Notes under the pieces: model-generated
Databases searched by the model: none
Told to the model about the DNA's origin: nothing
What the model saw: only the letters and a program-made list of their open reading frames with translations
Part shown: piece by piece, positions 1-57,705 of the stretch
How the letters are laid out: each line of letters starts with the position of its first letter
Numbering within the stretch: position 1 is the stretch's first letter
Origin: a virus
Taxonomy: Duplodnaviria; Caudoviricetes
Strand: one strand, 5' to 3'
IMG/VR virus record: IMGVR_UViG_3300042320_001544
Location: 1-57,705 of that record
Length of the DNA: 57,705 bases
Made by a program: the position numbers and the translations under genes

Positions 1-127
1 GGCTACCTGCCTACGCCATTGACCATAACCTGTGAACTCGCGATCCAGCGGCGGCGGGCCTTCCTCAGCGGTGAGGCTTGTCCAGTCTTTATCAAGGACG
101 GTTTCCCCCATGATGGGTTGGGCTTCG
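1..127. repeat. 127-bp terminal direct repeat (copy 1); circular contig overlap
   Basis: 1-127 (ggctacctgc...gggcttcg) is identical to 57579-57705; a reading frame runs straight through the junction. Confidence 0.97.
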
Positions 128-3100
128 TCAACCATCTGGACCGGCTCAAACTGCTCACTGGCCTTCTTCGTGAAATCCCCGCCGGCGAGCCAGGCTTTGA
201 GGTCGTCGAGGCTGGTTTCGAACACGGGGCCGACTTTCCAACCGGGGGTGAAGCTGGATTCATAGCCGGCGCGGGCTTCGTCGAGGGTTTCAAACCCGAG
301 CATGATCTTGTGCTCATCGAAATGGCCATTGCCTTGCTTCACCTGATCGACCACAAAAACGGTCTGGCTTTCGGGCTTGGGTCCAATGAACACGTCCACG
401 TTGTCGCCGTCTTTGCCCGTGGTGCGCTTGAGATAGCCATAGTGATGCGGCAGCGTGACACTCCAGGCTTTGCCGTCGCGATCCGTTCCGCTGCGCTCAC
501 TGCCGGCGGGGTTTTCAATCGAGATGTCCAGCCCATGCAGGCGCAGGTGCCCCTTTTGGTAGTTCCCTGCCTTTTTCTGGGCTTCAGTGGGCTCGGTGTT
601 AACCACCGATGCCGCGGCGCGCACGGCCTCTTGAGTAAGCACGGTATTGACCTGTGCGGCTTGCTCCCGTTCCGCATCCGCAGCCAATGCGGAAACGAGG
701 GCTGTTGAGGTCGGCGAATTGTAAACCTGCTCCCAATCTACGCGGCCGGCGGCCTCGACGGCTTCCTGATTAACGACGCCAATGGCATTCCACAGGGCTT
801 GCGAAAAAGGCCGCGCCGCCCCGTTGGGCATCATTGTATCCAAAAACGTGGCTAGCATTGCAGGGGTATTGACTCCCTCGGCGTCCATTTTTGCAGCCAA
901 CTCAACGAATCCGGCCAGTTTTGCCGGAGGCAAACGACGCCGGCCAAACACTTCTGAGGCCACCGCTTCCGGTGCGTTCAAAGCCAAGGTCTTTTTCGCC
1001 GCGGCTGGCGCAGCCACCCGGCGATACCCCAGCACCCGTTCCTTCGAAAATAAGGTGACTGCCACCTCGTCGTTCACATTCCCATTTAAAACGGCGATGT
1101 GGGTGTCGGTTTCATCCAAATACAAACCGACATGCCCGCCCCATCCGGTTTTGCCGCCGGTCGCAGGGTTGTTGTTCCACATCACGACCACATCCCCGAA
1201 TCGGGGGTTCTGCGTGGGCTTGCCAACGGACAGAAATTGTCGGGCGGATAGAACTCGGGTCGGTGAACCCGTGCGGTTGAGCGCGAAGGATACGCTTGCC
1301 GCACACCAGGGGAAGGTGTCGGCACTTTGCACGACGCCCATGCTACGCAGCATGGCAGCCACTTTCGGGCTGTTGCTTTCATGCTCGCCCAGCAACGCGG
1401 CCAGCGCGGTGGTCGGGGCGCTGTCACCCCTGCCCAATAGCCATTTGGCCAAAGATTTGGGGGCGTTGACGTATTGATCCGGTCCCTTTAACCGAGTCGA
1501 GAGTTGTCTAAATTGAAATTCCCGTGTGCCTTTGAACGAGATTTGGGTGACATCGATCTCGGGGCGATTTAAATTTAACGACGATTCCCCATCGAATGCC
1601 GGAACCATGACGGCCGGCATTTCCTGTGAGACGGTGTCAATTTTCGACTCGGGCAGCTCGACGCCGGTCACCCATGGAGCCATGGTGCCAAACGTCGCGG
1701 GGCGGGCTTGCAAAACAGTGGCTGCTACCGTCGCGGGATCAATCGACGCAAGGGAGGCCGGAGACGAACCCACCGGCATCAACGCCGTGGCCAACCCCAC
1801 CAACAGGGTGGCTGCGTTCTTCCAGATTTTCGCGGCAAACCTCACCAAATGAGGCAGCGTGCGCTCGAGCCATTGCATGAACTCAGGGCGCGATTGAGAC
1901 GCGGCTACAGCCACCGCGTTGGCGACCGATTGAGGAGCGGACGCTTGGATCGCGGCCATGTCCGCATTGTCCGGCAATGCCTGAAGCGCCGAAACTTCGT
2001 TTTCAAATCCGCCGAGATCGATCAAATCCGCAAACTGAGCCGCAAACGCGGCCCGGAGTTCGGCGGAGAAAGTGGGCTCAGGCGCTGCGGCGGTCGGCGC
2101 TGCGGTGGCAGTCGGTGCTGAGGCCGGTGAAGTTGGCGCGGGTGCGACTTCTGACGGGCGCGCAATGTCTCCATTGGCCCGCAATTCCGCGTGCAAGCCC
2201 GTGGGCTCCACATAATACAGGCGACCACTGTTGGACTGCGCGCGCCGGCGCTTGAGGGTGTCAACGGCCGAATCAATTTTCCAACCTGCGATGCCAAGGG
2301 GCTTCAACGCGGCTTTGACCTTGGTCAGGAAACGGCGCTCCTCCGCTGCGGTTTGGGTGCCCTTAAACGGGTATGCTGATTTGATGGCGTCAAAAACGAC
2401 AGACGAGTCCGGCGCGGCTGCTGGCGGAGGTGATTCCGCCGGCAGTCCGGCTTTCTCCCGTGCCTTGGCTTTGACCTTTTTGACTTTCTGGGCTTGGGGT
2501 GTCTCAGCAGGGGGTGCCATTGCGTCTGCCTGCGCTGCCGTTCTCTCCCAGCTCGGCATGAGACGGGCCTCGATCTTAGCCAAGAGCGCCTCGAACCGTG
2601 GCAGAGCGCGATTGTACACGTCCTGCTGGCGCTCGGTGAGATCATCTGGGTCCATGGCCTCCAGTTCATCCATCCGGGCGCGCACGGCGTCGCGCATGCC
2701 TTCGAGGGTGCGGGCTCTGGCAGGTAGCTCAATCAGCGTGTCTTGAAGCGGACCTTGAACCGGTCCTTCCACGAGCGTCGCGACGGGTAGCGGGGTGCGA
2801 ACCTGCGGGGTGCGTTGGTCAGGTGGCGCGACCGGTGGCACAAAGGCGACCACGGCACCGTCATCGCGGAACCAGTTTTCATCAGGGTTGGGCTCGGTGT
2901 CGTAGCCCCAGCCCAGACTCTCGGCCATCTCCTGCACATCGGCCGGCAGCCAGATGCGCTCCATGTAGGGAATGGATGCCGGGAACTCATTGAGCGGGTC
3001 AGGAATACTGGCGCTGCCCACAATGCCAGCGTCCCAGGCGAGCCACTGACCAAACCGGCGTGCTTCCTCGGCCATGGCGCGCCGTGCTTCCCACGGGGCC

Positions 3101-6100
3101 TTGAACACATTCGCATCGGCGCTGAGCACCACACCGTTGTCGGTAATCGCATACCACTTGGGCACGTTGGGGTCTTGTCTGCGGGTGTATTCCCGCAGGG
3201 CGGCGATCCGCTGCCCGGTGTTCTTCATTTCTCGACCTACCGCGCTGGACGGATTCCGGTGTCCCGGCACCTGCACTCCGAGGCGTTGCAGGGCTTCGAC
3301 CGCGCGGGCCGTGTGCCAATCGATCACCGCTTTGAGCGCCGGATCGGTCGCGGTCAGGTTGCGCAGGCGATTAATCAACCGCTTGAACATATCGACCAGC
3401 TTTTGCTTTAGACCGGGGTCCGCCTGAGCGGCTTCGGTGATCTTCTGGCCAAAAAGGCGATCTTCAAACAGCATGCGCTGCGCTTCAAAGCCCATGGTCA
3501 CGGCTATTTCGTCGGACCACTCCGCCGGCTCTTCTTCCATGCGCCCATCGTCGATGGCGGCGGCGAAGTAGCTCTGGTAGGCATCCGACTGAAGATCCGC
3601 CGGCAGGCTTCCCCAGAAATCGCGCATTTCGTCTACGCTGAACTCACGCAACTGCATGGCATGAATCACCTCGTGACTGACGATCTGAGCGATGACATCA
3701 CCCTCCATGCGCAGGTTCTGAGCCACCCAACTGGACAGGTCCACTTTCAACACCACGCGGGTGTAACGGCCATCGGCGCCTGGGTCCATGCCCTCGGTCA
3801 GGATGCCAGAGCCGGGCAGGCCCTCGACGAGTTCAATGTCATCAAACGCCCCTTTGCGAGCCGACAGACTGCGCCGGAGCACCGCCAGTGCGGTTTGAGC
3901 CCGAGCCGTGGCGTTGGGGCGACCCGCAAACTGGGCCAGCGCCGCTTCGACGGCGGTGTCCCAAAGTTTCCGGGTTAGGGGCGGTGTGACCCGCCCCCCG
4001 CTGGCCGGCGGGACGGTTTCGGGGGCAGGCTGCCCGCTTTGGCTTGGGCTTCCAGCGTTGTTGCGTGGGGTCGGTTCGGGGGTGTCGGGTTGCTCATTGG
4101 GTGTTATCTCAGGTTCTGGATTGTTTGCAGGAGTCGGTTTTGCGCGCTGGGTGCCAGTCGTTTGAGTAGTTGGGCGGCTTCCCCCTGCTCGAGACTGCTG
4201 ATCTCGGCCTCCGCTAGCGGGCACGGGTGCATTGGGCGCGGGGTCCGTTGCAGGGCCCGCCTCAGCGTCTCCGCCTGTTGCGGTTTCAGCAGTGCGGCCA
4301 GCTCCAGGTTCGGCAGTTGGTTGAGATCCGTCAGAATCACGGCGGTTGAGCGGGGTAGTGTTTTCAAGTTCACGAGCTTTTTGGAATCCGGCTTTGAGCG
4401 TTCCTTTTTTGGCGGCGACCACGATGACGGCATCGGCGATCCCGGAGAGAATGAGCACGGGATTAGCGGACAAAACGCCGCCCACCATTTTGAACAGGAT
4501 GCCCACGGCAGCCCATCCGGTGGCGATCTCTTGGCCGTTCTTGGCTCGCTTGTAGAGCCGATAGGTTCCCACGAGGGCAAGACCACTGCTGAGCGCTTCA
4601 CCAATGTTTAGCGACATCCATTCGGTGGCGGCTTTGTCACTGACCACGCCGGCATGGACCAGCCATTGCACACCGGGCAGGGGAATGCCGCTCTTGGTCA
4701 GGCTGTCTTTGAGGAGTTGTCCGGCATACTCAGGCAAAACCCCCACCCCGAACTTGTCAATGACTGCGCCGACACTGGCCAGCGGATCGTGGCCGAACCA
4801 CACCCGGTGAAACCACGGCGCGGACATGTTGGCCTCGATGACCTCCGCCATGCCGGAGTTTTGCACCTTGTCGATCCACTGACCCACTTCAGAGCCGGGA
4901 AAGGCTTTGTCGATGATTTGGGTGCCAAACGAATGAAATTTCCCGTAGCGATCCGTAAACCCGAACGGCAGACCGGTATCGACGATCTTGTATCCAAAAG
5001 CCGTAGCCAGCTCCCTCAGCATTCGCGCAAAGGGTTGAATTTGCTCGCGCGCACGGGCCGCCTGCTCAGGCACCTCGGCTTCCGTTTCGGGCGGTGCCGT
5101 TGGCTCCATGGGCTCGGGCGCGGGTTGCGCCGGCGTCGGGGCTTTAGAGGTCGGTGTGGCCGGCTGTTGGTTCACGGCCGGCTGCCCAATGTCTCCCACC
5201 GTGGCCGTGGCTCCACCCTTCAGCATGGCGCGCACCTGCGGTTTCTTCATCGCCATTTCGGCGGCCTGCTCAGGCGTGGAGGCTTGAACGGGAATGTTCA
5301 TGGTCCGAACACCTCCCGTTTTCGAGGTGATCGTGATCGGCACCATGAACCACTGCGGCGCGGGCGTTTCGGCGGGTTTCTCGCGTTTACGAATAATTGA
5401 CGCGGGTTTGATTTGGACTTTGTTGCCGTTTACATCTTTGACCTCTTGGTGAACAAGTATTGCCGCAATATCAATAGGCTCTCCATAGCCCTCGACAAAA
5501 GCCTTTCCATTCGGAAGAACACCTTCAATTGTGAACTCTTCCCCTCCATCCTCAATAACCTTGTCCCCCCTTTTTAGCGTTGCTGCAATTCTGACTGCGG
5601 CGGCGCGCCGGTTGGCAATTGCTTGATCCCGTTCTTGGCCTGGGGTCGTTCTATCATAAATAGACCTGACCGGTTCCGCGACAATATTCTCGTCAGAAAG
5701 TGTTTCAGCTTGCTGGGGGTCAGACATTGTTTGTCCTACGCCCTTGGCAGGTGACGGCGTCGGCTCCACGGGCTCGACGGGCTCGACGGGCTGTTGCGTT
5801 TCCGCAGGTGCCACCTGCTGGGGGTCGGACATCGTTTGTCCTACCCCCACGGCGGGCTCAGGCGTCAGATTTTCATTAACGGAATCATTGACCTCACGGT
5901 TATTGCGCGCTTCAAGAGGTCGCAATTCTTGCAGTTCACTCGGGGTTGCCACCCCTTTCGCCCGCTTGTCCAAAAGTTCCGTGTATCGGGTCCGCTCTTG
6001 GTCATTTAAAAGGTCTGCATCGCCGCTTGGTGCACTGCTTGGTGCACTAGTTGGTGAGGGCACCGTCTGACTTTGCTCATCGGGCGGAAAGATCATCGCT

Positions 6101-9100
6101 CCCGTTCTGGGCATGGCTTCATTGAGCGCCGCCAGTCCGGCTTCGGTGATGACGTAAGTGCCATCCGCTTGGCGCTTGGCCAGCGGAATGCCGGGCATGG
6201 GCTCCACGGGCGCATCCTTTAAGGGCTGGCCTTTGGCATCCACCCTTACGGGCGGCGGGGCCACAGGACCGGGCTCGACGCCGGCCACGGCACGTTCCAA
6301 GGCTTCGGCTTCGGCCTCGGTCAGCGGCATTCCCCTCACGGCGCGCACAGCGGCATTGGCAAACTCACGCAGCGCTGGATCGGCGATGCCGTTGACCTCC
6401 TGCATGATGTTCTTTGCTTCTTTAACGGCGGCTTGTTGCTTCTGGGTGGCGGCCGTCAGCACTTGGACGGCGGCTTGCGCCTTTTGGGTGGCAGCTTGAA
6501 CTTGGGCGAGGGCCGCCGGTGAGGCCGGGCTCTTGGCGATCTGCGCGACCACGGCTTTACTCTGAGCAATGGTTTCCAGTGCGGTCTTGACCTCTTCCGC
6601 CGTTGCTTTGGTGGTCGGCGGCAGGTAGGCGCGAGCTTGTTTCCAGTCCGCTGCCGTCATCGGATCGGTTGGATTGTCCTTGTTCCAATTCGCCACAAAT
6701 CCGCGCACGGCGGCATTATCTTTCGCGTAGGCGGCTCCTTTGGCCACGGCATCGGCTCCCATGCCCACGGTGGCCATCACGGGGCCCATGCCCAAAGCCC
6801 CTAAACCTTCCTGCACAAAACCATCGAGCACGTCGCCCACCGTGGCACCGGTGCCCATGGAGGTGATCGCTCCTTCCATGCCCTCACTGACAAACGACAC
6901 GCCGGCAGTTTTTAAACCTTGCACAGCGGTGTTCCGCAGCGTGGAGCCTTTGACCATGCCCACTGTCGAAAACCAGTCGCCCAGTTGCTCGGCCTTGAGC
7001 GTCGCCCGGTTGGCCCACGTCAGCGCCTTCCCGCTGGCAATAGCCTTCTGGGTGGCGGTCTTGGCTCCCATCAGCGCTTTGCTGGCAACCGCTTGAGCCC
7101 CGGCGCTGAGCGCTTCCACGGCCTGCTCTTGGACGGGTGCCACTTGCGCACCCACAAACCCCATCTGCAACCGTCCAAAGTTTTCTGTGTCGGTCAGGGT
7201 GCCGTTGGCGCTTGCGTAGGCTGCGGCCGCTTCTTCAAGGTAACGTGCGCGCGGGGTGCTGGTCAGTGCGTGGCGCAGGGCATCTTTGTACACAGGGTTT
7301 CGGGTGGCCTGATACGCATTGAGCGCCTGCGCCGCCGGGCTCTCAGGGTTGTCGATGTCGAAATAATCCGCTGCATCGGGATCGGTTCCTGTCAGCGCCA
7401 AAGCTGTTTTTTGGATGTCGGCGCGCAGGCGCACACGCTGGTCAGGGGTCAATTGTTCATCGCCGGCCAGTTTCGTGAGTTCATCGAGACTCTTGGTCAG
7501 CTTCTTGCCCTCAACCCCACTCCAGAGGGCCGTGACATCAAGCGTGGCGCGATCACGAATGAAATTCAGCATGCCCTTGGCGCTTTCGCCGGTCTGCCCG
7601 TGGATGAGATCAATTTCATCCCACGAGTACGACACTCCTCCCAGTTCCGCCGCGTCATCGACATTCAGGCCGCCGGCCGCTTGACCGATCAATGATACGA
7701 CGGTGGCCGGTGCCCGAATGGCCAGTGAATAAATTGCCCCGAGGGATGATCCGACACCGCTCTGCGCAGCGGAGTCCAATGTGTCAACAATGCGGCCGTA
7801 ATACCCCTTGGTATCTTTGGCTAGGGTATCGGCAAACGCGGCAAATTTGCCGGGGTCGAAGTCAATTCTTGAGGCATTCCGGCCGTGATATTCGGCGATG
7901 AACTTGGAAGCAGCCGCATCGATGGCGGCATTGTATTTCCGCAGGTTGCCCCCGAGGCTTTCTTCCGCGCGGATGGCCTTGGCTTCAAGGCTGTCGCCCT
8001 TGATGAACGCATTCCACGCTTGCCGCGGCTCACCGGGTCCGGGGGCCTCTCCGTAAAAAATGCGCTCCAACTGCCGGCCCTCCTGGGCGCTGATCTGTCC
8101 ACTCTGCCACAAGGCACGGGTGTTCAGGCGCGGCATGGGCTGAGAGGGGTCCGCCATCCACTTGGCGATCTGCTCGTTCATGCCGGGCTGCATCTCGACA
8201 AGGATCTCGCCGCGCTCAGCGTCGTTGGAGCTTTGCCAGCGAGTGATCACATCGCTCACCATTTCCGGCGACCACCGGCGCGCACGCCATTCGTCAGCAA
8301 TGGCCTTGTCGTCTCCGCTCCCTTTGAGCTTGGCGGTAAACTCAGGGGCCACGTCGGCATACTCCGGCACTCCATCATACGGATTGCCAGCCGCGAGCGA
8401 GGGCGACGGTGCCCCGCGCTTCATTTCCAGCGCTGGGATTCCATCGTCGTCCCGGTGCACGCGGGCCACGGTTTGGCCGTTGGCTTTGACTTCATCTTTG
8501 GTGATCTCGAACCCCTCGGGGGCAAACAGGTCCGCTTTGCCCACCTCGCGCGCGGTCTGGCGTGCCATTTGGCCAGCCAGATCACGAGCCGGCAACGCGG
8601 CCGGAATAGGAAACAAGGACGAATCCCGCTCAGCTTGGTCAGCCCGGTCGATCCTCACCTTTTGCAGGTTGGGCATTAGTGAATCCGCCTCAGCGAGGGC
8701 ATCCAACGCCGTGCTGCCGTTGGGCATTAGCTTCATGCCTGGCATGAGCAGAGGTGCACCGCCATCGCTGATGGGCCGAAACCCTTCATTGCCGGGCTTC
8801 GGCTCCACGGGCTGAGGGATCGCTTCACGCCGGCCAGTGTTGGTCATGAGTTTGAGGCGATCCTCTTCCGCCCCAATGGCTTGATTGGCTGCGCTGCGGC
8901 CTTGGGACCGCCACTCCTCTTCGCGCAATGCGGCTCGATGTGCCTCGGCGTCCAGCTCTGCGGCTCGCTTTTCTTTGGCAGCCAGCGTGGCCTCGATCTC
9001 CTTCTTTTGCGCTTCGAACACAGGCAACTGCTCAACATCGGTCATCTCATCGAGCGCTTTGTCCAAGCGTTGGATTTGCTGCTTGTCATAATCCAAATCA

Positions 9101-9768
9101 TTTTTCGCAAGGTTGTATTTCTCGCGCGCTTGTTTTGTCTGACTTGCAAACTGGGTGTCGGCGTCGGCGACCACTCGCTTGCTCGCACCCACGCCGACCC
9201 GTCCCACTTTGATCGCGCGGGTCATTTCGTCTTGCTCCGCTTTGGCACTGGCCTCAGCGGTGGTCTTGGCTGTCTTCTCAGCGGCTTTTTCTTCTTTGGC
9301 CTTGGCGGCGGCTTGGGCTTTCGGATCTTCGCCCAGGGTGCGCTCACCCACGCCGGTGATTTTTTGCACCAGTTTGCCGTTCTTGCTCGTGACGGGCGCA
9401 TCGTTCCACGCATTACGCAAGCCCGAGGGTGCTAAGGGGTCGATCTTGTAGGGCGTCCCGTCTTTTGGATCTCGGTAAAGGCTGGGACCGGTCTTAATGA
9501 CTCGATCTCCCCCACTGGCCGGCGTGATCGGGATCACCTGTCCCTGTGCGTTGGTGAAAAATTTCACCGGTTGACCGCCGGCGACCTCGGGGTTCTTCTC
9601 CGGCTTGTCCCCTTTGCGGGTGCTTTCTTTGGCTTTTGCAGTTTGGCGCTTTTCCTCGTAGGCGTCTTTCCGCTCGCGGCTTTCGCGCTTTTCTTTGTAG
9701 GCGTTGGCTCGCTCACGAGCCTCGATGGCGGCTTGACGAAAACGGGAGGGTTTGGCGGGATCACTCAT
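1..9768 (-). CDS. Giant polyvalent (internal virion/ejection-type) protein, N-terminal 3,256 codons; continues across the junction to the stop at 44487 (7,619 aa in total)
   Basis: Triplet-by-triplet reading shows no minus-strand stop in this frame from the ATG at 9768 (MSDPAKPSRF...) to base 1; in-frame TAA upstream at 9838-9840; same frame as the 4400-aa ORF. Contains a hydrophobic HR..GHD domain (~4400-5000), HEVIH (3661-3675), a TIGR02594-like PWCAA...GHVG...LNGN peptidase (~1020-1420) and an InPase-like domain (~180-600). Confidence 0.93.
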   Translation of the reverse strand, partial: MSDPAKPSRFRQAAIEARERANAYKEKRESRERKDAYEEKRQTAKAKESTRKGDKPEKNPEVAGGQPVKFFTNAQGQVIPITPASGGDRVIKTGPSLYRDPKDGTPYKIDPLAPSGLRNAWNDAPVTSKNGKLVQKITGVGERTLGEDPKAQAAAKAKEEKAAEKTAKTTAEASAKAEQDEMTRAIKVGRVGVGASKRVVADADTQFASQTKQAREKYNLAKNDLDYDKQQIQRLDKALDEMTDVEQLPVFEAQKKEIEATLAAKEKRAAELDAEAHRAALREEEWRSQGRSAANQAIGAEEDRLKLMTNTGRREAIPQPVEPKPGNEGFRPISDGGAPLLMPGMKLMPNGSTALDALAEADSLMPNLQKVRIDRADQAERDSSLFPIPAALPARDLAGQMARQTAREVGKADLFAPEGFEITKDEVKANGQTVARVHRDDDGIPALEMKRGAPSPSLAAGNPYDGVPEYADVAPEFTAKLKGSGDDKAIADEWRARRWSPEMVSDVITRWQSSNDAERGEILVEMQPGMNEQIAKWMADPSQPMPRLNTRALWQSGQISAQEGRQLERIFYGEAPGPGEPRQAWNAFIKGDSLEAKAIRAEESLGGNLRKYNAAIDAAASKFIAEYHGRNASRIDFDPGKFAAFADTLAKDTKGYYGRIVDTLDSAAQSGVGSSLGAIYSLAIRAPATVVSLIGQAAGGLNVDDAAELGGVSYSWDEIDLIHGQTGESAKGMLNFIRDRATLDVTALWSGVEGKKLTKSLDELTKLAGDEQLTPDQRVRLRADIQKTALALTGTDPDAADYFDIDNPESPAAQALNAYQATRNPVYKDALRHALTSTPRARYLEEAAAAYASANGTLTDTENFGRLQMGFVGAQVAPVQEQAVEALSAGAQAVASKALMGAKTATQKAIASGKALTWANRATLKAEQLGDWFSTVGMVKGSTLRNTAVQGLKTAGVSFVSEGMEGAITSMGTGATVGDVLDGFVQEGLGALGMGPVMATVGMGADAVAKGAAYAKDNAAVRGFVANWNKDNPTDPMTAADWKQARAYLPPTTKATAEEVKTALETIAQSKAVVAQIAKSPASPAALAQVQAATQKAQAAVQVLTAATQKQQAAVKEAKNIMQEVNGIADPALREFANAAVRAVRGMPLTEAEAEALERAVAGVEPGPVAPPPVRVDAKGQPLKDAPVEPMPGIPLAKRQADGTYVITEAGLAALNEAMPRTGAMIFPPDEQSQTVPSPTSAPSSAPSGDADLLNDQERTRYTELLDKRAKGVATPSELQELRPLEARNNREVNDSVNENLTPEPAVGVGQTMSDPQQVAPAETQQPVEPVEPVEPTPSPAKGVGQTMSDPQQAETLSDENIVAEPVRSIYDRTTPGQERDQAIANRRAAAVRIAATLKRGDKVIEDGGEEFTIEGVLPNGKAFVEGYGEPIDIAAILVHQEVKDVNGNKVQIKPASIIRKREKPAETPAPQWFMVPITITSKTGGVRTMNIPVQASTPEQAAEMAMKKPQVRAMLKGGATATVGDIGQPAVNQQPATPTSKAPTPAQPAPEPMEPTAPPETEAEVPEQAARAREQIQPFARMLRELATAFGYKIVDTGLPFGFTDRYGKFHSFGTQIIDKAFPGSEVGQWIDKVQNSGMAEVIEANMSAPWFHRVWFGHDPLASVGAVIDKFGVGVLPEYAGQLLKDSLTKSGIPLPGVQWLVHAGVVSDKAATEWMSLNIGEALSSGLALVGTYRLYKRAKNGQEIATGWAAVGILFKMVGGVLSANPVLILSGIADAVIVVAAKKGTLKAGFQKARELENTTPLNRRDSDGSQPTAEPGAGRTAETATGGDAEAGPATDPAPNAPVPASGGRDQQSRAGGSRPTTQTTGTQRAKPTPANNPEPEITPNEQPDTPEPTPRNNAGSPSQSGQPAPETVPPASGGRVTPPLTRKLWDTAVEAALAQFAGRPNATARAQTALAVLRRSLSARKGAFDDIELVEGLPGSGILTEGMDPGADGRYTRVVLKVDLSSWVAQNLRMEGDVIAQIVSHEVIHAMQLREFSVDEMRDFWGSLPADLQSDAYQSYFAAAIDDGRMEEEPAEWSDEIAVTMGFEAQRMLFEDRLFGQKITEAAQADPGLKQKLVDMFKRLINRLRNLTATDPALKAVIDWHTARAVEALQRLGVQVPGHRNPSSAVGREMKNTGQRIAALREYTRRQDPNVPKWYAITDNGVVLSADANVFKAPWEARRAMAEEARRFGQWLAWDAGIVGSASIPDPLNEFPASIPYMERIWLPADVQEMAESLGWGYDTEPNPDENWFRDDGAVVAFVPPVAPPDQRTPQVRTPLPVATLVEGPVQGPLQDTLIELPARARTLEGMRDAVRARMDELEAMDPDDLTERQQDVYNRALPRFEALLAKIEARLMPSWERTAAQADAMAPPAETPQAQKVKKVKAKAREKAGLPAESPPPAAAPDSSVVFDAIKSAYPFKGTQTAAEERRFLTKVKAALKPLGIAGWKIDSAVDTLKRRRAQSNSGRLYYVEPTGLHAELRANGDIARPSEVAPAPTSPASAPTATAAPTAAAPEPTFSAELRAAFAAQFADLIDLGGFENEVSALQALPDNADMAAIQASAPQSVANAVAVAASQSRPEFMQWLERTLPHLVRFAAKIWKNAATLLVGLATALMPVGSSPASLASIDPATVAATVLQARPATFGTMAPWVTGVELPESKIDTVSQEMPAVMVPAFDGESSLNLNRPEIDVTQISFKGTREFQFRQLSTRLKGPDQYVNAPKSLAKWLLGRGDSAPTTALAALLGEHESNSPKVAAMLRSMGVVQSADTFPWCAASVSFALNRTGSPTRVLSARQFLSVGKPTQNPRFGDVVVMWNNNPATGGKTGWGGHVGLYLDETDTHIAVLNGNVNDEVAVTLFSKERVLGYRRVAAPAAAKKTLALNAPEAVASEVFGRRRLPPAKLAGFVELAAKMDAEGVNTPAMLATFLDTMMPNGAARPFSQALWNAIGVVNQEAVEAAGRVDWEQVYNSPTSTALVSALAADAEREQAAQVNTVLTQEAVRAAASVVNTEPTEAQKKAGNYQKGHLRLHGLDISIENPAGSERSGTDRDGKAWSVTLPHHYGYLKRTTGKDGDNVDVFIGPKPESQTVFVVDQVKQGNGHFDEHKIMLGFETLDEARAGYESSFTPGWKVGPVFETSLDDLKAWLAGGDFTKKASEQFEPVQMVDEAQPIMGETVLDKDWTSLTAEEGPPPLDREFTGYGQWRRQVA

Positions 9769-9907
9769 GGCTTGGAGGGTTTGGGTCGGCGCTTGGCCGC
9801 ATGACGGAAACGGGCGGATTGAATGTTTGGAGCACCCTTACGGGCACCGCTCCACGCTTGGGCCTGCGGGTAGGGCCCCGTGCTAGCGGCGATGGCGGGT
9901 GCGGGGT

Positions 9908-10102
9908 TCATGGGGTGCGTTTTTTGAGCGTGCGCTTCATGGGTCGGCTGGCTTTGCGAAAGCGCGACGCTGGCTTTTGACCTTTGGCCATCTGCTGGCG
10001 GACGGGTAGTGGTAGGTCATCCTGATCATAGCCGGACCAATCGAACGCTTTCATGTCGTTGCCGGGCTTGTATTGGTCTGGGGGGTAAAGTCCTGTGTTC
10101 AT
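9908..10102 (-). CDS. Small hypothetical protein, basic C-terminus
   Basis: 64-aa ORF in genome-wide orientation filling the gap upstream of the giant gene. Confidence 0.5.
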   Translation of the reverse strand: MNTGLYPPDQYKPGNDMKAFDWSGYDQDDLPLPVRQQMAKGQKPASRFRKASRPMKRTLKKRTP

Positions 10103-10116
10103 GGTGTGTCATTTCG

Positions 10117-10167
10117 AAACAAAAACGCGGGTCAGCGTCGGCTTGTGCCGTGTCCGCTGAACCCGCG
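10117..10167 (-). terminator. Probable intrinsic terminator
   Basis: Minus strand CGCGGGTTCAGCG...CGCTGACCCGCG stem followed by TTTTTGTTT, just after the stop at 10190. Confidence 0.6.
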
Positions 10168-10189
10168 ACTTCGCCCCGGTGTTCGGTGT

Positions 10190-10801
10190 TTAAATGCGTA
10201 AAAAGGATGGCAGGCGCTCGGCTTTAATACTGTTACCTCGGCGCACCAAAACATTGTTGTACTCGGCTTCCTGATCCTGCGCGATTTGGTTCTTCCGGGC
10301 CGCAGCCGCTCCTTCCGCTGCTTGCATTTCAGCGCCTCGGGTGGCTGCCAGTCCTGTTTTGCGAGTCTGGTTTGCGCTGGCAATGTTGGACGCAGCCAGT
10401 CCACCCGCTGCTGACCCCAGCACCACCCTGCGCCGGCTAGCGGCTCGCCCAAATGAGCCCCCGCCGGCGGTGGAGGTTCGACTCTGCATCATGCGCTCCA
10501 CGCGCGCCGCGCTTTCTTTGCCGGCCGCAATGGCATCGTCGGACGCGCGCACATCTGAATCCGCCTCCGCCGCAGTGTATCGGCTGGCGATCTCTCCCCG
10601 TCGCTGCGCTAGGTTTGAGTCTTCGGCGTTGATCGCTTTTTCGTTGGCGCGCTTCTTGGCCGCCATGTCTTGCATCCAACTCGCGTTGACGTTGTAGCGC
10701 GGCACGGATGCATACTGGGCAGCCAGCGCGGCCGTCCTTGCATTGGCCTTTGCTATTTCCTTGTTGCGATCCTTCGGCTTGTGTTTTGTGCTTTTACTCA
10801 T
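10190..10801 (-). CDS. Ala/Gly/Arg-rich putative internal virion (ejection/pilot) protein
   Basis: 203 aa, low-complexity helical composition, lies next to the giant virion gene. Confidence 0.6.
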   Translation of the reverse strand: MSKSTKHKPKDRNKEIAKANARTAALAAQYASVPRYNVNASWMQDMAAKKRANEKAINAEDSNLAQRRGEIASRYTAAEADSDVRASDDAIAAGKESAARVERMMQSRTSTAGGGSFGRAASRRRVVLGSAAGGLAASNIASANQTRKTGLAATRGAEMQAAEGAAAARKNQIAQDQEAEYNNVLVRRGNSIKAERLPSFLRI

Positions 10802-10820
10802 GGCGGCTCAGGTGCAGGGT

Positions 10821-11081
10821 TTAATATTGTTGGCGGCGCGCTCGCAGCGCAAAACTCGCAGGACCGTTCCCGCGCTGAGGGCCTTGCTCCACGTCTTGAG
10901 GTTCGTAGATTTCCTCCCGATCTTCTTCTCCCTCTTTGAGGGTTTTCCGCCGGCGCTTGGCCTTGGCAGGGTCGGCTGCAAGCTGCCCCCTGGCGGCGCG
11001 CTCAATGCCTTTCATCGCACGCTCACTTTGTAGCGAGGCGATGTGGTTGGTTAACTGGGCCAGTCCGGTTGACATATTCAA
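10821..11081 (-). CDS. Hypothetical protein
   Basis: 86-aa ORF tiling between neighbours on the coding strand. Confidence 0.55.
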   Translation of the reverse strand: MNMSTGLAQLTNHIASLQSERAMKGIERAARGQLAADPAKAKRRRKTLKEGEEDREEIYEPQDVEQGPQRGNGPASFALRARRQQY

Positions 11082-11095
11082 AAAAGTTTTATGAA

Positions 11096-11806
11096 TTAGC
11101 GTCTGTTGCCACGGCTTGCGGCCGCAAACGTGCTGGACCCCACTTGGCGGCCTCTTCGAAACGCCATGCGCCCCTTGGTGGTGGAAATGGTGCCGTCCTG
11201 CATCGGCGCGCGACCTGTCTGAAGGGTTTCCTGATTGGCCGCACCTCCCATCTGTTCCTGCTCTAGCTCGGCCTGCCTCCGCCGGCGGAACTCGGCGGCT
11301 CCGCGCTCGGTTTGGACAGTCAGAAGGCCCTTGGTTGGACCTGGATTTTTTCCGTTTTCCAATGCGAATTTTCTTTGTTCTAACGCTTCGAGTTCAGTTT
11401 CAGCCCGACTCAAATTTTCTTTTGCATCAGCCAGTCTTCGCGTCTTATCTTCAAACGCAGCATTGCCGGGCTTGTTAAAACGTTCCTTCCAGTCTGCCTC
11501 CCGCTTTTCGGCATCATCTGCCTCTTTCTCAGCCGCCTGCTCTCCGCCAAACCCTTTGATCTTCTTTCGCTCCGCCGGCGCGCCCCTGCCCCTTCCTCCC
11601 CCACCTCCACCGCCACCACCTCGGGTTGGCGGTGCGGGATTGTCCAAATCCATGCCCATGTTATAGTTCAACTGCGCCTGCTGCCGCATCATGTTGATCT
11701 TCGCTAGCCGCGCTGGCGGGATGCTTGGTCCCCGTTGCTTCGCCCACAACTCTCGATCTCTGGCTTTCTGAGCGCTGCTTTTCTGGGTGAAATCGAGGTT
11801 TTGCAT
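11096..11806 (-). CDS. Coiled-coil/Gly-rich hypothetical protein, possible internal virion protein
   Basis: ATG at 11806 (MQNLDF); poly-Gly tract and charged heptad region. Confidence 0.65.
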   Translation of the reverse strand: MQNLDFTQKSSAQKARDRELWAKQRGPSIPPARLAKINMMRQQAQLNYNMGMDLDNPAPPTRGGGGGGGGGRGRGAPAERKKIKGFGGEQAAEKEADDAEKREADWKERFNKPGNAAFEDKTRRLADAKENLSRAETELEALEQRKFALENGKNPGPTKGLLTVQTERGAAEFRRRRQAELEQEQMGGAANQETLQTGRAPMQDGTISTTKGRMAFRRGRQVGSSTFAAASRGNRR

Positions 11807-11867
11807 GGCGAGTTCTGGGTGGGTTGGAGTCAATTATTCCGCACCCCCCCCAAAATGCAAGGACCAG

Positions 11868-14201
11868 TTAACTGCCCGAGTCGTGCACCCCGTCCGGGTC
11901 CGATTGGAGCCATTCGGTCGTGACGGACGGCACAGGCGCATCTTCCATCATTTCGGTAGCGGCTCCAATGTGGTGCACGGCCATAGCCGTCATTTGCACA
12001 AACTCATCATGGTGCCCTGGGGCAGGCTCCGGCAGCGCCTTGCCGACCTCAATGAGAAAACTCGCCTGATCAAAGAACTCTTGCGCTCCCACTTCAAGCG
12101 ACCTCTCGCGGACTCGGGCTCGGAGGCTGGCGTAGAGTTGCGCAAGGGTCAGGTCATTGAGCACATAACCCGGCTTGCGAGGGATTACTCCTCGGCTCAG
12201 CGTCCGGCGCTCGACCACTTCCTCTCGCATCCACACCGGGCCGGCGTCCTCTTGTTGCAAGAGCGTCACCAATCCGCTGGCGTCGTCAATGGCAGGGATG
12301 ACCAAGCAGCCCCCATACCACCGACTCATCTGGGCAATGTAATTAGCGAGTCGATCCATGTCCGGCGACAGGTCGGCCATCAGCGCACAACTCAGAATAG
12401 GCACCTGCGCATTGCGCCACACGCCCACCGCCGGCCGGACTCCAGGCACCGCCGCCAAGAGGTAACTCTGGCCAGCCAATGGCTTTTCCCAGACGCGCAA
12501 CCACCCGTCCGCCGCGTCGGTCTTGAGGTATTGGCCCTTGGTGATCTTTCCGACTTCGAGGCGCTGGACCCATTGCACAGCACGCGCGTGGTAAAAATCG
12601 AGCGCCGCAGTGTCAAAATAGCGGGCATACTCGACGGTGGGAATTTCTACCGAGTCCAATGAGATCAATCCGGCGCTCGCAGCTTCCGCCGTAACGCGGA
12701 TCGCATCGCACGGGTGAGAACTCCAATCGTGCAACGGCTCGTTCGTCTTTTCGTCCCGATGATACGCTTTCAGAGCTTTGATGCCATCGGCGCACGTCTC
12801 CGGGTCAAACTCGAAGTGAGGAAACAGGGTCAGCGTGCGGTTGATCCCCGGCTCAATATCCGCCGGCCTCGGGCACACCACCACGTTTTCCAGCCCATTA
12901 GCCACGAGGTCCGAGTGAAACGTGAGAGATCCCGGCCCGGTGCTGGCTGCATCGTGAGGCAGCAAATGCTTGGCGTAGGTGTAGCCCTTGCCGTGCATCC
13001 GCTCGACCCGTTCCCGAGTCGTGAGAATCAGCTTCATGTCCACGTCGATCCATCGGAGCCGCCCCCGAGCAATTTGGAAATACCAGCAAACAAGGTTCTG
13101 AGGTGCACCCAAGTCCCAGCTTGTGTACACAGGCAAGCGCGGGTCATACAATCCCGCCTGCATCCGTCCCTCAGCAAGCGCCACGGCCACGGCGTCCGCA
13201 TAAATGGCTCCCTCTACCGGCGCTTCCCAGCATTCGGATAACACCGTGGGATACTCTCGCTTCACCAGCAACCCAAGCCGGCGCTCGGTGGCGTCATACC
13301 ACAGCCTTTGCCCCACGGTGAACGAGAAATGCCGACCCAGCGCCTCGCTGATCGTCTTTTCCATTTCGTCCAGATAGGCCGCATTGCGCGGTTTCATGGA
13401 AGCCAGACTTCCGGGCGTCGTGTAACGCTTTTCGACCCACCACGGGAAAAAGCGGATAAACCAATCCGCCGGCGTTTTGTCGGCGTCTGCCTTGCTGAGC
13501 GCCATCTCGATGAAGGTCCACACATCCCCACCCTCTCCGCCCTTCCAAGTGGTTTCAATCACTCTGATATTCCCCTCGGCGGCCTCCATCCCCCCCGTGA
13601 GAATTTCCGTGGACCGCTTCGGCTCATCAAACTGGATGGTTCCCCACTCTGAAATCCACAAAAACGTCAGCGCATCACCTCGGCCCGATTTTTCAACTCG
13701 GAACCGGCTCCAAGTGTCGTCTTCTTCGCCATTTGTGGCCGCGTGCGCTGCCTCGGTGGGTAGCCTGACCGCAAACTCTTCACCAGTGAGCTTGTAATCC
13801 TCGACCGCCTCCCTCATCCCCGCCGGCAATCGATCCCAAGCCACACGGGCCATGTCGTTCATCTTTTTGGTGCCGTCGCCCTTGGTTTTGTCGATCAACG
13901 CGCACTTGGCTCCCGTCTGAAACAGGCAGAAATCCAGCCCGATGAGAAAGAGCAGCGTTGAAAACCCGATCTGCCTAGCTTTCGGAATGACGAGGTTTTT
14001 TAGCCCTAAAACGAACAAATCCCAAATAATGCGCCTTTGCTCAGGCTTCGGAACAAAGCGCACGGTCTTCTTGCCGGCCTTGTCAAAGATCCAGTAAATG
14101 TTGGCCAAACGCCACACCGGGTCAGCCATGGCTTCCAACGGCGGCCGGTCAAGCGCCGTGCGCTCAAGCCATTCCACGTCTGGCACCGGGTCTGGGATCA
14201 T
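11868..14201 (-). CDS. terL: Terminase large subunit with an extra C-terminal degenerate nuclease-like domain
   Basis: Walker A PKARQIGFST, Walker B-like LWISEWG, motif C IETT, REYP, nuclease SWDLG...PHDA...HDWSSHPCDA. Confidence 0.93.
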   Translation of the reverse strand: MIPDPVPDVEWLERTALDRPPLEAMADPVWRLANIYWIFDKAGKKTVRFVPKPEQRRIIWDLFVLGLKNLVIPKARQIGFSTLLFLIGLDFCLFQTGAKCALIDKTKGDGTKKMNDMARVAWDRLPAGMREAVEDYKLTGEEFAVRLPTEAAHAATNGEEDDTWSRFRVEKSGRGDALTFLWISEWGTIQFDEPKRSTEILTGGMEAAEGNIRVIETTWKGGEGGDVWTFIEMALSKADADKTPADWFIRFFPWWVEKRYTTPGSLASMKPRNAAYLDEMEKTISEALGRHFSFTVGQRLWYDATERRLGLLVKREYPTVLSECWEAPVEGAIYADAVAVALAEGRMQAGLYDPRLPVYTSWDLGAPQNLVCWYFQIARGRLRWIDVDMKLILTTRERVERMHGKGYTYAKHLLPHDAASTGPGSLTFHSDLVANGLENVVVCPRPADIEPGINRTLTLFPHFEFDPETCADGIKALKAYHRDEKTNEPLHDWSSHPCDAIRVTAEAASAGLISLDSVEIPTVEYARYFDTAALDFYHARAVQWVQRLEVGKITKGQYLKTDAADGWLRVWEKPLAGQSYLLAAVPGVRPAVGVWRNAQVPILSCALMADLSPDMDRLANYIAQMSRWYGGCLVIPAIDDASGLVTLLQQEDAGPVWMREEVVERRTLSRGVIPRKPGYVLNDLTLAQLYASLRARVRERSLEVGAQEFFDQASFLIEVGKALPEPAPGHHDEFVQMTAMAVHHIGAATEMMEDAPVPSVTTEWLQSDPDGVHDSGS

Positions 14202-14425
14202 GGTTTAACCTTCACCTCTGCGTCCATGTCCATGACCTCGATGTTTAAAAACGCGGCTCGATACCACGGCATTTCGATGCCGCGCGTGTGCCGAATCCAA
14301 TCCGATTTTGCCGCGCCCTCAAGGTAAATCGACGGAACGGTTAACAATGCGATGAACATCACAAAAGCAGCCATGACGCCGCCGGTAATGAGCATCAATT
14401 CCTTAATGATTATCAATCCCTTCAT
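14198..14425 (-). CDS. Small membrane protein
   Basis: 75 aa with one hydrophobic helix; ATGA overlap with terL. Confidence 0.65.
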   Translation of the reverse strand: MKGLIIIKELMLITGGVMAAFVMFIALLTVPSIYLEGAAKSDWIRHTRGIEMPWYRAAFLNIEVMDMDAEVKVKP

Positions 14426-14472
14426 TCTATTTTATGGGTTGGGGGTTTATTCAAAAAGTCGGTTTCCCAGGC

Positions 14473-15105
14473 TCAATACGCCCATTTCGCGTCGCCTAAA
14501 ATTTCAGTGGAATCACCCCACCATTGATCCCACTGCTCGTTGGTCGCGACCTCCCAGTTCGGGATCGCGGCCACGGCGTCTTTGCCAGTCAATGACAACG
14601 GCATCCACTTGATGCGATTGTTCGGATACACTCCAATTTGCCCATTGGAAAGGCGCAGAACATTGCCTTCCTTATGCTCTTGGAGCAATTCTGAGTCGCC
14701 CACATCGACCAGCCCCTGCGCCTGCCCCTCGGGGCAAAAATCGATGGTGAACCAGTAGTGCCCGGTCATTGGCGGCTGCCCTCGCCCCATGTTGATTAAC
14801 ACCGGCACGTCGGACAATTGGTCCTTGCGCCACATTTCAATCGAGCCGCTCAGGCACTCCCACATCTGCACCCGATGCAACGGGAGGGGCGCGTGGTTGT
14901 CCTCGGGAACACTCCAATACACACAGTGCGGAGGGATTTTGTCAAAACACGCCGCGACCCGCTCGACCCATGCCTGGAAACACAGCGGTCGGTTGCGCAT
15001 GGCCCTCACCGACACTAACCACGCAGGTTCCCATTCGGTTTCTGATCCCCCAAAGGCGTCGCAACGGACAAATATTTTTGATTTTGGTAGATTGATGTTT
15101 CTCAT
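14473..15105 (-). CDS. Conserved-type phage hypothetical protein
   Basis: 210 aa; YWFTID...EHK..N.L.L.NGQ...YPNNR pattern that I recall from aquatic phage proteins of unknown function. Confidence 0.7.
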   Translation of the reverse strand: MRNINLPKSKIFVRCDAFGGSETEWEPAWLVSVRAMRNRPLCFQAWVERVAACFDKIPPHCVYWSVPEDNHAPLPLHRVQMWECLSGSIEMWRKDQLSDVPVLINMGRGQPPMTGHYWFTIDFCPEGQAQGLVDVGDSELLQEHKEGNVLRLSNGQIGVYPNNRIKWMPLSLTGKDAVAAIPNWEVATNEQWDQWWGDSTEILGDAKWAY

Positions 15106-15121
15106 AAAGATAAAGGACCGA

Positions 15122-15793
15122 TCACGCGCGGCCTAGGCGGATGCTGGCCCACATGGCCGCGATGTCGCCCAACGTCTGGGGCCCCAGCTCCACTTCCTGG
15201 CGTTCAAAGTTCAGCCATTTGCCCAGCAATTGCCAGCGATCCAGCAGCGCCGTCATTTTGTATTTCGGGCCAAACATGGTCTGCGATGTCTCGGAGCAGA
15301 GCAACAGAGCCCGCCGTTCGGTGGCCGTCAGGTTGGCCTCAGTGCCTTCGGTCTGCGCCTTCTCCACCGCACGCGCCACGGCCGTGATCGGGATGTCCAT
15401 GGTGTCCAGTAACGCCAGCACAGCGTCTGTTTTCTTGATCACGCTCCGCTCCTGCACTTTGGCAGTAACCGTGCCGCGTAGAAATTCGACGCGGACCTTA
15501 ACCGTTTTTAACAGCCGACTCGTGGCAGCCGCCACCGATTGCACATTCTTTCCCGCGCCAAAAATCTCAGCGTACGCTTTGACCGGACCCTGATCTTCAA
15601 GCGCCACGGCTCGAGCAAACGACTCGTGCTTGCCATTCACCAACGCCACCGATCCCGGCGGTGGTGCCGTCTTGGTCTGGTTGGCTGGCCGCACAGGCTT
15701 CCCCTTCACGGCCTTCACGGGTTTCACCGGCTTCCCCTTGGGTTTAGCCTTGGCCGTCTTTTGTTTGGTTTTGATGGATCCCTTTTTCATCAT
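15122..15793 (-). CDS. terS: Probable terminase small subunit
   Basis: KHESFARAVA...KAYAEIFG...AAATSRLLK..KVRVEFLR HTH-plus-helix pattern typical of TerS; upstream of terL; Lys-rich N-terminus; start uncertain (15793 or 15808). Confidence 0.65.
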   Translation of the reverse strand: MMKKGSIKTKQKTAKAKPKGKPVKPVKAVKGKPVRPANQTKTAPPPGSVALVNGKHESFARAVALEDQGPVKAYAEIFGAGKNVQSVAAATSRLLKTVKVRVEFLRGTVTAKVQERSVIKKTDAVLALLDTMDIPITAVARAVEKAQTEGTEANLTATERRALLLCSETSQTMFGPKYKMTALLDRWQLLGKWLNFERQEVELGPQTLGDIAAMWASIRLGRA

Positions 15794-15823
15794 GCGACTC
15801 CGCCCCATGTTGGTTGGAGTCAA

Positions 15824-16180
15824 TTATTCGCCAGCGCGGGGGCTTTTGCAAGCCTGCCCTTCTTTGGCGGCCCGTTCCTCAATCATGTCCCGGTGCCGAT
15901 CCACATAATCGATCACCGGTGCCCATTCTTTGCTCTTTCGCGACCACGCTTGCTCCATCACCCACAGCAGATAGGTCGCCGGCACCCGCTCCATGGTTTT
16001 CAGCCGGTGCAATTTCCCAACCGGAAAAAAACTCTGATGATGGAGCACCCCCCGAGTCACCCGGCTGTAATGCGCTCGGCCTGCATCGCGCGCTTCCTGC
16101 AACGGATCCGCTGGCGCAGTGTTCCAAAAATGGTGCTTTCGCCGGTCTTCGTGATCAAAAATCTCAACACCGTGATTCAT
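15824..16180 (-). CDS. DUF3820/ExoX C-terminal-like small domain protein
   Basis: FPVGK....TMERVPATYLLWV resembles the PFGK..G..I..VP..YL.W motif. Confidence 0.55.
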   Translation of the reverse strand: MNHGVEIFDHEDRRKHHFWNTAPADPLQEARDAGRAHYSRVTRGVLHHQSFFPVGKLHRLKTMERVPATYLLWVMEQAWSRKSKEWAPVIDYVDRHRDMIEERAAKEGQACKSPRAGE

Positions 16181-16240
16181 GGTCCCATTTTACCCCAATG
16201 TAGGTTTACGCGCACCGGCGCGTGATATTTAGTCGATTTG

Positions 16241-16516
16241 TTAATGATCCGTACTGTTCGCCTCAAAGAGACGCGGCGGGTTTGGCGATAGTTCCACCAG
16301 TCGGATTAGCTCGTTCTGGAGGCGGTATCGTTCCGCGAGTTGGCGGGCTGCAATGATGCGGTAGATGTCGCGCTGATCCATTTCGGAATGCTCCCCGAAG
16401 TGTTGCCAGTTAGCCCACATGGGATCGTTGCGCAGCGCCCATTGCTCGACAGCGGCAATGTCCGCAGTGAGATTTTCATTGTTTTGACTGATTTGAGGTG
16501 GTGTCGGTAGTTGCAT
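16241..16516 (-). CDS. Hypothetical protein (cassette 1 gene)
   Basis: 91 aa between attC-like sites; ends EANSTDH across the R' core. Confidence 0.7.
   Translation of the reverse strand: MQLPTPPQISQNNENLTADIAAVEQWALRNDPMWANWQHFGEHSEMDQRDIYRIIAARQLAERYRLQNELIRLVELSPNPPRLFEANSTDH
16244..16262 (+). mobile_element. attC-like right half-site (L'-spacer-R')
   Basis: atgatcc-gtact-gttcgcc, similar to the right arm of the attC at 16922-16940; no left arm found. Confidence 0.55.
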
Positions 16517-16520
16517 AAAA

Positions 16521-16623
16521 GGCGAACAAGGTTGGTGCTGGCAACCCCTGCCAGCGGGTTAGTCGATACTGTTATCGTTGCTCCTGCGGCGCTGGCTGGG
16601 TTGCCAGACCACCGACGTTCGCC
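16521..16623 (+). mobile_element. attC-like recombination site 1
   Basis: R'' ggcgaac, 5 nt, L'' tggtGctg ... L' cagacca, 5 nt, R' gttcgcc; long imperfect inverted repeat with an extrahelical G. Confidence 0.8.
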
Positions 16624-16898
16624 CAGTCGTTCCAGTCTTTGATTGCACTCATCATTGCGGCGTCGCTTTGACTGTCCGTCCAACCGTAGGGATGATTGTC
16701 GGCAGCCCCACCGTGCCCAAACGGGCAGATTTTTCGATAGGCGTCGCCAATGAGTTGTGAATCCTGAATTGGTCTCGCCCCGCAAAACGGACACGCCAGA
16801 AGGGCAAACAAATCGGATGCAGGCCGACCATCTGGGGCTGGCTGTCTTATGCCGGATTCTGGCGCTCCGGCGGGCGCGGTTTCAAGTGCGGTGTCCAT
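16572..16898 (-). CDS. Lar-like (restriction alleviation family) zinc-ribbon protein (cassette 2 gene)
   Basis: LLACPFCG...ICPFGH...AIKDWN. Confidence 0.6.
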   Translation of the reverse strand: MDTALETAPAGAPESGIRQPAPDGRPASDLFALLACPFCGARPIQDSQLIGDAYRKICPFGHGGAADNHPYGWTDSQSDAAMMSAIKDWNDWANVGGLATQPAPQEQR

Positions 16899-16940
16899 AG
16901 TGGTTATGCCCCAGAGGTCGGCTGATCCTTTGCGTTAGGG
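16803..16940 (+). mobile_element. attC-like recombination site 2
   Basis: R'' ggcaaac, aaatc, L'' ggatGcag, gccgacc ... ggtcgg, L' ctgatcc, tttgc, R' gttaggg. Confidence 0.82.
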
Positions 16941-17458
16941 CACTTCTCCAGTATCACGAGTTTGTTCCATTTCGTGATGCCACAGACTCGCCATCCCGCC
17001 TTTTTGTAGCACGCGCCGGGGTTCGTGCTGCGGATGCCCGTTGGCTTGACGTAAGTGTAAAGGCGTTCTCCCGGCCACCGCTTCCACGCCAACTCCTCAG
17101 CGTCCAGGATGAGCAGGCTTGAGAGTGTGATTCCCTCGTTGCGGAAGATCGCGTTATTGATTCCTTGCTGGCCGGATGCGTCCTTGAACTTGCGCCAACA
17201 CCAGATCGCGTCTCCGGCCTCCGTGATAAGCACCATCTTTTCCCCCGGTCCCACGAACAGTTTTGGCTTTCTCCCGTCCTTGTAGTGATAACGCGAATAG
17301 TGCCGATCATAAATCTCCCTCGCTCCGTCGTCTCCATCACGGCACTCGTGCCAGTGGCGTCCCAACTGCCTGCGACCAACGCCGTGCCCTAACAATGCGC
17401 TGATGCCAAGCGCCGGAAACGCTTGGTCAGATTGCAGGGCTGGAGACGGCGCTGGCAT
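16904..17458 (-). CDS. Mom-like GNAT-fold DNA modification protein (cassette 3 gene)
   Basis: DRHYSR...FRNE..LSS.LI..A...AW..WP.ERLYTYV....I.S.NPGACYKKAGW...G.TK; GxxYxxAGW is characteristic of Mom-related GNATs. Confidence 0.6.
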   Translation of the reverse strand: MPAPSPALQSDQAFPALGISALLGHGVGRRQLGRHWHECRDGDDGAREIYDRHYSRYHYKDGRKPKLFVGPGEKMVLITEAGDAIWCWRKFKDASGQQGINNAIFRNEGITLSSLLILDAEELAWKRWPGERLYTYVKPTGIRSTNPGACYKKAGWRVCGITKWNKLVILEKCPNAKDQPTSGA

Positions 17459-17475
17459 AGCTTCAATCGTTGGTG
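17387..17475 (+). mobile_element. attC-like recombination site 3
   Basis: R'' ccctaac, aatgc, L'' gctGatgc, caAgcgccg ... cggcgctg, L' gcatagc, ttcaatc, R' gttggtg; two extrahelical bases. Confidence 0.82.
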
Positions 17476-17477
17476 TG

Positions 17478-18458
17478 TTAAGCCGCCTCCCCCTTCATCT
17501 TTTGCCAATCCCTCAGTCGTTCCTCCGCCGTGCGGGTATCGGTGGAGTCAGGTGGAGGTGCAGCAGGGGTGGCCGTGCGTTTGGGTTTTGGCGGATCGGT
17601 GCGCCAAATTTGGCGTGCGCGCTCGGTGTACGCGCTGAGTTGGTCCAGAAAGACACTGCGCTTGGCGCTGATTCGGGTTTCCTCCGGGAACCGAGCTTGA
17701 TTCGCTGGCCGGCTGCACCATTCAAAAAAATGGCCCCACTGGTGCCATTGAGCATTGTCACAGCCATCAAGGGTGCCGTGGGCTTGCAACAGCGCGTGCC
17801 GATCATCACAGCTCCAATGTTGCACCTTCCCCCAGCTTGCCGGCCTCAGTGCATCGATGCGTTTCATCAGCGCCTCCAGTTGTTGCGTGCGCGGCGGCTC
17901 GTTGTCGGGCTCAGCGATGCCGGGCACCTGATCGGTGTATTCGGTCTTGGGAGCAGTGGCAGGCGGCACCGGCGGCGCGGTTACAGGGCGTTGTTGGCGT
18001 TGGGCTCGCGTGCGCTGGGCCGCCTTGCTGCGAGGGTTTCCGGGTCTTCCGCGCCGCGCGCGCCCTTTGCTGAGCCGATTGTAGCGCAGGTAATCAGGGA
18101 AGAGCAGCGTGCGCTCTTTGGCATCGCGCACCACCCAACCCACTTCCTCCATCGCGGCTTGGATGCCTGGCATGTCGGCTACCATGTCGAGGTAATTGTC
18201 CCCACCGATCCCGGAAAGGATGGCGTCGAGGCTATCCTCGGCCACCTCGTCGGCGTGCTCGTTCACCACGGCAAACACGCGACTCAACGCGCTGCACGTC
18301 ACATGCCGCATCAAGTTCTGAAAACTGACCGCCCCTGAAAAACCGGGCAGGGTTTCAAAACCGCGGCTCAGCAGTTCCGCCATGCGGTGCACCTTCGGCT
18401 TTGTCCAAAAGCGCTCGGTGAAAATGATCCAATTCCCAATGCCCGTCTTTTTGCTCAT
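17478..18458 (-). CDS. Putative replication initiator/replisome organiser
   Basis: N-terminal WI....FW.KPKV..MA.LL and L.FPDY..YN pattern, basic/Pro-rich linker and C-terminal domain, as in phage replication initiators. Confidence 0.55.
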   Translation of the reverse strand: MSKKTGIGNWIIFTERFWTKPKVHRMAELLSRGFETLPGFSGAVSFQNLMRHVTCSALSRVFAVVNEHADEVAEDSLDAILSGIGGDNYLDMVADMPGIQAAMEEVGWVVRDAKERTLLFPDYLRYNRLSKGRARRGRPGNPRSKAAQRTRAQRQQRPVTAPPVPPATAPKTEYTDQVPGIAEPDNEPPRTQQLEALMKRIDALRPASWGKVQHWSCDDRHALLQAHGTLDGCDNAQWHQWGHFFEWCSRPANQARFPEETRISAKRSVFLDQLSAYTERARQIWRTDPPKPKRTATPAAPPPDSTDTRTAEERLRDWQKMKGEAA

Positions 18459-18461
18459 TGC

Positions 18462-18785
18462 TTAATGGGTTTGCAGTTCTCGGGTTTCAAAGAGGTCGGC
18501 GAGATCGTCCTCGCGACCCATGATCAGGCGCGCATAGCGGCTTGTGTAATTGTTGTTGAGCCGGAAACCGTCCTCACTGTCGATGGTCACCCCAAAATTA
18601 TATCTCAGGACTTCCCACAGCATCTTGATGGAGCAGTGCGCTTTCCCGCTGTCCTTCCACCGGCGTGCCATCCGCACCAGCTCGTCGTACACATACGGGT
18701 GCTGATAATGATAGCGGAGGAACGCATCACTGGCCGAATTAGCGGTGGGCAGTTCAAGTTGTTCGTCGTTTGGCTGCGTTCTCAT
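18462..18785 (-). CDS. Conserved phage protein of unknown function
   Basis: F..YH..HP.VY..L...A...SIK.LWE.LR...FRLNNNYTSRYARL.M....L..LFETR. Confidence 0.75.
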   Translation of the reverse strand: MRTQPNDEQLELPTANSASDAFLRYHYQHPYVYDELVRMARRWKDSGKAHCSIKMLWEVLRYNFGVTIDSEDGFRLNNNYTSRYARLIMGREDDLADLFETRELQTH

Positions 18786-19207
18786 AATTTGGTGCAGGCA
18801 GAGTCCAAGGTGCCAGCGAGGTAGGCGTCAATTGTTCGTCTCGCGTGATCAAAACCGTGGCAGACCGAAACGGCGTAGCCAGCCGCCGCGAGTCGATCCT
18901 GCCAGCCCGTTTGCTCAGGGCTCACTCGCCCGCCCTTGGCGCGCTTCATCTCGACGAACAGCCCCGGCCTACCGCCGGCGCACCATGCCAAAAACAAATC
19001 AGGAACGCCGGCGCTCGTGCCCTCGGCCTTCAGCCGTCTGGCCGTTAACAGGTGACGGGCTCCACCATTCGGAATGGCAAACAAATTGCCCCAAGCCGGC
19101 ACCGTGCGCGCCCTCGATCTCGCCCAGATCATGAGCGCCACCTGCTCGGTGTGCTCAGTCGGCCCTTGGCCGGGCTTGATGGGTTTGCGGAAGGGTGTTT
19201 TTTTCAT
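18782..19207 (-). CDS. VRR-NUC domain nuclease
   Basis: EH.EQ...FAIPNGG.R...LKAEG..AGVPDLFL...LFVEMKR.KGGRVSPEQ..W. Confidence 0.9.
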   Translation of the reverse strand: MKKTPFRKPIKPGQGPTEHTEQVALMIWARSRARTVPAWGNLFAIPNGGARHLLTARRLKAEGTSAGVPDLFLAWCAGGRPGLFVEMKRAKGGRVSPEQTGWQDRLAAAGYAVSVCHGFDHARRTIDAYLAGTLDSACTKL

Positions 19208-19515
19208 CAGGCTTGGCGTTTGATGTTCTCCATTTCAATGGCAGCCACGAGGCAGCGCCGATCTCCATAAACCGACCTCCACGCCACAGGGTCCGGCGGT
19301 TCCTTTTGAATTGTGAGACTGGCCACCCTTGCCATGAGGCGATTCTTTTTCCCGTAGCCCAGCGATAACACCACCGCCCGGCCGGGAATCACGGTGTTTT
19401 GATTCCATCTCGGGCCAAAAGGGCGATATTCAGTAGTTTTAGAGCCATCTTCAAAGGCAAGGAAATGCTCCTTTTTCAGCGGCACGAACAAAGCGGTGCG
19501 CGGTGTTTTTTTCAT
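19207..19515 (-). CDS. ASCH domain protein
   Basis: LKKEHF.A..DGSKTTEYR...RW; start 19515 overlaps the upstream stop (ATGA). Confidence 0.8.
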   Translation of the reverse strand: MKKTPRTALFVPLKKEHFLAFEDGSKTTEYRPFGPRWNQNTVIPGRAVVLSLGYGKKNRLMARVASLTIQKEPPDPVAWRSVYGDRRCLVAAIEMENIKRQA

Positions 19516-19850
19516 GCGCACCAATCGGTAAAAGTGAACATCGGCGCGCCGGTGAGGATCTCGCCGGCTTGCTCCAGGGACTCGTGAGCTTTCACGGTTG
19601 GAACCAGCAGCATGGCATCCACCCAAAGCGGAAAAACCAACTGCTTCGAAATCACCTGCATCACCGCTTCCGCCTCGGCGATGATTTCAGCCTGCCCAGA
19701 TTCACCCAGGGCATCGAACGGCACCGGATTCCGGCTGCCGTCGGGCATCGTCTCATGGATGGCCTTGGCCACCTGATATTTCAGTTCGCCATTGGTGTGC
19801 TGGCTGCCGCCCTTGGTGGCGGGTTTCGGGTCCGTCGTTTTAATAGCCAT
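19512..19850 (-). CDS. Hypothetical protein
   Basis: 112-aa ORF, translationally coupled to the ASCH gene. Confidence 0.65.
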   Translation of the reverse strand: MAIKTTDPKPATKGGSQHTNGELKYQVAKAIHETMPDGSRNPVPFDALGESGQAEIIAEAEAVMQVISKQLVFPLWVDAMLLVPTVKAHESLEQAGEILTGAPMFTFTDWCA

Positions 19851-19906
19851 GTGTAAAGGCGTGCCGGGATAACCCGCCCGGCGTCGGGGTGTTGGGTTGG
19901 GGTCAA

Positions 19907-20806
19907 TTAACGGCCCGAGGCGCTGGCATTCACCGTGGACGGGGCACCGGTGCCAAAGCCCACGGGCAGCGGCTTGGTTTCCACATCGATGATCCTCGGC
20001 GCGTCAGGCTTGGTCAGGGAGGGGTCGCCGCGCACGATCAGCGCCTCGGTAAATTCCTCTGCCACCCTGAAATCATTGAGCCGTTGCTCAACGTCTGCCA
20101 CCGCCTCCCTTACGATCTGAGTCAGCGCATGGCAAAGCAGTGTAAACACCACCTTGCCGCCCGTAACCTTGGTGCGCAGCGTAATCTCCAACCGGTGATC
20201 AGGCTGGCCTTGGAAGATCGGACACATGATTGAGAGCGAACGCGGAACCACTGTCGAACCTTCGGCGGCGTCGGTTTCATAGCACAGGGAGCCGGTGCCG
20301 TTAGCCTGATTGACCACACTCTTGAACCGCGTCACCTCGATTTGCTGAAATGCCTCGACCACCGATACCAAGGCGGCCGCCTCAACAAACAGGTAGGCGT
20401 GTTGGTCAATGAAGTCCAAGAACTCGGCTTGCAACTGAGGTTTGCCCAGCACACCCGCCAAGGGTGCAAACTCGTCGGAATACTCCAAGACCAGTGTGGC
20501 CACATGGCTGTTGGTGTTGACGGGTTCTTTTGGTCCCGAGGGCGTGTGATCCAGCACCGCCGTGATGGTGTTGGCCTTGCTGTTGATGTAAACAGCCAGC
20601 GTGCTGCCGTTGCCTTTCACATAATAGCGCAGGTAGGCTTCCAGTGCGGTGATGTCAGCCACCTTCACCGACTGCCGGAGCGTCTTTGGCAAAGTCTCTG
20701 GAATAAACACCTTCGCGGCATACCCAGGAGGCAAAGCCAACGCTAGCGGGTTTTGACCGTATTCGGACAAGATGAGTTCGTGATTTTCGTCAAAATGGGG
20801 GATCAT
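19907..20806 (-). CDS. DUF2303 (YfdQ-like) family protein
   Basis: ITAVLDH...H.ATL.L..S.EF...Q.EF.DFI...F.S.V.Q.NG...PIFQG...LR pattern. Confidence 0.8.
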   Translation of the reverse strand: MIPHFDENHELILSEYGQNPLALALPPGYAAKVFIPETLPKTLRQSVKVADITALEAYLRYYVKGNGSTLAVYINSKANTITAVLDHTPSGPKEPVNTNSHVATLVLEYSDEFAPLAGVLGKPQLQAEFLDFIDQHAYLFVEAAALVSVVEAFQQIEVTRFKSVVNQANGTGSLCYETDAAEGSTVVPRSLSIMCPIFQGQPDHRLEITLRTKVTGGKVVFTLLCHALTQIVREAVADVEQRLNDFRVAEEFTEALIVRGDPSLTKPDAPRIIDVETKPLPVGFGTGAPSTVNASASGR

Positions 20807-20845
20807 AGAATTGAGTTTAAAATTGAAGATTGACGGATTGAATGA

Positions 20846-21220
20846 TTAGAGTTCAGCCGGGAACGGGGGTTTTCCCTGCGCCGCGTCCAGCACTTCGTCC
20901 ATCTGGTATTGGTCCGGGTCGTGCTGGCCCAGCCTGCCGTTTTCATCCGCGAACAGTTTGCTCGCAGGCCGTGGGTTCTTTGGCTTCTTGGCGGAGACAT
21001 CCACCTTGATGGCCACCGCCTTGCCTTGCCCGGCTACGGAAATGGTCACTTTCAGTTCGCCTTTGCCGCCGTTTTCACGCACCGCCTGCACTACGGCTTT
21101 CAGTTCGTCGCTTGCTTCGGCAAGCACATCGCCATTCTGGTACAGTTTCAAAGCCTCCACAAAGGGACGCTCCGCGTGGGCAATGTTGAGCCCCATTGGG
21201 GGAATTGTTTTTTTAGCCAT
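20846..21220 (-). CDS. YfdP-like partner of DUF2303
   Basis: F...L....NG....EASDEL..VV.AV.E.G.KG.L..TI...LFADENG.L...DP.Q; usual upstream neighbour of DUF2303. Confidence 0.7.
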   Translation of the reverse strand: MAKKTIPPMGLNIAHAERPFVEALKLYQNGDVLAEASDELKAVVQAVRENGGKGELKVTISVAGQGKAVAIKVDVSAKKPKNPRPASKLFADENGRLGQHDPDQYQMDEVLDAAQGKPPFPAEL

Positions 21221-21292
21221 GGTCTTGGATTTTTGGTTTTGGGGTTGAGGCTCGATGCCAGCCGGATTTCGCCGGCATCGAGCCAAGGGGTG

Positions 21293-21634
21293 TTACTCAG
21301 TCACAGGCGCGACCTCAGCTACGGTGGGCAGCATTGGTTCATTGGCCGGCATGCCCTCGCTGGCGCTTGCCTCCTCTGGCGGTGTATCAGCCGGATCTGG
21401 CTGAGGCTCCGCAACCAGCACTGGCTTCACGGCCTCAATGGCGGCAAACTCGCTCAAAAGAGCGGAGATTTGCTCCGTTTCGTCGGCGCTTGGGGTCTGG
21501 GTGCGTGCTGCTGCCAGTTCGGCATTCAGCGTGGTCACCTGCGCTTGCAAGGCTTCAATTTGCTCCTTTTCGGCCGGGTCGGCTTTGAGGAGTTCCAGCC
21601 CGAGCTGGAGGTATTTGATCAGTGTTCTGAACAT
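21293..21634 (-). CDS. Acidic coiled-coil hypothetical protein
   Basis: 113-aa ORF on the coding strand. Confidence 0.65.
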   Translation of the reverse strand: MFRTLIKYLQLGLELLKADPAEKEQIEALQAQVTTLNAELAAARTQTPSADETEQISALLSEFAAIEAVKPVLVAEPQPDPADTPPEEASASEGMPANEPMLPTVAEVAPVTE

Positions 21635-21708
21635 ATGATGTTGTCTTTTTGGTTTTGGTTTATCTCCCCGATCTCAGGCACCGTGCCCGAGGGGTCAGGG
21701 AAAAGGGA

Positions 21709-21948
21709 TTAGGCCACAAAGGCGCGGCGGTCGCCGGCGGCGTGGCGTTGGCGATTGTGCTTCCGCCTCTGGCGTTGATTCGGGCGCTTCCACTGCTCGC
21801 CTTCGGTAGCCGCCATCATCAGCATGCGCTGGGCTTCCATGGGGTTGTTCTGCAACCAGCAGATTCGCGCTTGCGTCATGCAGCGCGCTGGGGTGAGGTG
21901 ATGCAGGCTTAGGGCGGCCGTCATCAATGCTAGTCCGTGGGGTTTCAT
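21709..21948 (-). CDS. Hypothetical basic protein
   Basis: ATG at 21948 overlaps the stop of the upstream HTH gene. Confidence 0.5.
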   Translation of the reverse strand: MKPHGLALMTAALSLHHLTPARCMTQARICWLQNNPMEAQRMLMMAATEGEQWKRPNQRQRRKHNRQRHAAGDRRAFVA

Positions 21949-22226
21949 CAGGCGGGGTGTTGGGTGTGGGGTTTTAAGGGCCGGAGAATTTCCGGGAATT
22001 TGTGTTTGAGGTAACGGCGCACGCCGTCGGCGCGGAAATACTTGGCCTTGCACCCGGCACGACGCTCTGGAGCCGGCAGCAGCCCCGATTTGATGTCGGC
22101 GTGGATCGTGTAGCGGGTGCGGCGCACCAGCGCGCACAGTTCGGGTGTGCTCATGTCTCGGAGGTCAATCACAGCCCCGCCCCTCCCAAGCCCAAAGCCC
22201 ACAAAAGCGCCGGCGTCAGTTTCCAA
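21948..22226 (-). CDS. Excisionase/AlpA-like HTH protein
   Basis: MSTPELCALVRRTRYTIHADIKSGLLPAP...YFRADGVRRYL. Confidence 0.75.
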   Translation of the reverse strand: METDAGAFVGFGLGRGGAVIDLRDMSTPELCALVRRTRYTIHADIKSGLLPAPERRAGCKAKYFRADGVRRYLKHKFPEILRPLKPHTQHPA

Positions 22227-22303
22227 CTGAGCACGAGCGCCACGAGGTAGGCGATCACGATATGAATAGGTTTCAGCGTCATAAAAAGAGCGGTCAGGGT
22301 CAA

Positions 22304-22483
22304 TTATTCAGTCGGGTAAACCGGCCAATCCTTCACCGTGAGCCAGATCATCCAGAAGGTGAAGAAGAACACGACCACCGCCGCTATCAGGCAGTGGAGC
22401 ACATGCCTCCATCCCCGGATCTGCTCCTGCCGTTCCAAGAGGTGATAAAATTCCATCAGTTGCTGTTCCAGTGTCTTTTTCAT
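22304..22483 (-). CDS. Small membrane protein
   Basis: MKKTLEQQ...CLIAAVVVFFFTFWMIWL single TM helix; overlapped by the methyltransferase tail. Confidence 0.55.
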   Translation of the reverse strand: MKKTLEQQLMEFYHLLERQEQIRGWRHVLHCLIAAVVVFFFTFWMIWLTVKDWPVYPTE

Positions 22484-23759
22484 AAGTTGGGGGGTTGGGG
22501 GTGGTGGGGTGGTCGCGGTTGAGGTCGGCGATGCGTTGGCCGATCCAGCGCATGACGGGGACGGCCATGCTGTTGCCGAGTGCTTTGTAGCGGGGGCCAT
22601 CGGGGGCGGTCTTCCCGCGCCAAGGGACAAGGGTGTGATCGTCAGGAAACCCTTGGAGCCGCTCGCACTCCCGAGGGGTGAGGCGCCGGACTTGCATTTG
22701 CTGGCGGATGTAGCTCGTTTGCTTCATGCCCGGTTCAGCGGCGAGCGCACCGACAACTTGCATCTCCCTCAGTTCGTCACGGGTGTTTTGGGCGAAGGCT
22801 ACGGCGGGAGGATTCCCGCTTGATCCCCCGCTGCCAATTTTGATTGGCACCGACGATCCATCTGTCTGGATGTTGTCGCAGTAGCTTTCGTTTGAGTAGA
22901 ACGAGATCGGCACAAGTGGCGTGCCGCGGCCCGTGCCATCCTCGCTTGCGTCAAAGCCTTCGCCCCGCAGTGTGTGCGCGACGAGATCCGTCGCGTCTTT
23001 GTAGTCACGCATTTTGAGCGTGGAGGCGGAGTCGTCGCACTCGTATTCACCGAAGGCGACCATCCTTGCGGTGATGACTTCGGGGATCACGCAGTCTTGT
23101 CCTCGGGTGTCTCCGGTGCGCTCAAACCCTCGGCGACTTGCTGTAAGGCAAGGTGCAAGGTCGTAGGCAGATCCTTGCCTCTTTTCTCGGCTCGGCGCAG
23201 GATCCCCGCGCAGGCTCTCGCGCTCAAATAAAACTGCGGCGGCACGACGCCAGTCTCCAAGGTGTCCGACAACGAACACACGGCGGCGGCGCTGGGCCAC
23301 TCCGAAGTATTGAGCGTCAAGAACGCGGTAGGCGGTCCCATACCCGAGTTCCCCCAGCCCTCCAAGGAAGGCTCCAAAAGCCCCTGTTTGGTCTGACAGA
23401 ACGCCGGGGACGTTCTCCCAGACCAGCCACTCGGGGAGATAGCGTGCAAGGAGAGCCAGAAACGTGAGGGTGAGGTTCCCTCGAGGGTCAGCAAGCCCTT
23501 TGCGAAGTCCGGCAACGGAGAAGGCTTGGCAGGGGGTGCCGCCGACGATGAGGTGAGGTCGAAGAGTGTCTGGCCATTCATGGTATTGTGTCATGTCGCC
23601 TAGGTTAGGAACCTCCGGCCAGTGATGGGCGAGCACGGCGGAAGGGAATTTTTCAATCTCGGCAAAACCACACGGCACCCACCCGAGCGGCTCCCACGCG
23701 ACGGAAGCGGCCTCAATGCCGGAGCAGATGGAGAGGTAGGTGAAGGGGGTGAGGTTCAT
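22308..23759 (-). CDS. dcm: DNA (cytosine-5)-methyltransferase
   Basis: Motif I CSGIEA, IV GTPCQAFS, VI WENVPG, VIII AQRRRR, IX RRLTPRECERLQGFPD, X LGNSMAVPV. Confidence 0.95.
   Translation of the reverse strand: MNLTPFTYLSICSGIEAASVAWEPLGWVPCGFAEIEKFPSAVLAHHWPEVPNLGDMTQYHEWPDTLRPHLIVGGTPCQAFSVAGLRKGLADPRGNLTLTFLALLARYLPEWLVWENVPGVLSDQTGAFGAFLGGLGELGYGTAYRVLDAQYFGVAQRRRRVFVVGHLGDWRRAAAVLFERESLRGDPAPSREKRQGSAYDLAPCLTASRRGFERTGDTRGQDCVIPEVITARMVAFGEYECDDSASTLKMRDYKDATDLVAHTLRGEGFDASEDGTGRGTPLVPISFYSNESYCDNIQTDGSSVPIKIGSGGSSGNPPAVAFAQNTRDELREMQVVGALAAEPGMKQTSYIRQQMQVRRLTPRECERLQGFPDDHTLVPWRGKTAPDGPRYKALGNSMAVPVMRWIGQRIADLNRDHPTTPNPPTYEKDTGTATDGILSPLGTAGADPGMEACAPLPDSGGGRVLLHLLDDLAHGEGLAGLPD
23087..23581 (-). 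CDS. Nested alternative-frame ORF resembling the M.EcoHK31I beta polypeptide
   Basis: WGNSGM...TLNTSEWPS.A.VCSLSD.LET...FYLS..AC.GILRRAEKRGK.LP..L..AL, wholly inside dcm. Confidence 0.6.
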   Translation of the reverse strand: MNGQTLFDLTSSSAAPPAKPSPLPDFAKGLLTLEGTSPSRFWLSLHAISPSGWSGRTSPAFCQTKQGLLEPSLEGWGNSGMGPPTAFLTLNTSEWPSAAAVCSLSDTLETGVVPPQFYLSARACAGILRRAEKRGKDLPTTLHLALQQVAEGLSAPETPEDKTA

Positions 23760-23766
23760 GGGGTAA

Positions 23767-24000
23767 TTAAGCCGCCCGCTTTGGCCGCACCTCCACCACC
23801 GGCCGGCGTTTCCGCCTCAAACTCGCGCTGATCTTTGCGAGAGCCGCCTCAAACTGCACCTGATAGGCACCGATCACCGCCACGGTCGGGCCTGGAGGAT
23901 TGCGGCTCAGGGCCGCGCGGCTCGTCGCCATGAGCAGTTCGAGAAACTGCCGGTGGGCAGACGGGTCAAGGCGTTGCGGTGCGTGAGTAGGGGCAGGCAT
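23767..24000 (-). CDS. First gene of the lytic operon (Cro position), hypothetical
   Basis: Divergent from the repressor across an AT-rich spacer; no clear HTH. Confidence 0.55.
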   Translation of the reverse strand: MPAPTHAPQRLDPSAHRQFLELLMATSRAALSRNPPGPTVAVIGAYQVQFEAALAKISASLRRKRRPVVEVRPKRAA

Positions 24001-24094
24001 AAATAAAATTGGGGGTTTGCCTATTAAATGGTCTTTTCCCAATTTGGCAAGAAATAAATTTGCATTTGTTCATTCATTTGGTATTTTCCCAAGC
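24001..24094. promoter_or_regulatory. Divergent lysis/lysogeny control region
   Basis: AT-rich; plus strand ttgcat (24060-65), 16 nt, extended -10 tg-g-tatttt (24079-87); ttttcccaa occurs twice. Confidence 0.6.
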
Positions 24095-24508
24095 ATGACA
24101 TCCACTCACCTTTCTTCCGCTCTGCAATACTGGCTCGATGCCGGCCACACCCAAAAAGAGTTCGTCGAGGCGACCAGCATCGATGCCGGCACTTGCTCCC
24201 TTATTTTCAGGGGTCAGCGCGGACTGACGCTTAAACAACGCGCTGCCGTCTACTTTGCGTTTCAGCAACGGCCCGACCTCACCCAGGCACTGGGTTGGCT
24301 CGTCGCCGACCTGCGCGACAACGTGCCCCCCGAGGTCACCGAATTTATTCAGGTGCGCCTCACTGATTCACCGGCCGTCCGCGAAGGCCGCAAATTATCG
24401 CCGAAAGACGCCGCCGTTGAGCGGTTCATAGAGTTGCTGCGCGCCGATGATCCCAGCACCGTAGATTTGGTGCTCAGCCTCGATGCGTTCCGGCACCCGC
24501 ACAAATAA
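24095..24508 (+). CDS. XRE-family HTH repressor
   Basis: TQKEFVEATSIDAGTCSLIFRGQRGLT HTH; divergent from the lytic operon, upstream of attP/int; no S24 peptidase domain. Confidence 0.75.
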   Translation: MTSTHLSSALQYWLDAGHTQKEFVEATSIDAGTCSLIFRGQRGLTLKQRAAVYFAFQQRPDLTQALGWLVADLRDNVPPEVTEFIQVRLTDSPAVREGRKLSPKDAAVERFIELLRADDPSTVDLVLSLDAFRHPHK

Positions 24509-24559
24509 TGGCACCACTCTGCTAACCGACTCTGACAACCCCATTAATTGACACACCCT

Positions 24560-24964
24560 ATGCAAAACACCAATCAACCAAATTCGGCGCTTTCTCCGTT
24601 CGCCGCCAGAATGCTTGCCGCTCTCCAAAAACTGACGCTAGAATGCGAGCCACATCCCTGTGGAGGCTTCACGTCAGACGATATGCAATGGCGGATGGGC
24701 ACGGCATTCACGCCAGACAAAACACTCTGGGAGACGCTCGACGAACTAACGACCGCTCGTCTGATCCGCCACTGTGGGGACGACGATGAGGACGCCATCG
24801 GCACCTGCTACGAGCTTCTGCCGCCCCACGCTCTGGTTTCGGCCCCTGCCCACCCATTGCCCACAAGCCAGCTAAACTGTTTATTTTTAGATCCAACTCA
24901 GAAGACTCTTAATCTTTTGGTCGAAGGTTCGAATCCTTCCGGGGGTACCACTCTTTTGGGGTGA
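24560..24964 (+). CDS. Hypothetical protein, possible winged helix; 3' end overlaps attP
   Basis: MLAAL...FTSDDM...LWETLDELTTARLIRH...CYEL. Confidence 0.5.
   Translation: MQNTNQPNSALSPFAARMLAALQKLTLECEPHPCGGFTSDDMQWRMGTAFTPDKTLWETLDELTTARLIRHCGDDDEDAIGTCYELLPPHALVSAPAHPLPTSQLNCLFLDPTQKTLNLLVEGSNPSGGTTLLG
24901..24950 (+). mobile_element. attP: attP core: 3' half of tRNA-Lys(CTT)
   Basis: Anticodon arm aaga-ctCTTaa-tctt, T-arm gaagg-ttcgaat-ccttc, cgggggt-a-CCA; no 5' half; 75 bp upstream of the integrase. Confidence 0.88.
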
Positions 24965-25025
24965 TTGCCCAGTGTGGCGTTGATTTGGTGTTGTGTTGGT
25001 GTTGGGGTTGTGTAGAGTTTGACGT

Positions 25026-26165
25026 ATGCCGATTGCCCAACGATTGCCCAACGGAAAACCTGCGCGTAGCCGGGAGGTGGTGACTTTTGAGGGGGTGAAT
25101 TACCCGCTGGTTTTGGAACTGGGGAAAGGGTGGCGGATGAGATCGCGCTCGATTCATCGGCGGGTTGATTATTTTACGGGCACCCTCAACAAGGTCGTGG
25201 CTCGCCGTTTGTGCCTCGCTCATCTGGCGGAATTGAAGACGGGGAAGCCGAGGCCGACCACTCGGACGCTGGAAGATGTCGTTGCGTGTTATCAGTCGAT
25301 GGCCAAGCGAGCCGGCATGGCAACCGAGAAACTGAACATCCGGAGTTTGCGTCAGGTGGTGCAAGCGGTCACCGGAAAAGATTTGCGGCATTATTACCTG
25401 CACGACCTCGGGCCGGACCTGTGGGCGAAGTATCAAGCCATCAAACAGGGGTTGCCTCGGGTGGATCTGTCGATTCGACGAGCGGCACACACGAGCATCA
25501 ACACTTCGGTGCGCGCGGCGGTGTCGCTGTTTATCCCCAAGCTGAGGCCGGGATATGAACGGGCGGGACTGACGATTCCAGCCGACACTTGCTCAGTGCA
25601 ATGGCTCCAGACTCTCAAGCGCCGGCCTGCGGGGTTTCAGGAGGCCGAGATGTTGGCAGCCTGGGCGGGGTTGACTGATCAACGGGCTTTGTGGTTTGCG
25701 GTGGCTCTAGCGCGGTTTGCGGGGCTGCGGAAAGAAGAGATCGGGGGATGCCGCGGCGGTTGGTTGGTGCGGCATGATGGGGTTTGGTGTTTGGAGATCC
25801 GCGACCGGGAAAGCGAAGGATGGTACACCAAGACCGGAGCGCACTATTTTGCGATGATCACTCACCCCGCGCTGATCGAGGCGTTGCAGGCGGTGCCACC
25901 GGACGATTTGGTCATTGGTGCCATTTCAAACCGCACAAATTGGCTGGATCGGGGGCCGCAACAATGGCTCAGGCCGTTCATGGGCTGCCGTGAGGAAATT
26001 TACAGGCCCCTGCACCGGCTCCGCGCGGCTTATCTGGCCAGCATCCAGCGTGAGGCTTTGATAGAGATGCAGCAGGCGGCTACGCGCAAGGCATCCGCTC
26101 AAGCTGGACACACCCAGACGACCACCACCATGCGCCATTACCTTCCTGCCACCATTTCCGCCTGA
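25026..26165 (+). CDS. int: Tyrosine integrase
   Basis: Catalytic residues in AGLRKEEI, TKTG, LHRLR, AGH..T.TT..HY. Confidence 0.92.
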   Translation: MPIAQRLPNGKPARSREVVTFEGVNYPLVLELGKGWRMRSRSIHRRVDYFTGTLNKVVARRLCLAHLAELKTGKPRPTTRTLEDVVACYQSMAKRAGMATEKLNIRSLRQVVQAVTGKDLRHYYLHDLGPDLWAKYQAIKQGLPRVDLSIRRAAHTSINTSVRAAVSLFIPKLRPGYERAGLTIPADTCSVQWLQTLKRRPAGFQEAEMLAAWAGLTDQRALWFAVALARFAGLRKEEIGGCRGGWLVRHDGVWCLEIRDRESEGWYTKTGAHYFAMITHPALIEALQAVPPDDLVIGAISNRTNWLDRGPQQWLRPFMGCREEIYRPLHRLRAAYLASIQREALIEMQQAATRKASAQAGHTQTTTTMRHYLPATISA

Positions 26166-26169
26166 TCTT

Positions 26170-26490
26170 ATGCCTTACAAAGACCCCGAGAAAAGGAAAG
26201 CATGGGACCGTGAGAGATCACGGCGGCGATACATTGAGAATCCCGAGGCTGAGCGTGAGCGCCTGTTTCTGTATTATCAGGAGAACATCGAAAAGCGCCG
26301 GAAGGTGAATGCTCAGGCCGCCCGGAAAGCGGGGAGGAAAGAGAAACCGAAGGGGGCCAAGGCTAAGCCCGAGGTGGTCGTGAGCACTTCGAAACGCTAT
26401 CGGTATTTGAACGGGTTGATCTACTTCACTAGCAAGCGAGGGTTCACGCTAGCTGAAGTGAAGGAGATCCTGAAGGGCTATTCCCCCTAG
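26170..26490 (+). CDS. Basic hypothetical protein
   Basis: MPYKDPEKRKAWDRERSRRRY..NPE...YYQEN.EK helical repeat type N-terminus, no HNH motif. Confidence 0.6.
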   Translation: MPYKDPEKRKAWDRERSRRRYIENPEAERERLFLYYQENIEKRRKVNAQAARKAGRKEKPKGAKAKPEVVVSTSKRYRYLNGLIYFTSKRGFTLAEVKEILKGYSP

Positions 26491-26493
26491 TTT

Positions 26494-29217
26494 TTACACC
26501 CCTGCCCCAGCCCGATATTCAAGGCTGAGATCCCTCACGATAAACGGCTTTTGCTCCGCGCAGAGGATGCGAAGATTGACTTTCACGGCCGTGTCGAGCG
26601 CGCTGAAAAGCAGTTTGTGCGCCCGGCCTTGGCCGAGGGTGCCGATGTCGCCATAGGTGCGGGTCAGCGTGTTGCCGGCGGCGGTGGTGATCGTCATCTC
26701 CACGAGGCCGCGACTGCCAACCACGGTGTTCCAAATGAGTGACACAAATTGTTTGCGCTGGCTGGCATCATTCAGATCCACCATGCCAGTTTCGATTTCG
26801 GCGATATATGCGCGTCGGTAGGCCCCACCACCCCAGGTTGCTTGTCCGTAGCCGGCATCACCGACCGGCGCGGTATCGGGGATCGCATAGGAGGTGGCCG
26901 GTGCCACGATGGGCAGCGCGTCCGAAAAATCGCCTTGGTTGGCGGTGTCCCAGACAAACAAATTCATACTTTCGTCTGCAAAGATAAACTCAGGCCGGTT
27001 TGGCTCCATGCCCGTGAGCCCGTGAATCTTTGGGTGATCAAACTCACCCACCAAGCCCTTGGCTAAGAAGTCGTAGGCAAACCCTTTCAAGGTGCCATCG
27101 AGCGCTGGCACAAAAAACCAGATCATCTGTCCGCGGCTATCTGGAAACATAAAAACCCGCTCAGGGTTTTTTTGCACCGCGTCGCGATCTGCGCGAGCCA
27201 TGATATACGCGGCAGAGTCCAGCGCGGCAAAATTTGAATCGTTTCGGCCGTAGCGGGTGCCGTTGAATTGGTAGAGCTGGAGATCCATGCCCAGAAAATA
27301 CAACTCCCCTCCAACCCATTGGGTGATCGCATTGCCGTTGAGTGCGCCGGCGATGCCAGGCGGTTGAAATTGGTTGTCGGGGTTGTTGGGGTCGATGAGC
27401 GACACTCCAACGGCCGTGTGCACCGCGACTCTGAAATTGTCTGAGTACATGGCGGAGATGCGGTTTGACGATGCGCCGTGCCCCTGCCACACCTCGTAGG
27501 CATCGACGTTGGCCCCTTCGGGTGCCAGTTCCGTTTCGTTCGCTGGCCGGGAAACATAGAGCCGGTTTGGTTGGTCCTCGTATCCGCCGGACCAGTGTTG
27601 CCCATTGCATTGCACGCAGTGCAGCGTAGGCAGGGCTTGGTGCTGCTCCACATACATTTCCTGCCCAAATTCAGTGTCTGACCCGATGGTAATTGTCTGG
27701 GTGGTGCCGTTATTTGAGATCGGGTTGTCCGGCTCCACGAGGTAATACAATGCCGTCTCATCCTCACCAAATTGGAGGTAGATTCTTATATTGCTAAACC
27801 GACCACCGCCAGCCACGGGATTGGTCGGGACCGTCACCACGATGTCATTAGCAGCGAGCGCGTTGATGATCACTGAATTCGAAATTGGGCTATTCAGTCC
27901 CTCGTAACCGAGTCCATCGTTGCCGGGGTCAAAATACCGCGCATAAACCGTCACCGTGCGGTTGGAAAACCCTGTGCTTTTACCGGTGCCACTCCCACCG
28001 GAAAGCGCGGTCATCGACCACGAGCCCGTGTCAGTAGTCGTGTTTGCGGCTGAGGTCGAGGCGCTTAGAATGGTGATCGCTTTCGAGTCGCCATTCACGA
28101 ACGAAACAATGGCGTTGTTGCTCGATCCCCCTGAGCCCGGCGCTGTAAACACGGTGTAATGGTAAGGGCTGGCCACCGTGCCCAACCCCGTCAGTGTCGA
28201 GCGAATGCCGACCCCGTACGGGTCGTAACTGATACGCACATAAATGCGCCCATTGGCAGTTGACCCCGGAAAATTGGTGGCGTTGGCCTCAAACGTCAGT
28301 GAGGCCGCGCCTGCGCGTTGGCCCGATCCGCCTCCGCCGGGAATGGTGTACTTGGCGGAGACGTTGGTGCTGGACGTAGGTGGCGTCACTGAGACTTGCG
28401 GGGCCGCCGGTCGCGTGTTGTCACCTGAGAGCCGCCACTTGCCTGGGATCGCCGTGCGAGTGATTTGCACGATGGCCGGAATGTCTTTGCCGTTGCGCAC
28501 ATGCAGCTGGCTCTGGAAGCGCTGAGCATACCAGCGCGCTGAGGCATGCAGGCGGACGGCCAGCACTTCCCACGTTGCACCGGCGGCGGTAAATTCCACC
28601 GTTCCCGTGTAGGTAGCATCATCCCCGCAGTAAAACGGTCCTCCGCGCGCCTTGCCGGCGGGGATGTTGTAGAACAGCAAAAAAGTTTTTCCGTATTTGC
28701 TCAGCAGCAGCGCCACGGTGCTATCCGCGTCGGCCAAGTTGCGCTGCGGTTGCAGTTGCAGGAACCCCGTGCCTCCCGTCATGGAAATCAGCGCCGAGGA
28801 TGGCGTCAGCGATAAACCGCAGATGTTGCCAACCAAATTCCTCACATAATAATTGGTGCTCGTGTTGAACGTGTGCGGGCTGCCGGAAATGGAGGCCGTG
28901 GGAAAGGTGCCCGTGGTCGAGACGCGCACGATCTCGCCAGCGGTCAAAAAATTTTGATAGACGTTCAGCTCAGTGGGGGTGCCTGCACGAGTGGTGCACT
29001 TGGCCAACGGAGGCCGCAGCGCGGTAATTGTCGTCTTGAGCGTTTCGCTCGCCCCCAGCGCCCACAGCCGCTGGTAAATGGGCATTCCCTTGAATCCGCC
29101 CCATGGGCGCAAAAGGATGTTTTTTGCTTTTTGCAGCTTGGTGCCGAGGTGAGTGGTTTCCAGCAGCGTCGAGATTCCGCCAAACCCTCGAATTGGAAAG
29201 ACGCTTGTTTTAGCCAT
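26494..29217 (-). CDS. Tail nozzle/stabilisation protein (tail tubular B / P22 gp10-like) with inserted beta-rich domains
   Basis: 907 aa; N-terminal GFGG...A.NI.L...GG..., C-terminal ETG..D....QRKQF...F.VRDLSLEY; follows capsid and adaptor genes; no tape measure in the genome. Confidence 0.65.
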   Translation of the reverse strand: MAKTSVFPIRGFGGISTLLETTHLGTKLQKAKNILLRPWGGFKGMPIYQRLWALGASETLKTTITALRPPLAKCTTRAGTPTELNVYQNFLTAGEIVRVSTTGTFPTASISGSPHTFNTSTNYYVRNLVGNICGLSLTPSSALISMTGGTGFLQLQPQRNLADADSTVALLLSKYGKTFLLFYNIPAGKARGGPFYCGDDATYTGTVEFTAAGATWEVLAVRLHASARWYAQRFQSQLHVRNGKDIPAIVQITRTAIPGKWRLSGDNTRPAAPQVSVTPPTSSTNVSAKYTIPGGGGSGQRAGAASLTFEANATNFPGSTANGRIYVRISYDPYGVGIRSTLTGLGTVASPYHYTVFTAPGSGGSSNNAIVSFVNGDSKAITILSASTSAANTTTDTGSWSMTALSGGSGTGKSTGFSNRTVTVYARYFDPGNDGLGYEGLNSPISNSVIINALAANDIVVTVPTNPVAGGGRFSNIRIYLQFGEDETALYYLVEPDNPISNNGTTQTITIGSDTEFGQEMYVEQHQALPTLHCVQCNGQHWSGGYEDQPNRLYVSRPANETELAPEGANVDAYEVWQGHGASSNRISAMYSDNFRVAVHTAVGVSLIDPNNPDNQFQPPGIAGALNGNAITQWVGGELYFLGMDLQLYQFNGTRYGRNDSNFAALDSAAYIMARADRDAVQKNPERVFMFPDSRGQMIWFFVPALDGTLKGFAYDFLAKGLVGEFDHPKIHGLTGMEPNRPEFIFADESMNLFVWDTANQGDFSDALPIVAPATSYAIPDTAPVGDAGYGQATWGGGAYRRAYIAEIETGMVDLNDASQRKQFVSLIWNTVVGSRGLVEMTITTAAGNTLTRTYGDIGTLGQGRAHKLLFSALDTAVKVNLRILCAEQKPFIVRDLSLEYRAGAGV

Positions 29218-29222
29218 GAGAA

Positions 29223-30155
29223 TTAATCAGTGAAATCGCCGGCGCAGACCACGTTGCTCTCAACGTAGCCGTGAGGTTTGAGCGATTCGAGCATAGCCAG
29301 CGCGGTGTCGTAATCGTCCTGTAGATCGTTGCGATTGCCTGCAAACTGAGGCCAGCTTGAAAATTTCATTCTAAAGATCGGCATCAAGATGGACTCATGG
29401 TAAGCATGCGGGACCAGCCATGTGCGGCTATCGTTCCACGCCGTTACCCGGGGGGCCGTTTGCTCCACCTTCATGGTGATCACCATTTGCTCATCGGGCA
29501 GGCTGGAAAAGCGGAGCACGGGACCGCGGGATCCGTTGAAGGTGCTTTGTTGCACAATCAAGTAAGCGGTCGGCGTCTGAATTTCGCGCTGAGCAAAGGT
29601 CAACGGGTAGAGCCATGGGCCAGCGCCGTGATTGCTGTTCATGGTGCCGCCGGCGTCGTAGGTCTGGCGGGTGCGCTCACTCTCCAGCGGGACCAGTTCC
29701 CACTTGCCCTCGATCACCACGGGCGGGATCACCTGCCTTACATTCTCACCGGGCTGGATGACATCCTGATAAATCGTGGCCACGACTCCCGCGGCCGTCG
29801 GGCCGGTGTAGGGCTTGAGCAGCGTCGGGCTCGCGCCGGCGGCCGTAATGATCACGTTTTGCGCTTCATCGCCGGGAATAACAATGGTGCAGCCGGCCAT
29901 CCATGACGCATAACCCGTGATGGTGATCGCTTGGGAGTTCTGCGTCACTGATACCGTGACCGATTGCGGGCCCCGAATCAGATAGCCCTGCGGTTCCTCG
30001 CACCAAAACGAATCACCCATCAAAGTGTAAATGTGCTGCAAAGAGGCATTCAGATCCCGCAGCATGCGGTCGGCCGTGCCCGGCGCGGCGTGGGAGATGT
30101 CCTCAATGCCCAAAAGCCCGCACCCATCTTTTTGAATTTCTAGGGCCGCGCTCAT
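29223..30155 (-). CDS. Head-tail adaptor (tail tubular A-like)
   Basis: 310 aa between capsid and nozzle; LLGI.D...RDLN..LQ.I N-terminus, VP..YH...L C-terminus. Confidence 0.55.
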   Translation of the reverse strand: MSAALEIQKDGCGLLGIEDISHAAPGTADRMLRDLNASLQHIYTLMGDSFWCEEPQGYLIRGPQSVTVSVTQNSQAITITGYASWMAGCTIVIPGDEAQNVIITAAGASPTLLKPYTGPTAAGVVATIYQDVIQPGENVRQVIPPVVIEGKWELVPLESERTRQTYDAGGTMNSNHGAGPWLYPLTFAQREIQTPTAYLIVQQSTFNGSRGPVLRFSSLPDEQMVITMKVEQTAPRVTAWNDSRTWLVPHAYHESILMPIFRMKFSSWPQFAGNRNDLQDDYDTALAMLESLKPHGYVESNVVCAGDFTD

Positions 30156-30158
30156 GGC

Positions 30159-30596
30159 TTATTTGGGGTTGGCTGGCCGGCCGCGTTTTTTGGCCGGCGG
30201 GGTTGTCGCGTCCGGCAGGGGTGGCAAGGGCTTAACAATCCCCACCGGCTCAGGAGACGGACGGGAAACCTGAGCGGTGGGGGTGTTTTTCTTCGCAGCT
30301 CCAACCATGGCTTCGGCGGCAGAAAGGGGTTCAATGGCAAACAGACCGTCCTCGGGCGGATCGGTGCACTCGCCTGTTTCGAGGTTGCGCACCTGAAAAG
30401 CGGTCCAAAAGGTGGAGCCCATGCGCTTCACCAGATCGGCGTTCATCGTTCGAAATGCGGCGTAATCTTTGCAGATGTGGACCTGACAATTGAGGCGCGT
30501 GTCGAGGGTGGTCGAGCCCCCGAGTTTGGGGTGCAACTTGCGAATCACCCCAAAGGTCTTCGACGAACAAATCAAGTATTCAAGTTTGAGCTTCAT
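30159..30596 (-). CDS. Hypothetical protein downstream of the capsid gene
   Basis: Ends in PAKKRGRP, a pattern common in post-capsid genes. Confidence 0.6.
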   Translation of the reverse strand: MKLKLEYLICSSKTFGVIRKLHPKLGGSTTLDTRLNCQVHICKDYAAFRTMNADLVKRMGSTFWTAFQVRNLETGECTDPPEDGLFAIEPLSAAEAMVGAAKKNTPTAQVSRPSPEPVGIVKPLPPLPDATTPPAKKRGRPANPK

Positions 30597-30610
30597 GGTC
30601 GGAAAGGCAA

Positions 30611-30649
30611 GCGCCCGGCTCCAAAGTGTCACACTTCAAAGCCGGGCGC
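30611..30649 (-). terminator. GC-rich hairpin after the capsid gene (terminator/stabiliser)
   Basis: gcgcccggct...agccgggcgc with inner aagtgt/acactt; weak U tract. Confidence 0.45.
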
Positions 30650-30675
30650 AAGGTAGGAGTCAATTGTTCGTCACC

Positions 30676-32187
30676 TTAGACAATGGTCGGAAGCCCTTCG
30701 GGATTCCAAGCACTGACGATAATGCCGTAACCATTGACAAGGCCGTTGGCGTCCTGCGTGGCACGAGATCCCCAGCACATTTCCATGCCAATTTCCGAAT
30801 CCAGGCCGTGGTTTTGGTGTTCCTCAGTGCGATGACCAAAGGCCAAACCCTGGGAACCCTGACCGTAACCGCAGGCGATGCCTTCATTGGCGAGGGCGTA
30901 TCCGCGAACATAGGGCTGCCCCTTTTCGTTGCACGGGATCACCTCGCTGCCAATGGCGTGCTGCGTGGTCAGGAAATCGGTCGTCCAGACGCCCGTGTTC
31001 CAAACCACCGTGCCAACGGTGCTCTGGTTGATGGTGCCGCCCGAGGTGCCGCTGCGCAGCGCCTTGGTCAACGTGATCGTGTTGCCGTTGGTAACTTGGT
31101 AGGCATACATGCCGAACTTGCCAGCGTCACCCGTGGCGGCCGATGCCTCCAAATTGCGGATGAGCAGATAGCGCTCGGTGCCGGTCACAGCAGCAATTTT
31201 GTCGCCTTCAAACCCACCAAACGCAGCAGACTCAAAGTACTGCGCATACAGCGGATCCGTTTTGGCGGCGGCAGTTGCGCTTCCACCGAGTTTCAACTGG
31301 TAGCCAGTCGCAGGGGATGCGGCAATGGCTTCACCGAGATAACCAATCGGCGCGCAAAGGGCACCTTGCGGGCCGTCGGCGCTGTCGTTTTCGATCTCCC
31401 AGCGATCCAGCACACAGCCACCCCAGGATGGGAGCAGGCCGGTGTAAAGGCTGTTTTCCTGACCGCGCAGATCGGAGTTGGCGAGCAGCGTTTGCCAGTC
31501 GTTGGAAGACTCGAGTTCGTCGAGCTGCTTGTGAGGCAGCAAGAGGTAATACTTCTTGCGCTCCTGAAGCCCTTTTTTGGCGAGATTCACCGGCTTGGCC
31601 ATGATCGTGCTGAGCGCATTGGCGATGCGCTTGGCGTCGTCGGCCATGAACGTGTCCGCGCTCGTGAGCTGGCTCACGGCAGTTTTGCGACCCGAATAAA
31701 TGGTGTTGCGCGCGTGAGCACGCTTCAGCATTTCCGCTTCCCAGTTGTCGGCTTGGTAGCGCTTGAACCAGTCGGTCAGCTTCACGCGGCTTTTGGCGTC
31801 GATGTTGCCTTTGCCGAGAGTCGTCTGATTCTTGGTGACGTTGTTCCATTTTGCGCCTTTCCACATGACTCCCAATTTGAATTGGTAGAGTTGGAATTTG
31901 GCGCTTTCGCCATTGCCGACACGTTGAGCGCCGGAACCTTGGTAGCCGGGGCCACCAAACGGGGCCTCAACCTGCATGTTCACGGTGTCACCGGCGAGCT
32001 TTTGAGCGTCGAGGACGGTCACGATGGGTTTTCCTTCGCCGGCTCCACCAATGAGTTTGGCGAGGCGGGAGGACCGAATGGTTCCAACGGCCACGGAGGC
32101 CGCCCATTTTTGTTCTTGCGAGTTTGCGCCGGCGGCCGCCACGACTTGGGCGACGGTTTGACCGGTAATGGATGCGTAGTTTGGCAT
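30676..32187 (-). CDS. Major capsid protein (N4 gp56/DUF4043-like)
   Basis: 503 aa; D..K.AGDTV....G.G..G...GNGE, Y.LL....Q..EL.....WQ..L....RG.EN.L.TG....WGG.V, final G.I.V; directly after the scaffold-like gene. Confidence 0.85.
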   Translation of the reverse strand: MPNYASITGQTVAQVVAAAGANSQEQKWAASVAVGTIRSSRLAKLIGGAGEGKPIVTVLDAQKLAGDTVNMQVEAPFGGPGYQGSGAQRVGNGESAKFQLYQFKLGVMWKGAKWNNVTKNQTTLGKGNIDAKSRVKLTDWFKRYQADNWEAEMLKRAHARNTIYSGRKTAVSQLTSADTFMADDAKRIANALSTIMAKPVNLAKKGLQERKKYYLLLPHKQLDELESSNDWQTLLANSDLRGQENSLYTGLLPSWGGCVLDRWEIENDSADGPQGALCAPIGYLGEAIAASPATGYQLKLGGSATAAAKTDPLYAQYFESAAFGGFEGDKIAAVTGTERYLLIRNLEASAATGDAGKFGMYAYQVTNGNTITLTKALRSGTSGGTINQSTVGTVVWNTGVWTTDFLTTQHAIGSEVIPCNEKGQPYVRGYALANEGIACGYGQGSQGLAFGHRTEEHQNHGLDSEIGMEMCWGSRATQDANGLVNGYGIIVSAWNPEGLPTIV

Positions 32188-32352
32188 AACGGTTGTTTGG
32201 GGGGTGGGTGCCCGCCGTTTGCGTCATGGCATCAAACCACGCGCCGCCGGCGAGGCGGGTTTTGGGGTAGATGCAACCCTTGCTTGCCGCAGGTTCGCGG
32301 CTGGGTTGCGTGAATCAGGCGGGTTAGCCTGAGATAGCTCCGGGGCGGTATT

Positions 32353-33468
32353 TTACCTGAAGGTCACCCCAAGCGTAGCTGCGCTGCCGCCGAGGTCTTC
32401 ATTCAGAAACGCATCGATGTCCGCAAGATCATCACTCTGGGCGGCTGCCTGCAAGCGTTGAACTCGAACGTCATCGGGTGACACGTCTCGAATACTGACA
32501 CGGTGCGCCTGTCCAGTGGAGCCAGAGAACGGCATTGGGCCCGGCTCCGCCTGGGCTGCTGTTCGCTGGGTCGTCTGACGGCCCATTGGGTTTTGGGGGC
32601 TTTGACCCGGCTTCGCCTGGGTTGGAGCAATACCTTGCTCGCGCGCAATTTCTTGCGCGATGAGCAGAGCAAATTGGGGGTGGCGGCGTTTCGCCAAATC
32701 AAGCGCAACGTCGGGATCGTTCGCGATTGAAGGGTCGGCCGCAGCGGCGCGTTCGAGCGCATTGATTTCCTCCATGCGCTGAGTCGTGGCCAAGGTAAAG
32801 GGGTCGTTGTCGTCGGCCAGCGCCGGAAACATGTCGTAGGCAGCCTCCACGGCCGCATCTTCGATCTGCTGCACTTCCGTGGCCTGCTGGCGCTGCGTCA
32901 CGACGTGCTCCCGCTGCATCAGCCGGAGATCGGCAATCAATTCCGCTTGGCGGGTGTTCAGGTCGTACACCTCGCGGTTGTAGGTGGAGCCAATGCCGCC
33001 ATCCTCAGCAAAATCAATGAGTTTGGATCGCACTTCCTCCAACTCGGCTTCGAGCGCATCCATGCTCGGATTGCTTTGCGCGGCCTCGGTTGGAGCGCCG
33101 GTTTCGTCGATCAACCCAAGTTGCTGGTTGGCCATCGCTGAAATCTCTGACGGCGAGAGATCAGGGTTTTTCATGGCAATCTCCAACATGACCTTGTGAG
33201 GTGTTGGAAGGTGCTTGGTGTAAAACCGATCAGGCAGCGTCTCAGGAATCGTCCGCGCTGGCGGTTCTTCGTTCACTGGCGCTGGCGCTGGCACTTTCCG
33301 GTCTTCGACAAATAACGTCTGGGGCGCAGCGTGTTGCACTTGGGACGGTGCCGCTTCCTCGATCACCTCGGGCGCATCGCCCATGCCGGCAAGAGCCGTG
33401 TCCATGGCGGCGTCAAAGTCGGCGTCTTCGGTTTCAATCAAGGTTGGTGCTTCAGCGGTTCCCGTCAT
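32353..33468 (-). CDS. Scaffolding protein
   Basis: Acidic, Ala/Pro/Gln-rich, coiled-coil, immediately upstream of the capsid gene; ATG at 33468. Confidence 0.7.
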   Translation of the reverse strand: MTGTAEAPTLIETEDADFDAAMDTALAGMGDAPEVIEEAAPSQVQHAAPQTLFVEDRKVPAPAPVNEEPPARTIPETLPDRFYTKHLPTPHKVMLEIAMKNPDLSPSEISAMANQQLGLIDETGAPTEAAQSNPSMDALEAELEEVRSKLIDFAEDGGIGSTYNREVYDLNTRQAELIADLRLMQREHVVTQRQQATEVQQIEDAAVEAAYDMFPALADDNDPFTLATTQRMEEINALERAAAADPSIANDPDVALDLAKRRHPQFALLIAQEIAREQGIAPTQAKPGQSPQNPMGRQTTQRTAAQAEPGPMPFSGSTGQAHRVSIRDVSPDDVRVQRLQAAAQSDDLADIDAFLNEDLGGSAATLGVTFR

Positions 33469-33475
33469 GGTGGGT

Positions 33476-33504
33476 ATTCTATGTAATTTACTCCGACCGC
33501 GCAA
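33476..33504 (-). promoter_or_regulatory. Sigma70-type promoter for scaffold/capsid genes
   Basis: TTGCGC (33504-33499), 17 nt, TAGAAT (33481-33476); ATG 8 nt downstream. Confidence 0.55.
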
Positions 33505-33518
33505 GAGTTATTCACAAT

Positions 33519-34067
33519 TCAATTGTGAACAACCTCCCACGGTTTGGGTTTGCCGTGATACACCACGACTGCGCCTGAGTCCGGCCCGTGGACTTTAAAA
33601 CTCGTCACCAACGGCGGATGAAGATACTGAATGGAGTCTTTGAGCTTTGAGTAAATCCATTTTTGGTCGCTTCCCGGATGGGGCGTGCCATCGTAATCCA
33701 CTGTGACCTCGGGGCGTGCACCCTGCCACACCATGACGCTGCTGTTGAGATCGGGGAGGAGCGCGTCTTTCATACCCCACACCTGCCCGTTGGCCGTGGG
33801 TAGGTCATCTAGCCAGTTCAGCGGTTTGCGAATGGTCACATCAAGATCGAAATAGCAGGTTTTGCCAAGGTCGTGATCGAACAGTTCAAGCTTCGACCAC
33901 CAACCTTGCCAGCCTTTGACCAATCGAATGCCCGGTTGCTTCGGGTGATCGGTCAGACAAATGAACGGCGCTGGCTTGTAGTGCTGCCACACCATGTCAC
34001 TGAGCCGCTGGACGTGCTCTGGGCCGTAAAGGCCGCCGGTCTTTAGGACGCAAACAAAGGTGTCCAT
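33519..34067 (-). CDS. Small GT8-like glycosyltransferase
   Basis: GWWSKLELF, YFDLDV (DxD), NSSVMVW, SDQKWI, YHGKPKPW. Confidence 0.85.
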   Translation of the reverse strand: MDTFVCVLKTGGLYGPEHVQRLSDMVWQHYKPAPFICLTDHPKQPGIRLVKGWQGWWSKLELFDHDLGKTCYFDLDVTIRKPLNWLDDLPTANGQVWGMKDALLPDLNSSVMVWQGARPEVTVDYDGTPHPGSDQKWIYSKLKDSIQYLHPPLVTSFKVHGPDSGAVVVYHGKPKPWEVVHN

Positions 34068-34699
34068 ACAAAGATATCGTCGTTTCCGATGCGGTCCACT
34101 TTCCGGTATTCCCGCTCGTGCAGCCAGTTGCGGGTGTAAGAGTCCGGCCAGCCGTAGGGCTCGCCGTGTCCTTTCAGTTCAAGGGCAATGACCGGGTGGC
34201 TCACCCGGATGATTTCCTCCGCCCCTTCAAGCGCTGGCTGTTCCCATCCCTCCACATCAAGCAGCATGAAATCCACGCCAACGTGGGGCAAAACTTTGTC
34301 CAGCATGATGATCGGCGCGGCATGGGGCGCATTGCCTAACCTTACCTGAGTGGCTCCGTAATTGCCCCATTCCCTCGTGCTTCGCCAAGTGGTCACGTTT
34401 CCCTCTTGGTTCCCAAGGGCTCCATATTTCGGGTGATAAAACCGTTCCGATTTCGATTTGCCGTTGTTGGCGAGCAGGCATTCGTAGTTCTGGGGATCGG
34501 GCTCAAAGGTGAACACTTGTTGAAAGCAATCGACCAACCAATTGGCATACACCCCCACATTCCCGCCGGCCTGCACACAGATCCGGCGCGGATCCTGCAC
34601 ATGCTGCAAATACTGCGGCAAACGCTCGACCTCGCGGAGCACCACTTCCGGCGTTACGGTGTCGCCATCCGGCCAGCAAAAACCGCCGCGCTCTTTCAT
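34043..34699 (-). CDS. FkbM-family SAM-dependent methyltransferase
   Basis: VQAGGNVGVY, FTFEPDP.NY.CL, LLDVEGWE..ALEGA; ATG at 34699 overlaps the upstream stop. Confidence 0.88.
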   Translation of the reverse strand: MKERGGFCWPDGDTVTPEVVLREVERLPQYLQHVQDPRRICVQAGGNVGVYANWLVDCFQQVFTFEPDPQNYECLLANNGKSKSERFYHPKYGALGNQEGNVTTWRSTREWGNYGATQVRLGNAPHAAPIIMLDKVLPHVGVDFMLLDVEGWEQPALEGAEEIIRVSHPVIALELKGHGEPYGWPDSYTRNWLHEREYRKVDRIGNDDIFVWTPLFAS

Positions 34700-36576
34700 T
34701 TCCAGATTGCCCTTTCTGGGTTGAGTGGGTTCATCGCCCTTACAGCTCGATGAAACGGCCCTTTCCCGCTGGCCATTTTCGGAATGTGCAGCCATTCGTA
34801 ATCTTCAAACGTGGTTAAACCGATGGCCTTGGCAATCACCATCAGCATCAGGATGGCCTCGCGATCTTCCCTCATCTCGGCAAAGCGCAGCGGGTCCAAT
34901 TTCCAGTCGAGGCCACCCATTTGCTTTTGCCATTGCTCCATGGCTAAATTAATCAGCGCTCCCGCTTGTTGAGCGGTGCCCTTGAGATAATGCCCATACG
35001 AAGCGATGACGGCAGTGCGCAACAGATTGCACAAAGCCGCCGGCCAAATTTGGACATTTACAATTTGAGAACACACCTCCACGGCGGACATCCAGGCAAA
35101 CTTTAATTTGCCTTGAAGCGCCATCATATAAACGACGGAGGTTTGCCAACTCATTGTCCACCGAAACGCCAACCCGTCGCTCATTGTTGGCATTTCAACC
35201 CCCGCCACGTCTGCTTCCCATTCGCTGAACGTCAGCAGCCCCTCGCACACCCGATAGGTCAGGAACACCTTCAGCGCCGCAAGCGCTTCGCCTTGGATCA
35301 GGTGCGGTGGGCGATCCCGAATCCAGCGCAGCGCGCGCTCAGTGCGGTAGGCAATGGGTAAAGACTGGTCGTTGTTCGCTTTGTACACGTCGATGATTTG
35401 ATCGTCGGACGGGTAAACGATCACCGTGTTCACCGTAAGAGGCGTCTTTTTGGGAGATCGATCTTCAAATGCAAACACTGCGGCATGGCTTTTGAGGTGC
35501 GCCAGCTTGTCGGCTTTCTTGACGCCGGCCGCGTGAAGTCCGTAAACGAGATCGGGCACGCTGCCATACCCGTGGGAAACGGCGTGCATGAAGAAATTAA
35601 ACCCCGCCGGCATCGGGTGAAACGGCACCCCGGAACGCTGGACGGCCATGTTCAGTGGGGTCTGGTCGCCATAGTCAGCGATTTCATGGATCGTTTTGTC
35701 GTCAAGGATCTTCGCGGCTCGGCGAAAGGCCGCCCGGACGTGCTCACACGAGAAATCCGCAATGAACAGCCCCGAGTTGAAATACTGCCGGCGCTCCAGT
35801 CCTAACTTGGCACAGTCGAGCGACACAAACGACTGAGCATCCCGTGTGCCTGGGTCTGGCACCGCCGACACGGCACCCTTGGCCACTTGCGACACGAAAT
35901 CGGTTGGCCGGAGCAGCCACAAGTCGGCATCGAAAAACACCACCGGCACCGGTGGCAGGAGATCGGGCAGGGCTAGCTTGTAGGCAAAGCCGGCATCGCC
36001 ACTGAAGCGCAGCACGTTGCACGGCAATCCTGTGTGCTGGTGAAACCTCTTTACCGCTTCTTCTCCCATGGCTTCGTAGCCTGGGGTGATGATGGTAGCC
36101 CCAAGCAGCGGCAGCGGGTCGGAGGCGTTCCAGCCTGTGGCGGTTGGCTCTAAAGGTTGGGTATGCTGACCGAGATAGAGCATCGACGCGCACGATTCTT
36201 CGACCGTAGGCGTACGCTGATTGGCGATCTTCAACCATTTTTGGATGGTGTCAGGGTTTGGCGCTAGCTCCCAAAGCGTCACGCAATACACCCATTTGCA
36301 ATGGGCCATGTGCGCCTTTGCCAATTCGTGATATTCTGCCACTCCCTTGGGGTGCTCTTTCAGCCACAAAATCCATGCCCCTTTTCCAGCTAGTTCTTTG
36401 CCTTCGGGCTTGCTCCCGCACGAAATCATGAGGGTTTCAATCTTGAAATAGCCCGATGCGCCGAAAAACGCGCTTTCCCATTCATTGTGGCCCGGCGTTC
36501 CCTGTTTAAATGGGTTTACCCCCACCACTCCAAAGAACTGGGAGCCGTGGCCGTCGTGTCCGTCTGTCTGTTTCAT
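34696..36576 (-). CDS. Multidomain protein with a central GT8-like glycosyltransferase domain
   Basis: VFFDADLW, YFNSGLF, DQTPLN, FNF, HAAG; unassigned N- and C-terminal domains. Confidence 0.8.
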   Translation of the reverse strand: MKQTDGHDGHGSQFFGVVGVNPFKQGTPGHNEWESAFFGASGYFKIETLMISCGSKPEGKELAGKGAWILWLKEHPKGVAEYHELAKAHMAHCKWVYCVTLWELAPNPDTIQKWLKIANQRTPTVEESCASMLYLGQHTQPLEPTATGWNASDPLPLLGATIITPGYEAMGEEAVKRFHQHTGLPCNVLRFSGDAGFAYKLALPDLLPPVPVVFFDADLWLLRPTDFVSQVAKGAVSAVPDPGTRDAQSFVSLDCAKLGLERRQYFNSGLFIADFSCEHVRAAFRRAAKILDDKTIHEIADYGDQTPLNMAVQRSGVPFHPMPAGFNFFMHAVSHGYGSVPDLVYGLHAAGVKKADKLAHLKSHAAVFAFEDRSPKKTPLTVNTVIVYPSDDQIIDVYKANNDQSLPIAYRTERALRWIRDRPPHLIQGEALAALKVFLTYRVCEGLLTFSEWEADVAGVEMPTMSDGLAFRWTMSWQTSVVYMMALQGKLKFAWMSAVEVCSQIVNVQIWPAALCNLLRTAVIASYGHYLKGTAQQAGALINLAMEQWQKQMGGLDWKLDPLRFAEMREDREAILMLMVIAKAIGLTTFEDYEWLHIPKMASGKGPFHRAVRAMNPLNPERAIWK

Positions 36577-36579
36577 TTT

Positions 36580-37101
36580 TTATTCAAGAATTCGAATGAC
36601 CTCCAGCACATTTTTGCGGATGCGGGGTTTTTCAAAAGTTCCCTCACCATCGCGCGATGCGCGGGCATTGGTGTTAAAGCCAATGGCATCAAACGGCCCG
36701 GTGGTGGTGCCGTCGTCGTTGGTGCAAAGTTCAATGTGGCTGTAATCAAAAATGATGATGTCGCCGGTTTTCAGAATGCAATTCTTCGGCAGGATCCGCA
36801 GCTTGCGCCGGCGCGCCCACTTGCTCCACTCCCTCACGGCCGCACTCTTGCAGCGCCACGTTTCGGCGGCGGCCGGCGTCAATTTCAGGGCTGCTAGCAC
36901 GTCCGGCCGTTTGAGCCATTCCCTCATGCAGTACGCGACCCCGGCGGCGCAATACGGCTCGCGATTGGTCATCCCTTCCGGGTAACTCGTGGCTTCCCAC
37001 AGCTTCGCAATCCACGGGGCGCGATTTTTTGTCACCTCGACTTTGTCTTTATCCAAGCGGGCGATCTCAATCAGCGCGAGACGTAACGGGTAAGTGCTCA
37101 T
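36580..37101 (-). CDS. Endolysin, CHAP/NlpC-P60-like cysteine peptidase
   Basis: PYCAAGV...GDIIIFDYSHIE...GFNTN (Cys-His dyad). Confidence 0.75.
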   Translation of the reverse strand: MSTYPLRLALIEIARLDKDKVEVTKNRAPWIAKLWEATSYPEGMTNREPYCAAGVAYCMREWLKRPDVLAALKLTPAAAETWRCKSAAVREWSKWARRRKLRILPKNCILKTGDIIIFDYSHIELCTNDDGTTTGPFDAIGFNTNARASRDGEGTFEKPRIRKNVLEVIRILE

Positions 37102-37475
37102 GCAACAATGTCTGGCACCGGCGGCAGGTTGATGATGCGCTGCCAGACCCCCACGCCTTCCGCAGCGAGGGACACCAATTCCTTGGTGATGTCGCCTGAC
37201 CGGTGAGGAAAACCCAGCTCAACCATCAACGCGGCAATCTGTTCGCCCACTTGCTCCGCCTCGGCATCAGTGAGGTTGAGCAATTCGGCCGGCACGTCGG
37301 CGATGCCTTCGAGCGCTTCTTTGATCACGGGCCATTCTCTGGCGAGGCTGAACAGTTCAAAAATGCTGATCTTTTTATCGGCCGCGATGTCGCGGCCTCG
37401 CAGGATCAACACGGCAATGGCAGCAATGAACTGCTGGGTCTGGATGATGGAACGGGTGTTAATGCTCATGGTCAT
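37098..37475 (-). CDS. Hypothetical protein in the lysis cassette
   Basis: 125 aa, overlaps both neighbours. Confidence 0.65.
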   Translation of the reverse strand: MTMSINTRSIIQTQQFIAAIAVLILRGRDIAADKKISIFELFSLAREWPVIKEALEGIADVPAELLNLTDAEAEQVGEQIAALMVELGFPHRSGDITKELVSLAAEGVGVWQRIINLPPVPDIVA

Positions 37476-38007
37476 GGGGGTGGTTGGGTAGATGACGCTC
37501 AGCCGCGTCGAGAATTTTTTGGGCGTAGCGATGCTCGCGGATCTCCAACAACCTCACCACACCGTGGATGACGGCAAACGACACAATCGAGGCTACCCCG
37601 CCGCCGAAAAACAACATGATCGGGTGCGTCAGGACCGCCGCCGTTTGCGGCAGGAGCAGGCTGGCAGCCACATTGAGCACGGCCCCAAAAAACAGCGCCA
37701 TCATGCCGCGGCCCACTAGGATGTTCATCGGTTCTCTCCGTAGCCGAAAAATAATCATGGGGATCATCGTGCAGGCCGCCCCCATGAGCGGGAGTGCTAA
37801 CACCCGCAGCTCAGTGATTTCGCCACTGGCCGCTTCCTCCGCGAGGACCATTCCACCTGGAGCAATGATGCTCAGGCCCAAAAAGATCATGAGAGAATCA
37901 ATGACGGCAATGAATCGGTGAGGCATAGGGGGCGAGGTGTGAGGTGAGGAGGAATGACACGCTTGGGAGCGCACGGTTTCGGGACAGGACAGGTTTAGAC
38001 TTTTCAT
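37459..38007 (-). CDS. Holin-like multi-pass membrane protein
   Basis: About four hydrophobic helices, charged C-terminus, upstream of the endolysin; alternative start 37926. Confidence 0.6.
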   Translation of the reverse strand: MKSLNLSCPETVRSQACHSSSPHTSPPMPHRFIAVIDSLMIFLGLSIIAPGGMVLAEEAASGEITELRVLALPLMGAACTMIPMIIFRLRREPMNILVGRGMMALFFGAVLNVAASLLLPQTAAVLTHPIMLFFGGGVASIVSFAVIHGVVRLLEIREHRYAQKILDAAERHLPNHPHDHEH

Positions 38008-38020
38008 GGGGTGGCGTCAA

Positions 38021-38407
38021 TTATTGCGGTGGCGTCGCTAACAGCACTTGGGTGGCGTTGTTGTCTTTGACAATCTCGACCGCTGCTGCCTCAGCCGTGG
38101 CTTTCTGGGAAGTCGCCGCTGCGTTGGTGTCGATCACCTGTTTGGTCACCTCTTGAGCCTCAGTTGCAGCAGCAGAAAATCCGCTGGTAGCGACGGCTGC
38201 GACTGCGAGCGCCCCGTCGCGAAACGATTTTTCGCCATTCCAGAAAAAGCCCTCCCCCCATTTGCCTGCAAACTTACCACCGAGGCCGTAGGCTTGCTTT
38301 CTTTCGGTAATGGTGTTGTCCGTCAGGTTCCTCACCGTCTCTTCCTTCATGCCCATGCAGGAAACCAAGGCGAAACTTAAAAACAGCGTCAGCAAATGCA
38401 ATCTCAT
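38021..38407 (-). CDS. Lipoprotein (possible spanin component)
   Basis: Signal peptide with lipobox LVSC. Confidence 0.65.
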   Translation of the reverse strand: MRLHLLTLFLSFALVSCMGMKEETVRNLTDNTITERKQAYGLGGKFAGKWGEGFFWNGEKSFRDGALAVAAVATSGFSAAATEAQEVTKQVIDTNAAATSQKATAEAAAVEIVKDNNATQVLLATPPQ

Positions 38408-38547
38408 GGCTTCGGGTTCCCTTCTGTGTCAAACATGGTAGCCACAAAAGAGTTCATGGCGGCGTCAAACGGGTCCGGTAATTTGGGGCCGGTTGACGTG
38501 CAAGCGGGCAGACTCAGCAGGATAACAACAAGGAATGGGACTTTCAT
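38404..38547 (-). CDS. Small lipoprotein
   Basis: MKVPFLVVILLSLPAC lipobox; ATGA overlap with the next gene. Confidence 0.6.
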   Translation of the reverse strand: MKVPFLVVILLSLPACTSTGPKLPDPFDAAMNSFVATMFDTEGNPKP

Positions 38548-38722
38548 GGTTGTGAATTTTGATGAGCGTTTTGTTCCATCCACCATTTTTCAACGATGCT
38601 TGGAACATGGCCGTTTGGGTTGGTTTGCCTCAAGCCGATGATCAGGCTGCATGAAGTAAGACTCAGCGATAGCGCGAGTGCCATAAGCAAGAGCGTGAAT
38701 TCGATTCTGAGGAGTGTTTTCA

Positions 38723-39124
38723 TCAGGTGGGTGGCAAAGGAAGCAGACCCTCGGCCTCCATCTGCTCGCAGGTCTTGGCCATACTTTTGAACAAAGGAGG
38801 GAAAGCGTCGTAAACAACAAGCCTTTGCCCACGTTTTTCATGGATAAAAGCTGCAAGCTTTTCATTGGTGTCATCTGGCAGATGTCCAGAAGCAATCCAC
38901 GGTTGAAGCACCGCTGCTATGCCTCCTAATTCAGCTTGAGGATGAACAATGATTGAAAAATCAGCCTTAACTTCAAGCCAACGGGTTCCGTGAGAATCGT
39001 CGATCCACTCGAACATCAAATGAGTGTCTTCAGCCTTTTGAAGAGACGAAGGGCGAGAAAGTTGCCACAAGCCTTTGCTTAACTCTTCCGCAGCAGACGC
39101 AGGAATGTAATAGATGGCGCTCAT
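38723..39124 (-). CDS. Hypothetical protein, possible chaperone/partner of the upstream lectin-like protein
   Basis: ATGA-coupled to 39121..39993 and shares its lower GC. Confidence 0.6.
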   Translation of the reverse strand: MSAIYYIPASAAEELSKGLWQLSRPSSLQKAEDTHLMFEWIDDSHGTRWLEVKADFSIIVHPQAELGGIAAVLQPWIASGHLPDDTNEKLAAFIHEKRGQRLVVYDAFPPLFKSMAKTCEQMEAEGLLPLPPT

Positions 39125-39993
39125 GCAAAGCGAGCTAGTTGGTTGGTTACAAAGGAACTCCATCCAGGCAGGCTTGTTGGGTCCATGTTAAAAACAATCA
39201 CTTCTAAAATGGCGTTACCTGCTCCAGCAAGATAAACAGTTGAATTTGAAATAGTTCTTCCAATTCTTCCGCCTGACATCCCTAGTTGAGTGTTACCTGC
39301 GTTTCCTGTAGTTAAAAGAGTTCCGTTGCGATAATGCTTCGATGAGGTTCCATTAGCCAAAAATCCTAGGGCGTAAACGCCACTTGTAACGTCTCCCAAG
39401 GTTCCGTTTAACGCAGTTCCCCAATTGGATTGTAAGGTTGAGCTTGATATTCTAACGTAACGGTTTGAAGCTGTTGAGAAGTCTCCAATAAGGGTTCTTA
39501 TTGCACCCTCGTATTCATATTTTGCGACAATCGAAAAGAAAACAGGAAGCACTAAGGTTCCAAGGTTTAAGCTAAATCCAACCCCTGATTGAGCCACTCC
39601 GTTTCCCCACCCGCCTTTGGCGTTCATTACAGTAGAGAATGGCATTCTGGAAGCTGCGCTTGATTGAGTGGCGTTTCTGCCTCCAAGTTGTCCATACCAT
39701 GTCACACCAAAAGCTTCATTGCCTCCGTCTTGTGTGGCAATCGCTGACGCTGCTGCTAGGTCAATTTGTCCGTTTGATAGATACCCGATGTCAGCCTCGG
39801 GACTTCCTGTGCCGTTACCTTGAAGTCTAGCAATTGGTCCGGTGTGGCTAGATACCAAACGATATTGAGAGGCCGCATAAAGGCAGGTTGCGCCTTGGGA
39901 AACTAATTCGTCTAACGGAGGAACAAACGGCGCAGCAGCGCCGCCACTCGGTCGAGCGAATGACAAGCCTAGAGATAGTCCGAGGGCAGGCAT
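39121..39993 (-). CDS. Virion protein with a concanavalin A/LamG-like (arabinofuranosidase-B-like) domain; candidate receptor-binding protein
   Basis: MPALGLSLGL start; YAASQYRL.SS.TGP..RL...E.DIG..SNG.ID...VTWYGQ.G.RNATQ; YRNGTL...G.IG...I.EVIVFN. Confidence 0.65.
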   Translation of the reverse strand: MPALGLSLGLSFARPSGGAAAPFVPPLDELVSQGATCLYAASQYRLVSSHTGPIARLQGNGTGSPEADIGYLSNGQIDLAAASAIATQDGGNEAFGVTWYGQLGGRNATQSSAASRMPFSTVMNAKGGWGNGVAQSGVGFSLNLGTLVLPVFFSIVAKYEYEGAIRTLIGDFSTASNRYVRISSSTLQSNWGTALNGTLGDVTSGVYALGFLANGTSSKHYRNGTLLTTGNAGNTQLGMSGGRIGRTISNSTVYLAGAGNAILEVIVFNMDPTSLPGWSSFVTNQLARFA

Positions 39994-39996
39994 CGG

Positions 39997-40275
39997 TTAG
40001 GCGCGATTTGGAACTTTGTGGTAGCAGCGGATGTGACCGCTGGCGAGTTGGCCCGCGTGGAAGTAACCGTAAAGGATGTCACCGGCGGGATAGGTTGCGC
40101 CGGCGGTGACCACTCCAGTGGAAGGGTTGGCTCCCTTGATCAACCCGTTCCCTTGCAGGTTCGAAAACACCGCGGCCGTCACAATCTGGATGGCCGCGAT
40201 GTTTTTGCCTGCAAAGGCGTTTGTATCTGCCACCTCGAAAAACCCGAGGCTGCCGTCAGTGAGTGAGACTTTCAT
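39997..40275 (-). CDS. Small beta-rich minor virion protein
   Basis: T.PAG..LYG.F....L.SG...CY pattern. Confidence 0.6.
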   Translation of the reverse strand: MKVSLTDGSLGFFEVADTNAFAGKNIAAIQIVTAAVFSNLQGNGLIKGANPSTGVVTAGATYPAGDILYGYFHAGQLASGHIRCYHKVPNRA

Positions 40276-40304
40276 CGTGTTTGAGGTGGCGGGTTAGGGG
40301 TCAA

Positions 40305-40775
40305 TTAGACAGCGGCAATGGTGCAAACGTGTTTGCTCACCACGGACCATTTCAGGTTCACGGCTTCGAGTTCGAGCGATGCACCCGCAAACGCGCCAAA
40401 CGTGGCGGTGTCCTTGGCTCCACCGGTTACACCGTCATCGAGATTATCGGTCGAGGTGATCACATGGGCAAAGGCCGTTTGATTGATGATGCGTAGGCGG
40501 GTTCCCGCTTGGGCAGCAGTCGGAGCAGCCAGCGTGAATGCGCCGGCGCTGCCTGTTTTAGCCAAAAGGACCGTGCCGCTTTGAATGGCAATGGCTCCAT
40601 CAGCCGTGTAAGTGGTCTGCTCTCCATTGGCCCGCTGAACCGCCAGCAGAAGATTTGGACCTGTGACCCGGCGGCGCTCGACCTTGGGAGCGCGCTCGAT
40701 GTCGGTCACTGGAAAATTGATGGCGCGGATGATTTCCGCAGGGGTGACACTCGGGAGCTTTTCGATGGCTTTCAT
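40305..40775 (-). CDS. Putative head decoration/minor structural protein
   Basis: A.TLAAPTA...G..L.I....A.AH.IT...TATF....GAS..L.A....W. Confidence 0.6.
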   Translation of the reverse strand: MKAIEKLPSVTPAEIIRAINFPVTDIERAPKVERRRVTGPNLLLAVQRANGEQTTYTADGAIAIQSGTVLLAKTGSAGAFTLAAPTAAQAGTRLRIINQTAFAHVITSTDNLDDGVTGGAKDTATFGAFAGASLELEAVNLKWSVVSKHVCTIAAV

Positions 40776-40845
40776 GGCGTTGTTTTTTCAGTATTGGGGA
40801 TTTGTAACGACTGCCATTTGTAAACCCTCGGCGGGTGGGTGTCAA

Positions 40846-41169
40846 TTATTCGTCATCGGACTCCGGTGGCAGGCCGGCGTCCCTCCGTTTTTGGATCCTT
40901 TCCATTTGGACCAATCGCTGCGCCTCGGCTTGTCGATACACCTCCACGGTGTCCGCAAGGTGCGATCTCATCTTTGTGGCCAGCAGCCATTTTTCCTTGG
41001 CGACCAAACACTGCACGGGATCGGTGGCGGCCGTCAGGTTTTCCGCCATTTCCGTCACCAGCGCATCAAACCACTCCTTCAAAATGAAGTCCTGAAAATC
41101 GGAGTCGGCTAGCAGCTTCCGATAGTGCGCTTCCCGGCGCTGGTTCCGTTGGGCAAGCTGTTCGATCAT
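40846..41169 (-). CDS. Helical protein coupled to the portal gene
   Basis: 107 aa; ATGA overlap with the portal stop. Confidence 0.65.
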   Translation of the reverse strand: MIEQLAQRNQRREAHYRKLLADSDFQDFILKEWFDALVTEMAENLTAATDPVQCLVAKEKWLLATKMRSHLADTVEVYRQAEAQRLVQMERIQKRRDAGLPPESDDE

Positions 41170-43328
41170 GCCAAAGCTGAGGTGGAAGGTCCGGGATCCG
41201 CGCCGGCCATCACGGGAGCGACAGGCTCTGCATTGCGTGATCCCAACAGTTTCTCAGGGTTCTTTTCGCCCAAGTCGCGCAGCAGTCCGGCATAGGTGTC
41301 CCAGGCGTTTCCACGCACCTCGGGGGGTAGCGACAGCCAGTCTTTAAAAATGCGCAGCACCTCGTTCGACCGCTGGATGCGCTGGGTCGGGCTGCTCGCA
41401 TTTGACACATACACGCGGATCACGTTTTTGAGCTTTTTGGCGTTCGACCTTGCCCAGTCTTGAATGGCCTGTGCCCGTTGCAATCCAGTCAAGGGCTCGG
41501 GCATTAAAGCGGGGTCTGGCATCGGCTGAGGTTGCATCTCCGGCGGAGGCATTGCTTGCGCATCCACGACTTGGGGCAGCGCGCGCGCTTGGATGGTCTG
41601 CGCTTCGAGCAAATTTGCAATGCGCGGAAGATCCAGCGCCCCGTGTAGTTCGGCCTCGGCAAACGCGACAATCGCGGCGTTCATGCCCTTGCCGAGTTCG
41701 CCCTGCCGTTCGCGCAACGACGTGCTCTTTTGGGCATCCATGATTTGAATGGCCCCAAGCGTATCCGCCCCTACGCTGCCTTGGGTTGCATCAGCAGGGT
41801 TCCCAAGCCCTACTTCCATTTCCAACTTCTGCTCCATGTTTTGGAGCGCCGTCTCGATTTCCATGGTCTGCGCCGGCACGGTGACCACGCTTACCACGTC
41901 CTCGGGCCGGAAGCCGGAGGCGGTCTGGATTGTCTCCATCGTCCGAAATTGAATCGGCTTGCCCGCTTTGGCATTGAGCGAGGCTTGCCGGTTTTCGATC
42001 AGCAGGTTTCCGCTGCGCTGCAATTCCAACTCCAACCGGCACCAGCATTTATCGACGAACAAATTTTTGTCGGCGTACTTCTCAAAATAGCCCTGCCCAT
42101 ACCACCGATCCTCGAGCGGAAAAATGCGCGTCGGCTCGCCAAACGGGTGGGTGCGGGTGGTCCACGTCAGAATCTGCGAAGCCGGCCCGTAGTAGATCGG
42201 GTAGTTCAAGTCGAGATCGACGCAGAGGGCCATGTCTTCATAGCGCCCATTGCCGCGCACGTCGTATTTGAAATAAATCTCCGCGTACGTCCGCTCTTTG
42301 TAGGCTTTCTGGTCAGCGTCGGCCTGCACATCGGTCTTTTCTCCGCGGCCTTTGATGGCGCGCTGCACCTCGGTGCCTTGCTCACTCTGCCCGGAGTCCT
42401 GCACGGCTTGCAGGTAAGCCAGCACCGCCGGCGTGTCGCGGATGCTCGCAGGGATGGTGTCCACCATGTCCATGTAGGGCAGAGCGAACAGGTGCGCTTT
42501 GAGTTCGGCCGCATCAATGCTGGTCGCCGTGGGAGGGATCACGAGATCCGCCCAATGAGGGAAGGCGAAGTCAGCGCCCACGGTCTGGGCGATGATGGCC
42601 GGAAGCTCAATTTCAGCGTCGGATAGCATGGCGGCCGTGCGGACGTTCGCCGGCAGTGTCACCCGTGGATCCCGCACCAGGTATTGCACGGCGGGGTTGT
42701 TGGGGTCCGCCTGCCAGCGGTCCACGCTGGTGATCAGTTCGCCCCGTGAATCGCGCTGCGGTCCATCGGTGCCCATGAGCACCCTGACCTTCTGCTGCAC
42801 GCGGGTGCGGCTGATCTTTCGCACGATCTTCGGGACACATTCCCCGCGAATCAGAGCCGTCTTCACCGCCATCTTGCAGCGCTCCAACAGGTCTTGGCTC
42901 GTGGCCGCCGATTGCAACACGCGCTCCACATCCTCCAAAATTTCGCCGGCATCCTCGGGCCCTTCGGGTGAGATCCCGAAAAATTTCTCGCCGGCCAGCA
43001 TGTCATCGACGATCCGCGATTTGTGCTGCTCGATGAACATCCCGATCTTGCCCAGCGACAAATTCACTTTGGCGAACAACGAGCCTGGCACCGCACGGTG
43101 GGAAAAATCGCTCTCAAACATGCGGGTGTAACTGTTCCGTTTCCACAGCCACGAGTTCTTTTCATAACCGACAAGCCCGCCGGTCGCCCAGCCCATTTCC
43201 TGCCTCCAGAACCTCATGCGCTGGATGGCATAGAGCACCATTTCCTGCTCCTCCTCGCCGTTGAGTTGCAACGAGGTCGGCGGAAACAACACCTTCGGGG
43301 CGGAGTGGGGGGAGTCGTCGGAGATCAT
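41166..43328 (-). CDS. Portal protein (podovirus/P22-like)
   Basis: 720 aa; ALIRG....K, D.VIPP.A.SI..A, P...RWYGQG..E, T.G.IQI, Pro/Gln-rich C-terminal insert. Confidence 0.75.
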   Translation of the reverse strand: MISDDSPHSAPKVLFPPTSLQLNGEEEQEMVLYAIQRMRFWRQEMGWATGGLVGYEKNSWLWKRNSYTRMFESDFSHRAVPGSLFAKVNLSLGKIGMFIEQHKSRIVDDMLAGEKFFGISPEGPEDAGEILEDVERVLQSAATSQDLLERCKMAVKTALIRGECVPKIVRKISRTRVQQKVRVLMGTDGPQRDSRGELITSVDRWQADPNNPAVQYLVRDPRVTLPANVRTAAMLSDAEIELPAIIAQTVGADFAFPHWADLVIPPTATSIDAAELKAHLFALPYMDMVDTIPASIRDTPAVLAYLQAVQDSGQSEQGTEVQRAIKGRGEKTDVQADADQKAYKERTYAEIYFKYDVRGNGRYEDMALCVDLDLNYPIYYGPASQILTWTTRTHPFGEPTRIFPLEDRWYGQGYFEKYADKNLFVDKCWCRLELELQRSGNLLIENRQASLNAKAGKPIQFRTMETIQTASGFRPEDVVSVVTVPAQTMEIETALQNMEQKLEMEVGLGNPADATQGSVGADTLGAIQIMDAQKSTSLRERQGELGKGMNAAIVAFAEAELHGALDLPRIANLLEAQTIQARALPQVVDAQAMPPPEMQPQPMPDPALMPEPLTGLQRAQAIQDWARSNAKKLKNVIRVYVSNASSPTQRIQRSNEVLRIFKDWLSLPPEVRGNAWDTYAGLLRDLGEKNPEKLLGSRNAEPVAPVMAGADPGPSTSALA

Positions 43329-43435
43329 GGCGGCACGGGGGCGGGGGGTGGAACAGGCGCGGGCTTCGGCGCTTGGGTGATTGAGTTTCGAGGGCTCTCA
43401 AACTCAGCCATGGGGTCGCAAAGGGGCATTTCCAT
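43325..43435 (-). CDS. Possible 36-aa Pro-rich peptide between ssb and portal
   Basis: MEMPLCDPMAEF...PVPP; ATGA overlap with the portal start. Confidence 0.3.
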   Translation of the reverse strand: MEMPLCDPMAEFESPRNSITQAPKPAPVPPPAPVPP

Positions 43436-43440
43436 GAGGA

Positions 43441-43905
43441 TTAAAATGGAATGTCGTCGTCTTCTAGCCCGTCGGTGATCGGGCCGTCGGGGTCGGGCAG
43501 GGTGCGAGAGGATTCCGCCGTCTCGCGGGCTTCAGGCCGGCGCGCGCGGTCAGGGGGTTCCTCGGGGGCGGATCGGGTCTTAGACTCTCCGCAAAACTCA
43601 AAGCGGTCAATCATCACCAGCGTCTTGCGTCGCTTCTTTTCCGTCGCTTTGTCGATCCACTCTTCAATGGCCAGCTCACCTTGAATCAAAATGGGGGAGC
43701 CCTTTCGAAAATGCTTTTCAATGCTCTCCGCCGTCTTGCGCCAAGCGCGGCAATCGACGAAACAAACCTTTTCCTGCTTCTCACCGGCGTCATTGAACCA
43801 AACCTTGTTCACGGCCAGCCCAATTTCCAGCACGGGCACACCCTTGGCCGTAAATGCCAGTTCGAGATCGCGAGTGATGTTGCCTTTGAGTATGACCAAG
43901 TTCAT
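43441..43905 (-). CDS. ssb: Single-stranded DNA-binding protein
   Basis: MNLVILKGNITRDLEL...FVDC.AW.KTAE...KGSPILIQGEL...DDDIPF. Confidence 0.96.
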   Translation of the reverse strand: MNLVILKGNITRDLELAFTAKGVPVLEIGLAVNKVWFNDAGEKQEKVCFVDCRAWRKTAESIEKHFRKGSPILIQGELAIEEWIDKATEKKRRKTLVMIDRFEFCGESKTRSAPEEPPDRARRPEARETAESSRTLPDPDGPITDGLEDDDIPF

Positions 43906-43944
43906 CGGCTCCACCTTCCCACCCCTCCGCGCTTTTGGCAAGCG

Positions 43945-44272
43945 CAGGAATTGACTCCGACCCGAGGGTAAATCGATTTACCCCTTCACCCTTTTTGATT
44001 TATTTTTTAGGTACTTCGTACTCTCTCTCTTCCTCTATCTCCCCCCGAATTGTTCACCAACAATTCAGAATATCGGGCTCTTTGTTCGCGAATTGTTCGC
44101 TCTTTGTTTATGGGTTGGCGATGAGCAAACCAAAGGCATTTGGAACAATCTACGAGGTGACAAATGCGCTAAAATATGCGCCAGCAATGCGCCAGTGTTT
44201 GGCGCAAACGTGAACAAATCCCCGGAATTGTTTTGATTCCGGCGTGCTTTGTTCGGTATTGTTTCCCATTGT
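43945..44272. promoter_or_regulatory. Largest non-coding region, with palindromes and TTGTT repeats (regulatory or origin candidate)
   Basis: Perfect 18-bp palindrome at 43966-43983, inverted repeat at 44047-44066, T-rich tract, many ttgtt/aacaa units. Confidence 0.5.
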
Positions 44273-44482
44273 TTACCGACCGCGCACGCCGTCGAATTGC
44301 GCATCGGGATCCAGCGCGTTGGCCTTGGATTTGGCGCGATTCATCCACCAGCCTTCGCTCTTGCCTTGGTTCCAAGGCAAGAGCCGTTCGGGCACCACAT
44401 GCGCCAGGATAAACAAAATCACGGCCGCACCGACTGCGGCGCGCGCGCTCCATTCAACCACCGTCCAAAGTTGAGCTTTCAT
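44273..44482 (-). CDS. Small membrane protein
   Basis: 69 aa with one TM helix, directly downstream of the giant gene. Confidence 0.55.
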   Translation of the reverse strand: MKAQLWTVVEWSARAAVGAAVILFILAHVVPERLLPWNQGKSEGWWMNRAKSKANALDPDAQFDGVRGR

Positions 44483-44486
44483 GGGT

Positions 44487-47400
44487 TCACGGTGCTTTTG
44501 GCAGCCGTTTAATCAACCGGGAAAATTCCGACATGGCCCCCTTGCCTTTACCTTCCATGGCTTCACCCATGGCCCCTTGCGGAACCGGCATGAAGTTGAG
44601 CCCAGTCAGATCACCCAGCAGCGATAGCGAGCCCGGCTTGCGTGCCACATCCTGCGGCTTGGGATAAAAGAGCCTTGGGAATTGTTTTGAGGTGCCGGAG
44701 GTGGCAAAGTTTCTTGTTTGCGTTCCTTGCCGGATGCTCTCGGTGCCCACTCCCATTTTTTGCAAGTCGGTCACGTCCTGCGGCCAGTTGGTCACGGTCG
44801 TCTTCTGAAGATCAAGGAACCCCCGTGGAATGCCCAGTTGTTCGAGCAGCGCCACTTGTTCGGGAACCGTCGCCGCTTGGATGAGCGCCGCGCGCCGGTT
44901 GATCTCAGCGATCATGGCGGCTTGCTCAGTCGCCGGCAATTCTTTGTCGGCCTTCACCTGCTGCTTCCGCGCCTTTGCCCATTCATCAACCTTAAACGGC
45001 GCATTGCCCACCGCCTGGTATTCGCCCTCAGCCGGCAGGTATTGGGACAAGCCCGGAATGTTGGACATGATTGCCTCCCTGATACCGGGGTCATACTTCA
45101 GTCCTGGAATGGGTCGCAAGCGCCGGCGGATTGGGTCCATAGCCTTGGTCACGGTGTCCCGAGCCCGGCTTGGGATGAGCGGAGCGGTGAGCAAATCAAA
45201 GAGCGCATCCGATGCCACCACCGGAAACGACTTGTCTCGGTTGTAGGGGCTGATCTTGTAAGTGACCGGCGTGAGATTCATCAATATTCCGGTCTGCATG
45301 TAGTCCTGTCCCATGTCGGCACTGTGCTCCCACATCTCCCTCCAGTCGCCATTGGCAGCCATGCCCAGCAGCACGGCCTCGCGCAGGTAGGGGTATTTGG
45401 TGAACTTCATGTAAAGGTCACCCACTCGACCAAGGTCATCGGTCAGGGTGCCATCGGTGCCGATGTCGATGCCGTATCGGCGCAGGTAATCGCGCACGAG
45501 ACGCACCACGCGGCTTGCGTTGATGCGGTCGCCAGTCCGAACGGCTCCAGCCAGATCGCGGCCTTCGTCGTCGTAATTCCGGCCAATCATCGGATCGTCA
45601 TCATCTCCACCTTCATCGCCGCTCATGGCGGCCCCGATCACGGTGAGGGCTCCCATGGTCATCAGGTTGGCCATCGAGCGCCGGCGCTGTTCGCCAGACG
45701 CGCCACGGCTCGTCGCCGTGATGAGCGCGCCGCCAGTGACGTTGTAAAGCTGACGCAGGTAGTTGTAACCCCACTTGATGAACGGGAACAGCGCCTTCTT
45801 GGTGATGCGGCCCAGTTGCGTTTGGCTTTGGTTCGGATCGATCCACGCCGGGACGTTGGCGTAGTCCATAAACCAGAACATGGCGCGGTCGTACGCGTCC
45901 TGAAAGGCTTTGGGCTGATCAGTGTGAGCGGTCTTGAGGTAGGTCAGCACCCAGTCGCGCCGGGCGCGGCCTTTGAGTTTTTGCTTGTCGGCCTCCAGAT
46001 CGGCGCGCGCGCGCAGGATGCGATAGATCATCGCCATTTTCGGGTTGGTGTCTACGTTCCCGTAGCCGATGGCTTTCAGGAAGGCGCTACCAGGGTCGAG
46101 GTTGCCAAGGTCAAACAATGCGCTGGCCTTCGGATCGATATCAAAAAGCGTCAGGCCGCCGCTATCGCTGACGATCTCCTCTGGCACCACTTCGGAAATG
46201 CGAGTCTTGGTCCGCGCAATGCGGTCGCGGGCCATGCCTCTGACCAAATGGCTAAACTCATAGGCTCCCAACTTGGCGGCCTGCCCTTGCCCCGTAACGG
46301 CGCTCAGAATGGCGTAGTTCAGGCTGTTCAGCGTCGCGATGTTGCGGAGAATTTCATTGCTGGCCCAGTTGGTCACATAGGTGCCAAAACTAACGAGCAC
46401 ACCCCGGTTGAACCGGTCCACAAACCACTCAATGGCACGCAAAAGGCTGTTCTCCGTGCGCTCGTGAGCCATGCCGGCCATCAGTTCCTTGTGCACGTTC
46501 CGATGAATTCCGTACTCCTTGTTCCAGAATCGCGCGGCATCACCCACCAGACCGCGGAGCAGTTCGGCCTGATCGGGGGTCAATGGCTCGCCTTTGGTCG
46601 GCTTGAGTTCCTCGACCAACCGGAGCCGGCGGATGTGAGCGAGCAGGATGGTCGTCAGGATTTCATCCACGTTGATCATGTCTGCCCGTTGAACTTGCGG
46701 TAAGCGGTCGAGCCTCACCGAGGCGCGATTGATCAACAGGCGGCGCGTTTCGAGGCGATTCTTTTCCCGGATCGACTCCATGGCGGTCACGCTGAACCCA
46801 TCAATCAGGTTGCGCACCTCACCGCGTTGAATCTTGGTGCCACTCCGCGTCGTGCGGGCGTCGCTCATGAAGGTGCGGAGCAGTTGCCCCATGAACTGCG
46901 CAAGGTTGCGTTGCACGGCGACATCCGGCGTCCAGCCCCCGAGGGTGGTGATCATGGGCAGCGGCGCGTCGCCAAACACATTGCGCAGCGTGTCCGGCCA
47001 TGTGTTGAAAGTCGCCAGCAGACTGCCCCGGTTAAACGTAGGCACCACGGTGCCACCAGGACCGACCTCGGTGACGTTTTCCATGCCGGGCATCAAGTAT
47101 TGATCGAGCACACCGACCGCCGTCGGGAACCGCTGGGCAAAGCCTTGGTAAATACCAGCCTGCACGTCGGCCGGCATCCACTCATACAACACAAAGCCAC
47201 CTCGATCACGAGCCAGCGCGCCCACGCTCAACACGGTGGGCACGCCCTCAATGTCTTGGGTGGTCATATCGCCGGCTGCTAGGTTTAGCGTTTGAGCTTC
47301 AAGCACGGTCAGGAAGCCAACTGGCCGTTCAAAGTCGGTGAAGATAAACGACCCATCGTCGGCGACGCCGGCCACCTCCAGTCGGCTGGCGACCGGGAGC

Positions 47401-50400
47401 ACCTGATCCAGAAACGCTTCCATGTCCTTTTTGCGGCTGCTCCAGTAACCCGGATCGCCGAACGCGGCTCGCACCTCGCGCCGCACCTTGTCCATCATCC
47501 CGTTGATCGCCGCCACGGCAAACCCTTCGTCAAACTGGTTCTTCTGAATCACCCGTTTGATGCCCGGCACAAAATAGTCGAGCTTGTCGAACCGGCCGTA
47601 AAAGTACTTAGCCAGCACGTCTGAGAAACCGCCATGCGTTGGCCGTTTTTTATTGTCTGTCTCTGCACCCTTGGCCATTTGCACCCGCCGGGCCTTGCCC
47701 TCAGCCGTGATGCCGTCCAGATGCTGAGCCGCCGGCTTGCTGGGCCGCACAGGCTGAGGGGCAAACAAAGCGAGCCCCTGTTGCTGGATGCTCTGACGCA
47801 TCGCCGGCGTGATGTCCACGCGCCAGATCCCAGTCTTGGCCGCAGAGTCTTTCCATGCTTGAAGAATAGCCGCGTCAGGTGCGTCAACGTCCCAAGTCGT
47901 TGCAAAATTTCTATCGGCCAAAACCTCCGTCAACGCTTGATTCACATTGTCAAATCCCAGCATGTCATTGCGACGAATGGCGTCTCTGGCAGCTTGTGTG
48001 GTTTTAGCCTTGCCTTCTGTCGGGATGACGGACTGCTCAACTCTTCCCCCCCACTGCTTCACAAACTTGCCAATTTCTTTGGGGAGGATGGTGTCATAGA
48101 AACCAACCATTCCTTTGCCGCCGACTTTAAGACCGTCGCCGGTGATGCTGCCGCTGCTTCCTCCGTCGATGATCTGCTGGGCGACATCTTTGCCAACGTA
48201 TTCTTCCAATTTCTCCTTGGGGATCGGGTCTGTCGAAGGGAACACATTCAAGTAATTGTCGTCTTTGACTCCCGCCAGAATGTAGGTTTTGCCCTCGTCA
48301 TCGGTGCGATACTGCAATTCATCGAGCTGCTGGCTCAGATCAAATCTCGCCACCTGCGTCTCGCCGGTGGTCCAACCGATCCACAGCTTGCCTTTCGCCA
48401 CGGCGTCTGCCAGAGCGCGCTTGAACATTTGCAGGGGCCAAGTGGCGCGGAAGGGAGCGTCAGGGACTGTCCCGATTTGCCGCACACCCCGCACAGCCCG
48501 CAGCGACTTTTCATTAGCGGCAATGGCTTCCTCCTTTGTCCGCCGGATGCCTTCAAAGCGTCCCTCATCATTTTGGAAAGCCCACTGCCCTGCATACTGT
48601 CCCGCCGTTTCCGGCATTTGGACGATTCTCGTCGAAATGATGGTTTCCGCTGATGGAGCGTCTTCGCTATACCCCTTCTTCCGCCCTTGCTGATGGCGGT
48701 CGCTTTGGATCTCTTCGATGAATGTCCCCGGCCGGCCTTGCGAATCAGTGCGCTCGTTCACCCGCATGTGCGCCACATAATTGGGCACGTTCGGAAAATG
48801 GCGGGACGTGAAGGCATTAGCAGCGTCCTTCGATTGGCCACCAATGATTGTGCCTCCGTTTTGCCGGATCAACTCGGCAACTTGCGAAGTGATGGGCTGA
48901 TCAAACTCAATGGCATACTCATTGTCTTCGCTCCTCCCGTAATCCATTTCGCTGAAGCCTTCGGCGTCCATGTCTGTCAGGAATGAATCGGCCGCTTCGT
49001 CATCAGCAAAGGTAACAGTGGTGCCCGAACCCTCGGTTTTAACGGGCATCGCCAGCACGACCTCGCGGTAGTTATGGCCCCCAGGCAGTTGGTATTGGGA
49101 GTATTTGCCGACATTCGGAGCAGCAACCCGTTTGTTGTCGATGTCCTTTTGCGCAGTCTCACGAGACGAATAGCGCCCCACCACATTGCCTGACCCATCC
49201 ACGATGACAGTGCCCATTCCATCCCCCTCGACACGCAGCGACTTGTAAAAGTCCGTTACCCCCATACTCACAACCTCTTCCAACCTCACTGCGCCATCGC
49301 TAGCGAGGTAGTCGAGCACAGCTTGCTTCTCGATCTTGTCCCCTTGGCTTTCAATCCAAGGCATGATTGCACTCCACTTGACCTCTTCGGCCTTGATGCC
49401 CGTCTGCGGGTTGGTGATGATGCCCTTGAGGGTCTTCGCATCGGCCCGCGCCGGCATCTTGGTCTTCACGACCTCCGCCAATTGCGAGTAAAACGCCGGC
49501 GTCACGGGCTGCACCCTTTCAGGCGCACCCAGTCGAACCCCCTCGCCTTTCCTCCCACCCTTCAGCCACTTGTCGAGGGCGTTGATCAACTCACTGGTGA
49601 AGTTGACGTACTCCTGAGTGCCCCAGCCCAATTGCTTGCCCAAGGGTCCAATCTGGCGGTCGGGGCGCTCGGCATCGTTCACATACTCATTGGCGTCCAC
49701 ATGATTTTGCAACCCCGCAAACGAGCGCACCCCCGCCGGGATCGTGCCGTTCGCCATGTCGGCCACAATCTCCGCCTTCGCCGTGGCCAGTCGATGCGCG
49801 AACACGCTTTCACGGGTGAGGGGTTTGATGGGCTCCGGTGCCCCGAGGGCTAGGTTGGGGACTATTCCTGTTTTGTCGATACCCACACCTACTTTTTCCA
49901 ATTCTCTGCGCAGCGAAGGTGTAACCACGTTGTCGGGTATTGTGACCCCTTCAGGGAGCGAGTCGCGGATTAATTGAGCCACCTCGGCGTCCGGGACGAT
50001 TCGTTTAATCTTGGCATAGCGAGACAAATCGACAATGCGGCCCTTGCCCCATGGGTGCGCGCCCACCGCACGTTTAGACAGGGGAGCTTGGTAGTCATCT
50101 TTTTTCGGAATTTCGATTTCGACGGTGACGTAGGGTTTCCGGTACGCAGCCGCAAACTGAGCGTTCAGCGGATTCTGCGAAGAATGAAAATACGGTGCGT
50201 AAATCGCATACACGTCATCGCCGTTTGGCCCCTTGAGTTTGAATTTGCCAGCGTTCCGGCCGGATTGAATAACCAAATCTGGGCGTTCTTCGGACTGCAT
50301 CCATTCACCCATTGGCTCGGCTGAACGAAGGTTGCCTTCCAAAAAAGTAGACATTGGAGGGTAGAGCTGGCCATCTATCAATGCCATGGTGCGATACCTC

Positions 50401-53400
50401 GTCACCGTGGGCTCGCTGTCCAGTTTTTCGATGGTTGCCTTGTCAAGGCGTCTTACCGCCTCGGGTGCCCCGAGGGCTATTCGTCCTCGTCCTCTTCCCC
50501 GTCCTCTTCCATCGTCGCGGGATTCATCCCGCGCGGGAGTTGGCCGAACCACGGCGGAAGCGTCCCTTCCTCGATCTCCTGCTCCAGATTCTCCAGCGTC
50601 TCGTCCAGATCCCAAATCAGCCCTTCCTCCTGAAGAAAGGCCCCTTGCGTCATAGCCTCGCCGAGGCTGTCCAGGAACAAATGCGCGGTCCCCCATGCCG
50701 TTTGCCCAGGCTGGCTTTCCCAAAGCCGTACCATCTGCAATTGCTCTTGCAAGGTCACGACCTTCGGGGTGGTCCTTGCTGATTGTAATGAGTCGGAAGA
50801 CGGCGGCTCTGGCTTCGTCGAGGGTGAGTTCATTCTTGAGGTAACTATCCCACACAGCCCGCACATTTGCAACATTGGCCTTCTTGGCTTTCCACGTTGC
50901 CGGGAACAATAATCGCACTGCTTCCCAAGTGATGCTCTGCACCTCGCGGGGCAACAAATTGAACGCCACGGCCGCCATCCGATACGCTTTGGCATTGGCT
51001 GCATACATGCCCTTGATGCCGGCGGCTCCATCATTTTTGACCCCTCCGCCTCCAAAATTCTGCGTCACTTCGAGGCTGGCCCCGCTGAGCGGCAGCCACA
51101 GCAACGCTGCAACGGCATGCGTGTCCATGGTCACATGACCGCTCAAATTGCGCGGATCGACGATGTTGTTGTAAAAACTACGCACCTTGTGCTGGTCACC
51201 CAGCGACGTGCTGATGACCTCATGCTCGTCGGTGAGGGTGCGGCCCTTCACCTTGACGGAACGGGTCATGACGGCAATGGCCTTCTCAATGGTGTTGTAA
51301 CCGCCCCAAGCGATCTTCAACTCAACGCCTTCTTCGTTGGTCATGTTGCCCACAAACTCACCGTGCGGCGTGACTTTCTGATAGCGAACGTCGTGGTACG
51401 TCTCCGAGAACATGCGAATGAATCGGCTCTGCAATTGGGGGTCTTTAAGGTCACTCAGCTTATTGCGAATGCCGTCTTTTTTGGATTTCCACTGAAGGCG
51501 ATCCAATTGCGCGCGCGCCCGGTTGACGTTTGCTTGGGCTTTAGTGTTGTCCCAATTGGTCCAAGTGACACTGCCATCGCTTTCGACAATCCGCTTGGCC
51601 CCGCCTTGATAGACAACCTCGCCATTTTTATCCAGCTTCTCTTTCTTGCCGCCAGTCTCCTTGTCTTTTTCCATGACCGGCTGCGGCTCTGCGGCTCGCA
51701 TGATGAATTGCTCGGTCATCTCAGCGGTCCATTCCGAGTTTTGGTGGTTCTTCCAAACGTCCATCATGCGTTCGGCGAGGCTCACGTTCATGAACCAGTC
51801 TTTCTGGGGCGAAAACACGGCGAGCACGGCGCTCGCTTGCTCGAGCGTGGCTTTGTATTTTTTACCGAAATGCTGGGCGATGATGTTGGCCCCGTCATAC
51901 CACAACGTGGCAAAGTCGCGGATGCCTTCAGGGAACATCTCAATCAGCGTTTTGAGGTTCGATTCAACGGCGGCGACGTAGGTGTTGTAAATTTTTTCGG
52001 CGTCCTCCAACGAGATGGCGCTTTCCTCTTTGAGCAAAGAGTCGATGGCCGCGTTGAGGTTCTTTTTCTCGACCTCAACCTTTTTCGTCAGGCCGGTGAT
52101 CTGCTTGTCCAGCCGTTTGATTTCGAGCGCCGTCGCCGTCTGGCCGTTTTTCTTGAGGAATGTGGCAAGGTGCTTTGCTTTTACCTGGGCTTTCTTCCAG
52201 CCCTTGGCTGTGGCGATTAGCCCGGTCGCTTCATTTTTGGCCTGCTTCAGCGCTTCGCGCGCCTCGGCGAGGGCCTCCATGGCGGAGTTGAGCGGCGCAT
52301 CAATGACCCTCATGCGTTCGGCCAAGCGCGGTTCGTCGCGACCCACCAACGGATAGCGGGTAAGCAGCAGCGCATTCTTCCGGTAAGCCAGCGGATTGTG
52401 CTTCCGTAACCGGTCGAGATCGACGTTGTGATCTCCGTCGGTGCCCTCGCCGGTCCGGCCTTTTGTCGCCGTGGCGTTGCTGGTGCCTACGGTGCGGCCG
52501 GCGACCGTTTCATCTTTGACGGCCTTCACAAAGTCAGACTGCTCAGCATCGATAGAAGGCGCGTCCTCAGCTAGCGAAACAGTGGATTTTTCAAAAGCAG
52601 GGGATTCTTCCATCAATCCGTTTTCACGGAACGAAAAATAATCGCTTGGAGAATAAGCCACCATGGCCTCTACCAATTCAATGCCGGCAGAGGACAGTCC
52701 TTCTTTCACTATGCGCGCCATGTGCCTGTTCTCCGGTGTTACGGCGGCAGAAGTTGGGCGTGACGGTTGATAAATATTTAAAGCGACAACATTGGATCCT
52801 TCTCTTGCAGCGCCTAAAAGCGCAAGAGTGGCAATGGCCGCAGGTGCGGTAGAAATAGGAATGCGCTCTACAGCACGCAACTGGAGCCGAGTATCAAGAA
52901 ACAGCAGGTGATGATGATCGGGGTCTGCTGTTCGCAGGGCGTTGAGGTAACCTGCTAATTCGTAAGGCTGGTTTAGCACGGGACGCTCTGACGAGGGCAC
53001 AGCCTCCCAGTTGGCCATGTTTCCTGTTTGAGGGACCGCTGGAGTTGGCAAAACAGGCAGCTTGGTAGTGCGGCTTGGCAAGCTCGGGATCGTTTCCGAT
53101 TTTTGATTGAGCATGCCAACCTCGCGGAACGAAAAGAATTGTTCGCCATTTGTAATAACATGATCAATAAACGGCACGTTTAACATTTCCGCCATTTCCA
53201 CCATTTTGCGGGTCATGCGTCTGTCAGCCTCGGACGGAGAAGTCTCGCCACTGGGGTGGTTATGAGCAATCAAAAACCCTTCAATTTGCATCGCAGGGTT
53301 AGCCATGCGTGCGGCCTCAAGAATGCCGGCAAGCCGGCCAATGCTCAAGATCGACTCGTTGACACTGCCAACATGCACAATTTGCGAGTGAATAACCTGC

Positions 53401-56400
53401 GAGCCATCGCCTAGCACGGCTATTTTAACACTCTCAAAGTGCGGGGTGCGCACGGCGAGGTTAAAGGCGGCAAAGTCTGCCGAAGTCTTTAGAATCGCCC
53501 CCCGAATGTTAAACCCTGGAATTTCCTGTGAAACAAAGTCATGCAGCAGCGCAGAGATTGTCTTGCCTTTAGCAAAGGCACCAGCGATGGCGGCGGTGTC
53601 AAGGGAAGTTAACCCTCTAAAGGACCGTCCAGCCTCGTCTCGGAGGGCGTCCACGCGCTCTTGGAGTCCCCGAGAAATTCCACCGGCAGTGGGTAATGGG
53701 TAGGCTTTACCACGGGCGGCGGTTGCGGAACGGATTGCGCGTTTGGCCGCGGGTTGTTTGCTGGCAGGGATGTTAACATTGTCGGCGTCAAGGTAGCCTT
53801 GAATGGCTGATTCTGCAAGGCTCACGCTGGCAGAAAGCTGATCCTTGTCAGAGTTTTTAATCTGCTCCGGCGCATACAGAACCACTTTTTTACCGTCCTT
53901 GCGCGTCTTGAGCGTTGAGAACACGTCATCAAACGCTTGGGCCACGGGCTGAATCTCGTTTTCGAGCAGGTAAGGATACCGGCCCGCGTCGCGTACAAAA
54001 TCCTCGACGGGCACCACGTTGGCCAGGTAATCGTTTTGATACCCGTCCACCTGCATTTTATGGATGACGTAGTTTTCGAACGCGCGAGCCGCGCGCTCAA
54101 TGGTGCTGCCCCAGTAATCGCTTTTGCCTTTGTCATTGCGCCGGGCGCGCTGGGTCATGGGCGAGGCATCCAGCGCCTTCACCAAGGCCGCAAACGATTC
54201 CTCGACCTCGGGGCGCACGCCCTCCTGTCGTTTCCAATCCTCGGGAGTGAAGTAACTGGGGATACCTTCGTTGATCTCATTCCAGCGTTTGACGCTCATG
54301 GATCCTCCCGTTTTGGTGTTCACATATCGAGTCTCAGGCTCGTTCGTGATGTAGACACCGGCATTGTCGCGAATGCTGAGTCCGCGCGCGCGGCCAAAAT
54401 AATGATCCAGCGCATGGAAAAACTCGTGAGCCAGCGTGCCTGCTCCTCGGGTCTTGGTGAGGTTAATGACGATGGTGCCTGGCTCGTAATGGGCCGAGGC
54501 CCAACCGTGCCCTCGGCTTCCGAAGCCCATTCCCAATTGGCCACCAAGGGACAACGCTTGAGTCGGCACCTTGAGGATGCCGGCCAGATCATGGAAGGCA
54601 TCGAACGCTTCGTTGATCATGCCTTGGCGTTCCTTGGCGTTCTTGCCTTGGCTCACCCAGTTTCCAAACTCCACGCCTCGGAAACCAAACGCGGTTTGGA
54701 AGTCCTCGGGGGTCACGTCTTTGCCTTGGCGGTAGTCTTGGGCGCGCCGCGGACGGTTCTCGGCGGTGCGCAAGTCGGTTTCTTTGACGTTGTCGCGGTC
54801 CTTTACTTGCTCCCACGCAGCGACCAGATCGGCGTAGTTGGTTTTGCGATATTCAAAGGCGGCGTCCGGCTTTTGGTCGGTGAACGTCTTCAGTGCACGC
54901 CGGAACGGATCTCCCTTTTTGGTGAGTTTAAAATTGCCGGGCGTGCCGTAGACCACAAATTCCATCTTGGCCACGGGTTTACCTGCGCTTAGCTTGGCAA
55001 TGACGGCGGCCGTCAGTTCTTCAAGGTTTTTGGCCGTGACACTGCGCCCATCCACGTTGGCGTCAGCCCACGGGCTTGGCACCTTGGCACCATTTTCAAA
55101 GCGATAAGCGTCCGGGTAATTCCGCACCGCTCCCACGCGCCCCCACTGCGCGCGGTCAATGCGTTCCAGCATCCTAATTTTGTCCACCAAGGGTCCAAAC
55201 ACGCTGCTGGTTTGGCGCATTTTGTTGAACAAGGCATCTAGCCCGAGGGTGGTGGCATCTTGCATCAGCCCCTTGATCAAGCGGATCTTTGAAACCCACG
55301 CATTGAGCTTGTAACCGCGCTGCGGCTTGGTCGGGATCGAATCGCGCAGGGTCGTGGCCAGTGCCGCAAATCGCGTATCCTCTAAGCTGTCGATCTCCGA
55401 CTTGGGCCAGATTTCGGACAAAGTTTTGCCCGCAATGTCGGAGTCGGTCAGGTCCGCATTGATGGTCGGCACCTTATCCTTGCGGGCACCTCCCAGCTTT
55501 TCACCAAAGTCTGTCAATCCGCCGGCTGCGGCAGAGCCCGCCACCTTGGCGCGAGCCTTGGCTTTGGCCTGCTCCACGTTGGAAACGGGCGCGGGTGGGG
55601 TTGCAATGAATCCCTTTGCTCTTTCCAGTAATAAAATCTGATCGGTCAGGTTGCCCGCAGGGTCCACGGTGCCACCAAAGGATTGCACGCCGCCTAGTTT
55701 ACTGGACGTGTATTGAGTGCGCTCGGCAGTCAATCGGGCAATTTCCCGATCAATCGACTCAAGGCTTGGGTATTCGGCTGCCAGTTTTTTGGCCTTGGCG
55801 TCTCGCTCTGCCTCGGATTGAGCGTTGGTTTCATCCTTGGTCGCCAATCGCGCTTTGACGTTTTCAATGCGGGTTTTGAGATATGTTACATCGCCCGATT
55901 GCTCCGCTTTCGGGATGGCATCGCGCAACGTAGAATAAGGCAAGCCCTCGCCCAGTCGGCGCTTAACCTCGGGTAGCAATGCTTTGGCTTCTGCAATGAC
56001 TGCCGTGGGCTCCCCTTCCGCCGGCTCAGGGGCTGCTTCTGGCTGGACCGGAGCCTCCGCTTGTTTCTTTGCCCAGGCGGCGTCCAGCTTTTTAGTACTT
56101 GGCAACGTCTGGTGCACGCGCTCCCTCTCACTCGGCACGGGTTGCCCGTCTTTGGTCACTCGGATGACGGTCACCCCCCACGATCCCAATGGGCCGCCTT
56201 CAGACCGGAAGGAAATCACCCGGTCAGTTCCGCCATAACCTTCCACCAACGCACCCGGCTGAAAATAGGCTTCCAGCTTGTCCAGCAGCGTTGGCTTTTT
56301 GACCTTCTTGGCGCGGGCCTTGGCCTTGGCCTTTTCAACCGGGGAAACCGGCGGCGCGGCAGGTGCCGGCTCTTGGCTCAGCCCACGGTCTGGATCTTGA

Positions 56401-57705
56401 GATGATCGGCTCGGGCTTTGACTTGTTTCGCTGCTCGTTGCGCGTTGGCCAAGCGGGTTTGCATACGCTCCCGTCCGCTGGCCTGATTGGGCGACAGCAA
56501 AGATTTTGGCAGCGGATTCTTTCGAGCGGGTAACATCGGTTTCGGCTTTGTTGGCGAGCTGCTTGAACGACCCGCCAAGCAGATTTTGCACGGCCGGCAG
56601 CACCTCGTCAATGGGTTTGTCCAGATGGGCGGCGATCTTTTGGGCCACCCTTTTGATGTCCTGGTCAGACGTTAGGCGCTGTTCGGTCGAGGTCAGGGCC
56701 GCGACCCCTGCGACATCGATGCCGGCGGCTTGCAGCATTCTGACAAACGCAATCCAGCTTTCCCCTGTGTTGTGGACATCCTCGGTGACAAAAACCGGCC
56801 GCCCTGTGTTTTTGATTGCCTCGATAATTTCCGTGACCGGGGTGAAATAAACAGGATCGTTTTCCTTGGCCAAAAACGTGCGTTTGTTTTTTGCCTCCAT
56901 TTGCGCGCCTGCGACCCCCGCCGGCCTAACCTCCACCATCTGTCCGTAGTCCTGCGCGATTCGCAAAGCCAATTCATGAGGTAACACATTGTTCCCACTG
57001 GTCGAAGGCACTGGCACCAACAGTGCATTGGCGGGAATATTGGCAAACGCGGCTGGCTTGTAGAAACGGGAAACAATTTGGATCGCTCCCTCCACCCCAT
57101 ACCCCGCTTCACTCCATTGCGTTTTGTCATGCCGCAATTCTTGAACTTGGCTCGATGCAAAAAGAGGCCGGTCAAATTCACTTGTCGTTGTTTGCGCTTT
57201 GGCGCGGGCCTTGGCCTTGGCTTGCTCAACAGGGGAAAGCGGCTCTTGATAAACAATCGAAATGCCTTTCCTCACATAGTTTGGCGGCAGCGGTGCACCC
57301 TTTGCATTGGCGTCGTAGGCTTCAACGGAAACGGGTTGTTTCTCAAACATGCCACCCATGAACCATTGGGCGTATTCATTCGTGAGCGCTTTCGCCTTCG
57401 TTCTAACCAAAAGATCCTTTCTCAATCCTGTGATCAGTTGAGCAGCGACATTTTGGGCAATGATGTGGTGTTGCCACGATTCAATGCCTGGCTCTCCGTT
57501 TTCCTTGGAGATTTCATCGGCCAACTCCAGCGCCAAGGCTTCAATCTCGATAGGGGTTCCCTGGGGTAATACCTTTTGGGCTACCTGCCTACGCCATTGA
57601 CCATAACCTGTGAACTCGCGATCCAGCGGCGGCGGGCCTTCCTCAGCGGTGAGGCTTGTCCAGTCTTTATCAAGGACGGTTTCCCCCATGATGGGTTGGG
57701 CTTCG
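44487..57705 (-). CDS. Giant polyvalent protein, C-terminal 4,364 codons (true start at 9768 across the junction)
   Basis: PRTase-like (LVPVPS...TEDVHNTG), DFGEKLGGARKD, LPD1-type zincin (FGFRGVEFGNW...AHYEP...LAHEFFHALD...ARAFE), RadC JAB (HNHPSG..SPSEAD...DHVI), WYDGAN/SPQKDW/KVRSFYNNI/DTHA domain, YPPMS domain, EEIQSD domain, C-terminal FMDY...FPFIKW region. Confidence 0.95.
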   Translation of the reverse strand, partial: EAQPIMGETVLDKDWTSLTAEEGPPPLDREFTGYGQWRRQVAQKVLPQGTPIEIEALALELADEISKENGEPGIESWQHHIIAQNVAAQLITGLRKDLLVRTKAKALTNEYAQWFMGGMFEKQPVSVEAYDANAKGAPLPPNYVRKGISIVYQEPLSPVEQAKAKARAKAQTTTSEFDRPLFASSQVQELRHDKTQWSEAGYGVEGAIQIVSRFYKPAAFANIPANALLVPVPSTSGNNVLPHELALRIAQDYGQMVEVRPAGVAGAQMEAKNKRTFLAKENDPVYFTPVTEIIEAIKNTGRPVFVTEDVHNTGESWIAFVRMLQAAGIDVAGVAALTSTEQRLTSDQDIKRVAQKIAAHLDKPIDEVLPAVQNLLGGSFKQLANKAETDVTRSKESAAKIFAVAQSGQRTGAYANPLGQRATSSETSQSPSRSSQDPDRGLSQEPAPAAPPVSPVEKAKAKARAKKVKKPTLLDKLEAYFQPGALVEGYGGTDRVISFRSEGGPLGSWGVTVIRVTKDGQPVPSERERVHQTLPSTKKLDAAWAKKQAEAPVQPEAAPEPAEGEPTAVIAEAKALLPEVKRRLGEGLPYSTLRDAIPKAEQSGDVTYLKTRIENVKARLATKDETNAQSEAERDAKAKKLAAEYPSLESIDREIARLTAERTQYTSSKLGGVQSFGGTVDPAGNLTDQILLLERAKGFIATPPAPVSNVEQAKAKARAKVAGSAAAGGLTDFGEKLGGARKDKVPTINADLTDSDIAGKTLSEIWPKSEIDSLEDTRFAALATTLRDSIPTKPQRGYKLNAWVSKIRLIKGLMQDATTLGLDALFNKMRQTSSVFGPLVDKIRMLERIDRAQWGRVGAVRNYPDAYRFENGAKVPSPWADANVDGRSVTAKNLEELTAAVIAKLSAGKPVAKMEFVVYGTPGNFKLTKKGDPFRRALKTFTDQKPDAAFEYRKTNYADLVAAWEQVKDRDNVKETDLRTAENRPRRAQDYRQGKDVTPEDFQTAFGFRGVEFGNWVSQGKNAKERQGMINEAFDAFHDLAGILKVPTQALSLGGQLGMGFGSRGHGWASAHYEPGTIVINLTKTRGAGTLAHEFFHALDHYFGRARGLSIRDNAGVYITNEPETRYVNTKTGGSMSVKRWNEINEGIPSYFTPEDWKRQEGVRPEVEESFAALVKALDASPMTQRARRNDKGKSDYWGSTIERAARAFENYVIHKMQVDGYQNDYLANVVPVEDFVRDAGRYPYLLENEIQPVAQAFDDVFSTLKTRKDGKKVVLYAPEQIKNSDKDQLSASVSLAESAIQGYLDADNVNIPASKQPAAKRAIRSATAARGKAYPLPTAGGISRGLQERVDALRDEAGRSFRGLTSLDTAAIAGAFAKGKTISALLHDFVSQEIPGFNIRGAILKTSADFAAFNLAVRTPHFESVKIAVLGDGSQVIHSQIVHVGSVNESILSIGRLAGILEAARMANPAMQIEGFLIAHNHPSGETSPSEADRRMTRKMVEMAEMLNVPFIDHVITNGEQFFSFREVGMLNQKSETIPSLPSRTTKLPVLPTPAVPQTGNMANWEAVPSSERPVLNQPYELAGYLNALRTADPDHHHLLFLDTRLQLRAVERIPISTAPAAIATLALLGAAREGSNVVALNIYQPSRPTSAAVTPENRHMARIVKEGLSSAGIELVEAMVAYSPSDYFSFRENGLMEESPAFEKSTVSLAEDAPSIDAEQSDFVKAVKDETVAGRTVGTSNATATKGRTGEGTDGDHNVDLDRLRKHNPLAYRKNALLLTRYPLVGRDEPRLAERMRVIDAPLNSAMEALAEAREALKQAKNEATGLIATAKGWKKAQVKAKHLATFLKKNGQTATALEIKRLDKQITGLTKKVEVEKKNLNAAIDSLLKEESAISLEDAEKIYNTYVAAVESNLKTLIEMFPEGIRDFATLWYDGANIIAQHFGKKYKATLEQASAVLAVFSPQKDWFMNVSLAERMMDVWKNHQNSEWTAEMTEQFIMRAAEPQPVMEKDKETGGKKEKLDKNGEVVYQGGAKRIVESDGSVTWTNWDNTKAQANVNRARAQLDRLQWKSKKDGIRNKLSDLKDPQLQSRFIRMFSETYHDVRYQKVTPHGEFVGNMTNEEGVELKIAWGGYNTIEKAIAVMTRSVKVKGRTLTDEHEVISTSLGDQHKVRSFYNNIVDPRNLSGHVTMDTHAVAALLWLPLSGASLEVTQNFGGGGVKNDGAAGIKGMYAANAKAYRMAAVAFNLLPREVQSITWEAVRLLFPATWKAKKANVANVRAVWDSYLKNELTLDEARAAVFRLITISKDHPEGRDLARAIADGTALGKPAWANGMGDRAFVPGQPRRGYDARGLSSGGRADLGSGRDAGESGAGDRGRDASAVVRPTPARDESRDDGRGRGRGRGRIALGAPEAVRRLDKATIEKLDSEPTVTRYRTMALIDGQLYPPMSTFLEGNLRSAEPMGEWMQSEERPDLVIQSGRNAGKFKLKGPNGDDVYAIYAPYFHSSQNPLNAQFAAAYRKPYVTVEIEIPKKDDYQAPLSKRAVGAHPWGKGRIVDLSRYAKIKRIVPDAEVAQLIRDSLPEGVTIPDNVVTPSLRRELEKVGVGIDKTGIVPNLALGAPEPIKPLTRESVFAHRLATAKAEIVADMANGTIPAGVRSFAGLQNHVDANEYVNDAERPDRQIGPLGKQLGWGTQEYVNFTSELINALDKWLKGGRKGEGVRLGAPERVQPVTPAFYSQLAEVVKTKMPARADAKTLKGIITNPQTGIKAEEVKWSAIMPWIESQGDKIEKQAVLDYLASDGAVRLEEVVSMGVTDFYKSLRVEGDGMGTVIVDGSGNVVGRYSSRETAQKDIDNKRVAAPNVGKYSQYQLPGGHNYREVVLAMPVKTEGSGTTVTFADDEAADSFLTDMDAEGFSEMDYGRSEDNEYAIEFDQPITSQVAELIRQNGGTIIGGQSKDAANAFTSRHFPNVPNYVAHMRVNERTDSQGRPGTFIEEIQSDRHQQGRKKGYSEDAPSAETIISTRIVQMPETAGQYAGQWAFQNDEGRFEGIRRTKEEAIAANEKSLRAVRGVRQIGTVPDAPFRATWPLQMFKRALADAVAKGKLWIGWTTGETQVARFDLSQQLDELQYRTDDEGKTYILAGVKDDNYLNVFPSTDPIPKEKLEEYVGKDVAQQIIDGGSSGSITGDGLKVGGKGMVGFYDTILPKEIGKFVKQWGGRVEQSVIPTEGKAKTTQAARDAIRRNDMLGFDNVNQALTEVLADRNFATTWDVDAPDAAILQAWKDSAAKTGIWRVDITPAMRQSIQQQGLALFAPQPVRPSKPAAQHLDGITAEGKARRVQMAKGAETDNKKRPTHGGFSDVLAKYFYGRFDKLDYFVPGIKRVIQKNQFDEGFAVAAINGMMDKVRREVRAAFGDPGYWSSRKKDMEAFLDQVLPVASRLEVAGVADDGSFIFTDFERPVGFLTVLEAQTLNLAAGDMTTQDIEGVPTVLSVGALARDRGGFVLYEWMPADVQAGIYQGFAQRFPTAVGVLDQYLMPGMENVTEVGPGGTVVPTFNRGSLLATFNTWPDTLRNVFGDAPLPMITTLGGWTPDVAVQRNLAQFMGQLLRTFMSDARTTRSGTKIQRGEVRNLIDGFSVTAMESIREKNRLETRRLLINRASVRLDRLPQVQRADMINVDEILTTILLAHIRRLRLVEELKPTKGEPLTPDQAELLRGLVGDAARFWNKEYGIHRNVHKELMAGMAHERTENSLLRAIEWFVDRFNRGVLVSFGTYVTNWASNEILRNIATLNSLNYAILSAVTGQGQAAKLGAYEFSHLVRGMARDRIARTKTRISEVVPEEIVSDSGGLTLFDIDPKASALFDLGNLDPGSAFLKAIGYGNVDTNPKMAMIYRILRARADLEADKQKLKGRARRDWVLTYLKTAHTDQPKAFQDAYDRAMFWFMDYANVPAWIDPNQSQTQLGRITKKALFPFIKWGYNYLRQLYNVTGGALITATSRGASGEQRRRSMANLMTMGALTVIGAAMSGDEGGDDDDPMIGRNYDDEGRDLAGAVRTGDRINASRVVRLVRDYLRRYGIDIGTDGTLTDDLGRVGDLYMKFTKYPYLREAVLLGMAANGDWREMWEHSADMGQDYMQTGILMNLTPVTYKISPYNRDKSFPVVASDALFDLLTAPLIPSRARDTVTKAMDPIRRRLRPIPGLKYDPGIREAIMSNIPGLSQYLPAEGEYQAVGNAPFKVDEWAKARKQQVKADKELPATEQAAMIAEINRRAALIQAATVPEQVALLEQLGIPRGFLDLQKTTVTNWPQDVTDLQKMGVGTESIRQGTQTRNFATSGTSKQFPRLFYPKPQDVARKPGSLSLLGDLTGLNFMPVPQGAMGEAMEGKGKGAMSEFSRLIKRLPKAP
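57579..57705. repeat. 127-bp terminal direct repeat (copy 2)
   Basis: Identical to 1-127. Confidence 0.97.

Follow-up and report, generated by a model that had tools for sequence, protein, structure and literature searches.

A probable integron-type array of three gene cassettes in a complete lake-water phage genome that encodes no integrase

Can a phage that encodes no integron integrase carry an integron-type cassette array, and by what means would its cassettes be exchanged? The question is raised by IMGVR_UViG_3300042320_001544, a complete lake-water phage genome of 57,705 nt with direct terminal repeats, the whole of which was analysed and is referred to as the window. The original prediction proposed that integron-type attC sites bound cassettes in this phage and that the phage has no integron integrase. 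This proposal is borne out by a covariance model, by the complementarity of each R'' to its own cassette start, and by breakpoints at G/TT cores (the slash marks the crossover). Three small gene cassettes occupy 16256-17475 of the phage window, each bounded by integron-type attC sites. Judged from sequence, this stretch is probably a three-cassette integron-type array (CALIN) in a complete phage without an integrase.

The attC sites were searched for with R3, a covariance model built from 143 attC matches adjoining intI in 80 bacterial genomes. R3 was made by two rounds of self-enrichment with shortened calibration, so its E-values are rough. The whole window was searched on both strands with filters off. 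Recombinases were sought by six-frame searches of the record with HMMs for tyrosine recombinases (PF00589), IntI (TIGR02249), resolvases (PF00239), and the large serine recombinase domain (PF07508). Breakpoints were read from assembled contigs of other lake metagenomes, mostly one contig per break and at low depth. Contig gaps were not read as absence (X16 and X17 have no contig over 16337-16670), and contig depths were not read as copy number (the summed X16 and X17 depth over 16838-17505 is far above that of the backbone).

R3 gave eight matches at E <= 10 in the window. The top three were 16521-16623, 17387-17475, and 16803-16940, and the others reached at most 10.5 bits. Three complete attC-like hairpins had been predicted, and the R3 end coordinates are identical to theirs; the covariance-model check that had been suggested, run here with a model trained for this work, thus returned all three sites as the best three matches of the window. 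All three lie on the + strand and are full length over the 16-pair model. The features of the region are listed below.

15824-16180, - strand: left-flanking backbone ORF, 118 aa, function unknown; positive codon log-odds in this frame alone
16256-16262, + strand: left junction core GTTCGCC; predicted G/TT crossover at 16256/16257; no attC arm to the left
16257-16617, + strand: cassette A, 361 nt; 91-aa ORF on the - strand (16516 to 16241)
16521-16623, + strand: predicted attC site 1, cassette A; R'' GGCGAAC, R' GTTCGCC; R3 23.7 bits, E 0.0015
16618-16934, + strand: cassette B, 317 nt; ORF on the - strand from ATG 16898 (108 aa) or TTG 16811-16809 (79 aa), stop 16572
16803-16940, + strand: predicted attC site 2, cassette B; R'' GGCAAAC, R' GTTAGGG; R3 12.5 bits, E 0.85
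16935-17469, + strand: cassette C, 535 nt; 184-aa ORF on the - strand (17458 to 16904), phrog_24928, E 2.5e-25
17387-17475, + strand: predicted attC site 3, cassette C; R'' CCCTAAC, R' GTTGGTG; R3 21.4 bits, E 0.0056
17478-18458, - strand: right-flanking backbone gene, 326 aa, replication-initiator-like; phrog_2509, E 3e-7

A cassette is counted here as starting with the TT of a G/TT core and ending with the G of its own attC, and the right-hand crossover of site 3 is 17469/17470. The array lies between the replication-initiator-like gene and the packaging genes. Its three attC sites fall within 955 nt with no intI nearby, which makes it a CALIN by definition (at least two close attC sites, no intI nearby). 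It is not a complete integron, given that intI is lacking and the left end of the array is a bare G/TT. A right half-site had been proposed at 16244-16262; what was found there is the bare G/TT core (16256-16263) alone, with no L' arm and no R3 match. The 118-aa ORF on the left flank has no match in Pfam or PHROG. Close relatives of the phage were found neither by blastn against a collection of 50,697 phage records, nor by searching viral and metagenome contigs with the Rep-like protein, nor by searching viral contigs with TerL.

In the control searches, R3 matched every known attC in three arrays, L002-L004 (41 matches), and nothing outside these arrays. In L001, a 50-kb stretch of P1 that lacks an integron, it matched nothing, and 80 other phage loci, 590 kb in all, had five matches (15.7-38.9 bits). 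Genuine attCs of Verrucomicrobiota that adjoin intI score 11.3-40.4 bits, and the window sites fall in the same range. Site 2, the third-best match, is by itself not significant (E 0.85). In the alignment to the 16 pairs of R3, non-standard pairing is marked one, four, and six times in the three sites; the one is site 1. An earlier model, R1, recovered five of five held-out class-1 attCs; this narrower model gave 6.2, 4.2, and 1.5 bits on the window sites, none of them significant. R2, also narrower, had site 3 as its only match in the window (12.6 bits, E 1.4). A simple scan for AAC...GTT inverted pairs and an arm-pairing score did not separate genuine attCs from background. Searches of Rfam returned no matching family, with three chance-level matches alone in 15500-18500.

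With + as the top strand, each site has the attC architecture, an imperfect hairpin of R'', spacer, L'', variable loop, L', spacer, and R'. No other 110-nt stretch of the genome folds as stably as site 1 (DNA fold -35.4 kcal/mol, z -7.0; 0/200 shuffles as good), which is also the strongest outlier of the whole-window scan. R'' ending in AAC and R' starting with GTT are present in all three. AACAA at the R''/spacer junction is likewise common to the three sites, and AA follows AAC in 78 of the 143 training sites. Site 2 has an A before AAC, which occurs in none of the 143. The textbook R box of attC reads GTTRRRY. The window R boxes GTTCGCC and GTTGGTG depart from it. Extra bases stand on the + strand 5' arm of every site (by eye: TGGT[G]CTG in site 1, GGAT[G]CAG[G]CCGACC[A] in site 2, GCTGA[TG]CC in site 3), and the genuine attCs cmlA1 and estX in L002 have an extra base at the same place. 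In the window the extra base is a top-strand G (bottom-strand C), which sets it apart from the aadA type. The opposite assignment, with - as the attC top strand and canonical cassettes, was considered and rejected: no R3 match on the - strand reaches 8.4 bits at the sites, AACAA, GCGTT, and the extra bases fit +, and the clean breaks at 16256, 16620, and 17471 fall at + strand R' cores.

The first bases of each cassette had been reported to match its own R''. This holds at 11 of 12 variable positions (4/4, read by eye for cassette A, 3/4, and 4/4), paired across 260-450 nt. GTTCGCC (16256-16262) pairs with GGCGAAC (16521-16527), GTTCGCC (16617-16623) pairs with GGCAAAC (16803-16809) with one mismatch, and GTTAGGGCAC (16934-16943) pairs with GTGCCCTAAC (17384-17393) at 10/10 positions. 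The same rule operates in genuine arrays, where 33 of 35 cassettes of L002-L004 pair at 4/4 and the R' of the same site pairs at only about 2/4.

Contigs of other lake metagenomes leave the window sequence at all four predicted G/TT crossovers. Breakpoints in gene content had been named as a check, and contigs of other samples do break at the cores (16255 or 16256, 16620, 16934 or 16938, and 17471). Of 12 loose ends listed inside 16200-17500 (30 further ones are unlisted), six lie within 4 nt of a predicted crossover, at 16255, 16256, 16620, 16934, 16938, and 17471; the binomial probability of this clustering is about 4e-7, calculated by hand for the 12 listed ends. At the left junction, two X13 contigs agree with the window from 16255 or 16256 onwards to the right, their left parts being unlike it, and one alternative left context ends in ...CTGAGGC/GTTCGCC, resembling another attC at its 3' end. 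X13 also has a 365-nt Logan contig that spans exactly 16256-16620 without differences, that is, G, cassette A, and TTC, and an X13 contig diverges after 16620. Two X16 contigs start matching at 16934. X16 record 11 agrees with the window at 99% identity over 17168-17471 and differs beyond, and X16 has cassette C between ...CACACT/GTT and GTT/CTGCC.... A break at 16934-16943 is also expected from the end of the conserved 184-aa gene, because its closest homologues, L005 (79%) and L165 (88%), have no attC. No joint leading back into the array, as from an excised circle, appeared among these contigs, which are unsuited to reveal one. Judged by the alternative contexts, the cassettes seem to be actively circulating.

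Parts of the array recur elsewhere. Four of the five matches among 1.84 billion representative proteins have in common only the 29-38 residues that site 2 encodes and are different beyond them. The site-2 stem is also present in L252, a 45.5-kb viral contig, behind a different gene, and L252 ends inside a site-2-type attC; within IMG/VR, the stem was found in this contig only. Proteins P0125 and P0123 have no match in viral contigs. By sequence comparison, site 2 is one of a family of near-identical attCs. The proteins that share site-2 residues were considered as an argument for the - orientation and set aside, being equally explained by a near-identical attC family, as in chromosomal integrons. 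The phrog_24928 gene is bounded by attC in two other phages, L065 and L008. In L065, the attC sites of this cassette score 38.9 and 16.2 bits with R3. L008, a complete 27.8-kb phage, has a canonical phrog_24928 cassette (G/TTAGGC ... GCCTAAC, 26.3 bits).

The usual cassette consists of an ORF on the attC top strand followed by its attC. This form is not seen in the window. The original prediction was silent on strand; the attC top strand is + and all three ORFs lie on the bottom strand (-), each reaching a few codons beyond the cassette boundary. The same reversal occurs in L065, and L008 has the typical form, so the ORF is on the bottom strand in two of the three phages examined. The ORF of cassette A has its last five codons and stop outside the cassette, and of the six frames its own alone has positive codon log-odds (+0.27 per codon). 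Its protein has no homologue among 5.8 billion proteins beyond that of the window itself. The ORF of cassette B is also in the sole positive frame (+0.07 per codon). It has a weak similarity to Lar-like restriction alleviation proteins (PF14354, E 7.5e-4, 20.1 bits against a cut-off of 28.6), which spans residues 4-62 of the short form. The coding strand of cassettes A and B is read from codon usage alone, because their proteins have no real homologues. The 184-aa protein of cassette C has 2762 homologues, and its conserved core stops at ...ILEK (16943), beside the R' core. Compared with solved structures, the profile of this family reached a best E of 0.31.

No match to PF00589, PF00239, or PF07508 at E <= 0.1, or to TIGR02249 at E <= 0.001, was found in six frames of the whole 57.7-kb record. 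The predicted lack of an integron integrase is thus confirmed for TIGR02249. The only recombinase was said to be an attP-associated integrase; none was found, because the record encodes no IntI, tyrosine recombinase, or serine recombinase. We infer that the phage array uses a host IntI. A host-supplied integron integrase would have inserted the cassettes and would still exchange them. Such an enzyme would act on the folded bottom strand, either between two attCs or between an attC and a secondary GWT site in the phage DNA. All three ORFs run in the direction of the phage operon and would be expressed from it, with no need for an integron promoter.

A more elaborate account of the reversed genes can be offered, which as a joint proposal is doubtful. 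Phage accessory genes, possibly with anti-restriction functions, would circulate as reversed cassettes, with the gene on the attC bottom strand. The recombinogenic bottom strand would then be the non-template strand of the phage operon and be exposed single-stranded by transcription. Heavy early transcription or single-stranded replication intermediates would drive the gain, loss, and reshuffling of cassettes by the host IntI, and the TTG start codon at each cassette boundary would come from the conserved AACAA of attC. Lake phages of PVC-group bacteria would share a cassette pool with near-identical attCs of the site-2 family, as a phage-borne counterpart of a super-integron.

Exchange without any integron integrase has to be weighed against host IntI. 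The sites could descend from attCs, or resemble them, and the modules could pass among phages by homologous or microhomology recombination across the conserved hairpins (boundary-sequence mosaicism) or by another single-strand hairpin recombinase. A hairpin such as the site-2 type, near-identical in several contexts with both sides differing, would be a good homology patch. Most homologues of the 184-aa gene do move between phages without any attC; moreover, no IntI is known for the host, and the ORF orientation is wrong for integron cassettes. However, the variants at 16255 or 16256, 16620, and 17471 share only G or GTT(C) and then differ, which is the signature of site-specific and not of homologous exchange. 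The complementarity between R'' and the cassette start is a by-product of the IntI crossover that patch recombination does not predict, and none of the recombinase families searched for is encoded in the window. We regard exchange by such means as unlikely.

The three structures might also be ordinary hairpins at intergenic positions or gene ends, for instance terminators of the leftward operon or elements that act in the stability or processing of its RNA, with AAC and GTT flanks by chance. All of them do sit where genes of one operon adjoin, and after the L165 homologue a plain stem of terminator type with a T-run can be seen by eye. In the window, no T-run follows any of the three hairpins, which are thus not intrinsic terminators by definition. 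A terminator scan of 15800-17700 found none at the three hairpins on either strand and none at all on the - strand, with five sites in total against 2.7 +/- 1.6 in shuffles. The narrow models R1 and R2, insignificant at these sites, would suit ordinary hairpins, whereas R3 gives 23.7 and 21.4 bits for two of them, with the near absence of matches outside arrays described above. The minimum-energy fold of site 3 bypasses the R' predicted at 17469-17475, pairing 17385-17391 with 17436-17440 and not with GTT at 17469; R3 nevertheless uses this R', and the 99%-identical contig breaks at 17471. Chance flanks would leave the 11 of 12 paired R-box positions, and the breaks of other samples at the cores, without explanation. 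The ordinary-hairpin reading is largely refuted, and we consider it improbable.

Misassembly of bacterial integron DNA onto a phage contig, so that the array would not really be phage-borne, is most improbable: the record is a metagenome assembly and attC repeats do break assembly graphs (X13 contigs end at cores, and L252 inside a site-2-type attC), but an independent X13 contig (record 5) bridges 16591-17623, from cassette B through cassette C and site 3 to the start of the replication-initiator-like gene, without differences, a 96%-identical X16 backbone contig runs from 14500 to 16259, 15 of the 24 listed runs contain at least half of the words sampled from 15600-18600, the GC content of the region is even, and the cassette ORFs share the codon usage and strand of the phage.

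The R boxes of the array also offer a lead to the host. Those of the window (GCGAAC and GTTCGCC) resemble the R boxes of verrucomicrobial and planctomycete integrons, and the type GCGAAC / GTTCG(C/T)C occurs in the Verrucomicrobiota and Planctomycetota chromosomal integrons L148, L160, L118, L153, and L147. These integrons differ from the window array in that they adjoin intI and have ORFs on the top strand. Site 1 resembles an attC of a Verrucomicrobiaceae MAG (L148, 684-809: AGCGAACAAGTCGGTGGTGGACAAC...GACGTTCGTC), and an L160 site, GGCGAACAATCGGATGCAG..., is similar to site 1 at R'' and to site 2 at L''. By this type of R box, the phage may have a host in the PVC group. As a taxonomic pointer it is weak, because GCGAAC-type R boxes also occur at two loci of Burkholderiales and one of Acidobacteria. 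TerL matched 25 of 301 sampled Verrucomicrobiota genomes at 29-34% identity, with one further partial match, and none of three integron-bearing genomes (0/3); these matches say nothing about the host, because there is no comparison group and identity is low. To our knowledge, very few phages are known for Verrucomicrobiota and Planctomycetota.

Phage arrays of this kind are not new. The implied novelty of the finding fails because 17 CALINs in phage genomes, some of them virulent phages, were described in 2023 (Qi et al., 2023, Front Microbiol; PMC9892861). According to the available excerpt of that paper, IntI1 recombined five of six phage attCs in an assay, and a host IntI was assumed to act in trans. 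Those CALINs and the window are alike in that at least two attCs bound small cassettes in a phage without intI, and the cargo is thought to help against host restriction, theirs being methyltransferases and that of the window a weakly Lar-like protein. As far as the excerpt goes, the window differs by its attCs with R boxes of the GCGAAC and GTTCGCC type, by having all three ORFs on the attC bottom strand, and by the lack of a DNA match to this phage in the 50,697-record collection. Alternative contexts at the cores in natural populations are seen here and are not reported in that excerpt. Relative to its contents, the present locus adds a complete uncultivated lake phage, cassettes and an attC family in other contexts, and breaks at the crossover point.

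Bacterial integron arrays and CALINs, as treated in the consulted part of the IntegronFinder paper (Cury et al., 2016; PMC4889954), share with the window the attC architecture, the G/TT crossover logic, and the CALIN definition. They differ in that the replicon here is a phage, the ORFs run against the attC top strand, and expression of the window ORFs, if any, would come from the phage operon. The question raised by the phages is why the genes stand on the 'wrong' attC strand in two of the three examined. If phages do swap small accessory genes via host integron integrases, host-driven, site-specific exchange would account for part of phage mosaicism.

A route for the entry of cassettes into DNA without attC is suggested by insertion at secondary sites (attC x attG, consensus 5'-GWT-3'), described for E. 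coli with IntI1, IntI2, and IntI3 in the accessible part of a preprint (Loot et al., bioRxiv 10.1101/2022.09.11.507474). Three observations are alike. The window array begins with a bare G/TT that has no attC arm, the flanks of cassette C in X16 are as expected for a single cassette inserted at GTT, and in L008 a bare GTTAGGC precedes the single cassette.

The three hairpins at 16521-16623, 16803-16940 and 17387-17475 proved to be real, and the best-supported reading of 16256-17475 is a CALIN, a cluster of attC sites lacking an integron integrase, in the sense in which the available text of Cury et al. (2016) defines it. The 57,705-bp window is an IMG/VR virus record, complete and bearing direct terminal repeats; almost all of its genes from about 10 kb onward are on the - strand. 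The array and its neighbors are listed below.

Features of the array region, in - strand order.
18458->17478, -: replication-initiator-like gene, 326 aa (phrog_2509, E 3e-7), first in this order
17387-17475, +: hairpin 3 (site 3), CCCTAAC at 17387-93 and GTTGGTG at 17469-75
17458->16904, -: 184-aa gene (phrog_24928, E 2.5e-25)
16803-16940, +: hairpin 2 (site 2), GGCAAAC at 16803-09 and GTTAGGG at 16934-40
-: small ORF, weakly similar to Lar (PF14354, E 7.5e-4, 20.1 bits, under the cut-off of 28.6)
16521-16623, +: hairpin 1 (site 1), GGCGAAC at 16521-27 and GTTCGCC at 16617-23
-: 91-aa ORF
16256-62: bare left core GTTCGCC
-: 118-aa ORF, after which the packaging genes come next

HMM searches covering the complete record in six frames found no IntI (TIGR02249), tyrosine recombinase (PF00589), resolvase (PF00239) or large-serine-recombinase domain (PF07508); the attP-associated integrase of the original prediction was thus not found. 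Elsewhere in the record, a C-5 cytosine DNA methyltransferase (22308-23759, -; PF00145, E 8.5e-48) is likely a further anti-restriction function outside the cassette array, and one 4400-aa open reading frame (44487-57689, -) encoding a giant phage protein occupies the last 13 kb.

Site 1 folds as DNA at -35.4 kcal/mol (z -7.0) and was the top outlier of a 110-nt sliding fold scan of the whole genome, in which the site-3 region was also listed. None of the three hairpins is terminator-like. All three carry unpaired extra bases on the 5' arm of the + strand, positioned as in the genuine attCs of cmlA1 and estX. Second in that scan came the local hairpin at 40151-40260 (z -4.4), which reads CTTGCAGGTTCGAAAACACCGCGGCC...GGCCGCGATGTTTTTGCCTGCAAAG and has no match to the final covariance model described below (R3).

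Because crossover in arrays occurs at G|TT, R'' is complementary to the bases that open its own cassette and not to the R' of the same site. In genuine arrays, 33 of 35 cassettes had R'' and cassette start paired at all 4/4 variable positions, and the same-site R' paired with R'' at only about 2/4. The corresponding values for the window's three cassettes are 4/4, 3/4 and 4/4. The predicted 10/10 inverted match between GTTAGGGCAC (16934-43) and GTGCCCTAAC (17384-93) is present.

Since Rfam contains no attC family, we built our own covariance models. The available text of Qi et al. (2023; PMC9892861) names phage records with genuine integrons. The first model (R1) was seeded with 25 attC sites from MH445380 (class-1 arrays), MZ568829 (Shewanella) and MK672802 (Vibrio anguillarum), to which the canonical structure was assigned. 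R1 recovered 5/5 held-out class-1 attCs (13.6-28.8 bits). The window's sites were its top local matches, on the + strand at exactly the predicted coordinates, but their scores (6.2, 4.2 and 1.5 bits) were not significant. Its best match in the window, 11378-11480 (-; 9.5 bits; TTTTAACAAG...AGCGTTAGAA), lies inside a 245-aa ORF; as an attC it is unsupported by the two later models and probably due to chance. R1 was narrow: in the neighborhoods of 80 bacterial intI genes, retrieved by means of an IntI alignment, it matched 65 sites, nearly all in Gammaproteobacteria. Rebuilt on these 65 sites, the second model (R2) matched 143 sites in many phyla and, in the window, site 3 only (12.6 bits). The third (R3) was rebuilt on the 143 sites.

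R3, which carries two self-enrichment rounds and a shortened calibration, gave eight window matches at E <= 10 (both strands, filters off). The first three, all + strand and full model length, were 16521-16623 (23.7 bits, E 0.0015), 17387-17475 (21.4 bits, E 0.0056) and 16803-16940 (12.5 bits, E 0.85; not significant alone). The remaining five scored <= 10.5 bits, and both alignments inspected were partial. As controls, all 41 matches in three integron-bearing loci (L002-L004) fell within known arrays at 14.7-57.2 bits, the weakest being a partial match truncated where the L004 record stops; 50 kb of integron-free P1 (L001) gave none, and 80 other phage loci (590 kb) gave five. In three Verrucomicrobiota genomes, genuine attCs next to intI scored 40.4, 20.7, 19.0, 16.4 and 11.3 bits, and the window's scores fall within this range. 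At seven bacterial loci (L102, L124, L126, L142, L156, L096 and L091; Acidobacteriota, Thermoanaerobaculia, Eisenbacteria and Coriobacteriia), the attC matches lie 3' of intI on the same strand, whereas those at proteobacterial loci lie upstream of intI on the opposite strand.

Oddly, the attC top strand is +, but the cassette ORFs are on -. From homology, the ORF of cassette C (16935-17469) is certainly on the - strand. The assignment of cassettes A (16257-16617) and B (16618-16934) comes from codon usage: among the six frames, that of the - strand ORF alone is positive (+0.27 per codon in A, +0.07 in B; controls 0.10-0.27). Every cassette ORF extends some codons past its own cassette into the adjoining attC. 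On the gene strand the conserved AACAA becomes TTGTT, placing a TTG at each cassette boundary.

Natural variants were sought in lake-water metagenome contigs, where 15600-18600 is present with at least half of the sampled words in 15 of the 24 runs listed; nine of those 15 are a possible source of the window. Contigs of four runs were aligned to 14500-19500 at a likeness of >= 85%. Of 54 loose ends, 24 were listed, 12 of them inside 16200-17500, and six of these 12 lay <= 4 nt from the four predicted crossovers.

Loose contig ends at the predicted crossovers.
16255 and 16256: run X13, two unlike left contexts, one terminating ...CTGAGGC|GTTCGCC
16620: run X13
16934: run X16, two contigs
16938: run X17
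17471: run X16, contig 99% identical across 17168-17471

A 365-nt X13 contig is exactly 16256-16620. In X16, one backbone contig (96% identical) terminates at 16259, and a further one begins at 17478 with unlike sequence continuing leftward. Misassembly is argued against by an X13 contig that bridges 16591-17623 with zero differences. The other six of the 12 fall within the 184-aa gene or the site-3 stem (17406, 17409), where relatives retain R'' and the start of L'' and the stem differs.

In the 108-aa ORF of cassette B, the first 30 residues come from site 2 read antisense. An exhaustive search for relatives of this ORF yielded five proteins, one being the same protein (96% identity); the other four had only residues 1-29 to 1-38 in common with it, followed by unrelated sequence. 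A viral IMG/VR contig of 45,530 bp (L252) carries, at its own 3974-4060 and behind a different gene, an attC nearly identical to site 2 and with the same stem; the contig ends inside that attC. Near-identical site-2-type attCs therefore adjoin at least five different cassette bodies, the pattern of chromosomal integrons whose attCs are homogeneous. The end of L252 suggests that assemblies of such phages break at the shared attC family.

Entry of the cassettes into the phage genome was probably by insertion at a bare GTT, in the manner of the attC x attG insertion (GWT consensus) that the available text of Loot et al. demonstrates. They are probably exchanged through the host's IntI during infection, where we infer the integrase step. 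CALINs in phages, virulent ones included, have been published (17 cases in the available text of PMC9892861), in part with experimental recombination, so the array is of a kind already known. The additions here are population-level breakpoints, reversed gene orientation and a PVC-like attC type.

R boxes with GAAC or GTTC were a minority, at 11 of the 143 training sites. Among the loci sampled, they occurred in Planctomycetota (L153, L147), Verrucomicrobiota (L160, and L148, which was not a training locus), Acidobacteria (one locus, L102), Burkholderiales (two loci, L146 and L097) and the gammaproteobacterial Pseudohongiellaceae (one locus, L090). The closest look-alike of site 1 is AGCGAACAAGTCGGTGGTGGACAAC...GACGTTCGTC in the verrucomicrobial array L148, whose ORFs, unlike those of the window, have the usual orientation. 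A site of L160 (Rariglobus, Opitutaceae) has GGCGAAC and AATCGGATGCAG in common with sites 1 and 2. This R-box resemblance may serve as a lead to the host, not an assignment.

The database searched contains 2762 members of the 184-aa family. Of the loci fetched (80 viral, 80 metagenomic), most lack an attC close to the gene, among them the closest two, L005 (79%) and L165 (88%). The exceptions among fetched loci are two phages with an attC-bounded gene. In one, a third phage contig (L065, 3996-4546), the gene lies between two attCs (38.9 and 16.2 bits) that closely resemble class-1 attCs (e.g. CATAACAAGTCGCTCAAGCCGACG...); as in the window, the gene is antisense to their top strand, and the R' of the second has GAT in place of GTT. 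The other (L008; complete record, 100%, 27,782 bp, terminal repeats) has one canonical cassette around the gene at 3971-4492, preceded by a bare GTTAGGC and followed by an attC (26.3 bits). Its order is G|TTAGGC, ORF, GCCTAAC (7/7 complementary), hairpin and G|TTCGGA; gene and attC share a strand. No IntI above the family cut-off was found in L065 or L008, and no tyrosine-recombinase match in L008. An 83-kb viral contig (L084) has a 54-nt attC (3206-3259, -; 31.8 bits) about 750 nt upstream of a homologue and antisense to it. Another homologue (P0083, 282 aa) carries a fused YunG domain (PF24585, E 1.1e-30), a possible clue to the function of the family.

What the first reader, a model, noticed from the sequence alone, without database searches (positions are those of the whole stretch)
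16241..17458. Cassette genes run antisense to attC and use the attC sites as coding sequence in a fixed frame
Seen: the attC top strand is the plus strand, but all three genes are on the minus strand, in line with phage transcription. Two start inside their own attC (16898, 17458) and read through R'' as SDLFAL and SALLGH; the third starts 5 nt past R''. All three leave across the R' crossover with the AAC read as Asn (CPNAKDQ, WANVGG, EANSTDH) and stop within or just past the neighbouring site. Inference: attC supplies start and stop signals, so shuffling keeps genes in frame, swaps their C-terminal tails, and lets a phage promoter rather than Pc drive them. This is the reverse of normal bacterial cassette design.
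Basis: partly seen in the sequence, partly recalled or inferred. Interest (0 to 1): 0.85.

Follow-up and report, generated by a model that had tools for sequence, protein, structure and literature searches.

The report
Reversed integron cassettes in a phage
A lake-water phage carries three mobile integron-type gene cassettes whose genes run backwards relative to their recombination hairpins and are read straight through those hairpins, so a gene's protein tail changes when the cassette moves next to a different neighbour.

Summary
Window 16257-17469 is a three-cassette integron-type array without an integrase (a CALIN). It sits in a complete 57.7-kb phage genome.

- **Cassette ends are real crossovers.** All four junctions are G|TT sites: 16256|7, 16617|8, 16934|5 and 17469|70.
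- **Cassettes move.** Cassette 1 occurs at 100% identity in another viral contig with unrelated flanks. A metagenome contig joins 16255 to 16934, skipping exactly cassettes 1+2 (678 nt). Contig break-points pile up at the four GTTs.
- **The hairpins are attC sites.** The hairpin family of 16521-16623 also lies in a Verrucomicrobiales array beside a true intI.
- **Orientation.** Crossover side, extra-helical bases and orientation to intI all make the plus strand the attC top strand. All three genes are on the minus strand, so the cassettes are reversed.
- **Fixed frame.** Each ORF crosses R' with AAC read as Asn and stops in the neighbour. In a wider sample 16 of 20 such ORFs do so (by sequence cluster 15 of 19, p=6e-5).
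- **Swapped ends.** Close homologues carry different tails directly after that Asn. Unrelated proteins share tails and one leader that are coded by attC.

Not shown: which start codons are used, which promoter drives the genes, and that a host IntI acts on the sites. Phage CALINs are already published; the reversed, in-frame read-through design is a new variant.

The parts
16256..16258 (+). J0: left crossover (G|TT) between the phage backbone and cassette 1. It is not part of a hairpin.
   Evidence: Identity with L014 starts at 16255. The X17 contig joins 16255 to 16934. Loose ends lie at 16255/16256 and 16259/16260. There is no significant fold in 16150-16265.
16257..16617 (.). Cassette 1 (361 nt): gene 1 plus attC b.
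   Evidence: 100% identical over 366 nt (16255-16620) to L014, whose flanks are unrelated. Also present at the start of the same contig (L015).
16241..16516 (-). Gene 1 ORF, 91 aa, no known family. Its last 5 codons and its stop lie outside the cassette.
   Evidence: No Pfam, PHROG or NCBIfam match. The only match in the 5.8-billion-protein search is the window's own protein cluster (100% identical); L014 carries the same gene with the different tail EAN+T.
16521..16623 (+). attC b (top strand). R'' GGCGAAC, R' GTTCGCC, 31-bp main stem. Member of a family conserved in 24 contexts.
   Evidence: CM score 123.6 bits. A family member lies in an intI-linked array.
16618..16934 (.). Cassette 2 (317 nt): gene 2 plus attC c.
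   Evidence: Cassettes 1+2 together (678 nt) are skipped exactly by one contig of run X17. Loose ends at 16617, 16620 and 16934.
16572..16898 (-). Gene 2 ORF, 108 aa. Weak Lar-like zinc-ribbon match. Residues 1-28 are coded by attC c; the tail from Asn93 on is coded by attC b.
   Evidence: PF14354 E=7.7e-4, below its cut-off. P0122, P0123 and P0124.
16802..16941 (+). attC c (top strand). R'' GGGCAAAC, R' GTTAGGGC. Second attC family.
   Evidence: Homologous hairpins in 4 viral contigs, with compensatory stem changes against L059. CM 6.3 bits, E=1.2, so weak by the b-type model.
16935..17469 (.). Cassette 3 (535 nt): gene 3 plus attC d.
   Evidence: Loose ends at 16934 and 17471 in three runs. 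Cassette 3 pieces reach depth 35-200 against a backbone of about 10 in X16. The cassette's first bases complete a GTTAGGGC that is the exact complement of its own R'' GCCCTAAC (sequence reading).
16904..17458 (-). Gene 3 ORF, 184 aa, GNAT-like fold, phrog_24928. The conserved core is residues ~22-174. The tail after Asn175 is coded by attC c.
17386..17475 (+). attC d (top strand). R'' GCCCTAAC, R' GTTGGTG (GTT 17469-17471). The weakest of the three hairpins.
   Evidence: CM 9.4 bits, E=0.19, aligning R' to this GTT. Left and right arms resemble the L059 site. Contigs diverge after 17471.
17478..18458 (-). Flanking phage gene (326 aa, replication-initiation-like). Its stop codon lies 6 nt (17472-17477) from the array's right-hand GTT (17469-17471).
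   Evidence: phrog_2509 E=3e-7.
15824..16180 (-). Flanking phage gene (118 aa, unknown function), downstream of the array in the direction of transcription.
   Evidence: No family match.

Best explanation
Window 16257-17469 is an integron-type array of three cassettes without an integrase (a CALIN). It lies in the early or replication gene region of a complete 57.7-kb phage with direct terminal repeats, from lake water. The phage probably infects Verrucomicrobiales.

Cassette design. Read on the plus strand, each cassette is TT...[gene on the minus strand]...R''-L''-loop-L'-R'(G). The attC therefore sits at the 5' end of its gene instead of the usual 3' end. All three genes point the same way as the phage genes around them.

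Coding across junctions. The cassettes end before the ORFs do. Every ORF runs over the G|TT crossover, with the complementary AAC read as Asn, and borrows its last codons and its stop from whatever lies next.
- Genes 3 and 2 stop in the loop of the next attC.
- Gene 3 stops 5 nt before the loop ATG that opens the longest gene 2 ORF.
- Moving a cassette therefore keeps the ORF open and changes only its C-terminal tail.

Shown: the anatomy, the cassette boundaries, cassette presence and absence in nature, the strand, the frame bias, and the swapping of tails and leader.

Inferred:
1. A host integron integrase acting in trans inserted the array at a GTT in double-stranded phage DNA (attG-like) and moves the cassettes.
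2. Transcription is phage read-through.
3. The fixed frame is kept because a ribosome that reads into the hairpin as far as its loop melts the attC stem in the mRNA and so couples translation of the next gene.

The confidence given (0.8) is for the identity and anatomy of the array. I put the coupling step alone at about 0.4.
For: Phage genome.
- The record has direct terminal repeats and is rated 100% complete.
- It has portal, capsid and C5-methylase genes.

Mobility and boundaries.
- L014 is 100% identical to window 16255-16620 and unrelated outside it.
- One X17 contig joins 16255 to 16934, skipping 678 nt = 361+317, with 3 ambiguous letters at the joint.
- Loose ends lie at 16255/6, 16259/60, 16617, 16620, 16934 and 17471 in four runs.
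- A related backbone in X16 (24 differences over 15500-16259) continues after 16259 into different DNA.

attC identity.
- Site b folds with z = -7.
- The b family occurs in 24 distinct contexts.
- One b-type copy (121 bits) lies in L031 at 7070-7190(+), beside intI at 3067-4194(-), with further attC hits at 5368, 6262 and 7738 on the same strand.
- 3 of 4 MAGs that carry the family have TIGR02249 above its cut-off; 0 of 14 control genomes do.
- The c family occurs in 4 viral contigs, with compensatory stem changes.

Strand.
- The variable junction is always on the GTT side. Conservation falls to about 0.1 bit beyond GTT+6, but continues 10-16 nt to the left of R''.
- The extra unpaired bases lie on the AAC arm of the plus strand in b, c and d. 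That is the top-strand arrangement described in PMC5027507.
- The b-type copy in L031 has the canonical orientation relative to intI.

Genes and frame.
- A minus-strand ORF starts -4 to +34 nt from R'' in 22 of the 23 b-type contexts that can be assessed, and at +76 in one (L049). These ORFs fall into 20 sequence clusters.
- The ORF entering from the right is in the AAC=Asn frame in 17 of 22 contexts.
- Requiring at least 40 open codons, 16 of 20 ORFs are in that frame. Counted by sequence cluster it is 15 of 19, binomial p=6e-5.
- Three of the five exceptions have R' = GTTA, which gives a TAA stop at the crossover itself.
- All 3 c-type contexts are in frame 0. Their stop lies 5 nt before the loop ATG (window) or overlaps it as ATGA (L059, L060).

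Tails and leader.

Published background for coupling. attC hairpins in mRNA hinder ribosomes, and short ORFs translated across attI or attC relieve this (passages of review PMC8876359).
Against: - The phage has no integrase: 0 hits for PF00589 or TIGR02249. None of 10 other array-bearing viral contigs has an IntI above the cut-off. The recombinase is therefore inferred.
- Site d is a weak hairpin. It scores only 9.4 bits with the b-type model, and c scores 6.3 bits.
- The left boundary J0 has no attC or attI-like structure and no similarity to the attI region of L031.
- The R boxes do not fit RYYYAAC/GTTRRRY beyond the triplet.
- No curated attC model such as IntegronFinder's was available. 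Rfam gave nothing.
- The frame statistics come from two attC families, both found by similarity to this window, so they may be family traits.
- In b-type sites the frame-0 stop lies 40-80 nt before the next start. An ATGA relay is present in only 6 of 23, so coupling there is indirect at best.
- There is no expression or proteome evidence.
- Start codons are unverified.
Confidence: 0.8

Rival explanations
1. The array is real, but coding inside attC is a passive by-product. On this view true starts lie at or just after R'', for example the in-frame TTG made by the conserved AAC-AA of sites c and d. The attC-coded N-terminal 'leaders' are gene-caller extensions. The C-terminal tails are neutral junk, tolerated because a stop follows soon. 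The frame bias comes from shared descent of this cassette family, not from selection for coupling.
For: - Most of the 24 gene 3 relatives aligned (of 1108 found) are about 156-160 aa and start 2-8 residues before LLGHG. The N-terminal extensions of the close, cassette-borne relatives all differ.
- A TTG start at R'' would give gene 2 a short N-terminus directly before its CPFCG motif (sequence reading; that this is typical of Lar proteins is recalled, not tested).
- Tail sequences are conserved only where the hairpin DNA is conserved.
- The ATGA relay is inconsistent in b-type sites: 6 of 23.
Against: - 16 of 20 incoming ORFs in 19 unrelated sequence clusters share one frame. Descent of the attC does not explain the phase of unrelated neighbouring genes.
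- In all 3 c-type contexts the incoming stop abuts or overlaps the loop ATG.
- Three unrelated proteins keep the same 28-aa leader with its ATG.
Confidence: 0.35
2. The units are shuffled by homologous recombination between conserved intergenic stem-loops, as proposed for promoter-stem-loop (PeSL) modules of T4-type phages (recalled from memory, not read here). On this view no integron integrase is involved, and the resemblance to attC is convergent or reflects occasional capture by integrons.
For: - No integrase in the phage or in 10 other array-bearing viral contigs.
- The b-type hairpin is about 80-100% conserved between contexts, enough to act as a substrate for homologous exchange.
- The element precedes each gene, as PeSL modules do.
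Against: - Junctions lie exactly at GTT even between unlike partners: b with c, c with d, and J0, which has no hairpin.
- The 678-nt skip joins non-homologous flanks that share only 3 letters.
- The same family sits in an intI-linked array in canonical orientation.
- The extra-helical-base asymmetry is as in attC sites.
- No sigma-70-like promoter excess: 3 sites found against 2.0 expected.
Confidence: 0.07
3. Assembly artefact: a bacterial integron fragment was joined to a phage contig in error.
For: Repeated attC sites do break and mis-join assemblies. The L014/L015 contig begins inside an attC copy.
Against: - 15 listed runs hold half or more of the words of 15900-17800. 9 of them may be the source sample.
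- Independent Logan contigs bridge J0 and J1 (X15 record 13) and J2 and J3 (X14 record 6).
- A related backbone uses the same J0.
Confidence: 0.02

Closest known systems
CALINs (clusters of attC sites lacking an integrase) in phage genomes: Qi et al. 2023, Front Microbiol, PMC9892861 (abstract and section 3.4 read)
   Same: - attC arrays without intI in phage genomes, virulent phages included.
- Cargo tied to restriction evasion. They report DNA methyltransferases; here there is a weak Lar-like protein, and a C5 methylase reads into a b-type attC in L009.
- GTT motifs at the array boundaries.
   Different: [quoted passage not shown] They do not mention uniformly reversed cassettes, ORFs crossing the crossover in a fixed frame, or shared attC-coded tails.
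- Their supplementary tables could not be seen.
- Here mobility is shown by natural variants, not by an IntI1 assay.
Canonical integron cassettes and attC sites (class 1 attC, Vibrio VCR): Nivina et al. 2016, PMC5027507 (passages read)
   Same: - Imperfect hairpin with AAC...GTT.
- Unpaired central spacer.
- Extra-helical bases on the AAC arm of the top strand.
- Length within 57-141 nt.
- Crossover at G|TT.
- Long, well-paired stems and high similarity between family members, as in sedentary chromosomal integrons.
   Different: - The gene lies on the bottom strand, with attC at its 5' end.
- The R boxes do not follow RYYYAAC/GTTRRRY beyond the triplet.
- No adjacent intI, attI or Pc.
attG insertion of cassettes outside integrons: Loot et al., bioRxiv 10.1101/2022.09.11.507474 (passages read)
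   Same: - A cassette joined to ordinary double-stranded DNA at a minimal GWT/GTT site. J0 and the right end of the array look like the two halves of such a target.
- They report precise excision from such sites.
   Different: - Their work concerns bacterial chromosomes under laboratory IntI1 expression. Here the target is a phage genome in nature, and it holds three cassettes.
- The empty phage site was not found.
ORF-11, ORF-18 and short ORFs in attC that aid translation of the next cassette: Hanau-Bercot 2002 and Jacquier 2009, as summarised in review PMC8876359 (passages read)
   Same: - An ORF that spans the recombination crossover and takes its stop from the neighbouring cassette.
- Ribosome passage relieves an attC stem-loop, and termination-reinitiation feeds the next gene.
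   Different: - Those are short peptides starting in attI or attC of sense arrays. Here full-length cargo proteins cross the junction, on the opposite strand, and gain 5-18 residue tails.
Cassettes with their own promoter in chromosomal integrons, such as toxin-antitoxin cassettes (PMC13108822 and PMC8876359, passages read). That some of these are reversed is recalled, not read here.
   Same: Cassettes whose expression does not depend on Pc. The reversed b-type cassette also occurs in a bacterial array (L031).
   Different: No toxin-antitoxin content. No promoter was identified. An entire attC subfamily (23 of 23 contexts) is tied to reversed single small genes.

Membership tests
Integron attC site | Imperfect inverted repeat that folds as a single-strand hairpin, with terminal AAC...GTT boxes. 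| tested here: met
   - b: z=-7.0, 7-bp R box.
- c: z=-3.0.
- d: weak, z=-1.6 / -2.8.
. The AAC and GTT columns are invariant in the b-family alignment (9 sequences).
Integron attC site | Extra-helical bases on the AAC arm of the top strand, an unpaired central spacer, and length 57-141 nt. | tested here: met
   - The plus-strand AAC arm carries the surplus unpaired bases in b, c and d.
- Spacers are 3-7 nt.
- Lengths are 103, 140 and 90 nt.
- The criterion is taken from PMC5027507.
Integron attC site | Full R-box consensus: R'' RYYYAAC and R' GTTRRRY. | tested here: not met
   R' is GTTCGCC, GTTAGGG and GTTGGTG. R'' is GGCGAAC, GGCAAAC and CCCTAAC. No canonical match lies at the crossovers. 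Only the triplets are kept.
Integron attC site | Recombination crossover between G and TT of R'. | tested here: met
   - The identity block with L014 ends at GTTC on both sides.
- The 678-nt skip runs from 16255 to 16934.
- Loose ends lie at all four GTTs.
- Conservation drops directly after GTT.
Integron attC site | Recognised and recombined by an integron integrase. | not testable with these tools
   Indirect only. A b-type copy lies in an array next to an intI that scores 395 bits against a 265-bit cut-off, in canonical orientation.
Integron attC site | Detected by a curated attC covariance model (IntegronFinder or HattCI). | not testable with these tools
   No such model is held here. Rfam gave no match. 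My own b-family model scores b at 123.6, d at 9.4 and c at 6.3 bits.
CALIN (attC cluster lacking an integrase) | At least two attC sites close together with no integron integrase nearby. | tested here: met
   Three sites lie within 1.0 kb. The whole 57.7-kb genome gives 0 hits for TIGR02249 or PF00589.
Complete integron | intI with attI and a Pc promoter next to the array. | tested here: not met
   There is no tyrosine recombinase in the genome. The flank of J0 is unlike the attI region of L031.
Canonical (sense) gene cassette | The ORF lies on the attC top strand, with attC at its 3' end. | tested here: not met
   All three ORFs lie on the bottom strand. The linked attC is 5' of gene 1 in both the window and L014.
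Phage promoter-stem-loop (PeSL-type) shuffling modules | A conserved promoter plus stem-loop between ORFs, exchanged by homologous recombination. | tested here: not met
   No promoter excess: 3 found against 2.0 expected. Junctions are precise at GTT between unlike sequences. The family definition is recalled, not read here.

The most novel reading that the evidence does not exclude
Some attC families have evolved as dual-use elements for reversed cassettes that circulate between Verrucomicrobial integrons and their phages. The same hairpin would be the recombination site, would code a shared N-terminal leader and a shared C-terminal tail, and would hold a stop-start junction in its loop. Any shuffle would then leave every ORF open and translationally coupled within a phage polycistronic message. 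Phages would be using the host's integron integrase as a plug-and-play system for small accessory genes, probably anti-defence genes. The shared peptides might themselves act as tags.
Probability: 0.35. Interest if true: 0.85.

Novelty: new variant of a known kind. Interest (0 to 1): 0.72.

Why it matters
**New design rule.** Integron cassettes are usually described as promoterless sense genes followed by their attC and read from Pc. Here a conserved attC subfamily is tied to genes on the other strand in all 23 contexts that could be assessed. The cassette boundary also lies inside the coding sequence, in one preferred phase. Recombination then acts like exon shuffling of protein ends, and the hairpin does three jobs: recombination, coding and possibly translation control.

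**Natural evidence for cassette turnover in phages.** Variants with and without cassettes, at one locus of one phage lineage across lake metagenomes, suggest that phages take part in cassette traffic. This supports the route proposed by Qi et al. 2023.

**A tractable study system.**
- Cassette birth and orientation remain open questions in integron biology.
- The cargo hints at anti-restriction roles: a weak Lar-like zinc ribbon, a GNAT-fold protein, and a C5 methylase and an exonuclease in related arrays.

**Annotation.** Gene callers will report chimeric termini for such genes.

Tried and rejected
- **Rfam.** A scan of the whole window at gathering thresholds gave no match.
- **Phage GenBank collection.** Distant blastn of 15800-17700 gave no match.
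- **Relatives of the 326-aa flanking gene in viral contigs.** None found. No empty-site relative could therefore be identified, and I did not search for one with a joined sequence.
- **Gene 3 homologues in L001-L008.** They are not flanked by attC-like hairpins. The family is mostly ordinary phage cargo, and only a subset is cassette-borne.
- **Site (a) to the left of 16256.** It was tested as an attC or attI and rejected:
  - no significant fold;
  - no similarity to the L031 attI region or to other loci beyond the cassette itself;
  - a shared 9-mer with the loop of site b and a small GC hairpin remain unexplained.
- **Short-ORF relay from an ATG in the b-type loop.** Present in 6 of 23 contexts, with inconsistent ends. 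Rejected as a general feature.
- **Promoter and terminator scan of 14000-20000.** Not above the shuffled expectation.
- **Greedy ORF-strand survey of flanks in other loci.** Too noisy in this GC-rich DNA to say that arrays are always co-oriented with phage genes.
- **In-window scan for AACAA...GTT hairpins.**
  - It recovered b and c, plus a few small hairpins at 30234, 19080 and 44207 that I regard as chance or terminators.
  - With speed filters on, the b-family model found no further copy elsewhere in the window.
- **RNA evidence.** No RNA holder is listed among the sequencing runs, so nothing can be said about expression.
- **Uncovered stretches.** Parts of the laid stretch without contig cover in single runs are not interpreted.
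- **Window methylase against the L009 methylase.** The protein comparison failed on coordinates and was dropped.
- **Supplements.** The supplementary tables of Qi et al. 2023 could not be seen. They may list cassette orientations.
Full report
**What the window is.** The window is a whole IMG/VR virus record of 57,705 bp with direct terminal repeats, rated 100% complete.
- It has a portal-like gene, a capsid gene and a C5 DNA methylase.
- The listed long ORFs with family matches are on the minus strand.
- It has no tyrosine recombinase at all: PF00589 gives 0 hits at E<=1, and TIGR02249 gives 0 hits.

**The observation.** On the plus strand three AAC...GTT hairpins lie at the gene junctions.
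- Site b, 16521-16623: DNA-fold z = -7.0, and 0 of 200 shuffles fold as well. It gives the fourth-lowest folding energy of all 120-nt windows in the genome and is its longest single nested hairpin.
- Site c, 16802-16941: z = -3.0.
- Site d, 17386-17475: weak, z = -1.6 and -2.8.
- The fourth 'site', left of 16256, is not a hairpin (z about 0).

**Are these attC sites?** An exact 19-mer from site b found 10 viral stretches, and 8 of them carry the whole hairpin. Gapped two-arm patterns added 4 genome contigs and 15 metagenome contigs. This gives 24 distinct contexts.
- The genome contigs are three Verrucomicrobial MAGs and one binned as Acidobacteriales.
- Three of those four MAGs encode a true integron integrase: TIGR02249 scores 395, 385.5 and 337.7 bits against a cut-off of 265. 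None of 14 control genomes passes the cut-off.
- In one MAG contig (L031), intI lies at 3067-4194(-). It is followed on the plus strand by attC hits at 5368, 6262, 7070 (b-type, 121 bits) and 7738. A further site near 6665-6752 is visible by eye.
- So the b family belongs to real integron arrays, in the canonical orientation relative to intI.
- Site c has its own family in 4 viral contigs (3 of them identical around the site), with the same architecture and compensatory stem changes against L059.
- Site d resembles the L059 site in both arms. My b-family model aligns its R' to the GTT at 17469-17471 (numbering corrected).

**Are they used?** Yes.
- L014 is 100% identical to window 16255-16620 (366 nt) and unrelated on both sides. 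A second copy of the attC lies at the start of the same contig, followed by yet another sequence.
- I laid Logan contigs from four lake-water metagenome runs on 15500-18200. In run X17, one contig joins 16255 directly to 16934. It skips 678 nt, exactly cassette 1 (361) plus cassette 2 (317), with 3 ambiguous letters at the joint.
- Contig loose ends lie at 16255/6, 16259/60, 16617, 16620, 16934 and 17471, that is, at the four GTTs.
- In X16, a 97%-similar backbone runs to 16259 and then continues into different DNA.
- Also in X16, pieces of cassette 3 reach depth 35-200 against about 10 for the backbone. Cassette 3 therefore also sits in other genomes.
- Other contigs bridge J0+J1 (X15 record 13) and J2+J3 (X14 record 6), which argues against a chimera.
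- The cassettes are thus 16257-16617, 16618-16934 and 16935-17469.
- The first bases of cassette 3 complete a GTTAGGGC that is the perfect complement of its own R'' (GCCCTAAC at 17386). This is expected of a cassette that was once a circle (and sequence reading).

**Strand.** Three independent lines make the plus strand the top strand.
1. The variable junction is on the GTT side. Across the b family, information content falls from 2 bits at GTT to about 0.1 bit beyond position +6. It stays raised for 10-16 nt to the left of R''. Gene 1 remains linked to site b in both contexts where this can be seen.
2. The surplus unpaired bases lie on the AAC arm of the plus strand in b, c and d. Nivina et al. 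describe this for the top strand (PMC5027507).
3. The b-type copy in L031 points away from intI, as canonical attC sites do.

The genes are on the minus strand, so each cassette carries its attC at the 5' end of its gene. This is not peculiar to phages:
- In L031 the b-type cassette carries a reversed 102-aa gene. It ends ..ENV* across the preceding R', again with AAC read as Asn.
- Its neighbours there are ordinary sense cassettes. One of them has its TAA stop inside R''.

**Frame and borrowed ends.**
- Start side. In 22 of the 23 b-type contexts that can be assessed, a minus-strand ATG ORF begins -4 to +34 nt from R''; in one it begins at +76. These ORFs fall into 20 sequence clusters.
- Entry side, all contexts. 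The ORF entering from the right is longest-open in the frame that reads AAC as Asn in 17 of 22 contexts. Four of these reach a contig edge, and in two of those (L043, L044) a second frame is as open or nearly so, so the frame call is uncertain.
- Entry side, stricter count. With at least 40 open codons, 16 of 20 ORFs are in that frame. By sequence cluster it is 15 of 19, binomial p = 6e-5 against one third.
- Exceptions. Three of the five have R' = GTTA, which makes a TAA stop at the crossover itself.
- Position of the stop. The frame-0 stop lies in the hairpin loop, 45-54 nt in, in 21 of 23 b-type sites.
- Shared tails. Unrelated proteins therefore share a tail of the form N-x-x-G-L-A-T-Q-P-A....
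- c family. All 3 contexts are in frame 0 and share an NAK..PTSGA tail. The stop lies 5 nt before the loop ATG in the window, and overlaps it as ATGA in L059 and L060.

- Gene 3. Seven close relatives, the window included, share ..PN and then carry seven different tails.
- Gene 2. A 96%-identical homologue matches up to ..DWAN and differs afterwards.
- Gene 1. It ends EAN+STDH here and EAN+T in L014.
- One homologous pair (L013 and L051) ends once at a crossover TAA and once with a read-through tail.
- Two unrelated proteins share the first 28 residues of gene 2, which are coded by the c-type attC.

**What is not shown.**
- Start codons. Most of the 24 gene 3 relatives aligned (of 1108 found) are about 156-160 aa and begin just before LLGHG. 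The conserved AAC-AA of sites c and d creates an in-frame TTG at that position. The loop ATGs may therefore not be the real starts.
- Promoter. The promoter scan is at background, so phage read-through transcription is inferred from co-orientation only.
- Recombinase. It is inferred to be a host IntI acting in trans. Ten other array-bearing viral contigs also lack an IntI above the cut-off, although three hold short fragments resembling the IntI C-terminus.
- Left boundary. J0 looks like an insertion at a plain GTT in double-stranded DNA, as described for attG sites. No empty site was found.

**Mechanism proposed.**
- A host IntI inserts cassettes at a GTT 6 nt downstream of the stop of the replication-initiation-like gene.
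- Later attC x attC or attC x GTT events add or remove cassettes.
- The phage transcribes the array as part of its own operon.
- A ribosome finishing one gene reads through the R'-L' arm into the loop, opens the attC stem in the mRNA, and frees or directly feeds the next start.
- The last step rests on published work, read here as review passages: attC stem-loops impede ribosomes, and short ORFs translated across attI or attC relieve this. It would explain the fixed phase.

**Cargo.**
- Gene 3 has a GNAT acetyltransferase fold: model pLDDT 76.5, and every one of the best Foldseek matches listed is a GNAT fold at E about 1e-3, TM about 0.5.
- Gene 2 is a weak Lar-like zinc ribbon, below the Pfam cut-off.
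- Gene 1 has no relatives beyond its own cluster.
- In related arrays a C5 methylase and a DEDD-type exonuclease (assigned by eye from motifs, not scanned) read into b-type sites.
- An anti-restriction role is plausible but untested.

**Comparison and verdict.** CALINs in phages are published (Qi et al. 2023), so the presence of attC sites in a phage is not new. Three things are new relative to what I could read:
1. An attC subfamily bound to reversed cassettes.
2. The systematic in-phase crossing of the crossover, which yields exchangeable protein ends.
3. Direct population evidence of cassette gain or loss at one phage locus.

I rate the finding a new variant of a known kind, with interest 0.72.

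Noticed in passing
window 1-9768(-) and 44487-57704(-): Two very long ORFs (3256 aa and 4405 aa) run off both ends of the record on the same strand. With the terminal repeats they may form one protein of more than 7,000 aa. The only Pfam hit in the part scanned is an InPase (inorganic pyrophosphatase) domain near residues 3062-3194.
   Followed up: partly
window 16206-16225, and L014 (about 14-32 nt outside cassette 1): A small GC-rich hairpin of similar sequence (ACGCGC..GCGCGT type) lies just outside the left end of cassette 1, both in the window and in the unrelated L014 context. It could be chance, or part of a preferred target.
   Followed up: no
window 16229-16237 and 16559-16567: The 9-mer TTAGTCGAT occurs twice: in the loop of attC b and 19 nt (16238-16256) left of the J0 crossover; its 8-base core TAGTCGAT occurs only at these two places in the window. 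It may be a remnant of an older b-like site at J0.
   Followed up: partly
G011:C1:5857-5961, G012:C1:5310-5414, G013:C1:7271-7417 (viral contigs with c-type attC): Short open frames (88-105 aa) match only the C-terminal 38-52 residues of the integron integrase model (21-44 bits, below the cut-off). They may be intI remnants carried into phages together with arrays.
   Followed up: no
L031 (Verrucomicrobiales MAG contig) 4200-8100: - A mixed integron array with sense cassettes (a PEP-CTERM protein, by eye from its C-terminal motif; an exonuclease, by eye, whose TAA stop lies inside R'') and a reversed cassette.
- One attC near 6665-6752 was missed by my model.
- The array is cut off by two ORFs that look like transposases by eye (not scanned).
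   Followed up: partly
L009 about 10010-11600: A homologue of the window's C5 cytosine methylase (window 22308-23759, 78% nucleotide identity) reads in frame 0 into a b-type attC and gains the NDQGLATQ.. tail. In the window the methylase is not next to an attC.
   Followed up: partly
L060 / L058 / L061, right of the c-type attC: A tandem repeat of about 12 nt (coding ..MPDRMPDR..) directly follows the R' of the c-type site.
   Followed up: no
window 14473-15105(-): A 210-aa gene (phrog_3704, annotated 'ferredoxin'/moron) is the only other stretch of the 9.5 kb searched (window 11800-21300) shared with the L014 contig, at 71% nucleotide identity. The two phages are therefore only distantly related apart from the identical cassette.
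   Followed up: no
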